Source of the DNA: Diplonema japonicum
Taxonomy: Eukaryota; Protista; Euglenozoa: Diplonemea
DNA length: 64,000 bases
Direction: 5' to 3'
NCBI GenBank assembly: GCA_964019335.1
Contig: OZ025726.1
Location: forward strand, 393,703 to 457,702
Shown: piece by piece, positions 1 to 64,000 of the stretch
Layout of the letters: every line of letters starts with the position of its first letter
Numbering within the stretch: the stretch's first letter is position 1
Notes under the pieces: model-generated
The model's input: the letters and a program-made list of their open reading frames with translations, nothing else
Databases searched by the model: none
What the model was told of the DNA's origin: nothing
Program-made: the position numbers and the translations under genes

Positions 1-2
1 AG

Positions 3-3000
3 TTGCTTTACTGCGTTGCCGACGCCCTCGCTGATGAGTGCGTTCACCTTTCCGCTTTGCATGCTGAGTTCATCACACATTGTCTGCATCTCCTTTGGCA
101 GATTCTCCGTCAGTTTCTCGAGTTGGTTATTGATACAGTCACTGTCTCCGGTGACTTTGCTCAGCGCTTGCTCGATGTGTGTCTTCAGTTCTCCTGCATG
201 CTCTTCTTGAGCAGTGAGGCACTTGGCCACTTCAGCAGCAACAACTGTTGTTACCACACGCGATAGGTGTTCTTCGTTACGCAGGGCCTCGCTGGGCATG
301 CTATTTTGCAGGATTTCGCTGGCAGTGTGCAGCTCGTCAAGTTTCTTGTGCGCCTCTTCCAGTGCACCCTTCACGATGTCGGTGACGGTGGTCTCTGTCA
401 GGTGTTCTTCGGGAAGCTTCTTGCCCACCTCATTGATGGCCTTCTTCACTTCAGTGAGCAAATCGTCACTGTTCGAGGCCTTCTGTGCCTCTTCCATGGC
501 GCCGTTCACGATGTCAGCCACTGCAGATCCCGTCAAGTGCTCTTCAGGTAACTTCTCACCCACCTCATCGATGGCCTTCTTCACTTCGGTCAGCAGGTCA
601 TTGTTTGAAGCCTTCTGTGCCTCTTCCATGGCGTCTTTTACGATGTCGGCAACTGCAGATCCCGTCAAGTGCTCTTCAGGTAACTTCTCACCCACCTCAT
701 CGATGGCCTTCTTCACTTCGGTGAGAAGGTCGTCATTGGAAGCCTTCTCTTCTATGGTGCTTTTCACAATGTCTGCTACCACCGATCTCGTCAGGTGCTC
801 TTCAGGTAACTTCTGCCTTACTTCCTCGACGATGTTCTTCACCTCCACCAGAGCCGGAGGCACGTTGGTGCTCAACTCCTCGGTAAGCAACGCCACCTGT
901 GCGGTGACGACACCTTCCACAATCTCCCGCACACTGTCTGCAGTCAAGCTTTCGCATGCTGCATCCACGTCGGTTGCTTCCCTCGCACTTTGAAGAGCGT
1001 CGAGCTTCCTGTGCGTCTCTTCTGCCACGTTCACCACAATGTCCTTCACAGCAGACCCCGTCAAGTGTTCTTCGGGAAGTTTCTTGCTTACCTCATCGAT
1101 GGCCTTCTTCACTTCGGTGAACTGATCGTCACTGTTCGAGGCCTTCTGTGCCTCCTCCAGGGCACTCTTCACGACTTGTGTCACGTCATCCGTTGTCAGG
1201 TGGTCTGCCTCCCTCAACTCCTTGCTGAGTGTTGCGACCTGCGCAGCGACTGTACTCTCGACAATTTCTCGTACATTGTCCACCGTCAAGGCGTTGGTGT
1301 TTGCAGCATCCAGGAACTTTGATGTTGCACTGTGTTCATTGCAGAGGGCGTCCAGCTTCTCGTGTACTTTCTCCATCACATTTGCTATCGCCTGCTCCGT
1401 CATGTCAGGTATTTTGTTTCTCAGTTCATCAATCGAGTTCCCCACTTCCAAGAGGATCTCGTCGCTGCTCTGTTGTGCGTCTTCCAAAACTCTCCTCACA
1501 ATGTCAGTTATGACAGCCCCTGTCAGGTTTTCTTCAGGTAGCTTCTTGCCCACCTCATCAATTGCGTTTTTCATTTCAGTGATCAGCCTGACACTGGCAT
1601 CTTTGTCATTCTGCGCCACCACTGCATTCGTCACGATACTTGCAACAGCGGCTTCTGTCAAGTGCTCCTCGGGTATGCTACTTTGCAGGGTCTCGCTGGC
1701 AGTGTGCAGCTCGTCGAGCTTCTTGTGCGCCTCTTCCAGTGCACCCTTCACGATGTCGGTAACGGTAGTCTCTGTCAGGTGTTCTTCGGGGAGCTTCTTG
1801 CCCACCTCATCGACGGCTTTCTTCACTTCGGTGAGCAGGTTGTCACTGTTCGAGGCCTTCTGTGCCTCTTCCATGGCGCCGTTCACGATGTCAGCCACTG
1901 CAGATCTCGTCAGGTGCTCCTCAGGTAACTTCTCACTCACCTCATCGATGGCTTTCTTCACTTCTGTAAGCAGGTTGTAACTGTTCGAGGCCTTCTGTGC
2001 CTCTTCCAGAGCACTCTTCACGACTCGTGCCACGTCATCTTTTGTCAGGTGTTCTTCAGGCATTTTCTTATCATCATCTGCCTTCTGTGCCTCTTCCATG
2101 GCGTCTTTCACGATGTCAGCCACTGCAGATCCCGTCAAGTGCTCTTCAGGTAGCTTCTTACCCACCTCATCGATGGCCTTCTCCACTTCGGTGAGTAGAT
2201 CCCTGTTTGAAGTTTTCTGTGCCTCTTCCATGGTGCTCTTCACAATGTCAACCACTGCAGATCCCGTCAAGTGTTCTTCAGGTAACTTCTCACCCACCTC
2301 ATCGATGGCCTTCTTCACTTCGGTGAGCAGGTCGTCATTGGAAGCCTTCTGTGCCTCTTCCACGGTGTTTTTCACAATGTCAGCCACTGCAGATCCCGTC
2401 AAGTGCTCTTCAGGTAACTTCTTGATCACCATGTCGACTGCCTTCATCACTTCCGCAAGTAGTTTGTCTTCTTTCTCGTTGTTCAACGTTTCCACTTTCA
2501 CACCAATGCTCTCTACAAGGTCCTGTATGCTGGCTTTGTCTAAAGCTTTACTGTGTATTCCTTCAGCGGTGAGAGGTGCTTCCTTCTCGACATGAAGTGC
2601 ATCGATCTTGCTGTGTGCCTCCTCCACTGCGCCCTTTACAATGTCCTTCATAGCAAGCCCTGTCAGGTGTTCTTCGGGAAGCTTCTTGATCACCTCATCG
2701 ATGGCCTTCTTCATTTCAGTGAACTGATTGTCGTTGACTGCATTCGTAACGATTTCCGACACATCGCTTCTTGTGAGGTGTGTCTCAGGCATTTCCCTGC
2801 TGGTCTCGGTGACGTGATCCTGCAATCCTTTGCTCAGTGCTTCTACTTGCGTTGTAACAATATCACCCACTACTTCTCGCAAACTGTCGGCGGTCAGTCC
2901 CTCAGGTGCATCCCGTTTGTTGAGTGTGTCGATCTTTGTGTGCGCCTCTTCCAGTGCAGCCTTTATGATCACAGTGATGGAAGTCTCTGTCAGGGGTTCT

Positions 3001-5858
3001 TCAGGTAACTTCTCACCCACCTCATCGATGGCCTTCTTCACTTCAGTGAGCAGGTCGTCATTGGAAGCCTTCTGTGCCTCTTCTATGATGCTCTTCACAA
3101 TGTCAGCAACTGCAGATTCCGTCAGGTGTGTCTGGTGTTCTGCTGGCAGCCTGTCCAACCTCTCAACGGCGTTGTTCAGCTTGTTATCAACTGTTTCTTG
3201 TGATGCAAGCACGTCGAGCACACTGTCCTTGATACCCTGCAGGAGGGCCAAGGTCCCTTCCCCTGCGTCGTTGGTCAGTGGTGCCCCCGCCTCGCACAAA
3301 TCCTCTTCTTTTGTTTTAACAACGACCTCGGCCTCTTGGTAACACTCTACCACCCCCTGCGTTTCTTTTGTTTTTTGGTCGTCCTTCTTCGCCATCACAT
3401 TCGTCACGATACTTGCAACAGCGGCTTCTGTCAAGTGCTCCTCGGGTATGCTACTTTGCAGGGTCTCGCTGGCAATGCGCAGCTCGTCGAGCTTCTTGTG
3501 CGCCTCTTCCAGTGCACCCTTCACGATGTCGGTAACGGTAGTCTCTGTCAGGTGTTCTTCGGGAAGCTTCTTGCCCACCTCATCGATGGCTTTCTTCACT
3601 TCGGTGAGCAGGTTGTCACTGTTCGAGGCCTTCTGTGCCTCTTCCAGAGCACTCTTCACGACTCGTGCCACGTCATCTTTTGTCAGGTGTTCTTCAGGTT
3701 TTTTCTCATCATCATCTGCCTTCTGTGCCTCTTCCATGGCGTCTTTCACGATGTCAGCCACTGCAGATCCCGTCAAGTGCTCTTCAGGTAACTTCCTACC
3801 CACCTCATCGATGGCCTTCTCCACTTCTGTGAGCAGGTCCCTGTTTGAAGTTTTCTGTGCCTCTTTCATGGCGTCCTTCACAATGTCAACCACTGCAGAT
3901 CCCGTCAAGTGTTCTTCAGGTAACTTCTCACCCACCTCATCGATGGCCTTCTTCACTTCGGTGAGCAGGTCGTCATTGGAAGCCTTCTGTGCCTCTTCCA
4001 TGGTGCTCTTCACGATGTCAGCCACTGCAGACCCTGTCAGGTGTTCTTCGGGAAGCTTCTCACTCACCTCATCGATGGCCTTCTTCATTTCAGTGAGCAG
4101 GTTGTCACTGTTCGAGGCCTTCTGTGCCTCTTCCATGGCGTCTTTCACGATGTCAGCCACTGCAGATCCCGTCAAGTGCTCTTTGGGCATCTTAGTACCT
4201 ACATCATCGACAGTCTCCTTCATGTGAGCCACATCACCGCTAGTGCGCTTCAGTTCATCGCTAAGTGTAGTCACTTGCGTTGTAAGTACATTCAGCAACT
4301 GAGGTGCCACACCCTCCACTCTGTCCTTGATGCCATTCAGGAGGGCTAACGTCTCCTCCGGAGTGGACTTGCCGATCGCTTCCTTCACAACGCTTCCAAC
4401 TTTGTCTGCAGTGAGAGCACTCCCGGGCTTCTCTGCCAGCGACGTTTTCATACCTTCGCATGCCTTTAACAACGTCTTGTTGCCCTTGGCGAGCTCTTGC
4501 AGGGTGGTGTTCATGGTAACTAGTGGGTCAGACTTGGCCTTGCGGACCTCGAGGGCTGCCTTGATGTCGGAGAGCGTCTTACCCACATCGCCTGACGCAG
4601 TGCCTACTGTGTCTAACTTCTTGTTGGTGCTCGCCGCTGCTTGAGAGATAACTTTGCTAACTTCTGCCAATGTGAGGCGTTCCCTTGCCGCTTCCGTCTG
4701 CATAGCCTTCAGGATGATGTGGTTCTCCTCGTTCGCTTTGCTACTAGCCGCATCAAGATTTTCTACTTTCTTCTCAACTGCGGTGACGCTGTCCGCAATC
4801 TTTGCGACTTCGTGCTGCACAAGCTCCGCCAGCACCTCCATGTCGATGGTCTGCTTGCAGATGTCTTGGATCTTTTTGAAGAACTGCCCTGACGGCACGG
4901 TGATTTGCGGTGAGCGCTCCTTCTCATTTTGAATTGCTTTGATTTCCTCGCTGAAGCTGTGCCCAGCACGGGGGGTTGAACTCGTGCTTGCTTCTTCAGC
5001 TTGTGGTTCCACTTGGGTCTTTCTGAAAAGACTTGGTACAATGTACAACAGAAAGGCAACAACAGACCCGATGGCAAGAAAGGTCATCAGCTGCTGCTGG
5101 TGGTGTTCATGGAAGGCTCTGTGATCGTTGTCGGCCCGCCTGCGTTCCTCGGTCAAGCTTTTAAGCGTTTCGAACATCTTGCGGAGTTCGTCATCCGACG
5201 GTCCGGCATGGTGGGCAGGGACAGGGACAGGGTGCACAGGGCCCACTTCTACAGGATGCGGTGGGGGCACAACAGGGATCGTGGGTGTGGACGTGGGCAC
5301 ATCAATGACCGGACAGGTCTGATTAATAAAGACCTCCACCTCCTTGATGACTGTCTTGACGGTTGTCGTGTTCACCACACGCACCTCGACCTTGGGCTCT
5401 GGGTAGTACTTAGGGCCTGACCAAATGCGGTCACTTACTCTGCTGGTGAAGAGTGCAACAGAAGAGACACCGAAACCAGACACCACTGAGGCCATGGTTA
5501 GCTTCTCAGCCATGATGTAAGTAAGGGTAGCAGGACCCATGTTGCCAAGCAGTCCAAGGGCACCAAGTTGCGCTGCGACCATCGGCCCGACAGGAGTCAT
5601 CAGGACTGCTCCCCCTGTGACCAGACCAGCACCTACCCCCACTACCACATCAGTCGGCCTGTACATCCACATGTCCCCCATGATGGGTACTTGCTTCTTT
5701 TTAAGAGGTGGTTTAACATCCTTCTGCTCCGAGTCGGTGCAAGGGCTGAGGCTAGGGTCGTCGGGGCTAACAGGGACTGGGGCTGAGTTCGGTTCTTCCC
5801 CTCCACACACCCCAACTGATATTAGCAGCACAGCACATATCACTCCACGGGCTTTCAT
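3..5858 (-). CDS. Giant (>=1952 aa, 3'-partial) membrane protein with signal peptide, TM segments and tandem ~44-aa helical repeats
   Basis: ATG at 5858 (MKARGVICAVLLISVGVCGGEEP), then hydrophobic segments (e.g. LMTFLAIGSVVAFLLYIV) and repeats of EHLTGSAVADIVKDAMEEAQKASNNDLLTEVKKAIDEVGEKLP with a 132-nt period. The plus-strand shadow ORFs all sit in one register, consistent with a single frame open to the window edge; that is why the ORF track omits it. Confidence 0.85.
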   Translation of the reverse strand, partial: MKARGVICAVLLISVGVCGGEEPNSAPVPVSPDDPSLSPCTDSEQKDVKPPLKKKQVPIMGDMWMYRPTDVVVGVGAGLVTGGAVLMTPVGPMVAAQLGALGLLGNMGPATLTYIMAEKLTMASVVSGFGVSSVALFTSRVSDRIWSGPKYYPEPKVEVRVVNTTTVKTVIKEVEVFINQTCPVIDVPTSTPTIPVVPPPHPVEVGPVHPVPVPAHHAGPSDDELRKMFETLKSLTEERRRADNDHRAFHEHHQQQLMTFLAIGSVVAFLLYIVPSLFRKTQVEPQAEEASTSSTPRAGHSFSEEIKAIQNEKERSPQITVPSGQFFKKIQDICKQTIDMEVLAELVQHEVAKIADSVTAVEKKVENLDAASSKANEENHIILKAMQTEAARERLTLAEVSKVISQAAASTNKKLDTVGTASGDVGKTLSDIKAALEVRKAKSDPLVTMNTTLQELAKGNKTLLKACEGMKTSLAEKPGSALTADKVGSVVKEAIGKSTPEETLALLNGIKDRVEGVAPQLLNVLTTQVTTLSDELKRTSGDVAHMKETVDDVGTKMPKEHLTGSAVADIVKDAMEEAQKASNSDNLLTEMKKAIDEVSEKLPEEHLTGSAVADIVKSTMEEAQKASNDDLLTEVKKAIDEVGEKLPEEHLTGSAVVDIVKDAMKEAQKTSNRDLLTEVEKAIDEVGRKLPEEHLTGSAVADIVKDAMEEAQKADDDEKKPEEHLTKDDVARVVKSALEEAQKASNSDNLLTEVKKAIDEVGKKLPEEHLTETTVTDIVKGALEEAHKKLDELRIASETLQSSIPEEHLTEAAVASIVTNVMAKKDDQKTKETQGVVECYQEAEVVVKTKEEDLCEAGAPLTNDAGEGTLALLQGIKDSVLDVLASQETVDNKLNNAVERLDRLPAEHQTHLTESAVADIVKSIIEEAQKASNDDLLTEVKKAIDEVGEKLPEEPLTETSITVIIKAALEEAHTKIDTLNKRDAPEGLTADSLREVVGDIVTTQVEALSKGLQDHVTETSREMPETHLTRSDVSEIVTNAVNDNQFTEMKKAIDEVIKKLPEEHLTGLAMKDIVKGAVEEAHSKIDALHVEKEAPLTAEGIHSKALDKASIQDLVESIGVKVETLNNEKEDKLLAEVMKAVDMVIKKLPEEHLTGSAVADIVKNTVEEAQKASNDDLLTEVKKAIDEVGEKLPEEHLTGSAVVDIVKSTMEEAQKTSNRDLLTEVEKAIDEVGKKLPEEHLTGSAVADIVKDAMEEAQKADDDKKMPEEHLTKDDVARVVKSALEEAQKASNSYNLLTEVKKAIDEVSEKLPEEHLTRSAVADIVNGAMEEAQKASNSDNLLTEVKKAVDEVGKKLPEEHLTETTVTDIVKGALEEAHKKLDELHTASETLQSSIPEEHLTEAAVASIVTNAVVAQNDKDASVRLITEMKNAIDEVGKKLPEENLTGAVITDIVRRVLEDAQQSSDEILLEVGNSIDELRNKIPDMTEQAIANVMEKVHEKLDALCNEHSATSKFLDAANTNALTVDNVREIVESTVAAQVATLSKELREADHLTTDDVTQVVKSALEEAQKASNSDDQFTEVKKAIDEVSKKLPEEHLTGSAVKDIVVNVAEETHRKLDALQSAREATDVDAACESLTADSVREIVEGVVTAQVALLTEELSTNVPPALVEVKNIVEEVRQKLPEEHLTRSVVADIVKSTIEEKASNDDLLTEVKKAIDEVGEKLPEEHLTGSAVADIVKDAMEEAQKASNNDLLTEVKKAIDEVGEKLPEEHLTGSAVADIVNGAMEEAQKASNSDDLLTEVKKAINEVGKKLPEEHLTETTVTDIVKGALEEAHKKLDELHTASEILQNSMPSEALRNEEHLSRVVTTVVAAEVAKCLTAQEEHAGELKTHIEQALSKVTGDSDCINNQLEKLTENLPKEMQTMCDELSMQSGKVNALISEGVGNAVKQ

Positions 5859-6363
5859 TTTTTTTTCCCCCCGTTTTTTGCTCTTAAATAACAGACAACA
5901 ACGGTCTCCCGGGGGACCCTCCCACCTGTGATGGATGTACGGGTGGGTGCCGTACCAAGCAAGCAATTGGAATATATGATGTGCCATGTATGGCGTGATG
6001 ATGGCGGCTTCATGACAACTAAAAGAGTGAAGGAAGGGGGTGGTGGGGGAAAAGAGAGAAATGGAGGGAGGGGGGGGGGGGGGGGCAACGAAGAAAGAAG
6101 GGGGAAAAATAATCAGAAAAAAAAAATACGAAGCCCCCAAGTATAAAAGAGAAAAAATAGAGAAAAAAAAAAGGGAAACGGAAAAAAAAAAATGGTTGTG
6201 GAAAACCCCCTCTTGTACTTCCCCTCCTCTCTCTTTTTTTTTTTTTTTTTTTTGCTCCTCACTACCTAAAGGGCTAGACAAAGTAACAAGGTGGCATGTT
6301 ATAGAAAACAAGGGGTATGTGTTGTGAGAAAATCGGCTTCTTGTAGAATGACGGGAAACCGAA

Positions 6364-6397
<34 letters not shown>

Positions 6398-6493
6398 CTG
6401 AGAAAATATTAAACACGAAAAAAAAGGGGGGAACAAATCCACGAAGGCAGGCAAGCAAGCATCGACCCTCCACCCCACCCTTCCACACACAGC

Positions 6494-7628
6494 CTACAAG
6501 GTCTTCCCCACGTAATCCCCTTGGTAACCCTGTATATTTTTTTTTTTTTTTTTTTTTACGTTTTTTTTTTTTTTTTAGAGTGGGCCGACATACCTTCCCA
6601 TGCAGACAGTTGAGATGGATCCCAAGTCGCATCCTCTGTTTTTGCTGTTCTCTGGTGTGTTGCTTCTCCGCTCTCTTTTCCTTGGGACCCAGCTTCTTCT
6701 GTTCGATTAGTGCCCTGTACCTGTTCATCTGAACAGTGGTCATGTGCGACCTCTCTTGCTGAGTGATCATCTTCTTTGCCCTGCTCTCCTCCGTCTCCTC
6801 CACGGCCATCTGCATGGGTGCCATGTGGTGCTTGTGCTCATGGCGTGACACGATGACAGCGCCAGACGCAAGGGTGAGGAGTTCGTCCTGCGCAGATGCA
6901 CCCGCAAGTTTCCTTCGTTCTGTGAATGCAGCGTGGTTCTTGTAGAATTCAGAGTATTCCCCGTCTGTGAGGGTGATCATCTGGTGACCAACAGCGGACA
7001 TGTGGTTCTGGCAGCCTTCTCTCGTTTCGAAGACCTTGCTGTCATTGCACACCAAGCACATGCAACCGTTCACCTTTACGGAGAGGTATTCGAGAAGCTT
7101 GGTGATGTCTGAGATGTCATCAACAAGCGGGAGGGTGAAGTTGTGCACCTTTGCCATGTGGCATAGAGCATCCTCCGCACATGGTGCTCTGATGTTGCAG
7201 AAAAGACAGTCGGTTGACTGCAGTTCTTGATTCTCGGTTATCCTTTCCGCCGATGCCTCCCATGTTTCCTCCTTGTTGAGCTCGTCGTCAGAGCTGAGCG
7301 GTTCGTCGGTATCCTCTTCGGGTTGGGACTCCATGGCTCTTTCAAGCCTTTTCCTTGCTTTTTTGTCCTTGTGTTTCTGCGATTGCAAGTGGCTGCTCAG
7401 TGTCTGGGCGGTGCCGAATTTCTTGTCGCAGATTGTGCATTTGTAGCTGGTGCTTGCAATGCTTGTTGCTGCCCTGCTGCTGCGGACACCGTGAGCTGCA
7501 GCAGTCAGCGGTACCAGACCGGCAACTCTCCGCTTTACATTGTCATTGTGGAGCTGAGCGTCGTAGTGCCTGATCATCGCGTCCCTGTCCGGGAATCCCA
7601 TGGAACAGGTGTTGCAGTTAAATTGCAT
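6494..7628 (-). CDS. REI1: REI1/ZNF622-like C2H2 zinc-finger pre-60S maturation factor, one intron (6530-6593)
   Basis: Hand translation gives MQFNCNTCSMGF...HYDAQLHNDNVKRRVAGLVPL, YKCTICDKKF...HLQSQKH, CLFC...HMAKVHNF, CLVC...QNHM...GH. A GT..AG 64-nt intron leads to the terminal exon GYQGDYVGKTL*. Not in the ORF track. Confidence 0.88.
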
Positions 7629-8442
7629 TTTTTTTTGTGTTATTGTTGGCCCCCCCACCCTTTTTTTTTTGCAACGCGGGTTTTAAGAATGAGGAAAAAA
7701 AAAAAAAAAGGGATGAACATGGAACAAATCACACAGGCACATCATCCCCCACACCAGAGCACCCACACCAGCAGATTTTGTTCTCCGTAACACTTTCCGA
7801 CGGGGGGGGGGGGGGGTGCATCTTTTCTTTTTTTGTTTCTTCGTTTTTTTTTTCTCTTTCTTTCCTTTCTTTCCAAGGTAAGGGTGCTTAATATTAAAAA
7901 ATAATGTATTTTTTTGAGTTCTCCCCCCCCCCTCCCATCATAATGTTGCACTCACCCCAGTTGTGTGTTTCTTCACTTTTTTTTTTTCCTTCTTCCGTCC
8001 TTCCTTATTTCGTTATTTATTCATTCTTTCATCATTTTCTTTCTTGCTGGTTCAGTGGTGTGGCGGAGGTAACCCCATACTGGGTGAAAATAAAAAGAGG
8101 GACTTTTTTTTGTGGCACCAAAAAAAGGGGGGGGGGGAAGAGAGGGAAGGTTTTTTTTTTTTTTTTTGTGGAGCAAGAATATATTTCTTTTTTTTTCTTC
8201 TTCTATCTTCTTTCTTATTTGGGTAGTCTTAAAAACCTCTTCTCAAAAAAATCAAAGGAGGGGGATGGGGAAAAAAAAAAAAATCGTTGGTTAATTTTGC
8301 AGAGTATCTGGAGCCAAAAAAAAAAAGAAAACAAAAAGCGTTAAGAGCGCAAGGAGTTTGGGGATGGGAACAACACTTTAAAAAAAAAAGTTCCACAAAA
8401 AAGGGAGATGCCGGGGCTCTAAAAGAAAAAAGTGTGGGTGGG

Positions 8443-8487
<45 letters not shown>

Positions 8488-8734
8488 AGGAAAAAAAAAA
8501 TCACGTTGAATGGAAGGTGGTGAGGGGAAGGGGGATGAAGAATAAAGGAAAGACCGCGAAGAACGCCGAAGAAAGAAATCCTCCCCCTTCCCACACCCTG
8601 ACCCTTATAAATCTAAAAGAAAAAAAAAATTAAAAATGCGGGGGTTGGTCTGTCTTTACCAAGACATTGATACTTCAGTTCTCTCTCCCTGTCTCTTTTT
8701 TTTTTCTTTTTTTTCGTTCTTAATCTCCTTCACT

Positions 8735-8989
8735 TCACTTCTCGTGAGGCTCGTATTTGATGCTGGTGTTTGAGCCAAGCTGGGGTGGGAAATTAGAAAA
8801 AAATTAAAAAAAAAAATTACAAAATACCTGAAGAAGTGTGAGAAGCCTCTGCTTCAACTCTTCGAGGGCATCGCCTTGCGTCTTGTCGCGTGTCCACACT
8901 GAAATTTTGGTTTGGGCCTTTCGTCGCCCGAGTGCCGCACCAGTGACGTGCCCTTCAGCGATGGGTGCTACACCATCTTCCACGTATTC

Positions 8990-9025
<36 letters not shown>

Positions 9026-9429
9026 CCCACACCGATCATGGCCAGCAGCAAGTGTTCCCACGTTTCATTCAGCGCCTCCTCCTTGCTGGGTTGTATGGCG
9101 ATGATGAACCTGCCGCCTTCCTTGTTCGCCGGGTCCTCCCACATAGGCTTGATCCCGCTCTTTGTATGAATTTGTGTTCAGAAAGAAGACAAAAAAAAAA
9201 AAAGGAAAAACACACACACCTTGAACACATGGTAATTGGCACCATACTCCAAAGATGTGGGCCGCTTGATGTGGTTGTAGGTGCTCCAGAAATCCTCCAC
9301 TGTGTCGAAGTCAGACACCTTCATAAGGTTCTCCTCCCACGACTTGTCGGGATCCTGCTTCTTGAAGGAGTCGTACCACATCGTCCATTTGTGCTCCAGC
9401 GGGTGCTTCCCGTTTGCGGTATCCGCCAT
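8735..9429 (-). CDS. eIF4E: Translation initiation factor eIF4E; introns 9160-9219, 8992-9032, 8780-8827
   Basis: KHPLEHKWTMWYD, FDTVEDFWSTYNHI, YHVFK|SGIKPMWEDPANKEGG, ISVWT and YEPH motifs are joined in frame by three GT-AG introns. Confidence 0.93.
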
Positions 9430-9535
9430 TATGCAGCTAACCTCCTGAAGGGGGTGTGGGTGGGTAAGGGAATGCTAACGAGAAAATTAATAAAAACAGA
9501 AATGAGAAGCAAAGATATAAGAGATAAAGGACGGC

Positions 9536-9780
9536 CAGGTGTTGGTGGCGCCCTGCACAATCTACTTGACTACGGGGGCGCACCTCGGCCTAGCTTCTTC
9601 TGCATTCCACGTGTCCTTGTTGCGCGCGGTGTGCAGAGGCGCCTTGGGTAACCAAGATCCTACGCTCGTGCAGTTTGCTGCCTGTTCGTCACCCTGAGCA
9701 TGCAATACCGGTGATGACCGACAAACATCTGATGTACTTCTTTATATCTCCATGTTGTCCCCACCACCCGAGAAAAAACA
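9536..9780. repeat. Solitary diverged copy of the internal sequence of the hAT-like fold-back element at 48.2-50.1 kb
   Basis: Shares blocks such as gtaaccaagat..ctcgtgcagtttgctgcctgttc.tcaccctgagcat and acatctgatgtacttct with 49100-49370, and in inverted orientation with 49590-49880. Confidence 0.8.
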
Positions 9781-9839
9781 AACAAAAAAAAAAAAAAAAA
9801 AACAAAAGAAATAGAACCCAGAAGGGTCCTTGCAGCCAT

Positions 9840-12800
9840 CTATCCCGTTCCTTCCAACAGCTGTACCACATTTGAGAGGCCGTTCTTAGCAGCCATTTCT
9901 CGTGCGGTTGAGCCATGCTTCGTTTCACGCATTGCGACGGCTTGTGGCGTGGCCATCGTTAGGATTGCGGCAAGGCCGGTTTCTTGTGATGTGAAGGCGG
10001 GCGACAAGACGGCCAGGTGAAGCGCGTTGCGAGCGTAGATGGTGGCAGGGAGGGCAGGGTCGGCTCCCAACGCCAGAAGGGTTGTCGTCGTGTTGATCAG
10101 TTCTGCCAATACTGCACAGTGGAGGGGCGTGTGGCCATCAGTGTCGCAAGGGTTTGGGTTGCCTGCTGCCAGCGTCTGGATCGCACTCTGCGCAGCCTCG
10201 CACACGTCCAGTTGCCTGCTGCTGCACATCACATGCACCACAGTGTTCCCACTATCGTCGATAACCCATGACCGGGCACCCATTGCCGCGAGGCATTCTA
10301 TGACCCTGCCCAACCCCTTCTTGCTTCCTTCCAACAATGCCCTTTCCAACCCTGTCTTCCTCTTGCAGTTCCTCGCGGGCAGCAGCAATGTTAGTAGATC
10401 CGTACCTTTTGCCGTGTTGAAGGCTGCGTTCCCACTCGCTGTCACAATGGGCAGCTCGATATCCTCCAGCGACACGTCGAAACCATCAGCAAGCACCACC
10501 TGCAACACCGACAGCCTGCTGTTCCGCACAATGCACTCCACAGGCGACACACATGCCCCTGCATTGTCAATGTCCACCAGGGCCTGGACGCCTTCCCCCG
10601 ATGCCATGCACACGTGGGTCATGTTACACGAAAGAGTAACCGCTGTATGATGGAAAGCCGGGTTCGGGACTCTGTGGAATGACTTCGGGTACAGACGCAG
10701 GGTTCTAGGAAGGGGATCCGGTGCATCAAGGAATTTGTAAGTGATTTCGTTTATCACCTCCGCCTGATGTGCGCGGAGGCTGTGCACGCCCCCTGTGTCG
10801 TGGAGACACGATACTAGTTCTGCCATGACACGGAGCGTGTCCTGCTGCGTCTCAGGCGTGTGGAGCATGACTATCATTTGCACGAAATCGGCCGCAACTT
10901 TTTCGCGTGCATCTTCGTACGTCTCTAGTACACTTTTTTCCATGTTGTCTCCGATTATTCGATTTGCCTGGGCCCACTTCTCTTTTATCGTCCTGCACGC
11001 CCCTCCGACTCGTGCCAGCCCATCCCGCAGAAGGGCCTCCCTTGCCTCTTCTTCTTTCCAATCCAACTTCAGTACAGCTTCCATCGCATTGCTCCAGTTA
11101 CCAGAGTGGGGCACTTTGTCTAGCATTGCCACCAGTTGTGCACTTAATGGGTGGTTTTGCTTGAAAGTTGCATGCAGCAAGGGCTGCGCCATCCTCCACC
11201 AATCAGGACCGTCCAAGCAGGACACCATGCGGGCAGTGCTTTGTTGAACCTGTTGCAAGAACTGGATAGCTTCCTGAGCCAAGGTGCGCGAAAAGGTTTG
11301 TAGGTAAGCAGGGTCGCAGGTCTGTGGGGATACATGTGTATCACAAATGGCTGCTTGGCGCACGAGAGCTGGAGAGAGGGATGGATGGGATGAGGCTGGT
11401 AGTGCTTGCAGAAGTTTGATGCCAAGCTTGCGGCGGAGAGAGAGAGTGTGCCCTTTGACTTTATGAACTGTTAGAACGCCGCGCATGTTACTTAGACTCC
11501 CTCCTATCACCTCCCCACCGTTTCTGATACTGTAAACGTAGGTCTTGTCTATCATCCGTACCTTTTGACTTAGCCGCCTATACACCCTGTCTGCACCGCC
11601 TCGAACTTTCTGAGCTGTATCCCGCGGCACCATGTTCCTAATGTACATAACCTTCACCTCCACACCGTAGGGCCGCTCCTGCACCTCGAGGACCTTGTAC
11701 TCGCTCATGGCAGGAAGGATAACTCTTTCTTTGTGCACCAACGATGGAATCGAGTGCCGTGTTTGATGCACACACAGCACGACGTGCTGCCCGGTGGTGT
11801 CTGCCTCTACCGCCTTTGGCAAGCCCCCACTCGCCCAGGCACCCACAATCGGTCCTGTCGAGTACAGAAGACCTCCCACCTTCAGCGTGCGGTACCATTT
11901 CATCGCGTGCGACGGGATATTATTGTAACACGCCACCGCCTGCAGCTGTTTGCTCCGCTTCACTGTTTCCGAGGGGAGGATCTCTTCTGTGGAGGCCATC
12001 AGCAGCTGCAACGTGCAACACCAGCTCTGCAAGGCTGCCGGGCTGCAGAACGCCTCCACCACACAGGATATCAATGGTACCACGTTTCCCGGGGCGCTCT
12101 TTTGTGTGAACCCCAGGACAGCATCCACTTCACAAGGATCCATCCCTACTAAGGCTATCACCAGCAGCTGCAGGCTGTCGAAGCGGGGGTAGTTGTCGCC
12201 AAACAACTCAGAACAGCATTCGGCAAGATTCAGAAGTCTTTTAAGTGGGTTGCCAGCACAAGAGGGGTACTGCAGATTGTCAAGTAACTCACTCACAAGA
12301 TCGGCACCCTTACGAGCTACAGCACGGTCGATGGCAGTGCAACGGCCCTTCACAACATGGAGCCACTCAGAGCAAAACAAGTGGGCACCGTTCTTGACAC
12401 CTACGGCGCAGCGCGCACGGGAACTAGCCGAGGGAAAACTACTAAGAGATGCAGTCCGTGTAGGAGCGGACTTCTTGGTTTCAATCAACTTGCGGAAGGG
12501 ATTCTTCACTTGCTCGACAGTGTGTTCCGAGTGGCACTCCAAGATGCCGATGGCTTCTCTAAGGCAGTTTGCGTTGTCGCAGACGGCCTGCGTGAGTGTG
12601 TCTACACGAACTCCTTCACTTGTGGACACCACTAAGGGATGGGAGGGGACCTCGAGTGTCCGGGACCATGTTTCCCCTGCGCACCACTCCATGCTGTTCT
12701 CATTGATGCTCGCAGGGCGGCCGTCCCTTTCCACAAATTCAGGCTTATCGGAATAGTGCCACCTGTTGCCTTCAATAAATACAGCCACATCCCCAACACC

Positions 12801-13415
12801 CCACCAAAGGCCTTCTGTTGAGGTGTCGGGGGTATCGTGGATAGAAGAAGACACAGAAAGTTCTAGTTGCGGCGGAATGACTTGTGACTTCCTCTTCATT
12901 TCCCTTGCGCGAGACTTAGGAGATGTGGCCGCCTTGGGGGATGTGCTCATCTTTGGTTTCGAACCTTCGATAAGTGTTTTGTACAGTGTAGCGGTGACGT
13001 ACTTAGCCACGTTGTTCAGGTCCAGTGCCCGATGTGTTGTCGATCCGTCGGAGATGGCGAAGGCTTCAACGACATCTTGCTTTAGCTTTTCATGTCCAGG
13101 AGGAGCGAGGCCAGCTTCGTCATGCAACAGGAGAAGAAATTCCAGCATCTCGTCTCTACACAGTTTGTGGTCTCTGTCCACATCAACTTGCCTGAACAGT
13201 CTGAACAACATGTCTATTGTGTCAGGCGTAAAGTCTCTCTTGAAGGCATCAGTCACCATAGCAAGTGATACCCCCACACCCTTCTTCTGCATCACAGGTA
13301 GCACACCACCGAGCTCTTCCCATTCATCGATCTTGACTGTACTTTTCCTCTTCCTGAACGACACCCTTTTGAGCAATGTGGGCTTCTTAGTCGGACTCAA
13401 AGGAGGGATCTTCAT
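9840..13415 (-). CDS. Multidomain protein: N-terminal EF-hand, possible degenerate ADP-ribosyltransferase-like segment, C-terminal ankyrin repeats
   Basis: Long ORF with likely start MKIPPLSP at 13415. EF-hand loop DVDRDHKLCRDE; ankyrin motifs GNTVVH, DGHTPLHCAV, RNALHLAV; ERVILPAMSEYKV resembles the ART E-x-E-V-L-L-P strand (weak). Confidence 0.75.
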   Translation of the reverse strand: MKIPPLSPTKKPTLLKRVSFRKRKSTVKIDEWEELGGVLPVMQKKGVGVSLAMVTDAFKRDFTPDTIDMLFRLFRQVDVDRDHKLCRDEMLEFLLLLHDEAGLAPPGHEKLKQDVVEAFAISDGSTTHRALDLNNVAKYVTATLYKTLIEGSKPKMSTSPKAATSPKSRAREMKRKSQVIPPQLELSVSSSIHDTPDTSTEGLWWGVGDVAVFIEGNRWHYSDKPEFVERDGRPASINENSMEWCAGETWSRTLEVPSHPLVVSTSEGVRVDTLTQAVCDNANCLREAIGILECHSEHTVEQVKNPFRKLIETKKSAPTRTASLSSFPSASSRARCAVGVKNGAHLFCSEWLHVVKGRCTAIDRAVARKGADLVSELLDNLQYPSCAGNPLKRLLNLAECCSELFGDNYPRFDSLQLLVIALVGMDPCEVDAVLGFTQKSAPGNVVPLISCVVEAFCSPAALQSWCCTLQLLMASTEEILPSETVKRSKQLQAVACYNNIPSHAMKWYRTLKVGGLLYSTGPIVGAWASGGLPKAVEADTTGQHVVLCVHQTRHSIPSLVHKERVILPAMSEYKVLEVQERPYGVEVKVMYIRNMVPRDTAQKVRGGADRVYRRLSQKVRMIDKTYVYSIRNGGEVIGGSLSNMRGVLTVHKVKGHTLSLRRKLGIKLLQALPASSHPSLSPALVRQAAICDTHVSPQTCDPAYLQTFSRTLAQEAIQFLQQVQQSTARMVSCLDGPDWWRMAQPLLHATFKQNHPLSAQLVAMLDKVPHSGNWSNAMEAVLKLDWKEEEAREALLRDGLARVGGACRTIKEKWAQANRIIGDNMEKSVLETYEDAREKVAADFVQMIVMLHTPETQQDTLRVMAELVSCLHDTGGVHSLRAHQAEVINEITYKFLDAPDPLPRTLRLYPKSFHRVPNPAFHHTAVTLSCNMTHVCMASGEGVQALVDIDNAGACVSPVECIVRNSRLSVLQVVLADGFDVSLEDIELPIVTASGNAAFNTAKGTDLLTLLLPARNCKRKTGLERALLEGSKKGLGRVIECLAAMGARSWVIDDSGNTVVHVMCSSRQLDVCEAAQSAIQTLAAGNPNPCDTDGHTPLHCAVLAELINTTTTLLALGADPALPATIYARNALHLAVLSPAFTSQETGLAAILTMATPQAVAMRETKHGSTAREMAAKNGLSNVVQLLEGTG

Positions 13416-13528
13416 GTGCAAGCATGGTGTACCTGCAGTGTGTTGCAGTAGGACAAACAAAGGTGGCTATTTGCAACAAGTAAATAAGGTACAGTGTACA
13501 GGTACAATTGTAAATATCTAGGGAAATG

Positions 13529-14272
13529 TCAAACAAGGTTTCGCATGTAGTTAACAAGCTGAAACCTTTTCTGCAGAGTGGTCTTTACGCACGGGATGGT
13601 GGTTCTGTCTGGGTGGAGTTTTGCAAGCATCTTCTTCATCTCGTTTTTGTCGTCGGTGCCTAAGGCTTCAATGACGTCCATTCGAGAGAGCTTTCTGGAT
13701 TGGCTGAGGAGGGTCTCGATGGCCTCATCGGAGCAGCTCTCGACGCTCATGGAGGACACCTCGTCGATGGCACTGGCCATCGATTGGGGCACGGTACGGG
13801 CAGCAGGCTGCACAGGGACCGCTCCATGCATTCGTTGTGGCTGTTGCTGCCGTGTGTACGCTTGCTGCTGTAGCACAGCGACCTTTGCCCGCTCAGTCTG
13901 CAGTGCTGCTCTTAGAGAGTGAACCTCACGCTTCATATTTTCAAATGTACGTGCGGGCACTGTGACCATCTCCTCCTCATATACAGGGCGAGCCCCCTGT
14001 GCCTGTGCCTCAGGTACGACATTGGGTGCACCACTCATAGGGATGCACCTCCCAGCCAGGTCACAGCACATTGCGTGGAATGCCTCAAATGGTATTTCAT
14101 GCCCCGTCGTGTGCACCTTGCGGAGTTTCTCGATCCTTTCACGAGGCACTCTGGTGAAACCGGCAGCCTGCAGTGCCACAGCCAGATCGCAGCTGTGCAT
14201 GAACCCCCCTGCGGAGAACATGTCGTAGGCTTCCTTTCTGTCCGCCACAGTCGCTTGGTCATCGCAACCCAT
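13529..14272 (-). CDS. Protein with centrin/calmodulin-like N-terminus, coiled coil and C-terminal J-domain-like HPD motif
   Basis: 247-aa ORF; KEAYDMF...DLAVALQAAGF...IPFEAF; KKMLAKLHPDR...KRFQLVN. Confidence 0.65.
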   Translation of the reverse strand: MGCDDQATVADRKEAYDMFSAGGFMHSCDLAVALQAAGFTRVPRERIEKLRKVHTTGHEIPFEAFHAMCCDLAGRCIPMSGAPNVVPEAQAQGARPVYEEEMVTVPARTFENMKREVHSLRAALQTERAKVAVLQQQAYTRQQQPQRMHGAVPVQPAARTVPQSMASAIDEVSSMSVESCSDEAIETLLSQSRKLSRMDVIEALGTDDKNEMKKMLAKLHPDRTTIPCVKTTLQKRFQLVNYMRNLV

Positions 14273-14340
14273 CTGCCCCCCTGTGTCTGTGCTGCAAGTG
14301 AAACTGTCAACAGAATATGAATGCCAACAATATCTATGTC

Positions 14341-14922
14341 TTACACACGTGGTGTGGGCTGAGCAAAGGGCAACCTTGCGGGGTTTAAAGGTTCTTGGAC
14401 GGCCTGTTTGTTACTCTTCATTTTTTTCTGATTCTGTTTCTCTTGGGCCCACTCGCGCACCGCGGCGATGGTGGCGGACTTGGAGGATGGCTTCTGGCGT
14501 TCCTGGAAAGCTGTGAGGGTGGTCGTGACCGCGTCGCCTGCACCGTAGTAGAGACCGGCGAGGGCTTTCTGGAAGGGGTGGGGTGTGGAGGGGATCAGGT
14601 TTGCTGATCTGACTATAGTACGCTTCTTACCATTCATCATTTTAGTGTTTGAACAACCTTTCTTCAACCAGCAGCACCTGTCGTCCCACCGAGGGTTTGG
14701 TCCTGCACCCGTCTGGTAGTTGTACACAACAGCACTACAGCGAGCGTCCCCGTTGCACTTTGCAACACACTCCTCTTCAGACACACTGCAGACTTTGTCC
14801 AAGTCATCTTTGAAGCAATCCTCGTCCAGTCCTCCGAGATCCTCTGTTATTGCCACACACTTCGGGCTAGCTCCCACCGACACGCACCACAGTGCAATGC
14901 AAAATACAACTACGTTCTTCAT
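14341..14922 (-). CDS. Secreted PAN/Apple-domain protein
   Basis: Signal peptide MKNVVVFCIALWCVSVGA; SEEECVAKCNGDARCSAVVYN...CCWLK has the PAN cysteine pattern; possible in-frame 45-nt intron near 14569-14613. Confidence 0.65.
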   Translation of the reverse strand: MKNVVVFCIALWCVSVGASPKCVAITEDLGGLDEDCFKDDLDKVCSVSEEECVAKCNGDARCSAVVYNYQTGAGPNPRWDDRCCWLKKGCSNTKMMNGKKRTIVRSANLIPSTPHPFQKALAGLYYGAGDAVTTTLTAFQERQKPSSKSATIAAVREWAQEKQNQKKMKSNKQAVQEPLNPARLPFAQPTPRV

Positions 14923-15734
14923 TAACCTTTGCCTCCACACAGTCCTGTGGTGTATAATGCGGAGTAAAGCGGGGGAAAAAAAAATAAAAAAGTATAAAAA
15001 AAAAAAGTTGCGCAGCCAAATCCTAACAATAAGCAAAAAAGTTTTTTTTTTTTTTTAAAAAAAGACAATTAAAAATTAGTGACAACCCCTCTAAAAAAGA
15101 AAATGAATGAAGAAAAAAAAATCAGGAGCACTACGATGGGCCACTCTTTTAAAGGGATCAGCTGGAATGGAAAAAGAAAAGGCGATGCCTAAGGGTAGGC
15201 CCTATAGAGGACCACCCGAAAGGGGAGGGGCGGGGGGAAAGCCTGTTTTACATTGATTCTCTTTCTACTTATGGTTCTTGTTTTCTCTTTTCTTTTTTTT
15301 TTTTTTGTTAGAAAAGACCAACGGCAATAAAAAGGTCCAAGGCTTTGTTTTTGTGGACAATGTCCCGTGACCTATCCAAGCTGCTGGAGGGCCGGTTTTA
15401 AGACGAAGAGAACAAAAAAAAGAGAAAGAAAAAAGAAAAGGAATGGTTTAACGAGACCTGGTAGTGCTTCAAGCACCGCCATCAACCTCAATGTGATTTA
15501 GTTATTCCTTCTCTTTTCTTTTTTATTAAGCCAGAGAAAACAACATAACGCTTTCTTAAATAGCGCAGTACGAAGGCTAAAAAAAAACAGCAGGGGGGGA
15601 TGGTGACGTGTTTGAAAAATTAAGCAAAAGAAAAAGAAAAAGAAAAGAAACGTGTGGCGGGGAGGGGGGAGAGTTCGCTGTGCTAGGAGGTGGTCGGTGA
15701 TTTATTAGGAGCGAAAATTAGCTATGGGGTAAAA

Positions 15735-18053
15735 TCACAGCTCGTTATCACGGGCCTTCTGAATGTAAATAAGCTCCCTCAAGAGGATGGCACCACCAGT
15801 GGGCTTCGCAATGAAGAGGTCGTACCTGTTGATGGTGTGGGCGTTGTGGCCTAGAAGGATGCCATCCACCACAGGCTTTGCCACAATACGCATGTACTGC
15901 GGGATGCCAGCGGTCTGTTGCGGCTCCTCTACCACAACTTGCATGTACATGTTTCGTGGCCTGTCGTAGAGGGCGTAGTACCCATGCTCACCCGAGATGG
16001 CGTGGATGGGTGAGTCTACACAATTCTGTGTCAGTGCAGCCCCTGCCCCGCCTGGCGTTGCGTACCCGAAGCACTCGACGAAGTGCCCCATGCCGTAGTG
16101 CCCCTGCCACCCGTCCCCTGCAGGCGTCTTCCCGGCGGTGGCGTCCATCTCCATCTGATCCACCGTGGCCTTGCTTAGGAACTTGTACCCCAGCATCCCC
16201 TCCAGGAACTTCCCGTAGTCCTCACCAGTGGTCTGCATTCCCCTCGCAAGCGACGGGTTGTTGTAGGGCGCTGCGCCCCACTGTGTCTGGGTCATCCCCA
16301 CCTTCGTCGTGAACTCCGTCAGCAGCTCGTTGATGGGCCTCTTCGTTGCCGCCTCCAACACCGCACCAGCAAACTCCATGTGACAGTCAAGGTTCGTGAA
16401 CTCAGTGCCAGGAGCCGCGCCCTTGGGTGTCGCAGTGTATAAGTCTTTCACGCAGTCCATGAAGATGGCACCAGGGTTCTGTTGGCATGTGACGTTGACA
16501 TCCGACTGGAAGCCGCTGGTGGAGGTGAGCAGGTGCCTCAGAGTGATCTGGGACCTCGAATCAGACGAGTCCTGCGCCCACCATGAGAGGTGGTTCTTGA
16601 CAAGGTCGTCGAAACCCAGGGCACCGCTCTCGACGTGCATGGCGACCATGGCAGCAACGGGCCACTTGCCCACACTGCCGCCCTGCACCTTTGCGCCCAT
16701 ATGCAGCCTCCCAAAGCTGGTTGTGTACTGAGTGCCTGATGTGTTGCCAACATGGAAGGCGAAGTGTTTGGTGAACTCTTGTCCGTGCCACGCGTTAAGC
16801 CCAGCCCACAGCGTGTCCCAGCCACCGATGATGGGGTCGGCCTCCACTGTCATCCCGTGCTTCAGGTAGAACCTCTCCAACTCAGGTGTGTGGCTCAACT
16901 TCTTGTTCTCCCTGCTGGGGATGATGCGCGATGCTTCGTCGATGCCGAAGATGTCCCTGAGGATCATGCCGCCCATGTCCTCCAGGATGACTTCCCTGTT
17001 CACCTGAGCAGGGTCCTTGTCCACCATGATGTAGTTGATCAAAGGTTTGGCAAGCATTGTGTAGTACTCAGGGATACCAGACTTGATGTAGTTCTCCTTT
17101 ACCACGACCTGGTAGTAGAACTCTCGGGACCTATCGAGGATGGGGAACCACCCCCACAGGCCGGGGTCGGAGTGGATCTTCTCGTCGATGCAACGCTGGG
17201 GGAGGTATTGCGGCTCAGACTGGTTGCGCCCGATGGTGTACCCGTAGCACTCGAAGAAGTTGCCCATGCAGTAGTGCCCGAAGAACATACCCGAAGGGCT
17301 GATGGGCGGTTTGGACCAGTCTGTCTCGAGGACATTGGTGATGTCCTGAGGGAGGAACTTGTTGGTGAGGGTGCCGAAAAGGAACTTCTCGTAATCATTA
17401 CCAGTGGTGGTGATGCCTGCTGCGATCTGCGGGTTCTTGTAAGGAGGGCTGCCCCACGTGGTGGCGTTCAGCTTCAAAGGTGTGTAAAGGTACTTCGCGT
17501 ACAACTGGTCAATAGGGATGCCAGATGCTGCGACTGCCATGGCACCGGCGAACTGGTAATGGCACTCAAGGTAGGCCCAGGTGACACCAGGGGGGTAGGC
17601 ATGGGGGGTCACCTCGTAGAGTTGCCTCTGGCAATCAACAAAATCGTATGAAGGGTTGACGGAGCAGTTCACCTGGCCGTCCTTCACATAGCCATCAGTG
17701 AAGGAGAGCAGGTGTCTCAACGTGATGTTGGACCTGGAGTCAGAAGGGTCCGTTGCCCACCAGCTGAGGTACTTGCTCGGCTTGTCGTCGTACGACAGGA
17801 TCCCATCATTCACAAGGCCACTGATCATGCTTGCAGACGGCCACTTGCTAGCGCTGGCCCCCGCCATCCTGTTGTGCATGGTGGTGGTTCCAGTCATGTA
17901 GACCATCTTGGTGCCGGTGGCATCACCCACATTCACACCGAAGTTCGTGTTGTAGTTCAGCTTTGACCACGTGTCCACTCCATCAGTCACGGGCTTCCAC
18001 TTATCCCCCATTGCAGCGCCCACTAGGGCAGCTGCAACTACTGTCTTCAACAT
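15735..18053 (-). CDS. Secreted protein with two tandem beta-lactamase/serine-hydrolase (class C/PBP-like) domains
   Basis: Signal peptide; two SxxK motifs (ASASKW, GSVGKW), each followed by D...YL/HLSWW...ITLRHLL and PG..W/F.Y/N segments; intronless. Confidence 0.85.
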   Translation of the reverse strand: MLKTVVAAALVGAAMGDKWKPVTDGVDTWSKLNYNTNFGVNVGDATGTKMVYMTGTTTMHNRMAGASASKWPSASMISGLVNDGILSYDDKPSKYLSWWATDPSDSRSNITLRHLLSFTDGYVKDGQVNCSVNPSYDFVDCQRQLYEVTPHAYPPGVTWAYLECHYQFAGAMAVAASGIPIDQLYAKYLYTPLKLNATTWGSPPYKNPQIAAGITTTGNDYEKFLFGTLTNKFLPQDITNVLETDWSKPPISPSGMFFGHYCMGNFFECYGYTIGRNQSEPQYLPQRCIDEKIHSDPGLWGWFPILDRSREFYYQVVVKENYIKSGIPEYYTMLAKPLINYIMVDKDPAQVNREVILEDMGGMILRDIFGIDEASRIIPSRENKKLSHTPELERFYLKHGMTVEADPIIGGWDTLWAGLNAWHGQEFTKHFAFHVGNTSGTQYTTSFGRLHMGAKVQGGSVGKWPVAAMVAMHVESGALGFDDLVKNHLSWWAQDSSDSRSQITLRHLLTSTSGFQSDVNVTCQQNPGAIFMDCVKDLYTATPKGAAPGTEFTNLDCHMEFAGAVLEAATKRPINELLTEFTTKVGMTQTQWGAAPYNNPSLARGMQTTGEDYGKFLEGMLGYKFLSKATVDQMEMDATAGKTPAGDGWQGHYGMGHFVECFGYATPGGAGAALTQNCVDSPIHAISGEHGYYALYDRPRNMYMQVVVEEPQQTAGIPQYMRIVAKPVVDGILLGHNAHTINRYDLFIAKPTGGAILLRELIYIQKARDNEL

Positions 18054-18740
18054 TTTTTTTTTTCCCCTGCCTTTTTTTTAAAAGTTAGTGATTTGATTTA
18101 AAAAAAAAAAAATATGGAACAAAAGACCACAAGGATAGCTGAGTCAAGGAGGGGAAAAAAGCTTAAGAATGCAGATGTAAAAAAAAAAAAGAAAAGAAAA
18201 AGAGGGAAAACAAAACAAAAAAATAGGCTTTTCCCCCTCCACGAAGAAGAAAAAAAAAAGAGAGAGAAAAAAAAAAGAAGAAAAAAAGGGCAGTAAATAA
18301 AAAAAAAAGAATAGGAGCGGCATCCGCTTTAAAAATGAAATCGAAAGAAAGACTTCCACCTGTCAGAGAGGCGGCTAAAGTTTTTTCAAAAAGCCTTATC
18401 AGTCTGAGTAAAGCTTCACACGCTTCTCCTTTGTATTTCAATTCTTTTTTTTTTGTTTCTACAAGGGTTGGTGGCCCGACCGCCACCCTGCGCTCAGAAT
18501 CTCGTAATAAAAAAAATAAAAAAAAATGAAATAAAAAAAAAACCCCCCCCGACAATAATAATAATTATAACAGAAGTAAAAAAAAGAACTCTTTAAAGTA
18601 TCGCGGCTATGCTTCGTGTAGGGGATTCATTGCTGCTAGTTGTGTCCTTTTCTTTTTTCCTCTTATTGTGTGGGGTTTTTTTTTTTTTTTCTTTTCTTTT
18701 TTTTTTTTTTTCTCACGAGCATCATTGCGCATATTTACCC

Positions 18741-19064
18741 TCACCCACCTCCACCTCTCCTCGAGAATCCTGATGGTCGGAACCTGGCGGGGCCACACGA
18801 AGCCGCAGACAGCTTGTAGGGGGCTCGCTTTGGGTTGTCCTGCGAGGGCCCCAGTGGCGCGGGCGTATCGTCCTCCACCTCCTCACCATTTATCTGCTTC
18901 TCGAGATTTTCCATTTTCTTCAATTTTTTTTCGTCGTTCTTCTTAGCTTCCTCGTTTCTTGCTTGTGCGTGCTTTTCAGAATGCTGCATATGTTGCTCTG
19001 CTATCTTCTCCCTAGAAGCCTTCATTCTGCTCTCCAAGTCCTGGTCAGGTACCCTGTTGGTCAT
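18741..19064 (-). CDS. Small coiled-coil hypothetical protein
   Basis: 107-aa ORF with A-rich start context, charged helical N-terminus and RGG-like C-terminus, co-oriented with the cluster. Confidence 0.6.
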   Translation of the reverse strand: MTNRVPDQDLESRMKASREKIAEQHMQHSEKHAQARNEEAKKNDEKKLKKMENLEKQINGEEVEDDTPAPLGPSQDNPKRAPYKLSAASCGPARFRPSGFSRRGGGG

Positions 19065-19969
19065 TTTTTTAAAAAAAATTTTCCCTTCTCATACACTTTA
19101 ACGACAGGATTCTGCCGTTTTTCCCACCAACATGCTATGTTCTCTGCAATCCTGCTTCCCTTGAAAAGCTCCCGCGCTACTAAAATAGCGAAGAACAAAA
19201 AGAACCAGTAGATTTTTTCTTTGGAAGGGTCATCCATTTTTTTTTTTATTATTATTTGTGTGTCCTTCTTTCCCTCCTCCCCTTGGACGTGTCTGTTAAA
19301 ATTTCGCAAAACTACTACTTTGGAACTCAATTAATTTTTTTTTAAAATTTGAAAAGAAAAAAAGAACTGGATATCGAGATGGAATAAAAAGAAAAAAAAA
19401 GAGGAAAAAAAAAAGAAAAAAGAGAAAACTGAAAAGTCCTTCCTGTGCACCTCAATGCAGTGCCGAAAGAAGAACGAATTAATATTTAAATCCTTGTGTT
19501 CCTTCGGGTCATAATAATACTTTTTTTTTTATTTAACGCGAGCAGGGTTTTCAAGGGTGGGAGTGAAAATAAGATTTTACTTTATGTCTGTCCCAGACAT
19601 TATTTTCACTCACCTGTTTACCTTGGTTCTAAACATTGCTTCACTCCTGCACCTAATTTCACCTAGAATGTCTTGCCTGTCCTTTATATTGGCACGAGAG
19701 TGTGAGGATTTCTTTCTTCTCAATAACTACCAGTTTTTTTTTTTCTTCTTTTTCTTTTTTTAAAAGTCTCGAACAAATATTTGTTTATAAAAAAAAACAC
19801 AAACTAAAAGAAAAAAAAACACATATTTTTTTTAATGGCTCGCGTTTTCGCGCGGAAAGAAAAAAAAAAGAGAGAAACAAAAGAAGGTGAATGTAATTAT
19901 GTTACATAGTGTAAAAAAAAGGGGGGGGAGGGGGGGGGGGGGGGCGGCTCTTGTTCTTTTTTTTTTTCT

Positions 19970-20567
19970 TCACCTAGCCGCAACTCGCAACATAACTATG
20001 CTAAATTCATCGAAGGAAATTCTACCGTCTCCGAGCATGTTATACTGAAGGATTTTTTTTTTTTTTTTTTTTTTCTCAAATTACCTGTTTCAAAATTGAG
20101 TCCACAAAGGCAGGATCCGGCTCTGTACCAAACGTCTCGAGTGTAGAGTAAAACTGTTTGAACTCGGGGGTTTCAAGGTAGCCGTTATTGTTCTTGTCGA
20201 GCGCAGCAAACAAGTTCCGGAGATCTGAGTCCGTGTACGCCACGCCACTGACATCATTTGAGACCAGATCCTTCACTGCAATACCTTTCACAACAAGGCC
20301 TTCACGGTGACTGGGAAGCGGGCTCTCAGTGGCCTCAGCAACCGGACTTTCTTCTTCGTCCCCAATTGCCGCCTTCACCACATGTTCCAGTGCTGGTAGA
20401 TGCGCAAATCCCTCCAGTATTTCCCACCCATCCCCCTTCTCAAACACCATTTCTATCTTGGCATCACTCTTTAATTTCAGCAGCTCCAACGCCTCACACC
20501 CACCCCCTTGTATCGAGTCTAATAAGAACTGCAATGCCTCTCCAGGTTCCAGCCGCAACTGCGCCAT
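19970..20567 (-). CDS. EF-hand calcium-binding protein, one intron (20045-20084)
   Basis: DKNNNGYLETPEF loop; splicing the 40-nt intron adds a second EF hand, YNMLGDGRISFDEFSIVMLRVAAR*. Confidence 0.85.
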
Positions 20568-20722
20568 TCTGTGGGTGGAGTTGTCATAGAAGGGGAAAGC
20601 AGAGAAATCACAAATAAGAGAAGAAAAAAAAGGTATAAGAAAAAGGAAGAGAGAAAGATATAACTAAAAACAACTCACCAAAGGCCTTCAAGGCCCTCAA
20701 CACTGCTTTGTCAAGTGGTGTG

Positions 20723-20757
<35 letters not shown>

Positions 20758-20959
20758 TATTATCAAGAGGATCTCACGCAAGACTTCGTAAGCCATCAAG
20801 AAAGGGGCTGGGTGTACCAGGAGAGCGATTAGGTAAGGTGCAGGAGGCAAGAGAAAGTTTTCACAGGCTAAATAAGTGGCTCGTAAGTGTGTATGGTGCT
20901 CTCGTTTATCGCAGGACCTGGCAGGCACTGGAGGTGCCCGACGGCACTGGTTTTGGTGG

Positions 20960-21979
20960 TTAGTTTGCGGGGGAGGTCATTGACGCCATTTCGACGTTGA
21001 TCCCGCTGAGGCTAGTGGTCTGCCAGGGCATCTTATGGAAGAGCTCTGTGAACGCAGTGCTCCTGGCACCCTGCGTAACGGACTGTGTACAGTAAGTAGT
21101 GTAGTCGCTGGGCTTGCGGTACTCTGTGTTGGGGGGATCAGTCGCGGTTGCCCTTACTGAGGGTGGAACATGTGGTACGGATGGCTCCCTGCGGATGCAA
21201 GAGTCCAGCCCTGCAGGTTCTGGACCACCTGACTGCAATGACTGCTGCAGTTCCGTCCAGGCCTTCAGGTTCTCCTCCTCCCCGATCTCCTCAAGTTTTC
21301 CGATCTTCCCGTCCTGCACGTAAACAGCCCTGTTGGCATACCACTTCATCTCAGGGTCGTGCGTTACCATCACCAGCGTCACGCCATGCTCCTTGTTCAG
21401 CCTCAAGAGCAGGTCCATGACAATGCGAGTGTTCCTGGTGTCGAGGTCGCCTGTCGGCTCGTCCAGGAGGAGAACCTTTGGTTCGTTGGCCATGGCACGT
21501 GCAATGGTGACACGCTGCTGCTCACCACCCGAAAGCATAGACGGGTAGTGGTCCATCCTCTCGCCCATGCCCACAGACTCCAAAAGGGAGTTTACCCGAT
21601 CGTCTTGCTCCTTTGCCGTCAGCTTGCCCCTCAACACCATTGGCACCTGCACGTTCTCCTTCGCAGTCATGGTGGACAACAGGTTGAACGTCTGGAACAC
21701 AAAACCCAACGTCTCCAGCCTTAGCTTGCTGAAGACGGAGTCCTCTGTTCTAGCAGTCAACCGCTGTCCCATAATGGCGAGGTTGCCTTTCGTGGGCTGG
21801 TCGATGGTCCCGAGGATGTTCAGAAGAGTGGTTTTCCCCCCACCGGAGGTACCGTAAATAACACAGAATTCACCTTCGTAAATATCAAGGGTAACACCCC
21901 TCAGGGCAGGCACACCCTCTGTGCCCAGCAAGTACGTCTTCTGTACATTCTCGCAACTGATCACGACAGGCTTCGACAT
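20960..21979 (-). CDS. Stand-alone LolD/MacB-type ABC ATP-binding protein
   Basis: Walker [29 protein letters not shown] signature, [15 protein letters not shown]. Confidence 0.92.
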
Positions 21980-22230
21980 AGCTAGTGAACCCACCTATTT
22001 TAGCTTTAAAAAGGTAACTACAAAGAGAACATTACACGACTGAGATGAATCATTAGGAATGCGAAGGGGGGTCTGTTAGAATGCCTCTATAGTGGCAGGG
22101 TATAAGTGGGAACCTATTAGCAGCTCTCGAGACAGACCCCTCCCTGGGTGGCTCCGAGCTCTCTTTCTCCTCTCTCTCACCTTAGTTAAGCAACACTATG
22201 TTTGGCTTCTGTCTCTTCTAAGCCCTTGAT

Positions 22231-23639
22231 CTATCCCAACTTCCCAGCTTGCTCCTGTGTAGGTGTGTGAGTAATTTTGACAATACCTTGAAAATCCTAG
22301 TCCTGACCCCGTGCAGAGATCTGTCGAGGAGGCCCATAACAGTGAAAACACCACCAACAATGGCACACAAGTTGGTGATGAACTCGTACCACCGCCTGCC
22401 TGAGTACTGCACAATGACAGCCGTAGGAGAGAAGTCGTACGAGAAGCGTGCCTCGGGGACCCTTCCATCGTCGTCATAAGCGTGCTGCTCTTCGAACAGG
22501 TACTGGTGGTTGGAGTGCTGCACCTGGTACCCCTTGACCTCCCGCCACCCGAGACGGTATGTTGTCGTCAGCACCTTCATGTAGTGCTCGAACGTGATGT
22601 GTGGCTCTTTCGTTGAAAACCACTTGTTGTTCAACGGCCCCAGAAGGTCCCCGTGGTGTTTGGGCAGGAGTGCCTTCGTCCTCTCAGGCAGCGGCTCTCC
22701 GAACGATAGCTCGTGCACCACATGTGACAGGTTCGTCTCCTTTGGATTGATGGAGTGTACGTCAGACTTCACTACAAGATGGAAGTTGCCAGGTACCCTG
22801 TTCACCAGGATATGCCCCGACACCCGGCACCCCAGATGGTCTTCATTCATTCCCTTGATCTCCTTTTCACGTAAGTGGTGGTCCAGCTCGTCCTCGCCTG
22901 TGATGGCTGACGACCATGCAGTGATCCCGTCGATGTCACGCTGCCCGCTGAAGTCAGCAATCCCGCGCCCGTTCTTGAACAGCCGCATTGTAGGAAAGGC
23001 TTTGATCTTCTGTTGAGAGCAAAGGGGGTAGTTCTCCATGCAATTAACCTTCCTCACTGCGATGTGATAGTGCTCGTCGTGCATCTTCTTCGCGAACTCC
23101 TCCCAAGTAGGTGCCAACCGCTTGCACCAGATGCACCACGGTGCGTAGAAGTCGACAAACACATAAGTCTTGTCCTGCACAATAGCTTCGAAGGACTCTT
23201 TGTTGAGGTGAGGAGACTCGCCCTCTTCCTTCATTGCCTTGTCCATCTCCTCCATAGAGCCGTGCACGATGTTCTGCTTCACCCTTTGCGGTTCATTGTA
23301 TTCCAGCAGTTGTTGGAATTGTGTGTGTTCTTCTTTCTTGATGTTCTGGACCACGTCCACGCGGTTCACACCCAGCCTGTCCTTCACGTCCACCGACACC
23401 CAATCGCATGGCATCTCTAGTGCAGTGATGTTGAAATTGATGCGAATTCTAGGCTCGATGTTGGTGTCAAGCGTAAGATCGCTCACGATAGGCGGTTGCA
23501 AGTAGTGCCACGTCTCCATCGTGACCAGCAATATCATCAGCACCACGCAGGACATTGACAGCATGCCACCTTGTGATGTTCCTGCAGTTAGGTCCGTCGG
23601 GATCTTCCTGTACAAGTCATAAGCAGAGAGCTTCGCCAT
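22231..23639 (-). CDS. PDI-C type ERGIC_N / thioredoxin / COPIIcoated_ERV protein, one intron (22255-22286)
   Basis: DLYRKIPTDLT N-terminus, WCIWC thioredoxin site, VNRVPGNFH, NLSHVVHELSFG, CAIVGGVFTV; a 32-nt intron restores the KEQAGKLG* retrieval-type end. Confidence 0.92.
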
Positions 23640-23910
23640 ATCTCCAACACCCTCCTGTGTGTTGATGCAGCGCAAAAGTACGGCACTAAAGTAATACAGT
23701 TAGTTACTCAGCGTCTGTGCAGATAGAAGGCAGTTAGTCGTCGAGGCGCAAGAGTCAGCCAATATATGCATCCTGGCCTGGAAAAACCCGGCGCCTTTAG
23801 CGTTCCAGCAGTGTACACTACTATAAGCGACAAATCATTTTTAAAAGGAGGTTAAATTTCAAAAAATAAAAACAATCAAGGGGATCTCATATGAACACCT
23901 GCACGGCGTC

Positions 23911-24286
23911 TTAGTACATCTTTGCATAACCTGCTTCTTCGTACCATTTTTCTATCGAGTCCTTGTTGCGATTTGCCCACCTCTCCACTACTCTTTTAAC
24001 TCCAAAGAAATCCAAAATGTTGAGAGGGCCAACGTACTCGATGAGCTGCAGTGTGGTGTGGTGTGGTGTGTGTACATACTGTCTTGAAGCACATCATGAA
24101 AACGGCAAAGCTGATAATGAACTGCATCCTCTCCTTCATGCCGTACCTGGGCAGCGAAGACCCTCTGTATGAGTAAGCATGCTGCTTCGCAGGTTTTCCC
24201 CCTTCTTCAGAGTCCTTTGTCTCCTTCTGCGGCTTCTCCTTCTTCTCCTTATCCTTCCCCTTCACCTTCCTGCTGGTCAGTGTCAT
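23911..24286 (-). CDS. Small single-TM hypothetical protein, intron 24046-24079
   Basis: The 34-nt intron gtatgtacacacaccacaccacaccacactgcag joins FAVFMMCFKT to LIEYVGPLNILDFFG...EEAGYAKMY*. Confidence 0.7.
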
Positions 24287-24749
24287 GTTCCCCCCTATCC
24301 TTCATCCATGAGTGATACATTGCAACAAGGGCATTTTGCACATGCGGCGACCCTCTGAAGGTCCCTATGCAGGGTGTCACAAGACGTCTGCTTTGGTGCC
24401 GCCGGGCTTCCCGCAGCACAGCATCGAAACAAAGCCCTGTGCTCTCTTCCGAATACGGGAAGGCGGGTGCATAGAGCAGAGTATCGCTGATGTACACAGC
24501 ATTGCCTAGTGCCAGCTGCTCCTGGTCCAGTTGCTTCAGCAGGTAATGCGCACCGAAGGCTGCACAGTAGGCATGATCGACGCCGCTGGCGATGACACCT
24601 GCTGTGTTTCCAGGCCACACTATAGTGCTACCCTCAAAAGACAACTTCGTGATGTCGGCGCACTGCACGGTGACACCAGCCACACCATCGAACATGCCGG
24701 CGGCCTGCCTGGCCACCGCCTCTTCCACATCCACAATCAATAGTTGCAT
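24249..24749 (-). CDS. Macro-domain (ADP-ribose-binding/Appr-1-p-like) protein
   Basis: VTVQCADIT...IVWPGNTAGVIASGVDHAY...LVTPCIGTFRG matches the macro-domain GDIT / NAAN-GGGVD / PxIGTG motifs in divergent form. Confidence 0.7.
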   Translation of the reverse strand: MQLLIVDVEEAVARQAAGMFDGVAGVTVQCADITKLSFEGSTIVWPGNTAGVIASGVDHAYCAAFGAHYLLKQLDQEQLALGNAVYISDTLLYAPAFPYSEESTGLCFDAVLREARRHQSRRLVTPCIGTFRGSPHVQNALVAMYHSWMKDRGEHDTDQQEGEGEG

Positions 24750-24817
24750 GTCCCTTTCGTAGGGTGCACAGAATAACAAAGCAAGACTGTAAAGGATGGC
24801 ACACTCTTTTTAGTGTG

Positions 24818-26768
24818 CTAAAGCTGCACCACTTTTACTACGGAGTTGTGAAGATGCATCAAACGCTGCCATTCGTTGTAAAGTGACTGGAGATGGGACA
24901 CCTGGTAGTCAGCAGGGGACTGGGGAAGTGTGATGGGCATGGTGGCAGTGAGGAGATCGGTCAGTTTTTCCTTGGTGAGCGCGTCCTCACCTGAGTCTTG
25001 CGCAGGCTGGGTGTCGCTCGTACTTTGCGTGAAGAGGGCGTCCAAAGGGGAGATGTCAATGACGGAGCCCGCGACTGGAGAGTTAGGTGTGGGCGATCTG
25101 CCGGGGTCGTCGTCACTTACAACTACGCCTGTGAGCAAGTTCGTGCCCGACGGTGCTGCGATCGAGGCCTTTCTTGCCAGGCTCTTATCCATGTCCCAGT
25201 TGTCCTCTTCGTCGATTTGCACTACGTGGTGTTTGCTTTGATGCTGAAAGCATACCGTCACTGAAGTCAGGTTTCGGTTTGTCGGCAAGTCCGGCGTTGA
25301 TCTCCTCCAACTGTGCCTGCGAGATCTTTAGACTGTCTGCGTCAGCCGTTTCCCAGAAATGGATTGCCGACTGCAGCGTGCAGAAGTAGTATCCTGCCTC
25401 GCTGCTCATCTTCGTCTCGTTTCGGTAGTTCTGGATAAAACTAGTGTTGCTGTGCAGATGCTTAGCATCTGCCTTCCCTACCAGCAGAATCAGACACGGC
25501 AGGAAGTCGTCGGCCCCCATGGACTTGCCGGGCTCGAGACTGTGCAACACACTAAAGATCAGCTTGCAGCTGTTGGTGATGCAGATCAGCTTGTCGCGTG
25601 GGTTCTTGTACTCGTTCAGTTTCTGCAGCTCCTGGCGTTTCGGTGGTCCTCTTCTATTTTGCATACCGTGACGGCTTCTTTCCATGTCCCGTGGTCCAGT
25701 ATCTCAGACCTCACCTCAAGATGCTCGGGTGAGATGAATTTGAAAGACGCCAAGCGCTTCTCCAACACCTCATCGCTGTGTTGTGTGGGTTACGGCGGTG
25801 TTGGCATACTTCTTCCTGTCTTCTTCCGTTCCAAATGTTTTCGGGAATATCTTTGTCAGGACGTACTTCTCAAGACCTTCCTGAGCAAAGTCCAGCTCCT
25901 GCTCCGTTGCCCCCTTCCACACGGGGTTCTGCTTTATCTCGTTGAACATTGTGGCGAGGAACTGCCGCACGTTGTTGGGCATGTCATCGGAAGGGAAGCT
26001 GCTGCTTTTCACCTCCGCCACATATGCCTTCAGCTTCTTATGCAGCTCAGATGCTTTAGGCTGGCGCATTTTTTCAGCAAAGTCACGGAAGCGGAACTTC
26101 AGAACGGACTTAGGAGGAGTAGGGGTGCTTGTGCCGCTGGGCTTCAAGGGTGACTTCGTCGGTGCGGGTGCAGGTACGCTGAGCTGTTGCGTCTGGGGTT
26201 GGACTTGACTTCGCTCTCTAGGCTCTTGCTGCTTTTCGCTGTGCCAACCTATGCTTTCCAAGGGGTCGCCTGTGAGCCACTTCGCTCTGATCACATCGGA
26301 AACTAAGTAAATAGGGATCGTGAAGCCATCTGTGCTATCGAGCTCCAGCTCTGTCTGCCTTAGGATCTGGATGGTTTGTTGTCTGGTGCCCCCTGGTGTG
26401 GTGGGGCTGTCCACGTCTGTAGCCAACGGGCCCAATGGCGTTGCTGACTGGGGCTGCCCAGCGGGGAGTTCCATGATAATGGTGTCACCTCCTGTGTCAG
26501 CAATATTTGAACTCAGGAACGATCCCCTCAGCCCGTTCAGAGTCGTGAAGGACTTACCGCTCGACGATCCAAACACCACTGTGTGCGTCTTCAGAAAGTC
26601 GTTGCTCACCACCGCTAGGCCCATCTCTTCAAGAATCACCGACTGGGGCACCAAGACCGCCCATCTTGACTCGGTTATCTTGCGCAAGGTTAGCCCCAAC
26701 AAAGTGCCCTTCATTGCCTGCACAAATAAGTTGTTGGTCTTCTCATAGTCTATAAGGTTAAGAGGCAT
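24818..26768 (-). CDS. VPS9-domain Rab5 guanine-nucleotide exchange factor; introns 25776-25809, 25632-25666, 25222-25255
   Basis: EGLEKYVLTKIF, PRDKLICI, MGADDFLP and GYYFCTLQSAI motifs; three 34-35-nt GT-AG introns join four track ORF frames. Confidence 0.9.
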
Positions 26769-26858
26769 TGTTATGCTCCCCCCCCCCCCCCCCCCAGAGC
26801 ACTGTGTGTTACTATTGCCTGCAAATGGTAAAACTAAATCTAATTTCTAAACAAGTTG

Positions 26859-27071
26859 TCACATCTCGTCGTCGCTCATATCGCTTTCGCCCTCCTGCAG
26901 CATCCGCATCAGCCGCCCTGCTTCGTCCTCCTTCACTTTGCGTGCCTCCATCATTGTGGGAGGCACCTTATCCTGCTCCTTCTGCGTTGTAGTTTCCGTC
27001 CGTTTTGCACACACGCAGTACACACACACTAGTGCTGCCAGCGCAGCCGCAGTCGCGTGTTTGGTGCTCAT
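26859..27071 (-). CDS. Small acidic hypothetical protein, probably with an in-frame 48-nt intron
   Basis: MSTKHATAAALAAL|gtgtgtgtg...acgcag|KEQDKV...SDDEM*. Confidence 0.5.
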   Translation of the reverse strand: MSTKHATAAALAALVCVYCVCAKRTETTTQKEQDKVPPTMMEARKVKEDEAGRLMRMLQEGESDMSDDEM

Positions 27072-27237
27072 TTTCCGTTTGTGACCACTCTTGGGTGCGT
27101 ACCAAGGGTTGGCTTGCTAGAATAAAAAAAAGGGGGGGGGAGAAACATAGGTAGTTTTTCATTCCAATTTTCGTAAATATATTTTTCATGGCAGGTTGTC
27201 CCTTTGTTTTTTTATTCTCTCTCTCCCTAATGTACAA

Positions 27238-27477
27238 TCAGAACAGTGACGGAGGAAGTGGTAACTTCTCCAGAATAGGCTTGGGCAGTGTCTGTGGCAT
27301 GTCCTTTCGAGTGACCTTTACATCGGCAAGCTGGCCAGGGTTTTGCAGGTGCAGCGTCCCCCCGTGCAGCCCTGTGCCGGGTGCGCCATGTGTGTGGGAC
27401 TTGTGAGGCTTTGGCATGGGCAGCCCCATGTACTTGGCGTAGGCCGTGCGGTAGGCCATCGTGTCCTCGAGGCCCAT
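27238..27477 (-). CDS. Small proline-rich hypothetical protein
   Basis: ATG after a CA-rich acceptor-like tract; GC-rich coding-like composition between AT-rich spacers. Confidence 0.5.
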   Translation of the reverse strand: MGLEDTMAYRTAYAKYMGLPMPKPHKSHTHGAPGTGLHGGTLHLQNPGQLADVKVTRKDMPQTLPKPILEKLPLPPSLF

Positions 27478-28570
27478 CTTGTGTAGTAGTGTATTAGCTG
27501 AGATGTGGTGGTACACAGGTACTTGGTAGGGGGGGACTTAAAAACTCTAATCTAGATCTAAGCAAGGGGAGATAGGGAAGAAAGACAACCACTAGTAAAG
27601 GGAGGTTCTGAGCAGAGAGGTCTCAGTGCCCTCCAGCAGAAAGACCTGCTTTCAGAAGAGCAGAAAACCAGCAGGGGGGACGGGGATCCAATCTATTGGG
27701 AAGGAAGAAAAATAGGGTCTTGGCCAGGGATGGGAGAGCGGGAGAAACGCCCCGAAGTTCGTAGTTGATTCTATTTTTTTTTCTTCTTCTTCTTTTTTTT
27801 TTTGCTGAAGACCAAGTCTCCTATTGTTAGTTTTGTTTCGGTTTTTTTTTTTTTTTTTTCTCTCTCTATTCTTCTAAAGTACTTTTTTTTTGGGATTTCC
27901 TCTTCTTTTTTTCGGCAAAAGGGGAAAAAAAAAAATAATAATAATAGAAGAATGAAACAGGACAAGCCAGACCTGAAGAAACAAAACAAAACAAAAGTAG
28001 GAAAAAAAGGGGGGGGTGCTGTGGTGGAGGCTTAACACCTTGTAATGGAACATGCAACCCTGTAGCCGCTCCACTTGACAGCGATTTGTATACTTTCTTC
28101 TTTTTTTTTTTTGAAGTAGGGTATCATATATAAAATCTACAAGAAACCAAAACGGATGAAATGTATTCAACAAGCCCTGTGTGACAAACCAACATCATGA
28201 AGGGCTCTTTATTTCGCACCTTGCAGTGAGGTTTGCCAATGGGGCAGAGTGAACGAGAGGGGGGAAGAAACAAATAAATAATAGTGAAGAAGCTCATTGC
28301 AGCCAAACCTTCAGCTGCAGAACAGAACCTACTAGTTTTGCCCTTCGTAAGGCTAGGGGACGGGGGAGGGGGGGCAACAATCAGCATGACCGGGAATCAT
28401 TGTTCCCGAATAAGGCCAATTACTACCCAGTATCTACGTTTGCGCAACAAATAAAAACAATCCTAAAGGCGAACGACTGTGGCCGACCCTAAACTTTTTG
28501 TAAGAAAAAAAAATTCAAGGTCTCTAATCAACCCTGGTTCTATTATGTCGTGGATTTCCTTTTTTTTTAA

Positions 28571-30257
28571 CCCATAACACTCCGGGGCCTATCTACATAG
28601 GGGTCCCTTTTTTGCTCCTTTTCATAATTTGACGGGGAAAATGGCAGCATTTAACCCCTGTTTGCAGGTAAAACGGGTTTTTTGGACCAGGAAAATTTAA
28701 AAAAAAGCTCAAAAATTAATAAAAATACAAAGGGGATGAAGAGTTGAATGGCCGTAGGGTGCTCAAAAACGACCATGTCAAAATGGGTTGTGCACGGGGG
28801 GGTGTAAATTGAGCATCTTGGGACAAAAAAAGCAGCATCAGGACCCCTCAGATGTCTCAGACCGAGAGAAGTGCCTATTTGCGGGTGGAATATCGGCCTC
28901 GAAATCGTCAAGAAGCCTTTTTGGGGTGATGGAAGAGTGGTACGAAAAAAGCACTTATTTGGACAGAGGTGTTGGTTACAGGTGTAGCATTTGTAGATTG
29001 TGCGTTTTGTGCATCCTTTCAACCTGCAGAACCTGGAGTTGCCCCCTTTGAGTGGTTGGTGGTCACGTTTGGTGTAATCTGGGGTATCGGGTGTGTGTGC
29101 TCCACTAGTTGGGTGCCGGGAGTGGTGTTTTTGCAACGCTGGACCCATCAATTAGGCTCTCTCGAAAGCGCTCTTTAAAAGCAGCCAGGGTTTTGTATCT
29201 CTTTGGCACTTCTAGGGCCCACCAGAAGAGCCCGCAGCACTCCAACGAAATGCAAGCCCCCTCACAGTTTTTTCACAGGGCTTCGGCCAGACCCACAGTC
29301 GAAAAGTAGTTATTGCAAACTACCTTGTTGTCGTTCCCCGAAAATTCCCCGTTAACCCCAGCACCACCTTTTCCACGACACTGAAATCTTCAAGTGCGTG
29401 CCCCTCGATTTTGGTGGCGTGGATGTGAAAACGCGAAAGATAACCCGTGCTCGCGCAGTTTAGGCAGTATATTTTTATGCCATATCTCTTACGCTTTGAG
29501 AGGACAGTAGACCCCAAGCCCCCCCAATTGCCCCGTGACGGTACGAGTGTCTCTTCAATGCTTAAATATTTTCCTGGCACTGCTGTTTTTGCCCACTTGT
29601 CACCAATTCTGTCCAGAAACCCTCGTGTCTTCCACAACACATCACCATTTGACTCTTCTGTGTGAGTGAAGTGGAGGCTACTTTTAATTTCCTGGTAGCG
29701 TCTCCTGGGCTTCGTGTTACTGAAAAGGGGGATTTTCATGGGTCCTGTGGACCAATACGTTTGCTAATTCTGGGCACGCCGCAAACCCATCGCAATGCTC
29801 AATCCGAGTAAGCGGTGGAGTCCTGGGTCGAAATTTTATCAATCCCAGCGTCCTTTTGCTTGTTTGTCTCTTCTTGGATGACGTCTGTGAGCTTCTTATC
29901 AAAAAACCGAAGGAATAATCATTTTGCGTCGTCAGGTTTCTGCGTACCACGGGACAGCTTTTTTCCCCCCCACTGGCCTATTTTATGGTCTCTATGGGTA
30001 CCAACTCCCTTACCCATGAAGGTTGGACCTCGTCCGTAGCTGTTTTGGCTTTACCTTTGCGTTTTTTGGACACAGTCTGACCCACTTGGTGGGTGGATAA
30101 CAAGGTAAAGTGATGCAGTGCAACATGAATTGCAGTTGAAAATAACTCCTCACTATAGTCGTTCTTGGAGATCCAGGGGTCGTGGGGACGAAAAAGTACT
30201 TAGAGAAAAAAACGATTTTTCAAAACGACAAATATTTGCGCCTTGGAGTGTTATGGG
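28571..30257 (-). mobile_element. Decayed piggyBac DNA transposon with intact ends
   Basis: TTAA|CCCATAACACTCC ... GGAGTGTTATGGG|TTAA (13-bp TIR, TTAA target duplication). Internal frameshifted transposase pieces: RYQEIKSSLHF, LSIEETLVPSRG, KRYGIKIYCL, NNYFST, and C-terminal Cys-rich CRLKGC...CYTCNQHLC. Confidence 0.92.
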
Positions 30258-30725
30258 TTAATATTTTTCCCCGAATTTTGGGAAAGGAATTCCCTTGCCG
30301 TCAAAGAAAGGTGTGAACACTACGCAAGGGAGGAGGGTGCTGACACAACAAAAAGAAAAAGAAAAAAAGAAAAAAGTACAACAACGGCAAATCCCACTAG
30401 AGGACAACCCTTTAAAGAAGGTAATAATAAAAAAAAAAACAGAAAAACAAAAACTCACATATAAAAATAGAAAAGCGAATGTCTAATCATTAGAAGCAAA
30501 AAAAAAAAAATAAATAAAAAACAAATGGGAAAAAAAAAAGGAGGAGGGGAAAATAGGGTGAAACCAACCTTCTCAAACTATCGCATCATTGTCGCAAGAG
30601 AGTCAGTTTCGAAGGCAAGCATATAGAACAATCAGCGCGATGTGGTGAGGGTGGTAGAACGGACTTTGACTTCCGCCTGTTGTTCACAATTCTCAACTAA
30701 GTTCTATTCATGGAGCGGCAGCCTT

Positions 30726-32276
30726 CTACGGCATAGGTGCGAATAACTCCTGCGGCACAGTAGGTAATCTAGACACGGTGTCGGCTCTGCAGTACCTAGG
30801 GGGCGACAAGGATTCCGTGAAGTCGTACGTCGTCTTCCTAGGGCTGGAAATAGCATGCAGCTGTTGGGCAAGAAGTTCGTACTTGGCGGCTTCAATGGCC
30901 TGCCTGAGTAGATTGATGTAGTCCCCGGACGACGTCGGCACCGCAGGTATCGCACAAAGGTCATCCTCTGAGACAGGGAACATAAGCTCCTTTACCAGAT
31001 TCACCAGCTGCTGTGGGACACAGATATCATCCCTCTTGAAGAAAGAGGCCACAGTGTCCCTTTGTGCCTCGAGGTACTCTTGCAAGGTTTTGAACTCCAG
31101 CACCTCAGGGGGGAAAACTTCTTCGAAGCCAGACAAGTGCAGCAAGACGGCACCCAGCTGGAAGTAGTCTACCTCAAAACACTTTATCTTCTCATCGTGA
31201 CTAAGGTGCTTCACATCCCTTACATTTTGATACATGGCAAGCTTGTACACGATGCCTGCGCTGTCTTTGATGGAAGCAACGATGGCGCTAGGTGTTATGT
31301 TTGTATGGATGAGGTTGTGCGAGTGCAGAGTTTTAAGCGCTTTGAAGATTCCTCTTCCAAGCTCTGTGACGTCCTCCCCTGTGGCATGGGGTATGTCGTA
31401 GTAAGAGTACATGATGTCTGTCTGCACGTAGAAGGTGTCCCCCGACACCCAGCAGTCCTTGTACCCGATCGAGTTGCAGTCTGCAATGGCAGACATTGCA
31501 CGCACTTCGAGTAGCAGGTCTTCTGTGAAGGGCTTCCTGTGCTCCTTCAGCGAGTAGAACATTCCATCCAGCACCGACTTCACTTTGTAGATCACGCAGT
31601 CATCATCGCTGTACGTGATGGCCTCTTCCTTAGGGTATCCCTCTTCGCGTGTGTCGCCCTCGTCACTGTCCATGACATCTGTATCCAGCATGTAGCACAG
31701 TGAGTCCTGTGTCTCCAGAACGTCGGAAGCACGACGCGACGAGCAAGGCGACACATTCACGTCCGCTGACCAGAACAAGAATTCGCTGAGCCTGTCCCTC
31801 TCCACCTTTTCTGGAAGTCTAAAGTTGCTTACTACAGAATGGTGCCTGCTCATGTGCTTTGGGCTGCATGATCGCGGGGACTTTGCTCCAAGGTGTTGTC
31901 TTGGAGTGCATGGTCTCGGGGACCTTACGGTAGGCAGGGGAGAAAGTCTCGGGTCATCCGCACCAAGTACTACGCCTGATGGTGAAAAGGGGTTGATCCT
32001 TGGCAGCTCACCACCATCAGACGTCACACGTTTGTGCCCCCTGTGAGGGTTCGTGGCCGACCGCTTCATAGGTGTTGTGGGGCACGAAAGACTGTCCCTC
32101 TTCACTAGGTTCATGTTGATGCTGCTGAAAAGATCCTCAGCCTTGCTACTGCACATGCTGCTAAAGAGATCCTGTCTCCGCCAGTCGCTTTGGTGGTCCA
32201 CAGGCATCGTGCGCTCCAAGAAATCTGTGTCCGTGAGACACCCAGGGCTTGTGGGAGTACTTAACTCAAGCGCCAT
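30726..32276 (-). CDS. Wee1/Myt1-like protein kinase, catalytically degenerate
   Basis: INPFSP Wee-box-like motif; kinase fold YKVKSVLDGMFYSLK, EVRAMS, ALKTLHSHNLIHTNITPSAI; lacks canonical HRD/HxD and DFG. Confidence 0.65.
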   Translation of the reverse strand: MALELSTPTSPGCLTDTDFLERTMPVDHQSDWRRQDLFSSMCSSKAEDLFSSINMNLVKRDSLSCPTTPMKRSATNPHRGHKRVTSDGGELPRINPFSPSGVVLGADDPRLSPLPTVRSPRPCTPRQHLGAKSPRSCSPKHMSRHHSVVSNFRLPEKVERDRLSEFLFWSADVNVSPCSSRRASDVLETQDSLCYMLDTDVMDSDEGDTREEGYPKEEAITYSDDDCVIYKVKSVLDGMFYSLKEHRKPFTEDLLLEVRAMSAIADCNSIGYKDCWVSGDTFYVQTDIMYSYYDIPHATGEDVTELGRGIFKALKTLHSHNLIHTNITPSAIVASIKDSAGIVYKLAMYQNVRDVKHLSHDEKIKCFEVDYFQLGAVLLHLSGFEEVFPPEVLEFKTLQEYLEAQRDTVASFFKRDDICVPQQLVNLVKELMFPVSEDDLCAIPAVPTSSGDYINLLRQAIEAAKYELLAQQLHAISSPRKTTYDFTESLSPPRYCRADTVSRLPTVPQELFAPMP

Positions 32277-32366
32277 CTTCTTGTCCTTTGTGTTGGATGT
32301 TAATAATGTTTAGGAATGTTGAACAAAAAACTGAGCGAACGGCAGTGCAGTCTTGGAAAAGACCTA

Positions 32367-34409
32367 CTAGTGGCCCCACCATGCCTTGTGCCGTGCAAGG
32401 CACATGTTGCATTCTTCATCGTCTTTTAAGAACTCCACATCAAGGTTTGCGTCATGCAACATGTCGTTGGCTATGACGGTCAGGCCTTCTCGGTATTCAA
32501 ACCACAGCGCAGACAGTTTACTTGAGAAGCTATTGTGGTGAAGAAATTGCTTGTCGGGAGACAAATCGCTGATAAGGGAGCCGTAGTCCAGGCACCATTC
32601 GGTGGTGATGCGCCACGCCAGAGAAGTGACCATGTAGGAATGGCACAATACTTGCTTTTGATGGTGATACAGTGTTGCGAGGTAAAATTGCTGCAGCTTG
32701 GGGTATACAGCAGATGCCCTTTCACACTCTACGAGCATTGCTGCATTCGCTTCATTCACTATTCTGTCACACTCGACTGCAAGCAGTTTGAGGTATGTGT
32801 TCTTTATTTCCTTCCTTTGACGCACGGACTTGAGCACTTCGGAGCTCACCCATGTTGATGTCCTGCACCACTCCTCGAAGCACTGTTGCCGTGTCTCAAG
32901 CTCTACATTATAAGGGCAGTAGAGGATTCTTAGTGGTACCTTCGTCGAGCCTGTCCTCTTGTCCATCACGTGGTGGAACACACTAGTACAGATTTCCTTG
33001 GGCGTCCTATTTTTCGTATTCAGACGTAGGTGTGGGTCGGACCACGTTCGCACAAGACACTTAGACACAGTCACGAGCGATGGGCATATTGAGTTTGAGT
33101 ATGCAATGCAGTTTAAAGCACCCTCTCTGCACTCACCTAAGAGTTTGATGCCAGGTGTTGCTGACATGCACCTCAAGACGTCAACACCATCTGGGACCTT
33201 GCCCAGGAGGAGACGGAAGAGGTCAAGCTTGCACAGCAAACTGATAGCAGGGGGCATGGAGTTAGGTAAAGACCCCATATGGTAGTCGAAAGGGTATTCC
33301 AACTTACTCTTGGAAGACAACGACTTAGCGGCAGAACTCTCAACCAACATCAACAGGGAATAGCCTTCTTCTTCACTTGCTCCGAGCAGTGTTCTGGAGG
33401 TGTCCCAGGCATGCATCAAAGCGCAATGCAGTGCGTTCCCATATTGATGAGGGGCCAGTGCCCTTTCCTGTATAGTGCACCGCTCAGTGTCTTCGAGCTT
33501 AACTAGTTTCCACAGCATCACGCCCAGACCCTGCGTATGGTCCTTGAAGATTGACGAGAAGCTGGTGTTCTCGAGAATAGCGATGAAAATCATCTTGTTC
33601 TTGTGCAACAAGTCAAGTGTATTCTTTGCAAATTTGAAGTACTTCAAGGTCAAGCAGGACCTTTCGTACATTTCCATGTCATGCAGACACGTTGTGGCGT
33701 GCCCTGCGATACTGCTAGCTTGCTCGTCAGCTAAGTTTGCGCGATCATTGCACTCATCGAGCTCGAGGGAGGCAAAGCCATCAAACCCCTTCCTCGACAA
33801 GAGGTACGAGTGCACTTTCGTCTTGTAGAGGTCTAAGGTAAGCCTTTCCTTGCAGTCCTTGTTGCAGATCTCATCGCGCTTGGCACGCTCGCTGTCGAAG
33901 AAGGATACTCGCGTAAGGCATTCTGCAGCGTCTGTAGTCATAGCCACCCACAGGTATTTCTCTTCCAATGTGATCCAGTACCGTTGCACGTCGTGGCTCT
34001 CCAACAGCGCATCTTCTGCCACAACCATCTCACGAGTCCGACACTCTTGCATGTGGTTTGTTTTACTTAACATGTTGCTGATGAAGTTCTTGCTCGACTG
34101 AGCTTTTGTCATTTCCTCCTGATTTTCTACTCTGCGTCTGCCCTCTTCTTCTTCCCTCCTCAAGAAGTATACCCTTCGAACATTGCACCCTCTAGAGATA
34201 GAGGGGTATCGCGAATCAGGCCTGCTACTCTTTCTGCTGATAGCGCATATATCGGTTGAGTACATAACCTGGAGGAATGAGGAGAGTGCAGAAGAGCAGT
34301 AAAAAAAGTCTACAAGTGTACGTATAAACCACCACTGCATGAGGCAGTGCTCTATGGTGTCTAAGAAATCTAGAAGCCTAATTCGAATGGTACGCTCTTG
34401 TGATTGCAT
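32367..34409 (-). CDS. Hypothetical protein with E..ER..I..E coiled-coil repeats; true start probably downstream of 34378
   Basis: 680-aa ORF; its 5' end overlaps the stop of the upstream gene, so the start is uncertain. Confidence 0.65.
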   Translation of the reverse strand: MQSQERTIRIRLLDFLDTIEHCLMQWWFIRTLVDFFYCSSALSSFLQVMYSTDICAISRKSSRPDSRYPSISRGCNVRRVYFLRREEEEGRRRVENQEEMTKAQSSKNFISNMLSKTNHMQECRTREMVVAEDALLESHDVQRYWITLEEKYLWVAMTTDAAECLTRVSFFDSERAKRDEICNKDCKERLTLDLYKTKVHSYLLSRKGFDGFASLELDECNDRANLADEQASSIAGHATTCLHDMEMYERSCLTLKYFKFAKNTLDLLHKNKMIFIAILENTSFSSIFKDHTQGLGVMLWKLVKLEDTERCTIQERALAPHQYGNALHCALMHAWDTSRTLLGASEEEGYSLLMLVESSAAKSLSSKSKLEYPFDYHMGSLPNSMPPAISLLCKLDLFRLLLGKVPDGVDVLRCMSATPGIKLLGECREGALNCIAYSNSICPSLVTVSKCLVRTWSDPHLRLNTKNRTPKEICTSVFHHVMDKRTGSTKVPLRILYCPYNVELETRQQCFEEWCRTSTWVSSEVLKSVRQRKEIKNTYLKLLAVECDRIVNEANAAMLVECERASAVYPKLQQFYLATLYHHQKQVLCHSYMVTSLAWRITTEWCLDYGSLISDLSPDKQFLHHNSFSSKLSALWFEYREGLTVIANDMLHDANLDVEFLKDDEECNMCLARHKAWWGH

Positions 34410-35348
34410 TTTGCTGCCTCTTCAGCCTCTCAAGTGCATTCTTGCGGATACCCAGTGTCTTGTAGATTGCCAACCTCTTGCGCGAAGAGGTGCAGATTAG
34501 CTCCAGGAGGGCCGATCCGTTTGCGTTTCGTGTGTGCAGGAGAACATTCTAGTAGAAGTGGTTTGGTTGGTGCAGCTTATAATGAATACCTTTGTGGTGT
34601 AGTTCTCGATGACTTCATACAGTTCACTGATGGGCACTTCTAAGATGGGGTTCCTGTCGTAGTGGTGCAAGAAGATAATGTTAGTGGGTGTTATCCTGAG
34701 GCTGACACTCGAAGAGAGTGGTTCCAGTTTGGGCATAGGGTCCCCGTCATTGAGGTGCCTGTCTATAGTGCACCCGTTCATGCTGATACCGGACCCGAAC
34801 TCAATAGCTGAGTTGCATTGGAACTCTTCCTCGGTGAGAAGCTGTGGCTGTGTTGCTTGTTAATTGCGATTGCAGCATACCATTCTCGTCCCGTTGGGCG
34901 AGTGATGTTGCACGCTGGCCGTGTCTTCAGGGACGGCTTGATGCACTTGGGGGGTTGGTTGTGGCTGCGGTTGGTGATGCTGCGGTGGCATAAAATGAGG
35001 CTGTGGGTGTTGCTGTTGTGGTTGTGGCTGAGGCTGTAGTTGTTGTGACTGGGGTGGGTGGTACTGCTGCTGCGTCTGCTGCTGTTGCATCTGTTGCAGA
35101 ACGCCGCTGCTTTGAAGCTGCTTTAGTCTCATCTCCCAATCAGTCGTCGGTTCCGCCTGGCCCTGAGGAACCATTGAACCGAATTGGCTTCGAACACCTT
35201 TCAAAAAGGAAGACGCCGTGTCAGGGGAACCACTGCCCTTCGCGTTGTCTTCCCAGCCAGGTCTCAGTGCCTCACCTTCATGACTTGGGGCCAGACCTGC
35301 CGCGCCTGCACCAGGACCCGTGGGAGGTATCCATGCAGGAAAAGCCAT
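34378..35348 (-). CDS. Q/P-rich protein with possible PH-like C-terminal region; introns 34848-34880 and 34549-34589
   Basis: Two GT-AG introns (33 and 41 nt) join the track ORFs 34860-35348 and 34497-34781 to a terminal exon NVLLHTRN...AYHSN*. Confidence 0.72.
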
Positions 35349-35668
35349 ATGTTACCCTGTGTTGTGTTCGCATCAACGTATGCAGCCAGAATGAGAGTCG
35401 AGAGGCAGCGACAGATTGCATGGAATCTTCTTGTAAAAGAAGAGGTACACTATTAGTGGTACACTATTAGAGGTACACTATACTTGTCGCGACGCAAACC
35501 AAATCTACATTCGCATCGCATCTTTTTTGTATATCACTGTGATGGGGTTTTCCGGTACAAAGTTAGGGACTACTTTAAAAAAAGGGGTGAAGATGAAGAA
35601 GAGTGGTACATCAATTCAATTTAGGCCATTTCGGAGGCGGGCTGTGTTGTTTTTTTTTCGGGAAATAA

Positions 35669-36385
35669 TCAAAAAAGGGCATACGTGTCAGGATCGTGAG
35701 CTGGTTTTTTCTCGATAGGGAATCTAGCATCTTTTATAACGGGGCAGCCCCTGTTTTTGAACCACACCCTGGCGGCGTTCGCCTGCTGGACGGTGATGAA
35801 GGTTAGGAAACCGAAGCCTTTTAAAAGGGAGGAAGTGGGGGATTCCGGTACCAAGTGGATATCCATGAGACCATGGACCTGAGCGAGTGCCGTCCTAACA
35901 TGAGACTCAGGAACAGTACGGTCTTGCAGGGTCACGAAGAGCTTGTTCTGCGGCTCGCCCTCTGGGTGAGTGTAGGGCATGCTTGCTTGCATCTTCTGCT
36001 GAAGCTGTATTTGTTGCTGCTGCTGCTGGTGTTGTTGTTGCTGTTGTTGATTGAACTGTTCTCTTTGTCTCTTAGCCGCCTTCTTAGCGCTCGGCGGCCA
36101 CTCCGGCTGGTACACCGCCACACTCATAGTTGCATCGCCTCCATATTTCGCCACCAGATTATTCAACGTTTTCATCTTGCTCTCCAAATATAACATTTCT
36201 AGCTCCAAGAACCGCTTTGCCTTGTACATTGTAGGCAACACCATCTCCTCCGATCTCATTAGCTCCTCTACCTTTTCCTTGTTATAAAGTGCCAGATATA
36301 AATAACCCAAGTGATCCACCTTCACTGGGCATGGGCTTATCGTCTCCACTTCGAACAGGCATTTCACGTACTGCAGCGATGCCAT
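35669..36385 (-). CDS. RRM-domain RNA-binding protein with polyQ tract
   Basis: NKLFVT (RNP2-like) and KGFGFLTF (RNP1). Confidence 0.8.
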   Translation of the reverse strand: MASLQYVKCLFEVETISPCPVKVDHLGYLYLALYNKEKVEELMRSEEMVLPTMYKAKRFLELEMLYLESKMKTLNNLVAKYGGDATMSVAVYQPEWPPSAKKAAKRQREQFNQQQQQQHQQQQQQIQLQQKMQASMPYTHPEGEPQNKLFVTLQDRTVPESHVRTALAQVHGLMDIHLVPESPTSSLLKGFGFLTFITVQQANAARVWFKNRGCPVIKDARFPIEKKPAHDPDTYALF

Positions 36386-36652
36386 CTGGTGTGCTCCTGT
36401 AGTGGCTGATGGTTTGTAAAGAAATAAAAAGAACTGAAAGAAAACTGATTACCGAGATGCAGACCTTGGTCTTCTGCAGACACTAAGCACAGTTTCGAGC
36501 CTTAAAAAACTTCCCATAAAGGATAGCAAACAAAGAGCCAGCTCTGTGACGTGATGCTTCGCCTACGAGATCGAGCTGCCCTATTTCAAAGGCTCACTTG
36601 CCTCCCAAGTAAGCAAGCACTATTCTCCTTGATACCAAATACGAGCTTCTGA

Positions 36653-37394
36653 CTATATCTTTCTTCCACGCTTCCTTAGCGCCTCTTTCACTTCATCAAG
36701 CGTTTCCTAATAGAGTGTGCATAGCAAAGCATGGCATACCTGCAATTTGTCAACTGATTCTTGCAATTTTTTGACTTCATCTCTGAGATTACTTTCCGGT
36801 GTTGCAATCCGTGGAGTGGTTTCAGAGGACACGATGCCGATCTTCTTGAGCACCCACCGGAGGGGCACCAACACGAAGATGTACATCGCTGTGAGGCCGG
36901 CCAAGCCCAGGAGCCCCATGAGAGCATACAAGCGGTACTTCTTCGCACCGATTGACTCATATCCCATTTTGTCCTCGTTCTGGTACGTCCCTTTTACAAT
37001 CATGTTGTAAGCGGACTGGATCTTCTGAAACTCATCAAGAGACCCCCCTTTGTCAGGGTGATTAGTCAGTGACAGCCTTCTGTAGGCTGCTTTCACTTCC
37101 TCTACAGGCGCACCCTCCTTTAACCCCAGCACCTGGTATGGTGACCCGTTCTCTTTCACCCACGATGCTGACTGCATACTATCCTGTGCGTGTTGCCGCA
37201 CTTGGTCCTTCCACTGTTGCGTTTTGGTGAGAACAATACAAACATACTTTCTGCCACTGTGATCCCTGCGTGTTGTACCTCGCCTGCCGAGCTCTTGGAC
37301 CCTTGAAAATCTGAAACCTTTGCAACCCATGTTGCCTGAGGCTGCCCGCTCCTCGTATGACGAGGGGGACTGATGCCAAACTTGATCGCAGCAT
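36653..37394 (-). CDS. DnaJ-domain membrane protein, probably mitochondrial; introns 37214-37247 and 36707-36739
   Basis: Arg/Ser-rich presequence MLRSSLASVPLVIRG; PYQVLGL...AYRRLSLTNHPDKGG; one TM segment; splicing gives a clean frame ending ETLDEVKEALRKRGRKI*. Confidence 0.85.
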
Positions 37395-37442
37395 TTTCCT
37401 TTGGTATAATATGTTTCTAGAACACAGAAAAGAACAATGAAA

Positions 37443-39527
37443 TCACGCGGTGCAGTGGCTTCTTTCGAACGTTGTATGCAACGCAGCGATGCTTGTGAGC
37501 TGGACAAGAGAGGTACCCTTAACGAGGCGGCTGGGGGGCACAAAGTCTGTTTTCAGGGATGGAAGTATAGAAACAGGGAAGAACGCAGATATCGGTGATG
37601 TGTGTGGGGGTGGGATATGGTCGAAGGATGAGCCACAAGGTGTGTATAGGGCAGAGAGCTCTGTGGCTAGGGTTTGATAAACGAGCTCAGAAGAATCACC
37701 AGCTTCCCACGGCACATCGGAACCGACACGCAACATCAGCAAGGGAACCCCTTCCAGTGGAGGGACGAAGCCATTCCACACACGGGGCAAGGTAGTGACT
37801 TTCCCATCTGCAGAGACACCCACACCAACGTCCTGCAAAACTGTCCTGTGTTTCACCAAGCAGTCCACCAATGCAGTACAAATCTCCTGCTTATCCCCAT
37901 CAGAGGGTTCCCACACGCCCGGTATTGAAAGAGCAACCTCACAAAGATCAGCGATTCTAGGAGGGTCAGTAAAGTTGAGAAGTGACTTGCAGCTTCCTCT
38001 CAGGATTCTCTGATACGCAGCTTCTTTCATCACAACTTTCAAATCCAGAAAGTAAATATCGTCTGCACTCCTGAGGATAGCGGCTCTGTCATTCACCATC
38101 CCCACTTGCTCCATGGTGCTAAAAACTTCTTTCATTCTTGCGTGTGCTGATTCTTGGATCCTTTCAGTGGCTAGCACCCTGCCATGCTTAGGGGGGTTTT
38201 GTGTTGGCAGGAGCTGCTTAAACGGATTGGCCTTCTCATTTTTTGAGCTGTCGACTTTAAGCTCGATGTTGCCCGGCTTCATGATCACTGAGTCCACCAT
38301 GATGTCCTTATCCCCATCGAGCACTACGCTTTTGAAGGGTTTGGTACTGGCGTGTTTTGGCGTGTCCGTGCTTAGTGCAGCGCTCTCGGTTACTGCGCGT
38401 TTCTTTAGGTGCTCTTTGCCGCTCTCCTTGTTTTCGGTGACTTCGTCTTCTTCAAGTTTCCGTTTCTTCGCCCCAAGTTCTTCCTTCAGCACGACTATGG
38501 GGAACTGCTTCGAAACTTCTACAGCAGTATTCAACTTCGCCGTGATGGCGTCATGCACTCCAGATGCGATCAGGTCCTCCTTCAAGAGAGCTACTTCTGC
38601 TTTGGTAGGGTGCACATTCACATCAACTTCGTTAGCAGGCACTGTGATGGACAGAAATATGAAGGGGTGCTTCCCTTTTCCAAGGAAGGGTTGATAAGCC
38701 TGCGAGACTGCTTTTTGTATGGGAGAACAGTCTACAAGCCTTCCGTTCGCAAAGTACGTAGATATAATCCTTCTCACTGAAAAGAAGCTGCCTGTGAACA
38801 GGCCTTTTACAGTAGCATCCGGTGTGTCGATGGCCAGCTCGTGTATGTGGTTGCTGATGTCAAGCCCGAAGGCCGTGGGGATGACCCCGACAGAGGTGTC
38901 AGGGCACCCCGATGTGTTGAGGTCGGGTGGTATGTTGAAGTCCTTTCTGCAAATGAACTTCGTCTTTGGGTATTGCACAGAATAGCGCTTCACAACCTCC
39001 AAGATCCTTGAATACTCCGTGAAGCTAGACCGCAGAGAGGCCTTCCGCACAGGAAGGTTGTAAAAGAGGTCATCCACAGCCACAGAAGTCCCCTCGGGGC
39101 ACGTCACAATGCCAGGAACTGCTTCCTTCATCTCACCGTTTGCGTAGCTTGCCGAAAGTCCGTTACTAGCACCGTGCCTCTTAGTGGTGATTCTGACGCG
39201 GGCCACGTAGGTTATGGACGCAAGCGCCTCACCCCTAAACCCGAACGTACTCACTTTCTCGAGCTCCTCATATTTAGAGAGCTTTGAAGTCGTGAACCTC
39301 TCGCAAACCCTTTTCATGTCTGCAGGTCTGACCCCATCGCCATTGTCCATCACCACCAGCTTAGTTCCACCGTTCTTTGCTACTATTGTCACCTGCGTAG
39401 CGTGAGCATCAAGACTGTTCTCAATCAACTCCTTTATGGCATGGCAGGGGCGTTGCACAACCTCGCCGGCTGCTATCTTGTTGACCACATCTTGTGGCAG
39501 CTTCTTGATAGTCTCTGCAGTGTCCAT
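37443..39527 (-). CDS. MLH1: DNA mismatch repair protein MLH1
   Basis: IAAGEVVQRP, KELIENSLDA, DNGDG, TFGFRGEALASI, DVNVHPTK, and C-terminal FERSHC resembling the MLH1 FERC motif. Confidence 0.93.
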   Translation of the reverse strand: MDTAETIKKLPQDVVNKIAAGEVVQRPCHAIKELIENSLDAHATQVTIVAKNGGTKLVVMDNGDGVRPADMKRVCERFTTSKLSKYEELEKVSTFGFRGEALASITYVARVRITTKRHGASNGLSASYANGEMKEAVPGIVTCPEGTSVAVDDLFYNLPVRKASLRSSFTEYSRILEVVKRYSVQYPKTKFICRKDFNIPPDLNTSGCPDTSVGVIPTAFGLDISNHIHELAIDTPDATVKGLFTGSFFSVRRIISTYFANGRLVDCSPIQKAVSQAYQPFLGKGKHPFIFLSITVPANEVDVNVHPTKAEVALLKEDLIASGVHDAITAKLNTAVEVSKQFPIVVLKEELGAKKRKLEEDEVTENKESGKEHLKKRAVTESAALSTDTPKHASTKPFKSVVLDGDKDIMVDSVIMKPGNIELKVDSSKNEKANPFKQLLPTQNPPKHGRVLATERIQESAHARMKEVFSTMEQVGMVNDRAAILRSADDIYFLDLKVVMKEAAYQRILRGSCKSLLNFTDPPRIADLCEVALSIPGVWEPSDGDKQEICTALVDCLVKHRTVLQDVGVGVSADGKVTTLPRVWNGFVPPLEGVPLLMLRVGSDVPWEAGDSSELVYQTLATELSALYTPCGSSFDHIPPPHTSPISAFFPVSILPSLKTDFVPPSRLVKGTSLVQLTSIAALHTTFERSHCTA

Positions 39528-39589
39528 ATCTACCTGCACATGGACTAGACTGGTGTAATTAAGGAAGACAAAACTCAAAGAAGGCATAA

Positions 39590-40648
39590 CTATGCCTGTA
39601 ATCTGCTGGTAGCTCGCTCGTACGCTTCGGTGAAGGCCTTTGTTGCGAACTGCAAGCTACCGACATGACTCTGGTACAAGGCAAGCACCTTATTTGCTTC
39701 TGCCTTGTTTCCTGTTTGTGCATAGACAAGCATCACTGACGTAAAGAGCCCTTTTGTGATGTATCTCCTATTCAAAGCAAGGAGGAAAGCTGCCGAAGCA
39801 TGTTTCTCATGATAGTCGTCTGCAGCCTTGGCATGTGGGATACATGCGTTGATGAGGTAGTGGTACACCGTGAGTGATGGGACCAGACCGACGCTGGTGA
39901 GATCAGCGATTGTCTTTTTGACATTCTCAAAATCTTCGAAAGAGCAATACAGAGATAACATGGCTTCATACAGCCCAAGTGTCCTCGGAGTGCCTATCTT
40001 GGGAAGGGCTGCGAAGAGTGCTTCAGCCTTGCTTACATGTCGTTCGTCCTCTCTGCATGCCTTAATAGCTCTCGCAAGCGTGACGCTGTTGGGTTGTATT
40101 CCGTGGGCAGCCATGAGCCGAAGGATCTTATTGGCTTCTGCATAACTGCAAAAGTAGAGCATGCCATTATACGTGTCCAGATTGGGCTTCAGTTTCTCCT
40201 GCTTCATACGCTTGAAGTACGTGGCACTAAACTCCCGCAGGCGGCAAAAGCACATCGAGGCAATTATGCTATTGTACACCTTGAGTGAGAACTGCTCAGC
40301 GTGGAGCTCGATCATGTCAAGTATTTTGAGAACGTTTTCGGTGTCGCGTCGCTTAGCATACCCCTTCAACACCAACAGCATGCTTGTCTGCGTCGGTTTG
40401 CTCTTGTTCACCAGCATTTCATCCAATATCTTGTGTGCTTGGGTTACCTTATCCGTTTGTGCTAGAGCTGTGATCAATTCCTGAGAAGAGCGTCTGCCCA
40501 GCCCTTTGACACCTCCTATCTTTTCAACCAACTGGTGCAGCTGTCGCATCATGCCCCGTCCATGCTTGGCGTTCGCCTTCACTTCGCGAATCGCCGCTGG
40601 AGTTATTAATTTTGCAATAAGTTGCGTTTTTGCATAATCGGACAGCAT
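39590..40648 (-). CDS. Pentatricopeptide-repeat (PPR) protein
   Basis: Repeated ~35-aa motifs: VYNSII...MKQEKLKPNLDTYNGML, GIQPNSVTL, GLVPSLTVYHYLINAC. Confidence 0.85.
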   Translation of the reverse strand: MLSDYAKTQLIAKLITPAAIREVKANAKHGRGMMRQLHQLVEKIGGVKGLGRRSSQELITALAQTDKVTQAHKILDEMLVNKSKPTQTSMLLVLKGYAKRRDTENVLKILDMIELHAEQFSLKVYNSIIASMCFCRLREFSATYFKRMKQEKLKPNLDTYNGMLYFCSYAEANKILRLMAAHGIQPNSVTLARAIKACREDERHVSKAEALFAALPKIGTPRTLGLYEAMLSLYCSFEDFENVKKTIADLTSVGLVPSLTVYHYLINACIPHAKAADDYHEKHASAAFLLALNRRYITKGLFTSVMLVYAQTGNKAEANKVLALYQSHVGSLQFATKAFTEAYERATSRLQA

Positions 40649-40666
40649 TTCATGTGTAGTGCACCC

Positions 40667-42821
40667 CTAAACGGTTGCGTTGTTTCTCGAGGACTGTTGG
40701 TGATCAATACAAATGCTACATTGGAGGGGCTTGCGACTACCACCTGGGAAGGGCATGGATGTTGCTGTCGGACAAATCGAACTGACTGACTTCTGCAGAC
40801 GACTTTCTGGAGCGTGGTGAAGGTTCCGAACTAGCGGCACTGTGGTTGCTAAATTTTGTCGGGCAAGGTATGCATACTCATCTAGCATGGAAGCCAGGTT
40901 GTGGACATCAGCGTCTCGAGGTTCTTCGTATAAGAAGTCTTCTTCTTTAGGAGATCTTATGTTCACAAGGGACCTGCGCCTGGACGGCTCTACACCAGGT
41001 GAGCCAGCGCTGCTAATTGAGAATTTCGAGATCTCTCTTTGAAGTGACATAGAAGGGGAGCTGCGCAGGTCTGGAGAGGGGATGTCGGGCTCCACATCTT
41101 CAATTTCTAGCTTCTTAGTCATCTGAGAGCTTTCAGGCTCCACGTCGAGTGTAGGAGGAGATGGAAGTGAACTTGCAGCTAAGTTCTCAAAATATGAGTC
41201 ACGCGCTTTTGTTCCCTCACTTGAAGTCGGGCTGCTCCAGTCGCCTCGCTTCATAGGCATTCTGTCGTCGTCGTCCTGTGGGGTTACCTACTTTTGTGTT
41301 CCATACTGTTAAAGGTGTGTTCTTGATTTTGCCTTTATTTATGCTTCTTCTTGGTGATTTCGGGGAACGGGCTCTCACAGGGCTTGCCACCAAGCGCGCT
41401 GGGCTGCCTGACATTGCCTGTGCAGCCTTCTTGTTGGTATCAAGTACCAGCGACAATACATCTTGCAGGTCACTCTTGACATCCGGTCGCTTAATTATGA
41501 GGTGCTTCAGAAGGCTTGCCATGTCTGCGATGTTGCTGCTTGTATGGTGGATGGTCTTGGTGAGCACACGCTCGCGCTCGGCAGCGTGCTGCAGCTGAGC
41601 GGTTGTATTTTTCTTTTGTTGCATGCATTCGCTCTGGACGGAAAGTAGTTGCTTTCTCAAAACCTTGTTTTCTTCGAGCAGTGAGTGCAGTTCGCCGTTT
41701 CGGAGGGGTTTGCTGGGGGCTGCAGGTCTGCGGCTTGGTGAGGGTGATCCCATTCTTCTGGGGGCAGGTGACCTTTGCCGAATGCTGGTATTTGTGTTGG
41801 TACGCGACATAGAGTTTGTGGCGCATGGCGAACGTGCACGTGTCCGTGAGCCTGTTCGCTTTTTAGAGTTTTCCTTTGTCAACACCTCGCGTTCCAGAGC
41901 CCTTGTGATGGGCGTGATGGTGGTGCATGTCCCTGTTAGCTCGTATCCGCGGACACCCAACCGCTTCCTCACAACCCATAGCAAGGCCTCGCCGTCGTCT
42001 TCAATAACAGGTATAATGTGTAGTATGTTGGGGATGTTCACCTGCTTCAAGCAGGTCGGAGCGCTCGGCGATGAACAGGCCCACACACACATCAGGGAGT
42101 CGAGCCCCCCGGACACAACGAAGCCAGATGCCGTCTGGGAAAGAGCAGTAACGCATTGCGTGTGATTTTTTAAGGTTGCCATCACACGCTGCGCGCTCAA
42201 GTCCCAAAGGAGGATGTTGCCATCTTCACCCCCAGTCCACAAAACAGCCGTCAGTATGTGATACATCATAACTTTAACAAGAGCCCGGTGTCCAACAAGC
42301 TTGCCTGCAGGTTTGCACGTACTGAGGTTCCAGCAGCATATGGCAGGCTCAGTATTGTCACAAGTGAACAAAACCATTCCTATCGCAGAAAGGCCCCTCA
42401 CAATACCCCTCTGGGTTGGCAGTGCCCTTAGGATCTCCATAGAGTCAGCGTGCCATTCAAATACACACTTATCCGTAGAGCCTGTGTAAACCCTCCTTCC
42501 GTGCATTATCATACATGTAACAGCTCCACTGTGTCCAAGGCACTCTGCCCGCAAACTTCCGGAAGAACCTCCTTCTTCTATGCAGTATATCTTCACATAT
42601 CCACTACCCATCCCAGCCCACAAACGCAGTCCCTTTCCGGACACAACAAGCATGTGCTTGACAGAGTCTTTTCCATGGTTTGCAACCTCTTTGATATACT
42701 CTCCTGTCCTCGCTCGTTCAGTAATCGCGCCATCACGGGCGCAGTACACACCTGCACCGCTGGCTGCTAGGCAGTCTACAATCCCGCTTGAGTCTTGTAC
42801 TGTTACTTCTTGCAATTCCAT
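40667..42821 (-). CDS. WD40-repeat / coiled-coil protein, intron 41276-41306
   Basis: GH...TGSTDK...W and GH...TGGEDGNILLWD repeats; a 31-nt intron (gtatggaac...ccccacag) fuses track ORFs 41217-42821 and 40667-41260. Confidence 0.82.
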
Positions 42822-42915
42822 GTTATTTTACTTTCCCTGTGCAAAAGTGAAAACCGACATGAAGCAAGATTAAATTTCTGAACGATAGTTCATAGTATGA
42901 ATAGCGGATAACCCG

Positions 42916-44274
42916 TCAAGGCTTCGTCTCGTCTTTGTAGATTGTTTTATGCCTCGGGGGCAGAAACGCACGCTGCTCTGTCTCAATATTTGCTGGTGTC
43001 CGCTGCAAGTGCGACCTGCCTCGGAGGTCGACAACACCCACGGGGAACTCCGGAGTGTTCTCCTCAATGTACTTCTCAGTGTCTTCAAGGGACGCCCTGT
43101 CAGGACGAGGTTGCCCATCGGGGTAACGGAACACACTGCCCTCAATCTGTTCTCGTTGCTCCTGAATCTCATCTCGCTTTTTCTTCATTATCTCTTCTCT
43201 CTTCACCTCTGCTTCATGGTATGGACTGAGATATGCTCTTGACCATTTGTGGCTGTGCGTCATCTCCTCGTTCGTTGGTACTCTGTTAAGGATGGTTTCT
43301 ATAACTAACATACGCAGGGGGCCACTCAGCACCCGCACCTCTTCCTACCTCAAGCTGCTCTACTGGCACTGTGCGGATCCCGTCAACGAAATCGCGCAGC
43401 ACGTCCTCATACTCGGTGGCGTGGTTCTGTTGTGATGCCAGTGATACATAATCGAATACCTTCAAGTGGTTCATGTGGTTGTCACCAGGCCATGTCACTT
43501 CCCATACTTTCATGTTCTTACGCTCTCGTTGGTACTCCAGGAGTTCTTCAAACGGTCTAAATGTGTGTTCTTATGTTGGCGGGGTTCATACTTTTTCTGA
43601 AGCATCGGGTCGTTCTCTGAATGCAAGTAAAGCTGTGGCGCGAACATCATTTCAAGTGCAGTCATTTCGCGTGCCTTAGTCTTGAACCGCCCCTTCCACT
43701 CGCGGAACATTTGCCGTGCGGTAGCGAGCTGCCGCGGTCCTATTCCTACTCCGGGTATTTCGCCGTTTTTTTCCAATATTTCTGCTGCTTGAGAGATACG
43801 GTTGGCGTTGTAGTAGCTTTCGCCTTCAATGCGTAGCGTGGGGCAGCTGTCGAAGACGATGCCTTTTGTGACCCTGCGTGCGAGGTATACCATGGGGCCA
43901 AGGAACTGTATGAAAGACGCTGAAAAGAAGTGAAGGACTAGGTCTGTTCTGAGGTTGCAGAGTTCGACTTGCAACTCTGCATAGACGCGTTGCATCTTCA
44001 AGTCGGCTGCTTCGTCGAGGTAAGCTTCCTTCCAGCTAGGTACCACCATGACACACGGTACGCCCATTCTATCATACATTTCACTGTATGGTTTCATTCC
44101 TTCTGCAGTGGCCCCAGGCCACCCAAAGAGGACTCCCACTAAAGGGTGTCCTTCGTAGTATGGCACTTCACCCAATTTGCAGTCTATGTCAGGGTCTGCC
44201 ATCATCTCCCGAAACTCGTTGCTCCAATACCTTCTTCCTATTTTCCGCGCGCATCGGGTAAGCGCGCCCTTCAT
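42916..44274 (-). CDS. DUF829/TMEM53-like alpha/beta hydrolase-fold protein; introns 43557-43591 and 43283-43313
   Basis: LFGWPGA, LHFFS, GIVFDSCP, PQLYLHSEND, HMNHL motifs; two short introns join three track ORFs. Confidence 0.8.
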
Positions 44275-45350
44275 GGTCGCCTATAATAGAAAGTGAGGTT
44301 AAGAATGAATGAAGAACTTGTTACTGACGGTGGTTCAAACAGCCGGCATGATAGCCTACACTCGAAAAGGTCGTTAGGAACAACAGAAGCCATGCATGTG
44401 GGGCTGTAACACGTGGAAGACAAGAAGGGATAAAAGGTAAAAAAAAGAGGGAAAAAAAGAGAAAATGGGGCGTGGAAGGGTGGGGAAAATAAAAGGGGGC
44501 GTGAAAAAAGAAGAAATAAGGAATATGAATAAAAAAGGAAAGAAGGCAGATAAAAAAAAAGAAAAACGCGAATCAACATAATGTTTTTTTTTTCCAAAAC
44601 GGCAGGAGCATGGGGGAGGGAACATTGAACATGAATGATGCACAAAGAAATCGGGGGGGGGGGGGGGGGGTGAAAACCACTTGAGATATGGGTACGATGA
44701 CGCCAATTGTTTCGTCGTTCTTCTTTCCGGTTTTTTAATATATTTTTTCTTCTCTTGCTCAGGTTTTTTCTTTATCGTTTTCCATGCGCATCATCATGTT
44801 CCATGAGTTTTGTGTATTTTTTTTTTCATTTTGCAGTTTTCGTTATCGTTTAGATGCTACCATTTCACATAAGGACGCTGGCTTAAGATGATCACGAAGA
44901 CTTGTCTGTTGGTGCCAGTCCCCACACTCGGAGAACTCACATGATGGTAACAGGCAAAAGCTACAGTTGGTGGAATCCTGGCAATGCCCTTGGTCGAACA
45001 GTTCCATTGACATTCAACCGCTGTGCCTTTACAAAGGAGCTTGATGTTGCGGTACCCAGCAGCAAGTAACACTAAAGTTTCGAAGGTCCACAACGTGCTG
45101 CGCTAGGCACCAAACCCCAAACAAGGGTGGAAACGAAGGGTACACTCATACCGCGAGGAAGGGGGGAAAGAGGGAAAAAGGGGTATAACAAAGAGGGGAA
45201 GGGAGAAAAGAAAAGAAATAGAGAGGAATGAATGAGAGGAAAATGATGTTTTTTTTTTTTTTTTTTTTTTTCTTTATTTTTGCTCGTTCTTTTGTTTATG
45301 GGTGGTATTTTTTATTTTTTTTATTTTTTGTTCAAATAAAATTTTCTATC

Positions 45351-46406
45351 CTATGCACGCCTCCTGCGGAGGTCGGTAACTTTGGACTCTTCGACTGCCT
45401 TCTCTGGTACGGGGAGGGGGGCAGACTTCTTGGACAGGGACCAGTACATCTTCGCCATGTTCATCTGTGCTGGGTACGTGAACAGGGCCAAGCAAGGCAT
45501 GCAAACCTTGCCGTAGCCGAAGCCGTAGAGGTCGTTGTAGGCGTAGAGCAGAACAACGTATCCCACCATGAGGATGTTGTAGCTAATAAGGACGAAGAAG
45601 GTGACGGAGAGCATAATTCTCTGAAGCAGCTTTCCGCGGGGGAGGAGACGGTAACACATCGACCCCACGCAGCAGAAGCCCTCGATAAGAGAACCCAAGA
45701 TGGGGAGAAGAGTGTTGGTCCTCGCTGGTTCCAGAACATTGGCCCACTCAGAGAAGGAGGAGAAGCCCATGCAGGCGATAGCGTGGTGGATGACGTTCAC
45801 AGGCTTGAGGTCTCTGAATATGACCTCCCACAGGTACAAGGCATTGATTGCATACACCACGTAGTGAGTCTTCATGTACACATTGTCGTCCAGCTCAAGA
45901 GGATGCTTTGTGACAACAGTGAAGAATTCCCCGGTCAGAGCCCAGTATACGAACGCACTCAGCTTTACAATAACTCGGATCAAGTTTGCGGCCTGCGCAG
46001 GTCTGTGCTCAGGGACAAGGGAGAAGAAGACGTATTTTTGCATCAAGTAGTAGGCAACCGTGAACACAGCGTGTGCGCTCAGGATAACTTTCATACGGTT
46101 CGCCACCATCCAGTTCTCTTCGAACCTCGGGTTGGTGGTGGTGATGTTGGTGGCGTAGATAAGGGTGCAGACGATGTTGACAGCGACCAAGTGCATCACC
46201 TCCTTCTTCGAGACGGGCACGTTCATAGGGAACCTCTTTCTGACAACGGGGAAGTAGACCTTAGCAGCAACTATGGCAAGAGTTATGTAGTTGATAAGAG
46301 CCATATAGATACTGACCCTGTATCTCATCACGAAGCAGGAGAAGTCATTGCAAGGCTCGAGGACAGAGTCCATCAGACCAGGCTCCAGGATAGGCCCAGA
46401 AGGCAT
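45351..46406 (-). CDS. Multi-pass membrane protein, possibly TLC-domain-like
   Basis: 351-aa ORF with about 8-9 hydrophobic helices and a VIHH motif. Confidence 0.7.
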   Translation of the reverse strand: MPSGPILEPGLMDSVLEPCNDFSCFVMRYRVSIYMALINYITLAIVAAKVYFPVVRKRFPMNVPVSKKEVMHLVAVNIVCTLIYATNITTTNPRFEENWMVANRMKVILSAHAVFTVAYYLMQKYVFFSLVPEHRPAQAANLIRVIVKLSAFVYWALTGEFFTVVTKHPLELDDNVYMKTHYVVYAINALYLWEVIFRDLKPVNVIHHAIACMGFSSFSEWANVLEPARTNTLLPILGSLIEGFCCVGSMCYRLLPRGKLLQRIMLSVTFFVLISYNILMVGYVVLLYAYNDLYGFGYGKVCMPCLALFTYPAQMNMAKMYWSLSKKSAPLPVPEKAVEESKVTDLRRRRA

Positions 46407-46500
46407 TTTAATATGTATGTGTGTGATGATACTGTGCTTGGCGTTGTGTGCTTGAATGGTGTAAAATATTTAATAGATACCACTCTGATTCTGTCCGAGA

Positions 46501-46600
46501 CAGCGTTGGGCCAGACCGGTAGGGGTCCGAGGGGTCTGGACCGGACCGGTCTGGAACCCGGTAGAAAAAACGACCGGTCTGAGGGGTCTGACCAGTGTTG
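46501..46600. repeat. Short MITE-like fragment (CAGYGTTGG end with GGTCT/GACC subterminal repeats)
   Basis: cagcgttgggccagacc... resembles cagtgttggtccagacc at 48549; contains internal ggtctgga/gaccgg repeats. Confidence 0.45.
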
Positions 46601-46872
46601 GGTATGACCCCTCCCCTCCCCTTGGCCGAAAAATGCAGAAGAAAAGAAGAAAAAATAGAGAAGTGGGCAAGAAGAAAAGTAATTCAAAACGGATGGGGTA
46701 GGAAAGAAAAGTAGATCAGTGCACACCTGCTGACCTGTTCTGTCTCAAGCCATACTATGTTGGGGAAGTGTAGGGAAAGCCAGTAAGAGGTAGGGAGGGA
46801 AGGAGAAAAAAAAGATGTCTTTGAAGGGAACCTGCAGTATGTGACAGGATCGCCTAACGACAATCAACTCAT

Positions 46873-48220
46873 CTAGTGTTTGATCCCTTCTAGTGCCTTA
46901 GGCCCGTCGTAGTATCTCATCAGCAGCTTGGGCGTGAAACCAACTAGCGAGTTGTTGAGGATGCAATGCGTTCGCATTTGCTCCTCTAGGATCGAGTGGG
47001 TGACCTTCAGGGACGCGAAGATCGGACGAGTGGAGTAACCAGTGATGGCATGGCTGTGGAGCCCTAGGGTGCATAGTGAGTGTACTGACTTCATAGTTTC
47101 TGCCGGAATCAGATGATTCCCCGTCCCTTTTAGATGGATCCTTTCTAAGACGCTGAGAATCCTGCCGAGCTTTCTCGCCCAGCGCACTATGTCTTCCCCA
47201 CCCATGTAGAGCCTTTCCGTTGCAATGAGGTCGACTGCTAGTTCCGCCTTCGAAACTTGCCCACCTTCCTCGCCCCATTTTAGGGCATTCAGCCAGTTGA
47301 GGACAAATGGGATTAGGCCTGGGAAGTATTTCTTCTGCAGCCCATGTTTGTGGTACCAGGGGAGAGGCTTCGGGGTTAAGAGGTTCCCCGGTCGGAATGG
47401 TCTATCCCAGAAATGCTGTTTCGATTCTCCTCGCTTTCTGTGGGTTGGTGATTGCCACCTCGTTGTGTAGGATGTTCGTCTTCATCTCGTCCACTCCTGT
47501 CTCGATTCCTTTGAAAGTGTCCCACTCTTCGGCGAGCTCACCCTGCAGTTTTTTTTTCAACCACACTCTGACCTCGTGTTTCAGGTGTGGCATGCCCCAT
47601 GGCAACTCTTTAATAAAGTCCTTCCATCTCGTCCCGATGTCCTGTAGCCATATTTCCACATTACCAAATGGCCCCTTCAAAAGCGATGGCGTTCCATCTC
47701 GCTCCTTTGTGTACTTGTAAGTTTCCCAGCCCAACACGAATAGGGACTTGTTCAACTGTCGTGTGCACAGGCGACCTAGGGTCGAAATGGCTTTATAGAC
47801 CACCGAGAGTAAGGGTCTAGGGTGTGTCCTTTGTAGGCAATCCCTAGCAGCACACTGGTGGAATGCATTGGGTTGCATGCACCCCAGATGCATGACATGA
47901 TCTGCTTCTTCAATTTCACCAGCCAAGAGTCTGGGATTGGGTTGAATAGGACACTGTAGAAGGTGGACGGTAGGATGTTCTCTGCAATGATCTGTACCTT
48001 GTGGTTGTGGTAAAGTCTCGTTGCTGTGAGGTGCTCAATTTCTGCAAGTGCCTTGTGGGCTCTCATGTTCTCTCTTCTACAAGGCTGGAAGTAGAACAGT
48101 ACCCCCAGGATCTGCAGTTTGCAGGATGTGTTGAAGGTCTCCCCATGTAGCAGTACATTGCCACAGCGGTTTCATTCCAAACGACTTAGTTTTCTTTGGG
48201 TGGATAGCCATCCCTGTGAG
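46873..48220 (-). pseudogene. Degenerate L1/Tx1-like LINE ORF2 C-terminal relic, truncated by the hAT-like insertion at 48221
   Basis: Frameshifted fragments TGMAIHPKKT (RT domain 6/7-like) and KVQIIAENILPSTFYSVLFNPIPDSWLVKLKKQIMSCIWG (thumb region typical of L1/Tx1). Confidence 0.55.
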
Positions 48221-50139
48221 CAGTGATGGGTGAATCCTAATTAGGACTAGACTGGACTGGACCAGACCAGACTGGATCTGGCATGAATTTCGACCCAATT
48301 ATGCTGGACTGACTGGACTGACTGGACTGGACTGGACTGGACTGGACTGAACCAGACAAGATACAACCACAACACCACATCCCCCCTTTTTTTTTTGCTG
48401 CAGAGTTCAAACATATAAACAGATGTCTACAAGAAAAGATGTTACACAGGTACTGAGAGACGACAACAATGAGAAACGAAGAAAAAATAAAAAAGAAAAA
48501 AAAAAAAAAAAAAAACCTTTATCTTCTTTTTCAGGTGGTGGGGATAACCAGTGTTGGTCCAGACCCTTGAGGGACTCAGGGGACTCCAAGGGACAGGACA
48601 GGAGTCCCCTGAAATTTTCAGGGGTCTGGAGGGGACTCAGGGGACTCAGGGGACTGGAGGGACTCAAGGGACTCAGGGGACTCAGGGGTCTGGAGGGGAC
48701 TCAGGGGACTCTTGGCAGTGATGGGTGAATCCTAATTAGGACTAGACCAGACTGGACCGGACCAGACTGGATCCGGCGTGAATTTCGACCCAATTATGCT
48801 GGACTGACCGGACTGACCAGACTGGACCAGACCAGACCGGACTGGACCAGACCGGACCAGACTGGACTGGACCAGACTGGACTGGACTGAACCGGACTGT
48901 ACAAGATACAACCACAACACCACATCCCCCCCCTTTTTTTGCTGCAGAGTTCAAACATATAAACAGATGTCTACAAGAAAAGATGTTACACAGGTACTGA
49001 GAGACGACAACAACAACAAAAACAACGAGAAACAAAGAAAAAAAAAATGGGGCTTTGATTGCAACACTAGGTGGTGTTAAGTGTGCAATGAAGCAAGAAC
49101 TACCTACTTGATTACAGGGGGCGCTCCTCAGCCGAGTTGTAGCTTCTTCTGCATTCCGCGTCATGTCCTTAATGCATGCGGTGTGCTCAACCCTAGCCGG
49201 GGCATCCCGGGTAACCAAGATTCTGCACTCGTGCAGTTTGCTGCCTGTTCATCACCCTGAGCATCTGCATTATGTTCTTCCACTCAGGCACTACTGGTGA
49301 TGACTGATGAGGTCAACAGCAAACAACACATCTGATGTACTTCTTATATTTCCATGTTATCCCCACCACCTTAATAAAAAAAAAAAAAAAAAAAGAAAAA
49401 GAAAAGAGACATTTAAGGGTACCTGTGGTATGTGGCAGGATGCCTGAAGAGTCTCAATCTATCTCTTGATCAAACCTTTCTGCTGTGGTGTGGCCTTCAG
49501 CCCCTCGTTCACCCTCCTCGGTACCTTAGGTATAAAACCCTCAACCGAGTTGGTAAAAAAAAAAAAAAAAAAAAACTTTTATCTTCTTTTTATGAAAATA
49601 TAAGAAAAACATCAGATGTGTTATTTGCTGTTGACCTCCTCATCGGTCATCACCGAGCAAACCACACGAGTGCAGAATCTTGGTTACCCAGGGCGCCCCG
49701 GCTAGGGTTGAGCTGATCCCCACACACATTAAGGACACGACACGGAGCACAGAAGAAGCTACAACTCAGCCACAGTGATTAAGGACATGATGCAGAACGC
49801 AGAAGAAGCTACAACTCGGCTGTGGTGCACCCCCTGTAATCAAGTAGACAGTTCTTGTGCAGGGCACTGCCAACACCAGCCTGATGGAGCTGTGCATGTC
49901 TGTGGTACAAAGAAGAACAAGAAGAAAAAAAAAAAAAAAAAGGAAAAAAAAAATCATTGTCCAAAAATATTTGAAAAAAAAGTGTTTGCAGGTGTGTCAA
50001 AAATTGCAGAAAATTTTCGAGTCCAGTCAGCCTGGTCAGTCTGGCCAATCTGGTCATCTGGCCAATCCAGTCAGTCTGGTCAGTCTGGTCAGTCTGGTAA
50101 ATTGGGTACACTGGACCAGACCAGATTCACCCATCACTG
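48221..50139. mobile_element. Non-autonomous hAT-like fold-back element with duplicated left end
   Basis: 15-bp TIR CAGTGATGGGTGAAT at 48221 and 48716, inverted copy ATTCACCCATCACTG at 50125-50139; (GACTG/GACCA)n subterminal arrays at both ends; internal inverted repeat (49100-49370 vs 49590-49880). No clean 8-bp TSD seen. Confidence 0.7.
48549..48715. repeat. CAGTGTTGG-ended MITE fragment with (GGGACTCAG)n 9-mer array
   Basis: Tandem ggggactca units at 48570-48710. Confidence 0.55.
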
Positions 50140-50362
50140 ATTTCTGGCTATTTCCAGAAAAAAAATTTTGGGGTCAAAAATGGCCAAAGTGACCCCAAGT
50201 TTGGGGTCCCCTGGGAAAAAAAAATTTTTTTGGCCAAAAATTTCCAAATCCCTGTTTTGAGGGTGCTAAATGTGTGAGGGTCCCTAGAAAAAAAAATTTT
50301 TTTTGCCCCCCCACCCCCTGGCCCCCCCATGCCCCCCTGGGTTTTTTCCCATAACAACACTG

Positions 50363-51987
50363 TTATCAGGTGGAGGAAGACTAAACAACACTTGTGATTG
50401 GTTCCCAGTCCATATACCATTACCTCTTCTCTTTTTTTCCTGCTAATGATCTTAGTTTATCTTCTTTGTTTGACCTTGATGCAAATGTAGGAGAAGTACT
50501 TATATCTGCAAAGCCTCTTATTGCTTCTGGATTATAGTTGTTAAAGGCAACCCCTTTCATAATAAGAGGGGCTGCAAGAAGAACTGCTATCTCTGGAGTA
50601 ATTACAAAGTCATCACCTGTATTTAATCATCATCTAAGTGATAAATAAGAAGACTGCCAATAGGGGTAGTTCCTTTACTAGGTATTGGTACTAAGATATT
50701 AGGTAGGAAGGATATAGAACTGATTGTCACTCCCCTTCACAAACCCGTTTGAAGGATCACCTCCTGATAATCTTTCTAAGGATTGTTTGGGGAATTCTTT
50801 CTCAATCTGTAGAAGTGCTCCATCACTGTCATTACTCATTAACTTAGCAACACCTCCTTTCTCAATAATCTCAAAGTTTAATTGATGAGACGCTCTTCTT
50901 ATAGTAACTTCTTCTGGTGATCTAAGATCTATTAGAGGAGGTGGTGTTAATGGTGTGATATATCTTGTTGACAATAGTACAGAAGGGGATATCATTTCTA
51001 CATTGGGGGAGGAAAAGTATTGTCAGGTCTCATAAGCAGGTAGAGTGTCTCATATGTGTAGGGGAGTATGAAATTCTGTATTTTGATTTCTTGATAGTCA
51101 TTGCTCACGTATACCTTATGACCAGCAAAGTACATCTCTCCCTTTGATAAGTGTAAGTGAGCATAGTCCTCATTAGGATCATGTTCCAATGATAGCTGTA
51201 AAAAGATTGTTTCTTCATCTTGAATCACAGGAAGGTATTGGTAGTTATTACTTATTCTTATGTAGTATGGATGGTGATACTCCACTTCTCCAGGTGCAAA
51301 TGTTAAAATGAGTGACCCTATCTTTTCAGGATAAAGGTTGACAATCTTCTGCTCGCCTCCAGCACCCGCAACAAGGGTATTCAAAGACGAAGGTATGAAG
51401 GGTGATGTTGCTATTGAAGTAGTAGTGACAGTTGGAACTAAGTCAACATTAGAGGGTAGGATCACTTTGGGAGGTGATTTTCTTACAGGAATAAGGGACA
51501 CTGCACTACTTGTTGTCACCACTGGGTTGGTAGAGGTTGAAGAAGGAGACTGCTTGATGGGTGATGTTGATATTGCTGTTGTTTTTGGAGGATCTGTAGT
51601 GGTTGCAGAAGATCTCACCTTTGTTTGAATTGGGGAGCTTGCAGTAGATAAGAGAGATCTTGGAGGAGGTGAATGGTGATGTTGCTATTGTTTTTGCTTG
51701 TGGCTTGCATGCAGGAGTGTGAACTAGACCAGGTGCATGCATAGGTGCATGTGTTGTGCTGGAGCAGGCGTAGGTGTGGCTGAGAGCGGCGTTGGTGCAG
51801 AGCGGGCTAGTGCTTCTGTCAATGGTTTAAACTCCTTTTCCTTTTCTGTAGCAAACAATGCTTCTTTTTGTGCTCTTTCTCTTCTTTGCTTCCTCAGCTC
51901 CTCTTTTCCTTTTCCAACAGCCTCCAAAGCCTTGATCAATTCCTTCATATTATTTGTATTGGGTAGCATCTTCTTTTTAAAAGACAA
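50363..51987 (-). pseudogene. Disrupted Polinton-type protein (N-terminal coiled coil with FKPLTEAL motif, S/T/P-rich linker)
   Basis: Track ORFs 51724-51987, 50998-51618 and 50699-50995 are collinear pieces separated by stops or frameshifts; the gene is head-to-head with the A32 ATPase. Family assignment rests on recalled motif similarity only. Confidence 0.45.
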
Positions 51988-52699
51988 TGGTTACTATTAT
52001 TAACTATGACAATCAGGTGAAAAAGACAAAACATCGTAACAGCTCTCTTTTGATGCCGCAGTGGCCCTTCAGGATGGTTATGGTTGGTGCGTCAGGAAGC
52101 GGGAAGACAAACCTTGTGATGAATCTGCTGCTTGGGAAGGACATGCTCACTTATGACAAGCTTTATGTAGTCTCTTCACTTGATTAGGACAAGTATGTTG
52201 CACTCATAGAACACTTTGAGAAGTATGATGACAAGCTTGCAGAAGAGATTAGGAAGAGAGAAAGGTATTGAACAAGAACCCGAACTCACACCTACAGCTT
52301 ACTTTCACGACACGATCGATGAATTGGATATAAACACGTTTGACAAGAGCAAGCAGAACCTTGTGGTACTTGATGACATCATGTTAGATAAGAACCAAAG
52401 TGAATATATCAACCTCTTCTCTCGAGGTCGACACTTCAACGTGTCTGTAATCTACCTTTCACAAGCATACTTCCGTGTGCCAAAGACTATTCGTGATAAT
52501 AGTAGTTCTTTTATTCTTTTTTCAATGTCCCCTCGTGAAATAAACGAAATCCATAGTCGTCTCTGCACCGACTCACCGTTCAAAGTCAGAGTTTCAAGAC
52601 ATGTTCTTGAAGCTTGATCGCTATGGGTTCGTCTTCATAGATGATCAGTGTGTTCAGCCTGAGATGAGATATCGGAAGGGGTTTGGTGAGATCTTGTAG
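51987..52699 (+). pseudogene. A32/FtsK-like viral genome-packaging ATPase with premature stop and frameshifts
   Basis: PFRMVMVGASGSGKTNLV (Walker A), LVVLDD (Walker B), LFSRGRHFNVSVIYLSQAYFRVPKTIRDN (A32 signature), and YGFVFID...RYRKGF end; TAG at 52185-52187. Confidence 0.9.
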
Positions 52700-52721
52700 A
52701 GAGAGAGAAAGCAAGAGTTGC

Positions 52722-52790
52722 AAAAATGCGCACTTTTTGCGCACTTTTTCTGTCTCCCATAAAAACCTGAAGTGCGCAAAAAGTGCGCAA
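52722..52790. repeat. Palindromic element (TGCGCACTTTT)x2 ... (AAGTGCGCA)x2
   Basis: tgcgcactttttgcgcacttt is the reverse complement of aagtgcgcaaaaagtgcgca, with a ~20-nt spacer. Confidence 0.8.
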
Positions 52791-52873
52791 AGCAGGTTTC
52801 ACCAACCACATTTATTTTTACTTCTTCCTCACTTCATATTCTTTACAGTTCTCTTAATACACAAAACAGAAGA

Positions 52874-54298
52874 ATGGCTCGAAAAATTCTAGAAACGGTC
52901 ACAAGCTGGTGGAGAAAGCAGTCACCTGAAACCAAGAGCATCGTCAAGTGGGGTGGAAGTGTTGCAGGCAGTCTTTTCACATACGAAGTAAACAAATTTC
53001 TCCACGTCCGTAGCCTTGTGAGTCCGGATATGCTGGCATCCACCCCAGAGCTTAAGCACGTTCGCAAAGACGTTGACACAACTGTACAGAGTTTGAAAGA
53101 CTACCGCAAGAACTTTAAGCGTGAAGAGAGCGAAGCCTTTGTCATACTTGTGGGTCCGAAGGCTGCTGGAAAAACCACTTCGATCAAGCGTGCTTTTGGT
53201 GGTTCGAAAGTGTTGTTTTTGGAGACAACGTTGCAAGATCAAGATGCGACCGCCAACCTCAAAACCGCTATCGAGAACGCATTTCGGCCCTACTTTTCTT
53301 TTCTGTATAACGAAACGGCAAGGTCTATTCTGAGATATGCCGACTGGATGTCCCGCTCCAGGATATTCGGGACTGGGGAACCTCTGGTCATATACTGGTC
53401 GCTGTCCGCTAAAAAGGGTGCTGATGAGATGCACAGTCTCCGAACGATCGCTGAGGTTGCTGCAACTAGTGCACGACAGCTCTCGTTCGACCATCCTGGT
53501 GGGAACATTGCTGTCGTCATTGAGACCTCAAACCCAACGGTATTGATACCTTTTCTTTAACTTTTACTTTTTTTTATCCCACAGCTTGGTGCGTTAATCC
53601 CAACAGTCCACCAGACATGCGAAACCCTGTTCCTTGACCACATGTCCTACACCGACTTTGTGAAGGCCTTCGATGCAGACCCCTTTGCCAAGAATTTCAC
53701 AGCGAGGCTTGGTGGAAAAGACAAGTATAAGGACCACCTGAAGGAGTATTACTCCTGCTTCAGCGGGAACCTCCGTGGGTTGAAGCTAGACTTCCTGAAG
53801 CCTTGTATGTCACACAATGTGAAAACCATAAAAATACATTCACAGTGATGGCCGTAAAGGATGCAAAGGATTTCCAGAAGGAGTTTGCAGGGCGTATGTC
53901 AAAAAACAAACAAATGAATAATGTTAATTATTACAGAGGTTGAGGAAGAGAACAAGAGTCTCAAAAAACGCTTCAGGCATGCTGGGTTGACATCTGGCCA
54001 AGAAGAGCTTTGCTTGGAGATAGCCAAACAGGGACCTGTTGGATTGAAGTACAAGGATACCGACGCTGTGCTAGACATGGTTGATAGCATCAGAGAGAAG
54101 AAAGAAGCACTTGGCCTCCTCAGGGTACAGCAGAGAAACACGATCCGCCTGCACTACATGGCGCATGTGCGCTACCTGTTACGGAGGATGTACGACGAAG
54201 AGAAGAAAGAGTGGAAGGACAAGACACCTGAGGAGACAATGGCAGCTTTGGAAGAGCATGGCTGGCTACCCAAGACAGTCAAGGCAGGGAGTGCATGA
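52874..54298 (+). CDS. Intron-containing P-loop NTPase (AAA/STAND-like); introns 53540-53584, 53805-53845, 53894-53936
   Basis: Walker A VILVGPKAAGKTT; three GT-AG introns of 41-45 nt join the track ORFs into one uninterrupted frame. Confidence 0.8.
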
Positions 54299-54596
54299 TC
54301 CTTGGTGTTTTTTTTTTTTTTTTTTCGTTCTTCCCCCCCTTGAAAACCTTCTGATAGCTCAGCACACACACACCTCTTTATTTTTTATTCTGAAACCTTT
54401 TTTCTCACCCCTTGCAAAAACACTGGTGTGAGCTTGGCACCCCTGGGTTTGACAAGCTTCTTCTTTTCTTCTTCTTCTTCTACTTTTCCTCTTAGAGCTG
54501 CAGCATCTGAAATCTATGCAGCATCCTTTTTATTGAATGTCTTTTTTTATTTTTATTTCACTCTTCAGAAATTACTTCACACACTGGGGGGCCCAT

Positions 54597-54660
54597 TACT
54601 TCACGCTAAATCTCATTACTTCACGGTGAAATAATGGCCTGTTTTCCGTGAAGTAATAGG
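54597..54660. repeat. Short inverted-repeat MITE-like fragment
   Basis: cattacttcacg x2 opposed by ccgtgaagtaat. Confidence 0.5.
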
Positions 54661-55097
54661 GGGTTTCTGGTAAATAATATGCCTTGGTAGGCCAATTTTT
54701 GCCTCGGTTCGGTTCCCAGTGGGGCTACTTTTTCCTCTCAGTTTGCTAATTTCCCCCAGGTTCAGTTCAATTGGCCAACTTTTGCCTCGGCTCAGTTCCA
54801 AGTTGGACTACTTTTTCCTCCCAATTTGCCCACTTTTGGCTAGGCCTTGTTCCCAGTGTCTGTGGGTAACTCTTCTGTGGGTAAGGGTAACTTAGTCAGC
54901 TTACCCAAGCTCCCCAAAAGACTTCAAAATACCGAAGCAGCAGAAAAAAAGGAGCCAGCGGCCGCGCTAGGTATGGGAAGGCCTGATTAGAGATGGTGAC
55001 AGTGGCAATGCCAGCGACAGCGGCAGCCACCTAATAAAGAAAACATACAGGGAATAGGGATACCAAAATATATAAATACACATTAAACCAATGTGCA

Positions 55098-55694
55098 TCA
55101 TTCTCTCACCTTCTCATAAGCAATCTTTGCTGCAAACACAGGTATGCTTGCTAAATTAGTTAACTTATCTACAGGGTTTGTGTTCAATGGGTTCATGACG
55201 TTGACAGCATTGTCCTTCATAAGATAAAGGTCTGCCTTTTGTTTCATTTTCAACAACTCCTTTTTAGATTTAGCAACACGTCCTGCGTGGTGGTAACGTA
55301 GATCATGGTACATTGCTGCTTCATCCATAGTACTCTTTGGCGGTGTTTTTATTGCTTTTGAGTTTACTTTCTCCCCTTCCCATGCTCTTTTAGCGTTCGC
55401 ATCCAGGTTATTTATTCTCTCCTCCAACTTAGTTCCCGGACCTGCAAACGCTGCTTTTTCAACCCCTTTTGAGGTGACGACTGGTAAGTGCAACTCTGTG
55501 TTTGGGAACGTGTCTGTGATAAACTTCTGAAGGTCTCCACCTTTCTTTCTTTTCATTGGTATAAAGGTAAACTACTTTGTTCCACACGACTTGCAGATGC
55601 TCTTTATTGCTCGTCGCTTGTTTTTAGTTTCCACTTCCTCCCTATTTTCTGATAAAGTTCTTGCTCTACATTTAACACAATATGAAGTGCTCAT
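55098..55694 (-). pseudogene. Zn-ribbon (CxxC...CxxC) fused to parvovirus-type phospholipase A2 (adintovirus PLA2X-like), one in-frame TAG at 55572-55574
   Basis: MSTSYCVKCRART...TKNKRRAIKSICKSCGTK*FTFIPMKRKKGG|DL..., FAGPGTKL (Ca loop), DEAAMYHDLRY (catalytic HD), KAD. Confidence 0.85.
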
Positions 55695-56142
55695 CTTTTA
55701 TTACGAATCTCACCAATTAGTTTCTCTTCATTCTCTTTTTGATTTATTGAGAAGACCTTGTGAACAAAATCATAAAACCCATCCACAGGACCCTTTGAAC
55801 AGTAATATGTGTAGTACATGAAGTAGCAGCACCAGTGACCACAGAGTTTACTCATAGGGTGTTGAAGTGGGTATGTGTTGGCAAGGACATTGAGAGGAAT
55901 CACCTCCTCAAGAACCGGGGTAGCAAGGCTGTCAAAGTAGAGGTTCTGGGTTTTGTTCATGTAGAGGCAGACCCAATGTGTTCCTGGTCATTAGAATCGT
56001 CAAAGTTGATAACGTAGAATCCTGTTTGCAAACCATGAGGGAGTTCATCTCGCATGAAGACACCATGTAGGGGGATCTTATAGAAGCTACACCACTCAAC
56101 AATGTCAGAATCATATAACCCGTCTATCTCATGCACCATCAT
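55691..56142 (-). pseudogene. Adenain-like (adenovirus/Polinton) cysteine maturation protease with one frameshift
   Basis: GVFMRDELP, VINFDDSNDQ[G]THWVCLY (His restored by a frameshift near 55980), YFDS, Q...CGHWCCYF; its stop overlaps the next ATG (ATGA). Confidence 0.9.
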
Positions 56143-56144
56143 TT

Positions 56145-56434
56145 TTAAAGAGAACGAGGTAGAGTCTTACCTGGAATGTACAATCCTTTTCCAAACATCT
56201 TCTGTCCTAACTTCTTCCCTCCATGAGCCGCTAGAGCACTCAGACCTGCAACAATAGGTGCCAGGAATTGCAAGAAGCCACCCTGCTTCCTCATGTGCAA
56301 GAGTTGTGTTTTTGAGAGCTTCAACATCACACTAGTCTTTGAATTTACTGCTTTCATCAACTTGTTCTTTTGAGTCATTGTGATAGCTAGCTTATCACTC
56401 CCTGCCATTGAGGGATCAATCTTAAGGGTAACAC
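56145..56434 (-). pseudogene. 5'-truncated Polinton/adenovirus pX-like core protein
   Basis: VTLKID...GSDKLAITMTQKNKLMKA...LKLSKTQL...KQGG|FLQFLAPIVAGLSALA: a GG cleavage-like site followed by an amphipathic GGFL peptide. The 5' end is replaced by the insertion starting at 56435. Confidence 0.7.
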
Positions 56435-56507
56435 GGGGGACAAAATCCAACTCACAGCCTTCACGTGGCGTCCCCTGTAAGTAAGCTTCGGCTGAAACTA
56501 ATGTGAG
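56435..56507 (+). ncRNA. HDV-like self-cleaving ribozyme
   Basis: P1 GGGGGAC(56435-41)/GTCCCCT(56470-76) with G.U at the cleavage site; P2 CTCACA(56451-56)/TGTGAG(56502-07); P3 GCC/GGC closing the 7-nt L3 TTCACGT; P4 AGC-TTCG-GCT; J4/2 CTAA with putative catalytic C56498. Confidence 0.88.
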
Positions 56508-56714
56508 AGGTACCCAAGCTGTGGTGTGTGTGTGTGTGTGTGCGAACCTTGCCGGGGCTAGATTTAGAGCGGGCCCTGTTACCCATTCGCCCTGTCCTTG
56601 GTAAGCCTTGATGGTCGGAGGGGGTAAGGTAGCTGGTGTGTGCGTGGTTCCCCCCTGTGCTGTGTATCCGCTTTCGTTGTGACCGTTGCTGAATACGAAG
56701 TAGAAAAAAAAAAA
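56435..56714 (+). mobile_element. Short ribozyme-headed retroposon (SINE/SIDER-like) with (GT)n tract and A-tail
   Basis: Begins exactly at the ribozyme cleavage site, interrupts the pX-like gene, and ends in an A11 run at 56704-56714. No TSD identified. Confidence 0.6.
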
Positions 56715-56864
56715 GTAAACAAAACAAAAAAAAGAAAGCAACAACAAAAAAATGAAAAGAGGTTTTTTTTTAATTCAAAGTATCTTTTTGTTTTTGATGT
56801 TGGCAGGCACTAAAACAACCTTCATACGCTAACCACATCAAAATCAAAATCTATATCTTGGACT

Positions 56865-56911
56865 AAAAAAAAACCAACGATTCTAAAAAAAAACCAACGA
56901 TTCTAAAAAAA
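56865..56911 (+). repeat. Tandem reiteration of the SL 5' end (20-bp unit A7-AACCAACGATTCT)
   Basis: aaaaaaaaaccaacgattct occurs three times in exact tandem; the third copy continues into the full SL exon. Confidence 0.95.
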
Positions 56912-56950
56912 AACCAACGATTCTAAAGCTACAGTTTCTGTACTTTATTG
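56912..56950 (+). ncRNA. Complete 39-nt spliced-leader (mini-exon) sequence, diplonemid type
   Basis: AACCAACGATTCTAAAGCTACAGTTTCTGTACTTTATTG: 39 nt, with the conserved euglenozoan CAGTTTCTGTACTTTATTG 3' half and the AACCAACGAT 5' end recalled for Diplonema. Followed by GTCGTT rather than GTAT, and no obvious Sm site, so probably not an intact SL RNA gene. Confidence 0.92.
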
Positions 56951-57118
56951 GTCGTTCGTGTTCTGCTGGTGCCTGCCGCCTCTGCCTGGGTTTGCCGCTG
57001 CGTCCGTCGTCCGTCGTCGCCGTCGTCCGGGGGGGTTGTTTTGCCCGTCGGCCTGCCCGCCGCTCAACGAAAGGATCCCCTCCCCCCCATCACACACTAT
57101 AAAACAAAAAAAAAAAAA

Positions 57119-58194
57119 ATGGATCCAAGACGACTCGCAGGAGGAGGTGACCGCAGCCGCAGCCCGCAGGAGCAAGCCCGCAGCCCGCAGTGCACGGCAC
57201 CGAGACCCACCCAACCAGGCAATCTGGTTGGGCAGTATGAATCCCCACCCCCTAGATCCCCCCACCCCCCTTTAGAAAAAAAAAATAATAAAAAAAAAAA
57301 TCACAAGTAGAGACCGCGGTTTTGACCGCCACAACCAAGGGAGCAGCAGCCCCTGCTACAGCCACGGCCGCCCCGGCCGCAAGCACGACTGCTGCAGCAG
57401 CCCCAGCCGCACTGAACGCCGCAGCCGACCCTGCCGCCCCAAACGCCGCAGCCGCCCCTGCCGCAGCCACGACCGACACAACCACGATCGCCGCAGCCGC
57501 CCCTGCCGCCTTGAACGCTGCAGCCGCCCCTGCCGCAACTGAGACAGCCGCAGCCGCCCCTGCCGCAAGCCCGACCTCCGCAGCCGACCCTGCCATAGTT
57601 GAAGAGGAAAAAAAAAAGAAGAAAAAGGGGGAAGGGTGTATACTGAAAGATGGTGAGCACCCCCCCGGGTTGAAGACAGGTGCTGCCCCCGCCTTCCCAG
57701 AAGCTCTGCTGTCCGGGAAGTGGGAGGCCCTGTCAGGGAACACGGGGAGGGAGACGCTCCAGCATGGGCACCGGTGGGAGGGGACGGACGCCGAGGTGCG
57801 CCCCACCACCGGCATCCCAGGGGAGGCAAAGGGGTGGGTGAGGGAGGTGGCCGCCGCCGCAGGGCTCAAGGTGGTCCCCAACCAGGTACTTGTGAATAAG
57901 TACAGACCTGGTTGTGGGATTGCCGCCCACAAGGACGACGCAAGACTGGGACCGGTCGTCCTAGTCTTGTCGTACGGGGCTGAGACCACAATGGTCATGA
58001 GGAAGGGGGACAGGGTAGCGAGGTACCTGGTGCCCCCCTTCTCATGGGCACTGTTGGAAGGCGAAGCGAGACACCAGTGGACACACCACATCCCGTCAGG
58101 GGTGTCCACTGGTGTCAGGGTGTCGATCACCCTGCGTGCGGTTGGCCCCGAGCTCACCCACATACCCCCCCAGGAAGACCCACCCCTGGGCTAA
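57119..58194 (+). CDS. AlkB-family 2OG-Fe(II) dioxygenase with Ala/Pro-rich linker (probable start 57119 via a frameshift in the A-run at 57290-57300)
   Basis: PNQVLVNKYRPGCGIAAHKD (HxD), LSYG, LEGEARHQWTHHI (distal H), RVSITLR (RxSxTxR): a complete metal/2OG ligand set. Confidence 0.88.
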
Positions 58195-59873
58195 CAAACG
58201 AACCCCCCCCTTTTTTTTTAGAACCCTCCACGGAGGTAAAAAACAGACCCTCTTCGGAGGAAAATGGAGAGAGAGGGGAAGAGGCAGCGCTCCCAAAAGA
58301 GGGTAGTGTTCCTCCCCCCCATTTGTCCCCCCCTTTTTCATTTTTAGAGCCCTCTTTGGAGGAACCCTCCACGGAAAACAGACCCTCTTCGGAGGAAAAT
58401 AGAGAGAGAGGGGAAGAGGTGGCACCCCCGAGAGAGGGTAGTGTTCCTCCCCCCCATTTGTCCCCCCCTTTTTCATTTTTAGAGCCCTCCCCAGAGGGAC
58501 CCTCCACGGAGGTGAAAAACAGACCCTCTTCGGAGGAAAAAAAGGCAGAGGGAGAGACAGCACGCCCGAGAGAAGGTAGTGCTCCTCCCTCTCTGCCCCA
58601 TTTTTTCTGGACCCTCTACGGAGGTGTACACCCTGGTCCCCAAGGGCCGGGGGCTTTTTTTGAGGGTGGAAGGGAAAGAAAAAAAAAAACAAACAAGGAG
58701 GAACCTTTTTTCTTTTCAAACAACCAGGGGGACCCAGCACCCGCCCCCACCGCCTGCCAAGGTGTGGTTGGGGCGGAGGCTGCGAGCGACGTGAGAGCAC
58801 CACTGCACACCCTTGTGAGAAGACAGAAAAGAGCCCCCTGGATTGCCATGGGTGGCAGGGAACCTAAGCCAGCGCCCAAGAGGAAGAAGAACAGGAGGAG
58901 GCACAGGAGCGAAACGGCCCTTCAGAGGCGTCGGGAGAAGAGGACCAAGGCGAGGGAGGCTGCCAGACAGGAGAAGAAAAGGCACCGTCGTGCGAGGAAA
59001 GAAGGGAGGAGGAGGGCCCGCAGAGAGGAACACGAGGCCGCCCTGGAACAGAAGCCAGATGACCCTGCAATGGGGCTGAAGCTGACCGAGGTGGGAACGC
59101 CTGGAGCCCAACCCCTGGCACCCAGAATCCCGGCACCTGGGGCTGCAACCGGTGCAAGGAGGCACCGCAGACGGACGGGACACAGCAAGGAAGGGATGAG
59201 ATGGGAGCACCTGGGGGTGTGGGCCTGGGTCGCCCTGTTCTCCCTCTTGCTGATCCCAGGGGTGAGGCAGGTGCTGGGGGCGGGCATCGGGATGGCCCCC
59301 TCCTTCCTGCATGCTGCAGTGTTGTGGAAGAGGCCGGGGAGCGACAGGAGGACCACCCGCAGGTCAAGGGTACAGGTGGGGCCCCGAGGGGATGAATGGT
59401 CCGCCGGGGAGCTCGCTTGGCTAGCGGTAGGAGGCACCCTGGTGGGAAGCACTTCAGTTTGGATAGGGGGGCTGATGTCGCTCTGGGCCATGTCGGAAGT
59501 GATGGTGGGGAAAGCTGGTGCTGGCCCGACCCAGAGATTCGGACCGGTAAAGCTGAAGAAGACAAGACGCGGATCGAGAGGTCACTACCTGCCGGTGTAC
59601 TTGGGCCCGCCTAGAAGCTCAAGACGCAGAAAAAAGAAGGTGGACGCCAAGCAAGCGGCGAAGGAACGAGCTGAGACGGAGGATAAGCTCTTTCAGGCCG
59701 AACACCTGGACCCCTTTGCGGACTTGACGCTGGCAGGGGACGCGTTGCAAGGAGGTGGTGACCCTCCCCCCATGGATTTGGATGATGAGCACATGGAGGC
59801 GCAGAAGGAGGGGGAAAAAGAAGGATCAGACAAACATCAATGCCGGATGGAAGCAAACTGGTGTTTTACATGA
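58044..59873 (+). CDS. Retroelement middle ORF: repeats, Arg-rich basic tract, two hydrophobic segments
   Basis: 609-codon open frame between AlkB and the RT-thumb ORF, overlapping both; probably parts of one frameshifted polyprotein. Confidence 0.55.
   Translation: MGTVGRRSETPVDTPHPVRGVHWCQGVDHPACGWPRAHPHTPPGRPTPGLTNEPPPFFLEPSTEVKNRPSSEENGERGEEAALPKEGSVPPPHLSPPFSFLEPSLEEPSTENRPSSEENRERGEEVAPPREGSVPPPHLSPPFSFLEPSPEGPSTEVKNRPSSEEKKAEGETARPREGSAPPSLPHFFWTLYGGVHPGPQGPGAFFEGGRERKKKTNKEEPFFFSNNQGDPAPAPTACQGVVGAEAASDVRAPLHTLVRRQKRAPWIAMGGREPKPAPKRKKNRRRHRSETALQRRREKRTKAREAARQEKKRHRRARKEGRRRARREEHEAALEQKPDDPAMGLKLTEVGTPGAQPLAPRIPAPGAATGARRHRRRTGHSKEGMRWEHLGVWAWVALFSLLLIPGVRQVLGAGIGMAPSFLHAAVLWKRPGSDRRTTRRSRVQVGPRGDEWSAGELAWLAVGGTLVGSTSVWIGGLMSLWAMSEVMVGKAGAGPTQRFGPVKLKKTRRGSRGHYLPVYLGPPRSSRRRKKKVDAKQAAKERAETEDKLFQAEHLDPFADLTLAGDALQGGGDPPPMDLDDEHMEAQKEGEKEGSDKHQCRMEANWCFT
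58215..58625 (+). repeat. Three-plus tandem ~135-141-bp repeats within the retroelement
   Basis: cagaccctcttcggaggaaaa at 58244, 58379 and 58520; gagggtagtgttcctccccc recurs. Confidence 0.9.
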
Positions 59874-62800
59874 GAGTGGTCCCAGACTCGCATGTGGGAG
59901 GGGTCATGCACAGGTTCGACGAGATGGTGCGGAAGACGATGTCGAAGGTGTGCGGCATGCAGTTCGAGAACGGGTCGAAAGAATGGCAGCAGGCGAAACT
60001 GTCCGTAAAAGTCGGTGGGCTTGGGATGAGGAGCTGCCAGGAGCACCTGCGCGCGGCCAACATGGCTTCGGCGTCGACGATGAAGCTGTGCAAGGAGCTG
60101 GATCCCAAATACGAACATGGGCTGGAAGGGGGTGTATGGGGGAGCTGGCTCGAGTGGTTCAACAGGACGAAGGGCGGCATGCAGATTACACCCGACATGG
60201 TGGCCAAGGCCCCCCACATCTGCAGCCAGAGGTGGCTCTCTAGGGTGCTTGATGAGAAGGCGCTGGAGGACCTCTTGGCGAAAGCAGATGCACGCTCGAG
60301 AGCGAGGTTGATGTCGGAGTCAATGCACTATGCGGGAGCGTGGTTGACGGCGACGCCTGACTTCTACAACCAGCTGTCGGACAACGAGTTTGGGGCTCTG
60401 ATCAAGTGGTGGTTGGGGGCTCCGGTCTACAAGCAGGGTGAGAGCTGCCACGACCCGAGGTGCAAGACTGAGGGGATGGACGTATGGGGTGACCATGCCC
60501 AGGGATGCGGCAACGCCAGGATTGCGAGGCACGACCGGGTGAAGGAGACCATCCACAGACACTGTCAGTGGGCCGGGGTGAGCGCAACGATGGAGAAGAC
60601 GGGGCTGATCCCGGGGTCGTCCCAGCGCCCGGCGGACGTGTTCTTCCCAGGTGGGGTGGGGGGTTCCCGCCCAATGGCTATGGACGTGGTCATCGTGCAC
60701 CCGAGGAACGAGTCTTGTGTCAACCAGGCGGCGAAGACTGCGGGGTACGCAGCGGCGAAGGCGGAACACTACAAGCGCCAGAAGTATGAGGCGGAGCTCG
60801 CCAAGACACGCGTGGCCTTTGTACCTTTCGCGATGGAGACCTTTGGGGGGTTCGGGGAGGCAGCAGTCTACCTCACGAAGAAACTGTCCAGGAGCATAGC
60901 TGCGCGGGCTCACGGGGACAGAGTCTCGATACACAGGCGTGTGGTCCAAGAGGTGTCAACGGCCATGATGAGATCGATAGCAGGGGCGCTGTTAGTCAAA
61001 GGGCCTGTACAGTTGGATCCAGGGCCCCCGGTACCGGACGGCGAAGAGGAAAAAAAGGACAACGAGGAAGCGAACAACGAACCCAACACTGAATCCAACA
61101 CTGACCTCACAGAGGACTCCTTCGGCAATGAAAAAACCACCGAAGCTGAGGAGTCGTCCGAGAGGGAAGTGAAGGGACAGGGAGGCGGACCCCCAATCAC
61201 GGTGGCCCACCAGCTGGATGCCCTTCTGGAGCAGACGAAGAAGGACCTGGACGCCCGAATGCAGCAGCAGCGAAAGGCGGAACCGGTGGAGGGTGGAACA
61301 CAAGGGAAAGCGGGAGCAGGACTCGAAGCAGCCTCGCCGGGAGGAGAAGACACGGAGATGGTCGGAACAGGATCCAGCGAGAGGGCTGGGCAGGGAGGGG
61401 AGCTTGACCCGAAGGCCCAGGAAGATGGGAAGAGACAAGGGGCGACTGACGCTGCGGTGAACCAGACCTTGGACCAGTGTCCTAAGGGGGATACGGAGGC
61501 CCAGAGGGACTCGAACAAGGGGGACCAGAGTGCGACAACTGCTACGAGGAAGATGACCGTGAGCGAATTCTGTAGGGAACAAGCTGCGAAGAGACAGGGC
61601 GGTGGGAGGACTCTGAAGCCGCAGGCGGATGACGCCCCCGAAGGGACCAAAGAGGGCGGGAACGCACCGAGCGGAGGCAGCCAGTCGGGGCCTGACACAC
61701 CTAGGGGTGGGATCCAGACGCCGGAGGGAGATCAGCTGATGGGAGTCGGGGCACCGGAAAGGGAACAGCAGGTGGAAGTAGGGGGAGACTTCGTTCAGCT
61801 TGACCCGATTGATGTGGTGATGGGCATCCCAATTCCGAGAGCGATGGTGCCACTGAGGGCGAGGCCGGGGGACCGACTGCTCAAGTTCATCATCCAGTTC
61901 GAGGGCCGGGTGGAGATCATCCTTGAAGAAGGAACGGACCCTGGAAGGGAGAGGACTGAGGAGATGCTTCTTGCGAAGGCCGAGTCGCTGGGTGTTCCAC
62001 TGGAGGTGGCTATGGCTGGCCAGATTGGTATCGCTGGACTTGGATACATGATGGTAAAGCAGTACTTCGCAAGCTTGGAAGGTGGGTCGGACGGAGAGCG
62101 CCGCAGCCGCATTGTGGGTTGTGAGGTGCAGAAGTCGGAAACATACCGCGAGTTCGAGTTCCCGAGGACGGTCCAGGATTTCCAGATCACGTACGCGTGT
62201 GGGTGTTCGGCGGTGCAACCTGTTCGTTTCAAGGGTGGCGTGCTCAAGGGGACTCTGGAAACGGCATGGGGGGTGGTCAAGTTGCAGACCCGGGGGTGCA
62301 GACACCACCCGACACTGGGGAAGGAAGGGGTAGTGGGCATTGCGGCGGGAGCCGGCGCTACCAAGGTGACACTACGTGAGTTCTTGGAGAGGTGCGACGC
62401 AAGGATAAGGGCCCCAGTGGGAAAGGTCAAGGACCTGATCAAAGTGAAGGCGTGGGTGAGGGATGGAAGGAAGGTCACCCTCGACGTCTACGAGGGGAGG
62501 GGGCCCTGCGAGAAGGAGACGAGGCGCACTGTCCAGGACCATCTGCGGAAGATGGGTGTTGAAGAGGTCGACCTGCAGTCAGCGGTGGTGACGGTCCCGG
62601 GGTTGTTCGAGGACGTCTCCTTTGAGAGGTACCTTGGGCTGTTGGCCCGGAAGAAGGAGGAAGACAGGGAGAGGCGGCCTGAGGTGGTTGCCACGGACCT
62701 CCCCACCCTGGAAGAGCTGAAGTGGAGCAAGAAGGACAAGAAGCGGGCCCGGGCCCGATCGGCCAGTACTGACTCGGATTGTGTGGAGGGTGGCTACATC

Positions 62801-63082
62801 TATCTGAAGGGTACGGGGGCGGATGGCACCGTGGTCGAAGCCAACATATGCAGGGGTGAGCTCAAGGGGATGACCGGGCCCCAGTTCAAGTTCTTGGCGG
62901 AGCACAGGTTGATGGAAGAGCTGGGGAGCGACGACCTGGTGCGGGACACGGTCAAGGTGCGCAACAAGGAGAACTGGGCCCCGGTGAACAGTGCGGTGGC
63001 TTGGCTGCAGCTCGAGTCGGGGAGGGCACGGGTGGGGCCCATACCCCACAAGAAGAGGTCCAAAGGCTCGCTGGCCAGATAG
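59840..63082 (+). CDS. CRE-clade RT thumb / CCHC zinc knuckle / restriction-like endonuclease plus ~690-aa C-terminal extension; RT catalytic core absent
   Basis: KLVFYMR..P, WQQAKLSVKVGGLG, AGAWLTATP, CHDPRC...DVWGDHAQGC, RHD, RPAD, DVVIVHP, AEHYKRQKY, FVPFAMETFG; no QGDPLGP or YxDD anywhere upstream. Confidence 0.88.
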   Translation: MPDGSKLVFYMRVVPDSHVGGVMHRFDEMVRKTMSKVCGMQFENGSKEWQQAKLSVKVGGLGMRSCQEHLRAANMASASTMKLCKELDPKYEHGLEGGVWGSWLEWFNRTKGGMQITPDMVAKAPHICSQRWLSRVLDEKALEDLLAKADARSRARLMSESMHYAGAWLTATPDFYNQLSDNEFGALIKWWLGAPVYKQGESCHDPRCKTEGMDVWGDHAQGCGNARIARHDRVKETIHRHCQWAGVSATMEKTGLIPGSSQRPADVFFPGGVGGSRPMAMDVVIVHPRNESCVNQAAKTAGYAAAKAEHYKRQKYEAELAKTRVAFVPFAMETFGGFGEAAVYLTKKLSRSIAARAHGDRVSIHRRVVQEVSTAMMRSIAGALLVKGPVQLDPGPPVPDGEEEKKDNEEANNEPNTESNTDLTEDSFGNEKTTEAEESSEREVKGQGGGPPITVAHQLDALLEQTKKDLDARMQQQRKAEPVEGGTQGKAGAGLEAASPGGEDTEMVGTGSSERAGQGGELDPKAQEDGKRQGATDAAVNQTLDQCPKGDTEAQRDSNKGDQSATTATRKMTVSEFCREQAAKRQGGGRTLKPQADDAPEGTKEGGNAPSGGSQSGPDTPRGGIQTPEGDQLMGVGAPEREQQVEVGGDFVQLDPIDVVMGIPIPRAMVPLRARPGDRLLKFIIQFEGRVEIILEEGTDPGRERTEEMLLAKAESLGVPLEVAMAGQIGIAGLGYMMVKQYFASLEGGSDGERRSRIVGCEVQKSETYREFEFPRTVQDFQITYACGCSAVQPVRFKGGVLKGTLETAWGVVKLQTRGCRHHPTLGKEGVVGIAAGAGATKVTLREFLERCDARIRAPVGKVKDLIKVKAWVRDGRKVTLDVYEGRGPCEKETRRTVQDHLRKMGVEEVDLQSAVVTVPGLFEDVSFERYLGLLARKKEEDRERRPEVVATDLPTLEELKWSKKDKKRARARSASTDSDCVEGGYIYLKGTGADGTVVEANICRGELKGMTGPQFKFLAEHRLMEELGSDDLVRDTVKVRNKENWAPVNSAVAWLQLESGRARVGPIPHKKRSKGSLAR

Positions 63083-63717
63083 GCCAGCGGGGGTGTGGGG
63101 GGCTGTTCTCCCCCGCCATAGGAAGATGTGAAACTTTTTTTTTTTTTCTGAGAAAAAAAAAAAAGGGAAAAATAAAAGAATAGGGAACAGGTGCTACAAC
63201 GGCCAGGCTAGATAGAACCACTTAGATTTTTTTTTTTTTTTTCCTTTTTTTTTTTCTTTTTGTTTTTCCTTTTTTTTTTTTTTTTTTTTATTTTTCTGTT
63301 TTTCTTTTTCTTTTTCTTTTTGAAGTGGAACCATCTCGGTCGACGTTTTTTTTTTTCTTTTTTCTTTTGTGGTGATGTGTTTTTCCTGTTTTTGATTTTC
63401 TTCTTCCCCCGCTCTATGCTTTTTCGCATGGACATTGGCCACTCTGCCCCTTTCCCCTTTTTTGATTCTCCCTCTTTCCCCCTCCTAAATTTTACCCCCT
63501 GCCCCACTCATTCCTCCCTAGTATGTTTTTGAATTTGCCTCTTCTTCTTTTAAGCCTTTTTTGAGATTTTTATTTTTGAATTTTTATCATTTGGAGTTGC
63601 TTCTTCTTCTTCCCCTCTCCCTCCCATAAAGAAAAAGAGAAACCCATGCCTTCCTCCCAGGTTGGAACTTGATTGTCTGTTTTGGAATATTTTTATTTTC
63701 TCTTAAGATTTATCGTG

Positions 63718-64000
63718 CCCGCAAACCCGCAAACCCGCAAACCCGCAAACCCGCAAACCCGCAAACCCGCAAACCCGCAAACCCGCAAACCCGCAAACCC
63801 GCAAACCCGCAAACCCGCAAACCCGCAAACCCGCAAACCCGCAAACCCGCAAACCCGCAAACCCGCAAACCCGCAAACCCGCAAACCCGCAAACCCGCAA
63901 ACCCGCAAACCCGCAAACCCGCAAACCCGCAAACCCGCAAACCCGCAAACCCGCAAACCCGCAAACCCGCAAACCCGCAAACCCGCAAACCCGCAAACCC
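63718..64000. repeat. Perfect (CCCGCAAA)n tandem array, ~35 units, running off the window
   Basis: Directly visible 8-bp period. Confidence 0.97.

What the first reader, a model, noticed from the sequence alone, without database searches (positions are those of the whole stretch)
56435..56714. Canonical HDV-like ribozyme marks the 5' end of an insertion into the viral pX gene
Seen: P1, P2, P3 and P4 of the nested double pseudoknot pair cleanly (7-bp P1 with G.U at +1, 6-bp P2, 3-bp P3, cUUCGg P4; P1.1 is only a single pair), with a CTAA J4/2. The predicted cleavage site coincides with the point where the pX-like reading frame stops looking viral. Known: HDV-like ribozymes define the 5' ends of R2, RTE and trypanosomatid ingi/L1Tc/SIDER retroposons. 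Inference: a ~280-bp diplonemid ribozyme-SINE, or the true 5' end of a larger composite (ribozyme - SL - AlkB - RLE) element.
Basis: partly seen in the sequence, partly recalled or inferred. Interest (0 to 1): 0.8.

Follow-up and report, generated by a model that had tools for sequence, protein, structure and literature searches.

The report
Ribozyme-headed retroposon splitting a protist provirus
A jumping-gene copy in a marine protist (likely a diplonemid) begins exactly with an RNA fold predicted to cut itself free from longer transcripts and has landed inside a gene of an integrated DNA virus; it is longer than first thought and likely separate from the large retroelement beside it, a familiar design in a new lineage.

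Summary
The fold is real. 56435-56507 has every helix and core base of an HDV/CPEB3-type ribozyme. It is the only descriptor hit in the window, and 0 of 3052 shuffles give one. Rfam scores stay below gathering level.

The boundary is real too. A profile of 78 pX-like homologs starts matching at 56432 and lacks about 27 N-terminal residues. Contigs from public runs put other flanks before 56435, or carry the pX gene on past 56434.

The inference needs correcting. One contig has a different 5' flank and still matches through 56873. It and a contig from another study then leave the window in the same letters. So the unit is at least 439 bp and probably over 600, although a short A-tailed form may also exist. 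The SL-AlkB-RLE neighbour is a separate element: its copies start at the SL with other flanks, and the join has about single-copy cover.

Verdict: a ribozyme-headed retroposon of the SIDE/RIME/NARTc kind, new for diplonemids in my searches. Cleavage, copy number, TSD and partner LINE are untested.

The parts
56435..56507 (+). HDV/CPEB3-type ribozyme fold; predicted cut between 56434 and 56435; predicted catalytic C56498
56435..56873 (+). Ribozyme-headed retroposon copy, as far as it runs in this allele (other copies continue past 56873)
   Evidence: X9 contig 20 matches 56435-56873 with another 5' flank; X5 contig 18 matches 56753-56873 and runs on for 173 other letters
56509..56521 (+). 13-mer just after P2, 12 of 13 identical to the inferred SL exon end/intron start
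   Evidence: read by eye against loose ends behind 56952; chance arithmetic; post hoc
56520..56543 (+). (GT)n microsatellite inside the element
   Evidence: sequence
56704..56759 (+). A-rich tract; possible 3' end of a short form, internal in the long form
56761..56875 (+). Long imperfect hairpin whose right arm ends at the A-run where the SL repeats join
   Evidence: -34.1 kcal/mol, z -6.8, 0 of 200 shuffles as stable
56863..56927 (+). 20-bp unit (A-run plus SL nt 1-13) in 3.2 perfect copies: the join between the two elements
56912..56950 (+). Complete 39-nt euglenozoan spliced-leader exon heading the neighbouring element
   Evidence: 2 letters differ from consensus 'Euglenozoa 14' in PMC3795323; its assignment to Diplonema is recalled
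57292..58194 (+). Neighbour element: AlkB-like 2OG-Fe(II) oxygenase ORF
   Evidence: PF13532 E=1.6e-14
58221..58589 (+). Neighbour element: 135-bp tandem repeat, 2.7 copies
59789..63082 (+). Neighbour element: thumb/CCHC/RLE part of a CRE-like ORF; the RT domain is missing (break at 59852/59853)
   Evidence: X5 and X9 contigs run on in other letters on both sides of 59852/3
63718..64000 (+). (CCCGCAAA)n array at the neighbour's 3' side, running to the window end
56145..56434 (-). Target: remnant of a pX-like gene of a Polinton/adintovirus-like provirus, lacking about 27 N-terminal codons
   Evidence: (PF05829 E=0.031, weak)
55098..56142 (-). Further proviral genes downstream of pX: an adenain-like protease in two frames (55694-56142) and a PLA2-like ORF (55098-55571)
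   Evidence: PF08398 E=0.00068; PF00770 E=0.17, weak

Best explanation
56435-56507 folds like an HDV/CPEB3-type ribozyme and is the exact 5' end of a mobile element found behind several unrelated flanks; the ribozyme likely cuts the element's RNA out of read-through transcripts, and a LINE's proteins likely copy that RNA into new sites, here the pX-like gene of an integrated DNA virus. The element runs at least to 56873 and, in other copies, beyond. In this allele it ends at an internal A-run, where an unrelated SL-headed AlkB/RLE retroelement has been joined in what is likely a one-off event. Inferred route: the neighbour's reverse transcriptase reached the SL 5' end, re-annealed twice to the AAA at SL nt 14-16 (giving the 3.2 x 20-bp stutter), then paired with the A-run of the ribozyme element, either in its RNA (template jump) or in genomic DNA (nested insertion). 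Shown: the fold, the 5' boundary, other flanks, the extent past 56714, and independent starts of the neighbour. Inferred: cleavage, retrotransposition, the partner LINE, and how the join arose.
For: Fold. Boundary from the protein side: all 78 homologs have 20 or more residues N-terminal of the break (median 27), and an N-terminal-only profile finds no match to the right of the insertion. Boundary from the DNA side: X12 contig 9 covers 56029-56434 and continues in 255+ letters unlike the window (an uninterrupted relative, inferred). X9 contig 20 has 255+ other letters before 56435. Two X1 contigs (median 150 other letters) join at 56432, seven X1 contigs have short other letters before 56435, and one X1 contig joins 57345 to 56435. 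Extent: X9 contig 20 and X5 contig 18 leave the window at 56873 in the same 30 letters. Independence of the neighbour: loose ends at 56905, 56907, 56909 and 56912, and joints 57834>56913, 60020>56914 and 62898>56913. Bin 56875-56899 has depth 1.9k in X1 (viral contigs 1.3-2.3k), 23 in X5, and 0 in X9 and X12. Precedent: HDV-like ribozymes head R2 and its SIDEs, L1Tc/ingi and RTE elements, and R2 jumps templates in vivo (PMC3414825, PMC6765202, PMC5786205, passages).
Against: No cleavage assay. Rfam scores are below threshold. A competing pairing can hide C56498, and the local flank can extend P1 over P1.1, which lowers L1TcRz activity (PMC3185411, passages). Covariation could not be counted. 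No TSD was found in the window, and neither the element's continuation nor the pX N-terminus reappears to the right. X1 may be the window's source run. Its seven 56435 contigs carry only about 8 other letters, and X5 contigs 13 and 14 have 27 and 26 letters on their short side, under the 31-letter bar. No listed contig bridges 56873|56874 with 31 letters on each side, so the join itself is not proven outside the assembly. Contig depth is not a copy number. X1 depth drops about 15-20-fold after 56700, which favours a commoner short form.
Confidence: 0.65

Rival explanations
1. The family proper is a ~280-bp ribozyme SINE ending in the A-tract at 56704-56714. The stretch 56715-56873 and what follows is flanking DNA carried along (3' transduction) by one sub-lineage that includes this copy.
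For: Summed X1 depth is 130-600k over most of 56450-56699 and 11-30k over 56750-56874. The A-tract looks like a tail. NARTc/RIME-type short forms are known (PMC5786205, passages).
Against: In X5 the contig depths along the unit are similar (107, 84, 91, 71), and X9's copy is the long form. Copies with apparently different 5' flanks share the 3' extension. Depth sums in X1 are inflated by fragmentation. No flank after 56714 was visible, because rows in that repeat were skipped.
Confidence: 0.2
2. The ribozyme is the true head of a composite ribozyme-SL-AlkB-RT-RLE retrotransposon family.
For: The parts are collinear and on one strand. At coarse scale, X1 depth rises about 100-fold at 56405 and stays high to 63148.
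Against: At fine scale the joining bin falls to about single-copy level in X1 and X5 and to 0 in X9 and X12, which both hold the neighbour's body. Neighbour copies start at the SL with other flanks. X5 and X9 copies of the ribozyme element continue elsewhere. None of the six ribozyme-bearing clades listed in PMC5786205 is CRE.
Confidence: 0.07
3. The fold is inherited but no longer cuts in these copies. The precise 5' end comes from an internal promoter starting at +1, as Pr77 also provides for L1Tc.
For: Weak P4, and competing pairings at C56498 and P1.1. Several trypanosomatid SIDER ribozymes with plausible folds were inactive (PMC5814959, passages).
Against: All core positions are intact. 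Copies are nearly identical between runs labelled as different organisms (2 other letters and 1 gap in 438), so there has been little time for decay.
Confidence: 0.08

Closest known systems
NARTc/RIME/SIDER elements with the L1TcRz (Pr77) head in trypanosomatids (PMC3185411, PMC4035085, PMC5814959; passages, and section 9 of PMC4035085)
   Same: Euglenozoan host with SL trans-splicing; a ~75-nt HDV-like fold at the exact 5' end of a non-coding retroposon; single-pair P1.1 open to P1 extension by the flank.
   Different: PMC4035085 says trypanosomatid ribozymes differ from HDV/R2 ones in the orientation of P1 G-C pairs. This one has the canonical G-rich 5' strand with G.U at +1 and matches the CPEB3 and drz-agam-1 models. 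The Pr77 sequence was not aligned, and no ingi-type partner was identified.
R2 SIDEs and R2/R1 hybrid SIDEs of Drosophila (PMC3414825, abstract and passages)
   Same: A ribozyme head releases a ~500-bp non-coding unit from a co-transcript; template jumps add foreign RNA to a LINE's 5' end.
   Different: Not confined to rDNA: at least several unrelated flanks here. No matching LINE 3' end has been found.
CPEB3 ribozyme (RF00622) and drz-agam-1 (RF01787)
   Same: Same L3 UUCACGU, G-rich P1 and one-pair P1.1 as the CPEB3 model; same J1/2 start and CUAA J4/2 as the drz-agam-1 model.
   Different: Scores are below gathering thresholds and P4 is shorter. That drz-agam-1 sits in RTE elements is recalled, not from a call.
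CRE-clade RLE retrotransposons (SLACS/CZAR/CRE1; PMC12278014, PMC5814959, passages), for the neighbour only
   Same: CCHC plus RLE motif, an internal tandem repeat and association with SL sequence.
   Different: The neighbour carries the whole SL exon at its head, is not followed by SL sequence, carries AlkB, abuts an 8-bp repeat array and lacks RT in this copy.

Membership tests
HDV-like ribozymes | Nested double pseudoknot P1, P2, P3, P1.1, P4 | tested here: met
   P1.1 is one pair plus U.U; P4 has 3 Watson-Crick pairs
HDV-like ribozymes | G.U at +1, conserved L3, catalytic C in J4/2 followed by N-R-A | tested here: met
   G56435.U56476, L3 56460-66, C56498-U-A-A
HDV-like ribozymes | Reaches a curated Rfam family threshold | tested here: not met
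   23.2 of 35, 21.8 of 37 and 19.6 of 44 bits; the models are lineage-specific
HDV-like ribozymes | Covariation among copies | tested here: inconclusive
   One X1 loose end implies three changes in the P1 3' strand, but its partner strand is not shown; X9 contig 21 has 5 unlisted differences over 56447-56507; 0 of 12 metagenome pattern hits were ribozymes
HDV-like ribozymes | Mg2+-dependent self-cleavage leaving a 5'-OH end | not testable with these tools
   needs an in vitro assay
Ribozyme-headed non-autonomous LINE derivatives (SIDE/RIME/NARTc) | Ribozyme at the exact 5' end of copies with different upstream flanks | tested here: met
   window, X9 contig 20, two X1 contigs at 56432, X1 joint from 57345, seven short X1 ends
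Ribozyme-headed non-autonomous LINE derivatives (SIDE/RIME/NARTc) | No protein-coding capacity | tested here: inconclusive
   No + strand ORF of 100 aa or more within 56435-56873; the unseen continuation could lead into a LINE ORF
Ribozyme-headed non-autonomous LINE derivatives (SIDE/RIME/NARTc) | 3' end shared with an autonomous LINE | not testable with these tools
   No genome is held; against the window, neighbour included, only A-rich matches were seen in the printed part of the list
Ribozyme-headed non-autonomous LINE derivatives (SIDE/RIME/NARTc) | Poly(A) tail and target-site duplication | tested here: inconclusive
   No repeat of the left flank at any candidate 3' end; the true 3' end is not in the window
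Pol III SINE with a tRNA-derived head | tRNA-like head | tested here: not met
   ARAGORN found 0 genes in the window; the head is the ribozyme
ingi/L1Tc clade (Pr77 hallmark) | Pr77 sequence hallmark | not tested
   No Pr77 sequence was on hand to align
SL-gene-targeted CRE elements (neighbour) | Inserted within an SL gene, with SL remainder after the 3' end | tested here: not met
   Only one SL 3' half in the window, at the head; the 3' side is an 8-bp array
SL-gene-targeted CRE elements (neighbour) | RT followed by CCHC and RLE | tested here: inconclusive
   CCHC/RLE align with 6 of 6 RT-bearing homologs; RT is deleted in this copy

The most novel reading that the evidence does not exclude
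The element mimics the SL RNA. Directly after the ribozyme sits a 13-mer with 12 of 13 letters identical to the inferred SL exon end/intron start, so the self-cleaved ~75-nt ribozyme head could act as a trans-splicing donor and be spliced onto host acceptors as an uncapped, structured leader. Its integrase-like step also favours 5'-CAN at the junction (5 of 5 flank rows shown). The join to the SL-headed element would be a captured in vivo template jump that gives a CRE-like element a ribozyme head.
Probability: 0.05. Interest if true: 0.8.

Novelty: new member of a known kind. Interest (0 to 1): 0.33.

Why it matters
It extends ribozyme-defined retroposon 5' ends from trypanosomatids to their diplonemid sister group, with a ribozyme of the canonical CPEB3/drz-agam type rather than an evident Pr77 type. 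My paper searches found no report of this (supplements of PMC10161547). It gives a compact natural ribozyme that is easy to assay, and a junction that may record reverse-transcriptase stutter at an SL 5' end. The design itself is well known, so the surprise is modest.

Tried and rejected
No whole genome is held, so there was no genome-wide BLAST, copy count or TSD survey.

Pattern scans: 0 hits in viral contigs and 0 in metagenome contigs with the longer pattern. The looser pattern gave 12 hits; none of the 12 has a P1 5' strand and none has a ribozyme Rfam match, so I treat them as chance. The pX protein found no related viral locus (6 candidates, none confirmed).

The look-up of sequencing runs: no RNA holder listed, so nothing is said on expression. 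Cover was 0 at 63149-63400 in all four runs and is not interpreted. 474 and 58 loose-end rows were not shown.

Rejected: that pX resumes after 56714, after 56873 or after the neighbour (the profile's positive control was held-in). Rejected: that the element's continuation reappears in the window (4 matches at 3 mismatches against 0.6 expected, 3 of them the UUCG-hairpin motif of the 135-bp repeat). Rejected: a tRNA-derived head. 56509-56704 has no notable structure (z +0.8 to +1.6).

I first read the neighbour as an SL-gene-targeted SLACS-type element and dropped that, because no SL follows it. Ruminski 2011 (PMC3308841) is not held, and the drz-Agam search gave 0 papers; I rely on reviews that cite it. 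Earlier-finding look-ups by sequence, nearby place and relatives were empty.

Full report
Setting. The window is eukaryotic. Its Pfam-labelled host genes in 9.8-44.8 kb all lie on the minus strand. A 39-nt spliced-leader exon at 56912-56950 differs by two letters from a euglenozoan SL consensus printed in PMC3795323 (passage). That this consensus is the Diplonema one is recalled; earlier notes on this genome also call it a diplonemid (unchecked). Left of the finding lie broken Polinton/adintovirus-like genes: an A32 ATPase, a PLA2-like ORF, an adenain-like protease in two frames and a pX-like gene (the last two hits are weak). No whole genome is held.

The ribozyme. P1 is 56435-41/56470-76 with G.U at +1; P2 is 56451-56/56502-07; P3 is 56457-59/56467-69; L3 is UUCACGU; P1.1 is one C-G pair plus U.U; a three-pair stem closes UUCG; J4/2 is CUAA with C56498. 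A descriptor for this architecture hits only 56435 in 64 kb and none of 3052 shuffled windows; it was written after I had seen the site. Three Rfam HDV-like models match the same place, all below gathering score (CPEB3 E=0.001, drz-agam-1 0.069, F. prausnitzii 0.34). As a further control, 12 metagenome matches to the P3-L3-P1' core all lacked a P1 5' strand. Against activity: P4 is weak, the minimum-energy fold pairs C56498, and the viral bases at -2/-1 extend P1 over the P1.1 bases with probability 0.82-0.99 in a pseudoknot-free model. PMC3185411 (passages) reports that such extension lowers L1TcRz cleavage. Cleavage is predicted, not shown.

The 5' boundary. P0001 aligns to the pX-like frame from its residue 27 at 56432, with 65% identity. 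A profile of 78 homologs (78 of 82 hits; four over 320 aa left out) matches from position 29 of 141 at 56432. All 78 have at least 20 residues before that point, and an N-terminal profile finds nothing to the right of the insertion. I laid contigs of 4 of the 20 listed runs, from four studies. X12 contig 9 covers 56029-56434 and continues in 255+ unrelated letters; X5 contig 14 does the same with 26 letters. Both read as uninterrupted relatives of the viral gene (inferred). X9 contig 20 starts matching at 56435 behind 255+ other letters. Two X1 contigs join at 56432, seven have short other letters before 56435, and one joins 57345, inside the AlkB element, to 56435. The predicted cut site is therefore the element's 5' end at several loci. 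X1 may be the source run, and its seven short ends and X5 contigs 13 and 14 fall under the 31-letter bar. X9, X12 and the two long X1 ends pass it.

The 3' extent. X9 contig 20 matches 56435-56873 with two other letters and one gap, straight through the A-tract at 56704-56759. It and X5 contig 18 leave the window at 56873 in the same 30 letters, for 53 and 173 letters. The unit is therefore at least 439 bp, and about 610 or more in X5 if its contigs form one path. X5 contig depths along it are similar (107, 84, 91, 71, against about 33 for the two junction contigs), which hints at a small, young family there. In X1, summed depth falls about 15-20-fold after 56700, which hints at a commoner short form. 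The tool warns that these depths are not copy numbers, and rows in the A-tract were skipped, so this stays open. No TSD was found, and the continuation does not reappear in the window.

The neighbour. From 56912 runs an SL-headed element with an AlkB ORF, a 135-bp repeat and a CCHC/RLE region aligning with six RT-bearing proteins. This copy has lost its RT at 59852/3 and abuts a (CCCGCAAA)n array. Its copies begin at 56905-56914 behind other flanks in all four runs, though some of those rows are probably the SL gene itself. The joining bin 56875-56899 has depth 1.9k in X1 (viral contigs 1.3-2.3k; neighbouring bins 11-30k and 290k or more), 23 in X5, and 0 in X9 and X12, which both hold the neighbour's body. 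An earlier unchecked note (e1-10630253) describes this family elsewhere in the genome as an AlkB-bearing element targeting an 8-base repeat. That moved me off an SLACS-type reading; the array here and the repeat unit in joint 60020>56914 fit it. The composite is therefore most likely a single-locus chimera. No listed contig bridges 56873|56874 with 31 letters on each side, so an assembly join is not excluded.

Mechanism. Shown: the fold, the exact 5' end, multiple flanks, extent beyond 280 bp and an independent neighbour. Inferred from R2, L1Tc and RTE precedent (PMC6765202, PMC5786205, PMC3414825, PMC5814959; passages): polycistronic read-through transcribes the element, the ribozyme releases a 5'-OH RNA starting at G56435, and an unidentified LINE reverse-transcribes it into new sites. 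The join is a perfect 20-bp unit of A-run plus SL nt 1-13 in 3.2 copies, and each unit ends where the SL has AAA at nt 14-16. This fits a cDNA ending in T's that re-annealed there twice and then paired with the element's A-run at 56865-73. That pairing could be on RNA (template jump, as seen for R2 in PMC3414825) or on DNA (nested insertion). The window cannot separate the two, because neither the element's continuation nor the pX N-terminus appears before the array.

Comparison and novelty. It works like NARTc/RIME/SIDER and R2 SIDEs. Membership of the ingi clade was not tested, and the ribozyme looks like the CPEB3/drz-agam type. Other unchecked notes report CPEB3-like heads on mini-Vingi elements in other genomes, a lead for the partner. 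Searches for diplonemid plus ribozyme (7 of 8 listed, one opened), for HDV-like ribozyme with Euglenozoa and Diplonema (none of 15 listed out of 129 holds the first term) and for diplonemid SL retrotransposons found no report. Nor did the text or the 7 supplements of PMC10161547. Most subscription papers, Ruminski 2011, Repbase and bioRxiv supplements were out of reach.

Verdict: observation confirmed, interpretation partly supported; a new member of a known kind, interest 0.33.

Noticed in passing
window 56432-56434 and flanks in runs X1, X5, X9: All 5 upstream-flank rows shown for the ribozyme have CA at -3/-2 (CAC twice, CAG, CAA, CAT). That is about 2.5e-5 by chance for four further flanks, but it is post hoc, one row is a consensus of 7 short ends, and many rows were not shown. 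Possible target preference.
   Followed up: partly
window 56509-56521: 12 of 13 match to the inferred SL exon end/intron start, directly after P2; about 2.6e-4 over 439 sites with uniform bases, post hoc.
   Followed up: partly
window 56470-56476 and 56912 (loose ends): A variant P1 3' strand implied by an X1 loose end is exactly complementary to the 7 letters that lie just upstream of the SL in the presumed SL gene. Probably coincidence; untested.
   Followed up: no
window 56447-56507 (X9 contig 21): A related ribozyme core (5 differences) is followed by a different sequence, so a second family may use the same head.
   Followed up: no
window 56761-56875: Strong imperfect hairpin (z -6.8) inside the element, ending at the A-run where the SL stutter joins; function unknown.
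   Followed up: partly
window 52000-56434: Polinton/adintovirus-like module (A32 ATPase, PLA2-like, adenain-like, pX-like) in a euglenozoan genome. PMC8502044 (passages) reports adintovirus-like virion genes as restricted to animals and their unicellular relatives. Genes are frameshifted and the rest of the provirus is not in the window.
   Followed up: partly
window 59852-59853: Internal deletion removing the RT domain of the SL-headed AlkB/RLE element; X5 and X9 contigs carry other sequence on both sides.
   Followed up: partly
window 63718-64000: (CCCGCAAA)n, C-rich on the + strand and so not a normal right-hand telomere. One unit also lies between two head-to-tail neighbour copies in an X1 joint (60020>56914).
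   Followed up: partly
window 48220-49047 and 49094-49857: Two ~300-bp direct repeats with (CTGGA)n microsatellites and A-tails, and a ~760-bp long inverted repeat (80-90% arms) with a diverged partial copy at 9562-9802; other small mobile elements left of the provirus.
   Followed up: no
window 9840-44771: Host genes (MLH1, DnaJ, VPS9, ERV/thioredoxin, ABC transporter, PPR, beta-lactamase-like) all lie on the minus strand, as in a polycistronic unit; 294-4223 holds a diverged ~132-bp repeat array.
   Followed up: no

What the first reader, a model, noticed from the sequence alone, without database searches (positions are those of the whole stretch)
56861..56960. Retroelement capped by a full spliced leader whose 5' end is reiterated, as if by telomerase-like RT slippage
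Seen: a full-length 39-nt SL exon sits directly 5' of a CRE-clade retroelement, preceded by two extra exact copies of A7+SL nt 1-13. Known: CRE/SLACS/CZAR elements target SL genes in trypanosomatids, and SL is added to mRNAs by trans-splicing. Inference: this copy was reverse-transcribed from a trans-spliced element RNA right to the cap. The cDNA end (…GGTT plus extra Ts) could then re-anneal to the AAA at SL nt 14-16 and recopy nt 13-1, twice, which yields exactly the observed 20-bp unit. Alternative: the element inserted just after the exon of an SL RNA gene and uses its promoter and cap.
Basis: partly seen in the sequence, partly recalled or inferred. Interest (0 to 1): 0.9.

Follow-up and report, generated by a model that had tools for sequence, protein, structure and literature searches.

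The report
Spliced-leader-headed telomeric retroelement, stuttered 5' junction
A defective copy of a chromosome-end retroelement that starts with the cell's own 39-base spliced leader was joined to an older element inside a run of A's, and a polymerase slip at that joint, not telomerase-like recopying of the leader, best explains the three exact 20-base repeats.

Summary
Window 56863-56927 is a perfect 20-bp x 3.2 array, followed by a full 39-nt spliced leader (SL, 56912-56950) fused to a GC-rich retroelement. This pattern occurs nowhere else in the genome.

The SL is not part of an SL RNA gene. True SL genes lie beside 5S rRNA and have a different upstream region and intron.

About 40 copies of this element family ('type A') all begin with the SL at nt 2-3, behind unrelated flanks. 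That fits cDNA copies of SL-bearing RNA.

The window copy has lost its OTU and RT domains. A full-length relative on the same contig encodes AlkB, OTU, RT and a REL endonuclease. Copies sit at contig ends with the 3' end outward, capped by (CCCGCAAA)n.

The telomerase-like model is not supported as stated. The 'CT + A-run' in each unit belongs to the upstream unit ('U'), which reads ...ggaCT-A10-CACCC in 8 paralogs. Each repeat unit therefore spans the U/SL joint and is bounded by the 5-nt homology CTAAA.

Partial SL copies precede 8 of 37 type-A 5' ends, so I favour polymerase slip-back or template switching while the 5' joint formed. Later replication slippage is the main rival.

First-stage notes on other windows of this genome had already flagged the same SL/AlkB/telomere-like system.

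The parts
56435..56871 (+). 5' fragment (about nt 1-437) of another repeated unit, 'U'. It ends in its own CT + A-run, where the SL element is joined.
   Evidence: Paralogs at 9 or more contig-end regions start at 56435. Eight read ...cttggaCT-A10-CACCCACTCTTCGG. The left boundary coincides with the predicted cleavage site of a sub-threshold HDV-like (CPEB3) ribozyme hit at 56424-56499, 23.2 bits, E 0.013.
56863..56927 (+). Perfect 20-bp tandem array: three units of CT-A9-CCAACGATT plus a terminal CTAAA. Each unit spans the U/SL joint.
   Evidence: TRF period 20, 3.2 copies, 100% matches. Unique in the genome. Bounded by the 5-nt direct repeat CTAAA (U: ggaCTAAA; SL nt 12-16) by direct reading.
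56912..56950 (+). Full 39-nt spliced leader sequence forming the 5' end of the element.
   Evidence: Exact match, identical to the exon of the true SL RNA genes. It differs at 2 nt from the Diplonema SL listed in PMC3795323.
56951..57118 (+). Type-A 5' UTR. Segment 56951-57073 begins GT and ends AG.
   Evidence: 94-100% identical in 41 genomic copies, all preceded by the SL. One copy (L024, C57:509284) has the SL joined directly at the equivalent of 57074.
57640..58140 (+). AlkB-like 2OG-Fe(II) oxygenase domain.
   Evidence: Pfam PF13532, E 1.5e-14. 65% identical to the AlkB ORF of the full-length type-B element.
58221..58589 (+). 135-bp internal tandem repeat (2.7 copies) inside the N-terminal part of the large ORF.
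   Evidence: TRF.
58985..59852 (+). Site of the internal deletion that removed the OTU protease and reverse transcriptase domains.
   Evidence: tblastn of the type-B ORF: aa 160-380 map to 58305-58985 and aa 1396-1845 map to 59852-61192. aa 380-1395 (OTU 612-697, RVT_1 1116-1326) have no counterpart. No RT by Pfam.
59840..63082 (+). 1080-aa ORF: post-RT thumb (GGLG at 60014), CCHC + REL endonuclease motif (60446-60685), and a long C-terminal region of unknown function.
   Evidence: Motif C-x4-C-x10-H-x3-C-x6-RHD-x19-E-x10-RPAD-x15-D. Aligns with RT-REL proteins, whose profile best matches R2 proteins in the PDB, E 4e-34. Over 25 paralogs are 100% identical over aa 5-420, in open frames up to 2967 aa.
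63083..63719 (+). 3' UTR, cut 17 nt before the family's poly(A) site.
   Evidence: 97% identical to the 3' end of a type-A copy at the other end of the contig, which continues ...ccttgtgtgtcttttgaag + A17.
63718..64000 (+). (CCCGCAAA)x35 running to the end of the contig; a telomere-like cap.
   Evidence: TRF 35.4 copies, 100% matches. The window end is the contig end. The same repeat with the same polarity lies at 11 of 11 contig termini held.

Best explanation
What it is. The locus is the 5' joint of an RT-deleted, non-autonomous copy of a chromosome-end non-LTR retroelement family. Full-length members encode AlkB, an OTU protease, RT and a REL endonuclease. The family's RNA carries the organism's 39-nt spliced leader at its 5' end.

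Copying and joining. The RNA was reverse-transcribed to about SL nt 2-3. The cDNA end was then joined to a 5' fragment of another retro-unit (U), inside U's own A10 tract, through A:T microhomology. This step is inferred. It is consistent with the oligo-A found in front of the SL in many sister copies.

The repeats. The sequence just left of the joint (ggaCTAAA...) repeats SL nt 12-16 (CTAAA) 20 nt further on. The polymerase forming or copying the joint slipped back twice between these two CTAAA sites, or switched back and forth between the U template and the SL template. That produced three exact units of CT-A9-CCAACGATT.

Which polymerase. It could be the element's RT during first-strand synthesis or template jumping, or a DNA polymerase during second-strand synthesis. 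The sequence cannot tell them apart.

Shown: the anatomy, that the A-run is native to U, that the flanks are not an SL gene, and that partial SL copies are frequent at sister 5' joints. Inferred: the timing (at integration) and the enzyme.
For: (1) The unit spans the joint. U paralogs read cttggaCT-A10-CACCC, so CT and the A-run are flank. The array is 3 units + CTAAA.

(2) The process is joint-specific. 8 of 37 distinct type-A full-SL sites have partial or complete SL copies directly upstream: C102, C113, C108, C35, C101, C9, C11 and this one. In contrast, 41 copies align over the next 160 nt with only small indels and no duplication of 15 nt or more.

(3) Partial copies that run past SL nt 39 continue into element sequence (gtcg..., gtcgttcgtgttct), not into the SL RNA intron. 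The re-copied template was therefore SL-led element RNA or cDNA.

(4) The C102 joint TCT-AAA-CC uses the same AAA (nt 14-16) microhomology.

(5) Extra A's (5-9 in all) precede CCAACG in many type-B and type-C copies with unrelated flanks. This fits T-tailing of the cDNA before joining.

(6) The family RT-REL profile is closest to R2 proteins. R2 RT is documented to perform untemplated addition and template jumping (PMC8857657).

(7) The joint's k-mers are present in contigs of three independent studies.
Against: With only one locus and no marker mutation inside the units, integration-time slipping cannot be separated from later replication slippage.

In two other reiterated loci (C102, C113) the repeated blocks share private errors. 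At least part of such arrays was therefore re-copied from DNA or cDNA, not repeatedly from RNA.

A homopolymer plus a 5-nt direct repeat is a classic replication-slippage substrate.

Type-B ends show 0 of 10 reiterations.

The unit number has not been verified in raw long reads.
Confidence: 0.55

Rival explanations
1. Post-integration DNA event. An ordinary single joint (U ...ggaCT-A9 | SL nt 3-39) expanded from 1 to 3 units by replication slippage or unequal sister-chromatid exchange between the two CTAAA repeats 20 bp apart. This would be unrelated to reverse transcription.
For: The array is exactly 3 units + CTAAA with identical A-runs, as slippage between 5-nt direct repeats gives. The unit includes flank DNA. 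Block re-copying with shared errors is seen at C102 and C113. An A9 homopolymer promotes slippage.
Against: It needs two successive events at a young locus; the units are 100% identical and the element is 99-100% identical to its sisters. Comparable duplications are concentrated at SL 5' joints (8 of 37) and absent from the adjacent 160 nt of 41 copies. That points to a joint-linked process.
Confidence: 0.3
2. After copying SL nt 1, the RT added untemplated T's. These re-annealed to AAA at SL nt 14-16 of the SL RNA or element RNA, and nt 13-1 were recopied. This happened twice, in a telomerase-like manner.
For: Sister copies show extra A's in front of the SL. One locus (C102) has partial SL copies joined exactly at AAA (nt 14-16). 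R2-type RTs add untemplated nucleotides and jump templates (PMC8857657).
Against: CT + A-run is the native sequence of the upstream unit in 8 paralogs. The leftmost 'A7' is therefore flank. The two inner A-runs would have to match it in length by chance, and three identical untemplated tails are unlikely. The unit is not fully specified by the SL RNA, so one defining trait of telomerase-like copying is missing.
Confidence: 0.07
3. The element inserted just downstream of the exon of a genuine SL RNA gene and uses that gene's promoter and cap. On this view the reiteration is part of the SL gene repeat.
For: A different family in this genome does start with SL exon plus SL intron (C2:150556, L084). 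SL-gene-derived 5' ends therefore exist here.
Against: True SL genes have upstream ...ggagaaagaggtccgggaggtt and intron gtacccaatctgatcc, are tandem at about 350 bp, and lie beside 5S rRNA. The window has neither flank. Its upstream is the U unit and its downstream is the type-A UTR shared by 41 copies.
Confidence: 0.01
4. Assembly artefact: the extra units were created by mis-assembly or polishing in a low-complexity stretch.
For: Homopolymer-rich short tandem arrays are error-prone. A 2-nt deletion variant at 56885 appears in some contigs.
Against: K-mers of the unit-to-unit joint, which is unique to this locus, are present in contigs from three independent studies of the organism.
Confidence: 0.03

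Closest known systems
MoTeR1/MoTeR2 (Magnaporthe oryzae) and FoTeR (Fusarium oxysporum) telomeric retrotransposons
   Same: RT followed by a REL endonuclease related to SLACS/CRE. Found only at chromosome ends. Head-to-tail arrays separated by short telomere-repeat tracts. Non-autonomous deletion derivatives sharing both ends. Truncated terminal copies capped by new telomere repeats. Sense strand continuous with the C-rich repeat strand. A variable reiterated 5' terminus. (PMC7367193, PMC12857005; here.)
   Different: MoTeR and FoTeR point their 5' ends at the chromosome terminus; these elements point their 3' ends outward. Their 5' terminus is the spliced leader rather than telomere-like hexamers. 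They carry AlkB and OTU domains. The terminal repeat here is (CCCGCAAA)n, with its C-rich strand running 5'->3' toward the end.
SLACS / CZAR / CRE1-2 (trypanosomatid SL-gene-specific retrotransposons)
   Same: RT + CCHC/REL architecture. The nearest named homologue is a Diplonema papillatum protein annotated 'SLACS 132 kDa protein' (43% identity). Both have an association with the spliced leader.
   Different: From established knowledge, SLACS, CZAR and CRE insert inside the SL exon of SL RNA genes. Here the complete SL sits at the element's own 5' end, far from SL genes, as part of the copied RNA.
Spliced-leader relics of retroposed genes in dinoflagellates (mRNA recycling)
   Same: Genomic SL copies at the 5' ends of retrocopies. 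Five sister copies show a full SL followed by the SL nt 24-39 relic, as expected from re-trans-splicing at the CAG inside an older relic (PMC6050394, PMC5585692 listed).
   Different: In the window the extra pieces are 5' parts of the SL lying upstream of the full SL. Repeated trans-splicing cannot make that arrangement. The carriers are retroelements, not host genes.
R2 reverse transcriptase untemplated addition and end-to-end template jumping
   Same: R2 gives the best solved-structure match to the family's RT-REL profile. Jumping after untemplated addition explains oligo-A before the SL, chimeric U-SL joints and partial 5' re-copies (PMC8857657).
   Different: No biochemistry exists for this RT. 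Here the re-copied stretches are very short (13-53 nt), and some were re-copied from DNA.
Drosophila HeT-A/TART/TAHRE telomeric arrays
   Same: Chromosome ends built of head-to-tail non-LTR elements in one orientation, with terminally eroded copies (own knowledge; PMC9723646 listed).
   Different: The Drosophila elements have their poly(A) ends toward the centromere and there are no simple terminal repeats. Here the orientation is opposite and a simple 8-mer repeat caps the ends.

Membership tests
REL-endonuclease non-LTR retrotransposons (CRE/SLACS/CZAR, R2, NeSL group) | Reverse transcriptase domain | tested here: not met
   The window copy has no RVT_1; it was lost by internal deletion. The family does have one: the full-length type-B relative L038 has RVT_1 at E 3.9e-19, and type-A paralogs lie in open frames up to 2967 aa.
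REL-endonuclease non-LTR retrotransposons (CRE/SLACS/CZAR, R2, NeSL group) | CCHC + RHD/N...E...R/KPD...D/E endonuclease motif C-terminal to the RT | tested here: met
   Window aa 203-282 (nt 60446-60685) and type-B aa 1597-1674 match the pattern quoted in PMC12857005, with small spacing differences. The residues are conserved across 24 homologues. The profile's best PDB hits are R2 proteins, with two matched stretches.
CRE/SLACS/CZAR proper | Site-specific insertion within the SL exon of tandem SL RNA genes | tested here: not met
   The flanks are not SL gene sequence, and the SL is complete and lies at the element's 5' end.
CRE/SLACS/CZAR proper | Phylogenetic placement of the RT inside the CRE clade | not tested
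   The only evidence is the nearest named hit ('SLACS 132 kDa', D. papillatum, 43% identity over 54% of the query). No reference RT set was available to build a tree.
Telomere-targeted REL retrotransposons (MoTeR/FoTeR type) | Copies confined to chromosome ends, in head-to-tail arrays separated by short telomere-repeat tracts | tested here: met
   Nearly all type-A and type-B ORF hits lie within about 12 kb of contig ends. Joints such as poly(A)-(CCCGCAAA)2.6-SL and truncated element-CCCGCA-SL are present.
Telomere-targeted REL retrotransposons (MoTeR/FoTeR type) | 5' end toward the chromosome terminus | tested here: not met
   Copies are on the minus strand at left ends and the plus strand at right ends, so the 3' end faces outward. 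In the window, unique chromosome sequence lies on the 5' side and the contig end on the 3' side.
SL-relic retrocopies (dinoflagellate-type recycling) | Full SL followed by 3' SL relics truncated at an internal AG | tested here: not met
   In the window the extra pieces are SL nt 1-13 upstream of the full SL. The relic pattern (SL + nt 24-39) does occur in five other copies.
Telomerase-like reiterative copying | Repeat unit wholly specified by a short region of one RNA template, realigned after each round | tested here: not met
   The unit contains CT + 7 A's that are native to the upstream U unit and absent from the SL.
HDV-like-ribozyme-headed retroelements (for the upstream unit U) | Self-cleaving ribozyme fold at the exact 5' end | tested here: inconclusive
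   CPEB3_ribozyme hit at 56424-56499, 23.2 bits against a gathering score of 35, E 0.013. The predicted cleavage site, 56435, equals the start of paralogy.

The most novel reading that the evidence does not exclude
Chromosome ends of this probable diplonemid are built and repaired by SL-headed retroelements attached 5'-end-first. Full-length, T-tailed cDNAs of capped SL RNAs would be captured by eroded chromosome 3' ends through A/T or AACC microhomology, and the chromosome end would prime second-strand synthesis. The new end would then be capped by an unprecedented telomere repeat, (CCCGCAAA)n, whose C-rich strand is the 3'-ended one. The stuttered SL joints would be the scars of this capture reaction.
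Probability: 0.15. Interest if true: 0.9.

Novelty: new variant of a known kind. Interest (0 to 1): 0.6.

Why it matters
The 20-bp stutter is a small scar, but it marks an undescribed family. These are telomere-associated REL-type retroelements whose RNA carries the host spliced leader and whose copies record reverse transcription up to the cap-adjacent nucleotide.

The family gives a natural read-out of three things: how a non-LTR RT behaves at a hypermodified capped 5' end (stop at nt 2-3, T-tailing, template switching), how 5' joints form, and how chromosome ends are rebuilt in a little-studied eukaryote lineage.

It also exposes a terminal repeat whose strand polarity contradicts the universal G-rich 3' strand rule. 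If that is confirmed in raw reads and at the bench, it would be the more important result.

Tried and rejected
(1) SL-less 'master' copy. Patterns requiring a non-G, or a non-T plus G, before GTCGTT... gave 0 hits. All 41 type-A 5' ends carry the SL. How the exact SL|GTCGTT joint is regenerated therefore stays open, because SL-bearing copies have no AG in front of it.

(2) TTAGGG telomeres: none in the genome.

(3) RT in the window copy. Pfam, three-frame reading and tblastn against six RT loci and two further loci found none.

(4) PDB sequence search with the window ORF alone gave nothing. Only the family profile reached R2.

(5) Remainder of the U unit downstream of type-A copies, as a simple nested insertion would leave: not found in the window or C53.

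The RT of type A is therefore inferred from open-frame lengths and from type B.

(7) Reads. Only k-mer contigs were available, with no raw reads and no run on record as RNA. Unit number, transcript 5' ends and expression could not be tested.

(8) Literature. No paper holds the 8-mer dimer. The D. papillatum genome paper mentions SLACS-like RTs but no SL-headed elements.

(9) SL conservation (2 mismatches in 1369 nt) against the adjacent UTR (11 in 1620) is too weak a contrast among such young copies to decide between a refreshed and an inherited SL.

Full report
OBSERVATION

Window 56863-56927 is a perfect tandem array: period 20, 3.2 copies, 100% matches. Read directly, it is ggaCT, then A7 + SL nt 1-13 twice, a third A7, then the complete 39-nt spliced leader (SL) at 56912-56950, followed by GTCGTTCG... 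The sequence turns sharply GC-rich there, from about 42% to about 60%.

The SL occurs once in the window and about 207 times in the 62.5-Mb assembly. The unit-to-unit joint is unique to this locus.

Logan contigs from three independent studies of the same organism cover 56878-56911. A run with another organism label does not, and it carries the uninterrupted upstream sequence instead. The joint is therefore real. The unit number could not be checked, because only k-mer contigs were available.

NOT AN SL RNA GENE

Genuine SL RNA genes have these features:
- They are tandem at about 350 bp (C15, C59, C4, C51).
- Their upstream region reads ...ggagaaagaggtccgggaggtt.
- Their intron reads gtacccaatctgatcc....
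- They lie next to a 5S rRNA gene.

Both SL-gene flanks also appear as high-depth loose ends in the read contigs. The window shares neither flank.

The SL differs at two positions from the Diplonema SL listed in PMC3795323. The nearest named protein homologue is from Diplonema papillatum. The organism is probably a diplonemid.

THE ELEMENT

Forty-one distinct genomic 5' ends share the window's 5' UTR at 94-100% identity ('type A'). Every one is preceded by the SL, behind unrelated flanks. Among the 37 ends whose SL aligns, SL nt 2 is A in 31. Nt 1 is effectively random (C11, A11, G9, T6). This fits cDNAs that end one or two nucleotides short of the cap.

The SL is also fused to other sequences:
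- a related 'type B' UTR and at least two unrelated families;
- a 13-nt body plus poly(A);
- in one copy, the equivalent of window 57074, which follows a GT...AG segment (56951-57073);
- in five copies, a full SL followed by the SL nt 24-39 relic. This is the product expected if an older genomic SL is re-trans-spliced at its internal CAG, as in dinoflagellate SL relics.

SL-bearing RNAs are therefore being reverse-transcribed into this genome on a large scale.

No SL-less type-A copy with an AG acceptor was found. The route that regenerates the exact SL|GTCGTT joint remains open.

CODING CAPACITY

The window copy has an AlkB-like domain (Pfam E 1.5e-14). It also has a 1080-aa ORF with a GGLG thumb region and a CCHC/RHD/E/RPAD/D REL-type motif, but no RT.

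A full-length type-B element at the other end of the same contig (L038) has, in order:
- the SL;
- an AlkB ORF;
- an open frame of at least 2730 aa containing an OTU protease, RVT_1 (E 3.9e-19) and the same thumb-REL region.

Mapping type B onto the window shows that aa 380-1395, which include OTU and RT, are deleted. Type-A paralogs that are 100% identical over the thumb-REL region sit in open frames of up to 2967 aa.

Homologues of the RT-REL part are widespread. One is a D. papillatum protein annotated 'SLACS 132 kDa'. A profile built from them matches R2 proteins best among solved structures (E 4e-34).

CHROMOSOME-END CONTEXT

- Nearly all type-A and type-B copies lie within about 12 kb of contig ends. 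They are on the minus strand at left ends and the plus strand at right ends, so the 3' end points outward.
- The window copy stops 17 nt before the family's poly(A) site (native end + A17 in L038). It is capped by (CCCGCAAA)x35, which runs to the contig end.
- At C68 a type-A copy is cut inside its ORF and capped in the same way.
- Between array members there are short tracts of the same repeat.
- Eleven of eleven contig termini held here show this repeat with the same polarity. No TTAGGG array exists in the genome.
- Proximal copies are 3'-truncated, and no remainder appears downstream.

This is the MoTeR/FoTeR picture (PMC7367193, PMC12857005) in mirror image.

THE UPSTREAM FLANK DECIDES THE MECHANISM

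Window 56435-56871 is the 5' part of another repeated unit, 'U'. U's left boundary coincides with the predicted cleavage site of a sub-threshold HDV-like ribozyme hit.

Eight U paralogs read ...cttggaCT-A10-CACCCACTCTTCGG.... The 'CT' and the A-run of the window's repeat unit are therefore native U sequence, not RT-made. Type-A elements are joined to U at five different points in five paralogs, so these are independent joints.

The window joint lies inside U's A-run. The array equals three copies of that joint (CT-A9-CCAACGATT) plus CTAAA. It is bounded by a 5-nt direct repeat: U's ggaCTAAA and SL nt 12-16.

A model in which the SL RNA alone is recopied after untemplated T-addition does not explain two things: the presence of flank sequence in the unit, and three identical A-runs.

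WHY A JOINT-LINKED SLIP IS FAVOURED

- Eight of 37 type-A full-SL sites carry partial or whole SL copies immediately upstream. Examples are SL3-16 + SL3-22 repeated twice (C102), SL3-23 twice (C113), SL3-39 + 4 or 14 nt of element (C108, C35), and SL5-30 (C9).
- The next 160 nt of 41 copies show no duplication of 15 nt or more.
- Partial copies that extend beyond nt 39 continue into the element, not into the SL intron. The re-copied template was therefore element RNA or cDNA.
- At C102 the joint uses the same AAA (nt 14-16).
- Many type-B and type-C copies have 3-6 extra A's before the SL. This fits T-tailing before a template jump, as documented for R2 RT (PMC8857657).

Against a purely RNA-templated process: at C102 and C113 the repeated blocks share private errors, so blocks were re-copied from DNA or cDNA.

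I therefore assign these probabilities:
- about 0.55 to a slip or template switch while the 5' joint was being formed (RT or second-strand polymerase);
- about 0.30 to later replication slippage;
- about 0.01 to an SL-gene insertion;
- about 0.03 to an assembly artefact.

COMPARISON AND NOVELTY

The family works like MoTeR/FoTeR: REL-type, telomere-associated, arrayed, with non-autonomous derivatives. It differs in orientation, in using the spliced leader as its 5' terminus, in carrying AlkB and OTU, and in the terminal repeat.

It is not a CRE/SLACS/CZAR-type SL-gene inserter. It shares SL-relic recycling with dinoflagellate retrogenes, but the window's array cannot be made by that route.

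First-stage notes on other windows of this genome had already flagged SL-headed, AlkB-carrying units next to the 8-mer repeat. Those notes are unchecked leads, and what is tested here agrees with them.

Noticed in passing
window 63718-64000; also L041, L042, L052, L056, L076, L087, L067, L075, L055: The terminal repeat (CCCGCAAA)n lies at 11 of 11 contig termini held, always with the C-rich strand running 5'->3' toward the end. This is the reverse of the usual G-rich 3' strand. No TTAGGG arrays exist in the genome, and no paper holds the 8-mer dimer. The repeat caps truncated elements, as de novo telomere addition does.
   Followed up: partly
window 56424-56499: Sub-threshold HDV-like (CPEB3-type) ribozyme hit (23.2 bits, E 0.013). 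Its predicted cleavage site, 56435, is exactly where the repeated unit U begins in all paralogs. U is likely a ribozyme-headed retro-unit.
   Followed up: partly
L084 (G000:C2:150300-160299), SL at about 258-297: A different retroelement family begins with SL exon plus SL RNA intron (gtacccaatc...), followed by a 2064-aa RT ORF, behind a non-SL-gene flank. Unspliced SL RNA sequence forms its 5' end.
   Followed up: partly
L038 (G000:C79:1-10000, minus strand): Full-length type-B element: SL, AlkB-like ORF (8061-8891), then an open frame of at least 2730 aa with an OTU cysteine protease (aa 612-697), RVT_1 (aa 1116-1326) and a REL motif (aa 1597-1674). It runs off the contig start.
   Followed up: yes
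L021 (G000:C52:245850): A retrocopy consisting of the full SL + 13 nt + A19, apparently a tiny trans-spliced, polyadenylated RNA copied into DNA.
   Followed up: no
L004, L007, L025, L051, L070: A full SL followed by SL nt 24-39 and then the element. This is the pattern expected from re-trans-splicing at the CAG inside an older genomic SL (dinoflagellate-like recycling).
   Followed up: partly
window 56951-57073; L024 (G000:C57:509284): The first 123 nt of the type-A UTR begin GT and end AG. One genomic copy has the SL joined directly after this segment, either by cis-splicing from the relic SL's donor site or by trans-splicing at that AG.
   Followed up: no
L001, L010, L014, L019, L023, L025 (upstream of type-B SLs): Short units of about 27 nt (ttctcaagtccccctttttatttat), some ending in A-runs, lie between the poly(A) of one element and the SL of the next. 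Their nature is unknown.
   Followed up: no
L008, L026 (G000:C15 and C59 right ends): True SL RNA gene repeats are adjacent to a 5S rRNA gene (Rfam 102.6 bits), within a few kb of contig ends.
   Followed up: partly
L055/L035 (G000:C102:315411-315513) and L052 (G000:C113): Other reiterated SL joints whose repeated blocks share private errors (loss of one A at SL nt 5-6; A20C). The blocks were duplicated from a DNA or cDNA template.
   Followed up: partly
window 58221-58589: A 135-bp tandem repeat (2.7 copies, 84% matches) inside the N-terminal coding region of the element.
   Followed up: no

Follow-up and report, generated by a model that had tools for sequence, protein, structure and literature searches.

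An AlkB-type dioxygenase domain built into the polyprotein of a chromosome-end non-LTR retrotransposon family of Diplonema japonicum

Near the end of a D. japonicum contig, an open reading frame resembling an AlkB-type dioxygenase lies behind a spliced leader (SL) sequence and in front of retroelement frames. This arrangement raises the question of whether the AlkB domain belongs to the retroelement or is a host gene that came to lie beside it, and of what such a domain could do there. The window analyzed is the whole stretch of 64,000 nucleotides, and all features described are on its + strand. The frame at 57322-58194 (+) matched the Pfam family PF13532 (2OG-FeII_Oxy_2) with an E value of 1.5e-14 and a score of 55.1 bits, the cut-off being 31.2 bits. 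This threshold was also passed in subfamilies B, C and D of the same element family and in Diplonema papillatum. The iron ligands are located in an H-K-D motif at 57928-57936 and, for the second histidine, in the motif WTHH at 58078-58089, and the 2-oxoglutarate arginines lie in RVSITLR at 58117-58137. The five catalytic residues were thus found where a previous sequence-only reading had placed them. In an alignment of 61 sequences, H99, D101 and H151 were invariant, and R162 and R168 were conserved in at least 90%. An AlphaFold2 model of 57634-58176 reached a mean pLDDT of 95.6 and a pTM of 0.90. Foldseek gave a probability of 1.00 to ALKBH6, ALKBH8, Ofd2, ALKBH2/3 and E. coli AlkB, and TM values of 0.6-0.72 to ALKBH6, ALKBH8, ALKBH2/3 and AlkB, which corresponds to the double-stranded beta-helix fold. 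The ranking was headed by ALKBH6 and ALKBH8, with Ofd2, NMAD-1, ALKBH2/3/5 and E. coli AlkB after them. Among solved structures, ALKBH8, a tRNA hydroxylase, was the best match at the sequence level (E 2.3e-9). The AlkB fold in the window is complete and is no chance match, and its nearest solved relatives (ALKBH8, ALKBH6 and Ofd2) are neither classic m1A/m3C repair enzymes nor m6A erasers.

We then considered the sequence around the AlkB frame. A full spliced leader of 38 nt (ACCAACGATTCTAAAGCTACAGTTTCTGTACTTTATTG) at 56913-56950 forms the 5' end of the element and is followed by a 5' UTR of 168 nt (56951-57118), which is ~80% identical to the start of L034, a full-length copy. The first ATG behind this leader, at 57119, opens an N-terminal piece (MDPRR..., within the ORF 56948-57310) that terminates at a stop codon at 57308-57310. 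In the next frame (57322-58194), Ala/Pro/Thr-rich repeats precede the AlkB domain, with the fold at 57634-58176 (+) and the Pfam match at 57733-58137. AlkB had been described as the first ORF behind the SL. The reading frame from ATG 57119 does come first, co-oriented and intronless, but it does not contain AlkB, whose frame is open only from 57292 (to 58194) and is out of frame with that ATG. In the intact copy L034, the N-terminal piece and AlkB form one continuous frame. A polyprotein linker in a shifted frame follows at 58044-59873, with 135-bp repeats (TRF period 135) and basic low-complexity sequence, and extends up to a deletion joint. Two frame changes were located in the window copy, one at an A-rich run near 57.29 kb and one at a C-run near 58.18 kb. 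The frames overlap in the window because these two breaks split one giant ORF, so that the overlap of AlkB with the downstream retroelement frames, previously taken as a trait of the element, reflects a frame break in a reading frame that is continuous in intact relatives.

The joint at 59852/59853 marks an internal deletion of 2,621 bp private to this copy: blastn against full-length L034 jumps there from 2790 to 5412, and OTU, the zinc fingers and most of the RT are removed. Among the scored genome matches, the 82-nt deletion joint is unique to the window copy; in other copies its two halves, which overlap by 2 nt, are separated by ~2.66 kb. Because of this uniqueness, we rejected a deletion subfamily that propagates non-autonomously. 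A 1,080-aa ORF at 59840-63082 carries a C-terminal remnant of the RT (GGLGMRS at 60014-60034), the CCHC motif and RLE (60446-60703) and a C-terminal region of ~790 aa with no recognized domain; a Pfam search with this ORF returned no match. Of the RT-CCHC-RLE set, the window copy retains the RLE part only. The 3' UTR (63083-63719, where the alignment ends) is without the last ~95 nt present in L034, in which it runs on to "...CTCAAGTCCCCCTTTTTAAAAAAA" and then to a repeat array. In the window, (CCCGCAAA)n, the end repeat and target of the family, follows at 63718-64000 in 35.4 perfect copies up to the end of contig C79. Identity to L034 by blastn was 80% at 56912-57133, 84% at 57452-58207, 97.2% at 58373-59853 and 99.6% at 59852-63719. 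Divergence thus differs between the 5' and 3' parts, which suggests that the history of this copy is chimeric and involves more than one subfamily. The window copy has lost RT and OTU, and its protein cannot be made from its own start codon. The segment 56913-63719 is therefore a dead, internally deleted copy of a family of RLE-type non-LTR elements that target chromosome ends.

Taken by itself, the window copy could pass for a host ALKBH retrocopy that landed by chance beside a truncated retroelement at this one locus: its AlkB has a frame of its own, the RT is absent and the sequence is headed by a leader as in a processed retrocopy. A six-frame search with the AlkB ORF in the genome of which the window is part (62.5 Mb, 132 contigs) returned at least 130 matches. 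Almost all of them are located within ~10 kb of contig ends, on the - strand at low coordinates and on the + strand at high coordinates, i.e. pointing outward, and many lie inside very long open frames. The element is present at almost all chromosome ends. Full-length members are ~10 kb long with a single ORF of 2866-3005 aa, in which the intact order is AlkB, OTU cysteine protease, zinc fingers, RT, CCHC/RLE and a long C-terminal region. In L034 (subfamily B, at the start of contig C9), the 2866-aa ORF has AlkB at 228-361, OTU at 1004-1109 and RT at 1509-1712, followed by a CCHC motif, RLE and ~790 residues without a known domain. The subfamily C member L077, which lies on C24 within a 10,659-bp tandem array, encodes 3005 aa with AlkB-OTU-RT; a subfamily D copy on C18 (L078) shows the same order in a single ORF. 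AlkB is thus present in the full-length members L034 and L077, and its linkage with RT and RLE recurs across all subfamilies and in another diplonemid species, as the sequence-only reading would have it, rather than at this locus alone. With this copy number, the in-frame fusion with OTU, RT and RLE, seen in D. papillatum as well as in several subfamilies, and a tree in which no host paralogue groups with the element AlkBs (see below), a host retrocopy is refuted and the probability left to a chance juxtaposition is negligible. AlkB is a built-in, selected module of enzymatic type within the element and is not an adjacent host gene. That the family is a retrotransposon of AlkB-OTU-RT-RLE structure residing at chromosome ends is, in our view, nearly certain.

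The strength of selection on AlkB was estimated across copies, as had been suggested for this locus. Among 36 AlkB domain copies in the fetched loci, none contains a stop codon, and 34 retain all five catalytic residues. The dN/dS ratios ranged overall from 0.14 to 0.26, which indicates purifying selection. Values by the Nei-Gojobori method were 0.14-0.20 between subfamily A, the type of the window copy, and subfamily B, at an unsaturated dS of ~0.33, and ~0.25 against subfamily C. Between subfamilies B and C, where dS is near saturation and the ratios are rough, AlkB was the best-conserved domain, with 72% amino acid identity and a dN/dS of 0.23, followed by RT (55%, 0.22), OTU (35%, 0.55) and the C-terminal region (27%, 0.65). 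Purifying selection on AlkB is as strong as on the RT.

The family shows the features of RLE-bearing (R2-group) non-LTR elements, with an RT followed by CCHC and a PD-(D/E)xK-type RLE and without LTRs. In full-length copies RVT_1 was matched with E values of 3e-16 to 1e-18, and the motifs CCHC and RHD...RPAD...D were both recognized downstream of it. The carrier had been proposed to be an SL-associated non-LTR retrotransposon. AlkB does reside in an RLE-type non-LTR element, but the association with the SL is not that of the CRE/SLACS elements, the SL being a copied head. CRE1/2, SLACS and CZAR of trypanosomatids insert into SL RNA genes. An insertion of this type was tested for here: the diplonemid copies were found to be flanked by end repeats or by other copies. 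Genome-wide, the 3' segment of the SL (24 nt) was counted 226 times. Nine internal sites are followed by GT(A/G)TC(C/G)GACCGTGCCAATAAAG and preceded by a T-run, and on this sequence pattern we take them to be SL RNA genes. An Rfam search of the window at 54-64 kb gave sub-threshold matches only, with no SL RNA family. Immediately after the SL, the SL RNA genes read GT(A/G)TC(C/G)GACCGTGCC, whereas the element reads GTCGTTCGTG or GTCGTTCGTGTTCTGCTGG. This difference identifies the SL of the element as a copied RNA head, and, together with the differing flanks, led us to reject the SL RNA gene as the insertion target.

Among 27 distinct element heads, 21 start with ACCAACG, at SL nucleotide 1, and the rest with CCAACG, at nucleotide 2, in agreement with the earlier claim that the SL is copied to its first nucleotide. 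The upstream flanks of these heads are mutually unrelated and often consist of the end repeat or of the 3' UTR of another copy. In five other copies the SL is joined at differing points of the 5' UTR, and at seven sites a full SL is followed by SL nucleotides 23-38, a "relic leader" as expected if an encoded leader is re-spliced at its internal AG. The SL is acquired at the RNA level, and the cDNA regularly reaches leader nucleotide 1 or 2. Upstream of the full leader in the window, two 3'-truncated SL pieces (CCAACGATTCT), each followed by an A-run, are stacked at 56863-56912 (TRF period 20, 3.2 copies, 100% matches). Stacked partial leaders also lie upstream of four other copies and may reflect repeated template jumps at the RNA 5' end. 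Other SL-headed repeat families in the genome also begin with (A)CCAACG, with no AlkB match reported nearby.

The array (CCCGCAAA)n precedes the heads of eight other copies, and it also terminates contig C9. Copies form head-to-tail arrays with short runs of the end repeat between them. The element inserts into this (CCCGCAAA)n end repeat, its sense strand pointing outward. A terminal repeat as target, a single orientation and a restriction to ends, which are here contig ends, are the features expected of a telomere-specific element. The C-rich strand of the 8-mer repeat runs 5'->3' toward the contig end, the opposite of canonical telomeres. The RLE would nick the G-rich strand, (TTTGCGGG)n, whose 3' end would then prime reverse transcription. 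A nick in this strand fits both the junction between ...GTGCC and CGCAAACC and the outward sense orientation.

Transcription of the family was assessed in sequencing run X5, from the same organism as the DNA runs. Depth was ~78,000 over the SL and 25-700 over the element. This ratio does not fit the genomic copy numbers, so that the run, which is not recorded as RNA, behaves as RNA. Contigs from X5, which cannot reveal transcript ends, match the AlkB part with 99-100% identity. One of them continues across the deletion joint and there becomes unlike the window copy, as expected of a full-length copy. These data suggest that the family is transcribed, which is likely but not proven. In the contigs of the runs, joints with unrelated sequence were found at 56950/56951. 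Joints leading from 56950 to 57101, 57608 and 58673 were assigned to other SL-bearing RNAs on A-rich runs and rejected as splice forms of the element.

Relatives of the AlkB domain were sought with HMMER in 1.84 billion representative proteins. The best relative scored 71 bits, and proteins of D. papillatum with ~42% identity were among the best. Two of these, KAJ9442719.1 (2635 aa) and KAJ9464152.1 (1964 aa), have AlkB, OTU and RT at matching positions and are both titled "Retrotransposable element SLACS 132 kDa protein" in GenBank. A search of the D. japonicum genome with the Pfam model detected ~16 internal, host-type AlkB loci, the best of which matched the element AlkB with ~30 bits and 30-36% identity, versus 71 bits for the best database proteins. 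In a quick maximum likelihood tree with a poorly resolved backbone, a single group (SH-aLRT 84) united all four subfamilies of D. japonicum with the elements of D. papillatum, and the 16 host paralogues all fell outside it. The comparison with host ALKBH genes that had been called for thus sets the element AlkBs apart. The nearest standalone relatives were unnamed metagenome proteins of 160-200 aa. In a protein atlas the nearest AlkB clusters were mostly viral (giant viruses and phages), and the best viral structure matches were pithovirus and megavirus AlkBs, followed by AlkBs of Picornavirales, flexivirus and closterovirus polyproteins. These labels and structure matches point to viruses for the origin of the domain, as leads rather than as tests. 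A metagenome scan with the alignment of element AlkBs gave 30 loci (28-50% identity), none of which showed an RT or OTU match, and environmental relatives of the AlkB-RT/OTU fusion were accordingly not found among them. Nothing informative was obtained from PHROGs with two metagenome loci and the window domain. A word-based protein search with the AlkB region, covering proteins of 160-507 and 1576-5015 aa, gave no match, which reflects low sensitivity and not absence because it also missed the D. papillatum homologues.

For the RT-RLE part, 390 homologues with 30-45% identity were retrieved. The closest are unnamed proteins of dinoflagellates, a sponge and moths, not trypanosomatid elements, and there was no trypanosomatid protein among the best 120 matches. 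The only pointer to the CRE clade is the automatic name "SLACS" in GenBank, which we regard as a hint. Within the length range of this search, which does not extend to longer fusions, the closest homologues of ordinary length carry RVT_1 only in their precomputed Pfam lists, so that AlkB and OTU look like additions made in the diplonemid lineage.

What the AlkB domain might do in such an element can be approached from its position and its constraint. As the best explanation overall, we consider it probable that AlkB is a selected module of a chromosome-end non-LTR element, with the RNA of that element or single-stranded nucleic acid as its substrate. The polyprotein would bind the RNA that encoded it, and AlkB would oxidatively strip base methyls from this RNA, or from single-stranded nucleic acid in the complex. 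Candidate marks are hard stops of the m1A/m3C type or a regulatory mark such as m6A, and the outcome would be either full copying of the ~10-kb template or escape from methylation-based control. The same has been proposed for AlkB-bearing plant RNA viruses and for the AlkB of an orchid Gypsy lineage. The narrower proposal, an AlkB acting on the RNA template of its own element, stands, in our estimation, at slightly under an even chance.

One form of this proposal, which the copied leader heads bring to mind, is that AlkB strips cap-proximal base methylations of the SL (cap-4-like), letting the RT reach nucleotide 1. All 27 distinct heads reach leader nucleotide 1 (21 heads) or 2, and it is established chemistry that methylated bases of the cap type cannot pair normally. 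However, the other leader-headed families start in the same way with no AlkB match reported near them, although copying in trans by the element proteins is possible. Trypanosomatid cap 4 includes m3U at position 4 (PMC1636459); the diplonemid leader begins with ACCA and has no U at this position, leaving that m3U without a counterpart. In addition, an enzyme serving four nucleotides only would leave the RT-like constraint on AlkB unexplained, and we hold this explanation to be very unlikely. No paper on diplonemid cap structure was found in a full-text literature search.

Alternatively, AlkB could be a counter-defense eraser that removes a host mark (e.g., m6A), by which the RNA would evade decay, sequestration or silencing, with no aid to polymerization. 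The AlkB of the orchid Ty3/Gypsy lineage, an m6A demethylase in vitro, was read as an answer to epitranscriptomic surveillance (PMC9289625), a role of viral AlkB as silencing suppressor was discussed as a possibility (PMC544882), and purifying selection on the diplonemid domain is compatible with such a function. Neither its sequence nor its fold ranking, however, places the domain with the ALKBH5/9/10 or FTO type, and we judge an eraser role unlikely. The substrate could also be DNA or protein: AlkB might repair or demethylate single-stranded target DNA or cDNA at the chromosome end, or hydroxylate chromatin or the polyprotein. The structural neighbors include the DNA enzymes ALKBH2/3, E. coli AlkB and NMAD-1, as well as Ofd2 and ALKBH6, and the element works on the repeat DNA of chromosome ends. 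Against this stands ALKBH8, an RNA enzyme, as the best-matching solved structure by sequence, and a DNA or protein role is given a slim chance.

The role that we favor for AlkB can be set beside known systems. AlkB in a retrotransposon is already known from one described precedent, a Ty3/Gypsy lineage of the orchid Phalaenopsis that encodes an AlkB with m6A demethylase activity in vitro (Alvarado-Marchena et al. 2022, PMC9289625). Both cases involve a retrotransposon lineage that fixed AlkB as an extra domain, with a role on its own RNA proposed for the orchid one. The orchid element is an LTR retrotransposon with AlkB in an additional ORF, close to plant m6A demethylases, recent and restricted to one genus. 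In contrast, the diplonemid element is a non-LTR element with RLE that carries AlkB at the N-terminus of a single polyprotein with OTU as a partner; its AlkB resembles ALKBH6/8 and small viral AlkBs and is common to two species with ~42% identity. Non-LTR retrotransposons have rarely fixed additional enzymatic domains, and every such case has exposed a step of fighting or exploiting the host. A full-text literature search found no non-LTR element described as encoding an AlkB or OTU domain. The RT-like constraint on AlkB in two diplonemids suggests that retrotransposition is limited by base methylation of RNA or DNA in these protists, and the family offers a natural test system for it.

AlkB is also present in replicase polyproteins of Flexiviridae and Closteroviridae, with an adjoining OTU-like protease in several flexiviruses (Bratlie & Drablos 2005, PMC544882), and its integration in viruses was judged recent and sporadic (PMC544882). 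The diplonemid family shares with these plant RNA viruses an AlkB that forms part of the polyprotein for replication, in an element whose genome or intermediate is RNA, the AlkB-OTU pair and the structural neighborhood. The viruses differ in using an RNA-dependent RNA polymerase, and their identity to the diplonemid AlkB is 14-26% (Foldseek). Whether the parallel in AlkB-OTU pairing reflects convergence or exchange is a question that it raises. A wider reading joins three proposals: a "template-cleaning" AlkB in the element, an AlkB-OTU pair assembled independently of RNA-virus replicases or exchanged with them, and a family that may build chromosome ends. AlkB would here erase RT-blocking methylations on the SL-capped RNA, possibly at cap-proximal bases, yielding complete 10-kb cDNAs that end exactly at leader nucleotide 1, and the family might contribute to forming the ends of diplonemid chromosomes, which are unusual and reverse-oriented. 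As a whole, this combination seems rather unlikely to hold.

Concerning the position at chromosome ends, the family resembles SART1/TRAS1 of Bombyx, MoTeR/FoTeR of fungi and HeT-A/TART of Drosophila in its restriction to ends, its fixed orientation and its head-to-tail arrays. Unlike them, it is associated with an 8-mer repeat whose C-rich strand runs toward the end, the reverse of canonical telomeres. To our knowledge, none of these elements has been described with AlkB or OTU. No paper on telomeric retrotransposons of diplonemids was found in a full-text literature search. The family lies exclusively at end repeats of reverse orientation, which is relevant to the way in which chromosome ends are formed in diplonemids. 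With the CRE clade, the family shares a euglenozoan host, an RT followed by CCHC and RLE, zinc fingers upstream of the RT and site specificity, but it differs in its copied SL head, its end-repeat target, a 2-3 times greater length and the presence of AlkB and OTU.

Finally, these results bear on the annotation of a related genome. In the D. papillatum genome paper, SLACS-like RTs are reported, and a separate set of "a dozen" AlkB-type genes is interpreted as host regulators based on methylation (PMC10161547). At least some of this dozen are retrotransposon domains, which corrects the literature on this point (PMC10161547), and fragments of the D. papillatum family are titled ALKBH8-type tRNA methyltransferase in GenBank.

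Besides the AlkB element, several repeat families in the D. japonicum genome carry a complete spliced leader as their head. A non-coding unit of roughly 290 nt occurs at C1:890270, C3:59839 and C10:536456 (contig:position), and a family with an ORF ('MAGEPPSGGPGSS...'), which is joined to the leader at two different points, occurs at C2:150571, C4:650090 and C27:396666. At C17:633368, the leader is followed by 12 nt and poly(A), and nothing more. All of these repeats start with (A)CCAACG at their 5' end, and no AlkB matches were reported near them. Since several further families share this leader start, retroposition of leader-capped RNAs seems to be general across the genome.

Putative SL RNA genes were located at C7:48931, C11:179640, C15:625750, C18:512233, C18:650552, C21:296526, C21:305022, C21:439247 and C27:253676. 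The order at these nine sites is a T-run, the leader and then a conserved GT(A/G)TC(C/G)GACCGTGCCAATAAAG. These genes look dispersed, without a tandem array.

We compared the window copy of the AlkB element with L034, the full-length subfamily B copy at the start of contig C9. The 5' module of the window copy (leader, UTR and AlkB; 56912-58207) shows only 80-84% identity to L034, versus 99.6% for the 3' 3.9 kb (59852-63719). The converse pattern was found between subfamilies B and C, where the 5' module is the most similar part (dS of 0.3-0.9 versus 1.3-1.8). These opposite patterns suggest that 5' modules were swapped between element subfamilies. In the window copy, the linker that leads from AlkB to the deleted OTU region contains a 135-bp tandem repeat (58221-58589; 2.7 copies, 84% matches), which encodes repeated 'EPSTEVKNRPSSEE...' units.

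Directly upstream of the element, minus-strand ORFs (55098-56747) gave a sub-threshold match to PF08398, the parvovirus-type phospholipase A2 (E 6e-4; 20.5 bits, cut-off 23.9), and contain a 'G-HW' motif that recalls cysteine proteases of the adenain/Ulp type. They may be a leftover of another mobile or virus-like element. An HDV-like CPEB3 ribozyme match on the plus strand (56424-56499; 23.2 bits, E 0.016) falls below the Rfam gathering score of 35. The match sits some 490 nt upstream from the element head. Because upstream flanks vary from copy to copy, it falls outside the element; it is probably due to chance.

At the other side, the window ends in (CCCGCAAA)n (63718-64000), also present at L034 (C9:1-~700), with the C-rich strand running 5' to 3' toward the contig end. 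This orientation is the same at one right and one left contig end, and is opposite to that of canonical telomeres.

In D. papillatum, the GenBank proteins KAJ9439924.1 and KAJ9446222.1 are AlkB/OTU fragments of the retrotransposon. Both are named 'tRNA (carboxymethyluridine(34)-5-O)-methyltransferase', probably an automatic mis-naming after ALKBH8.
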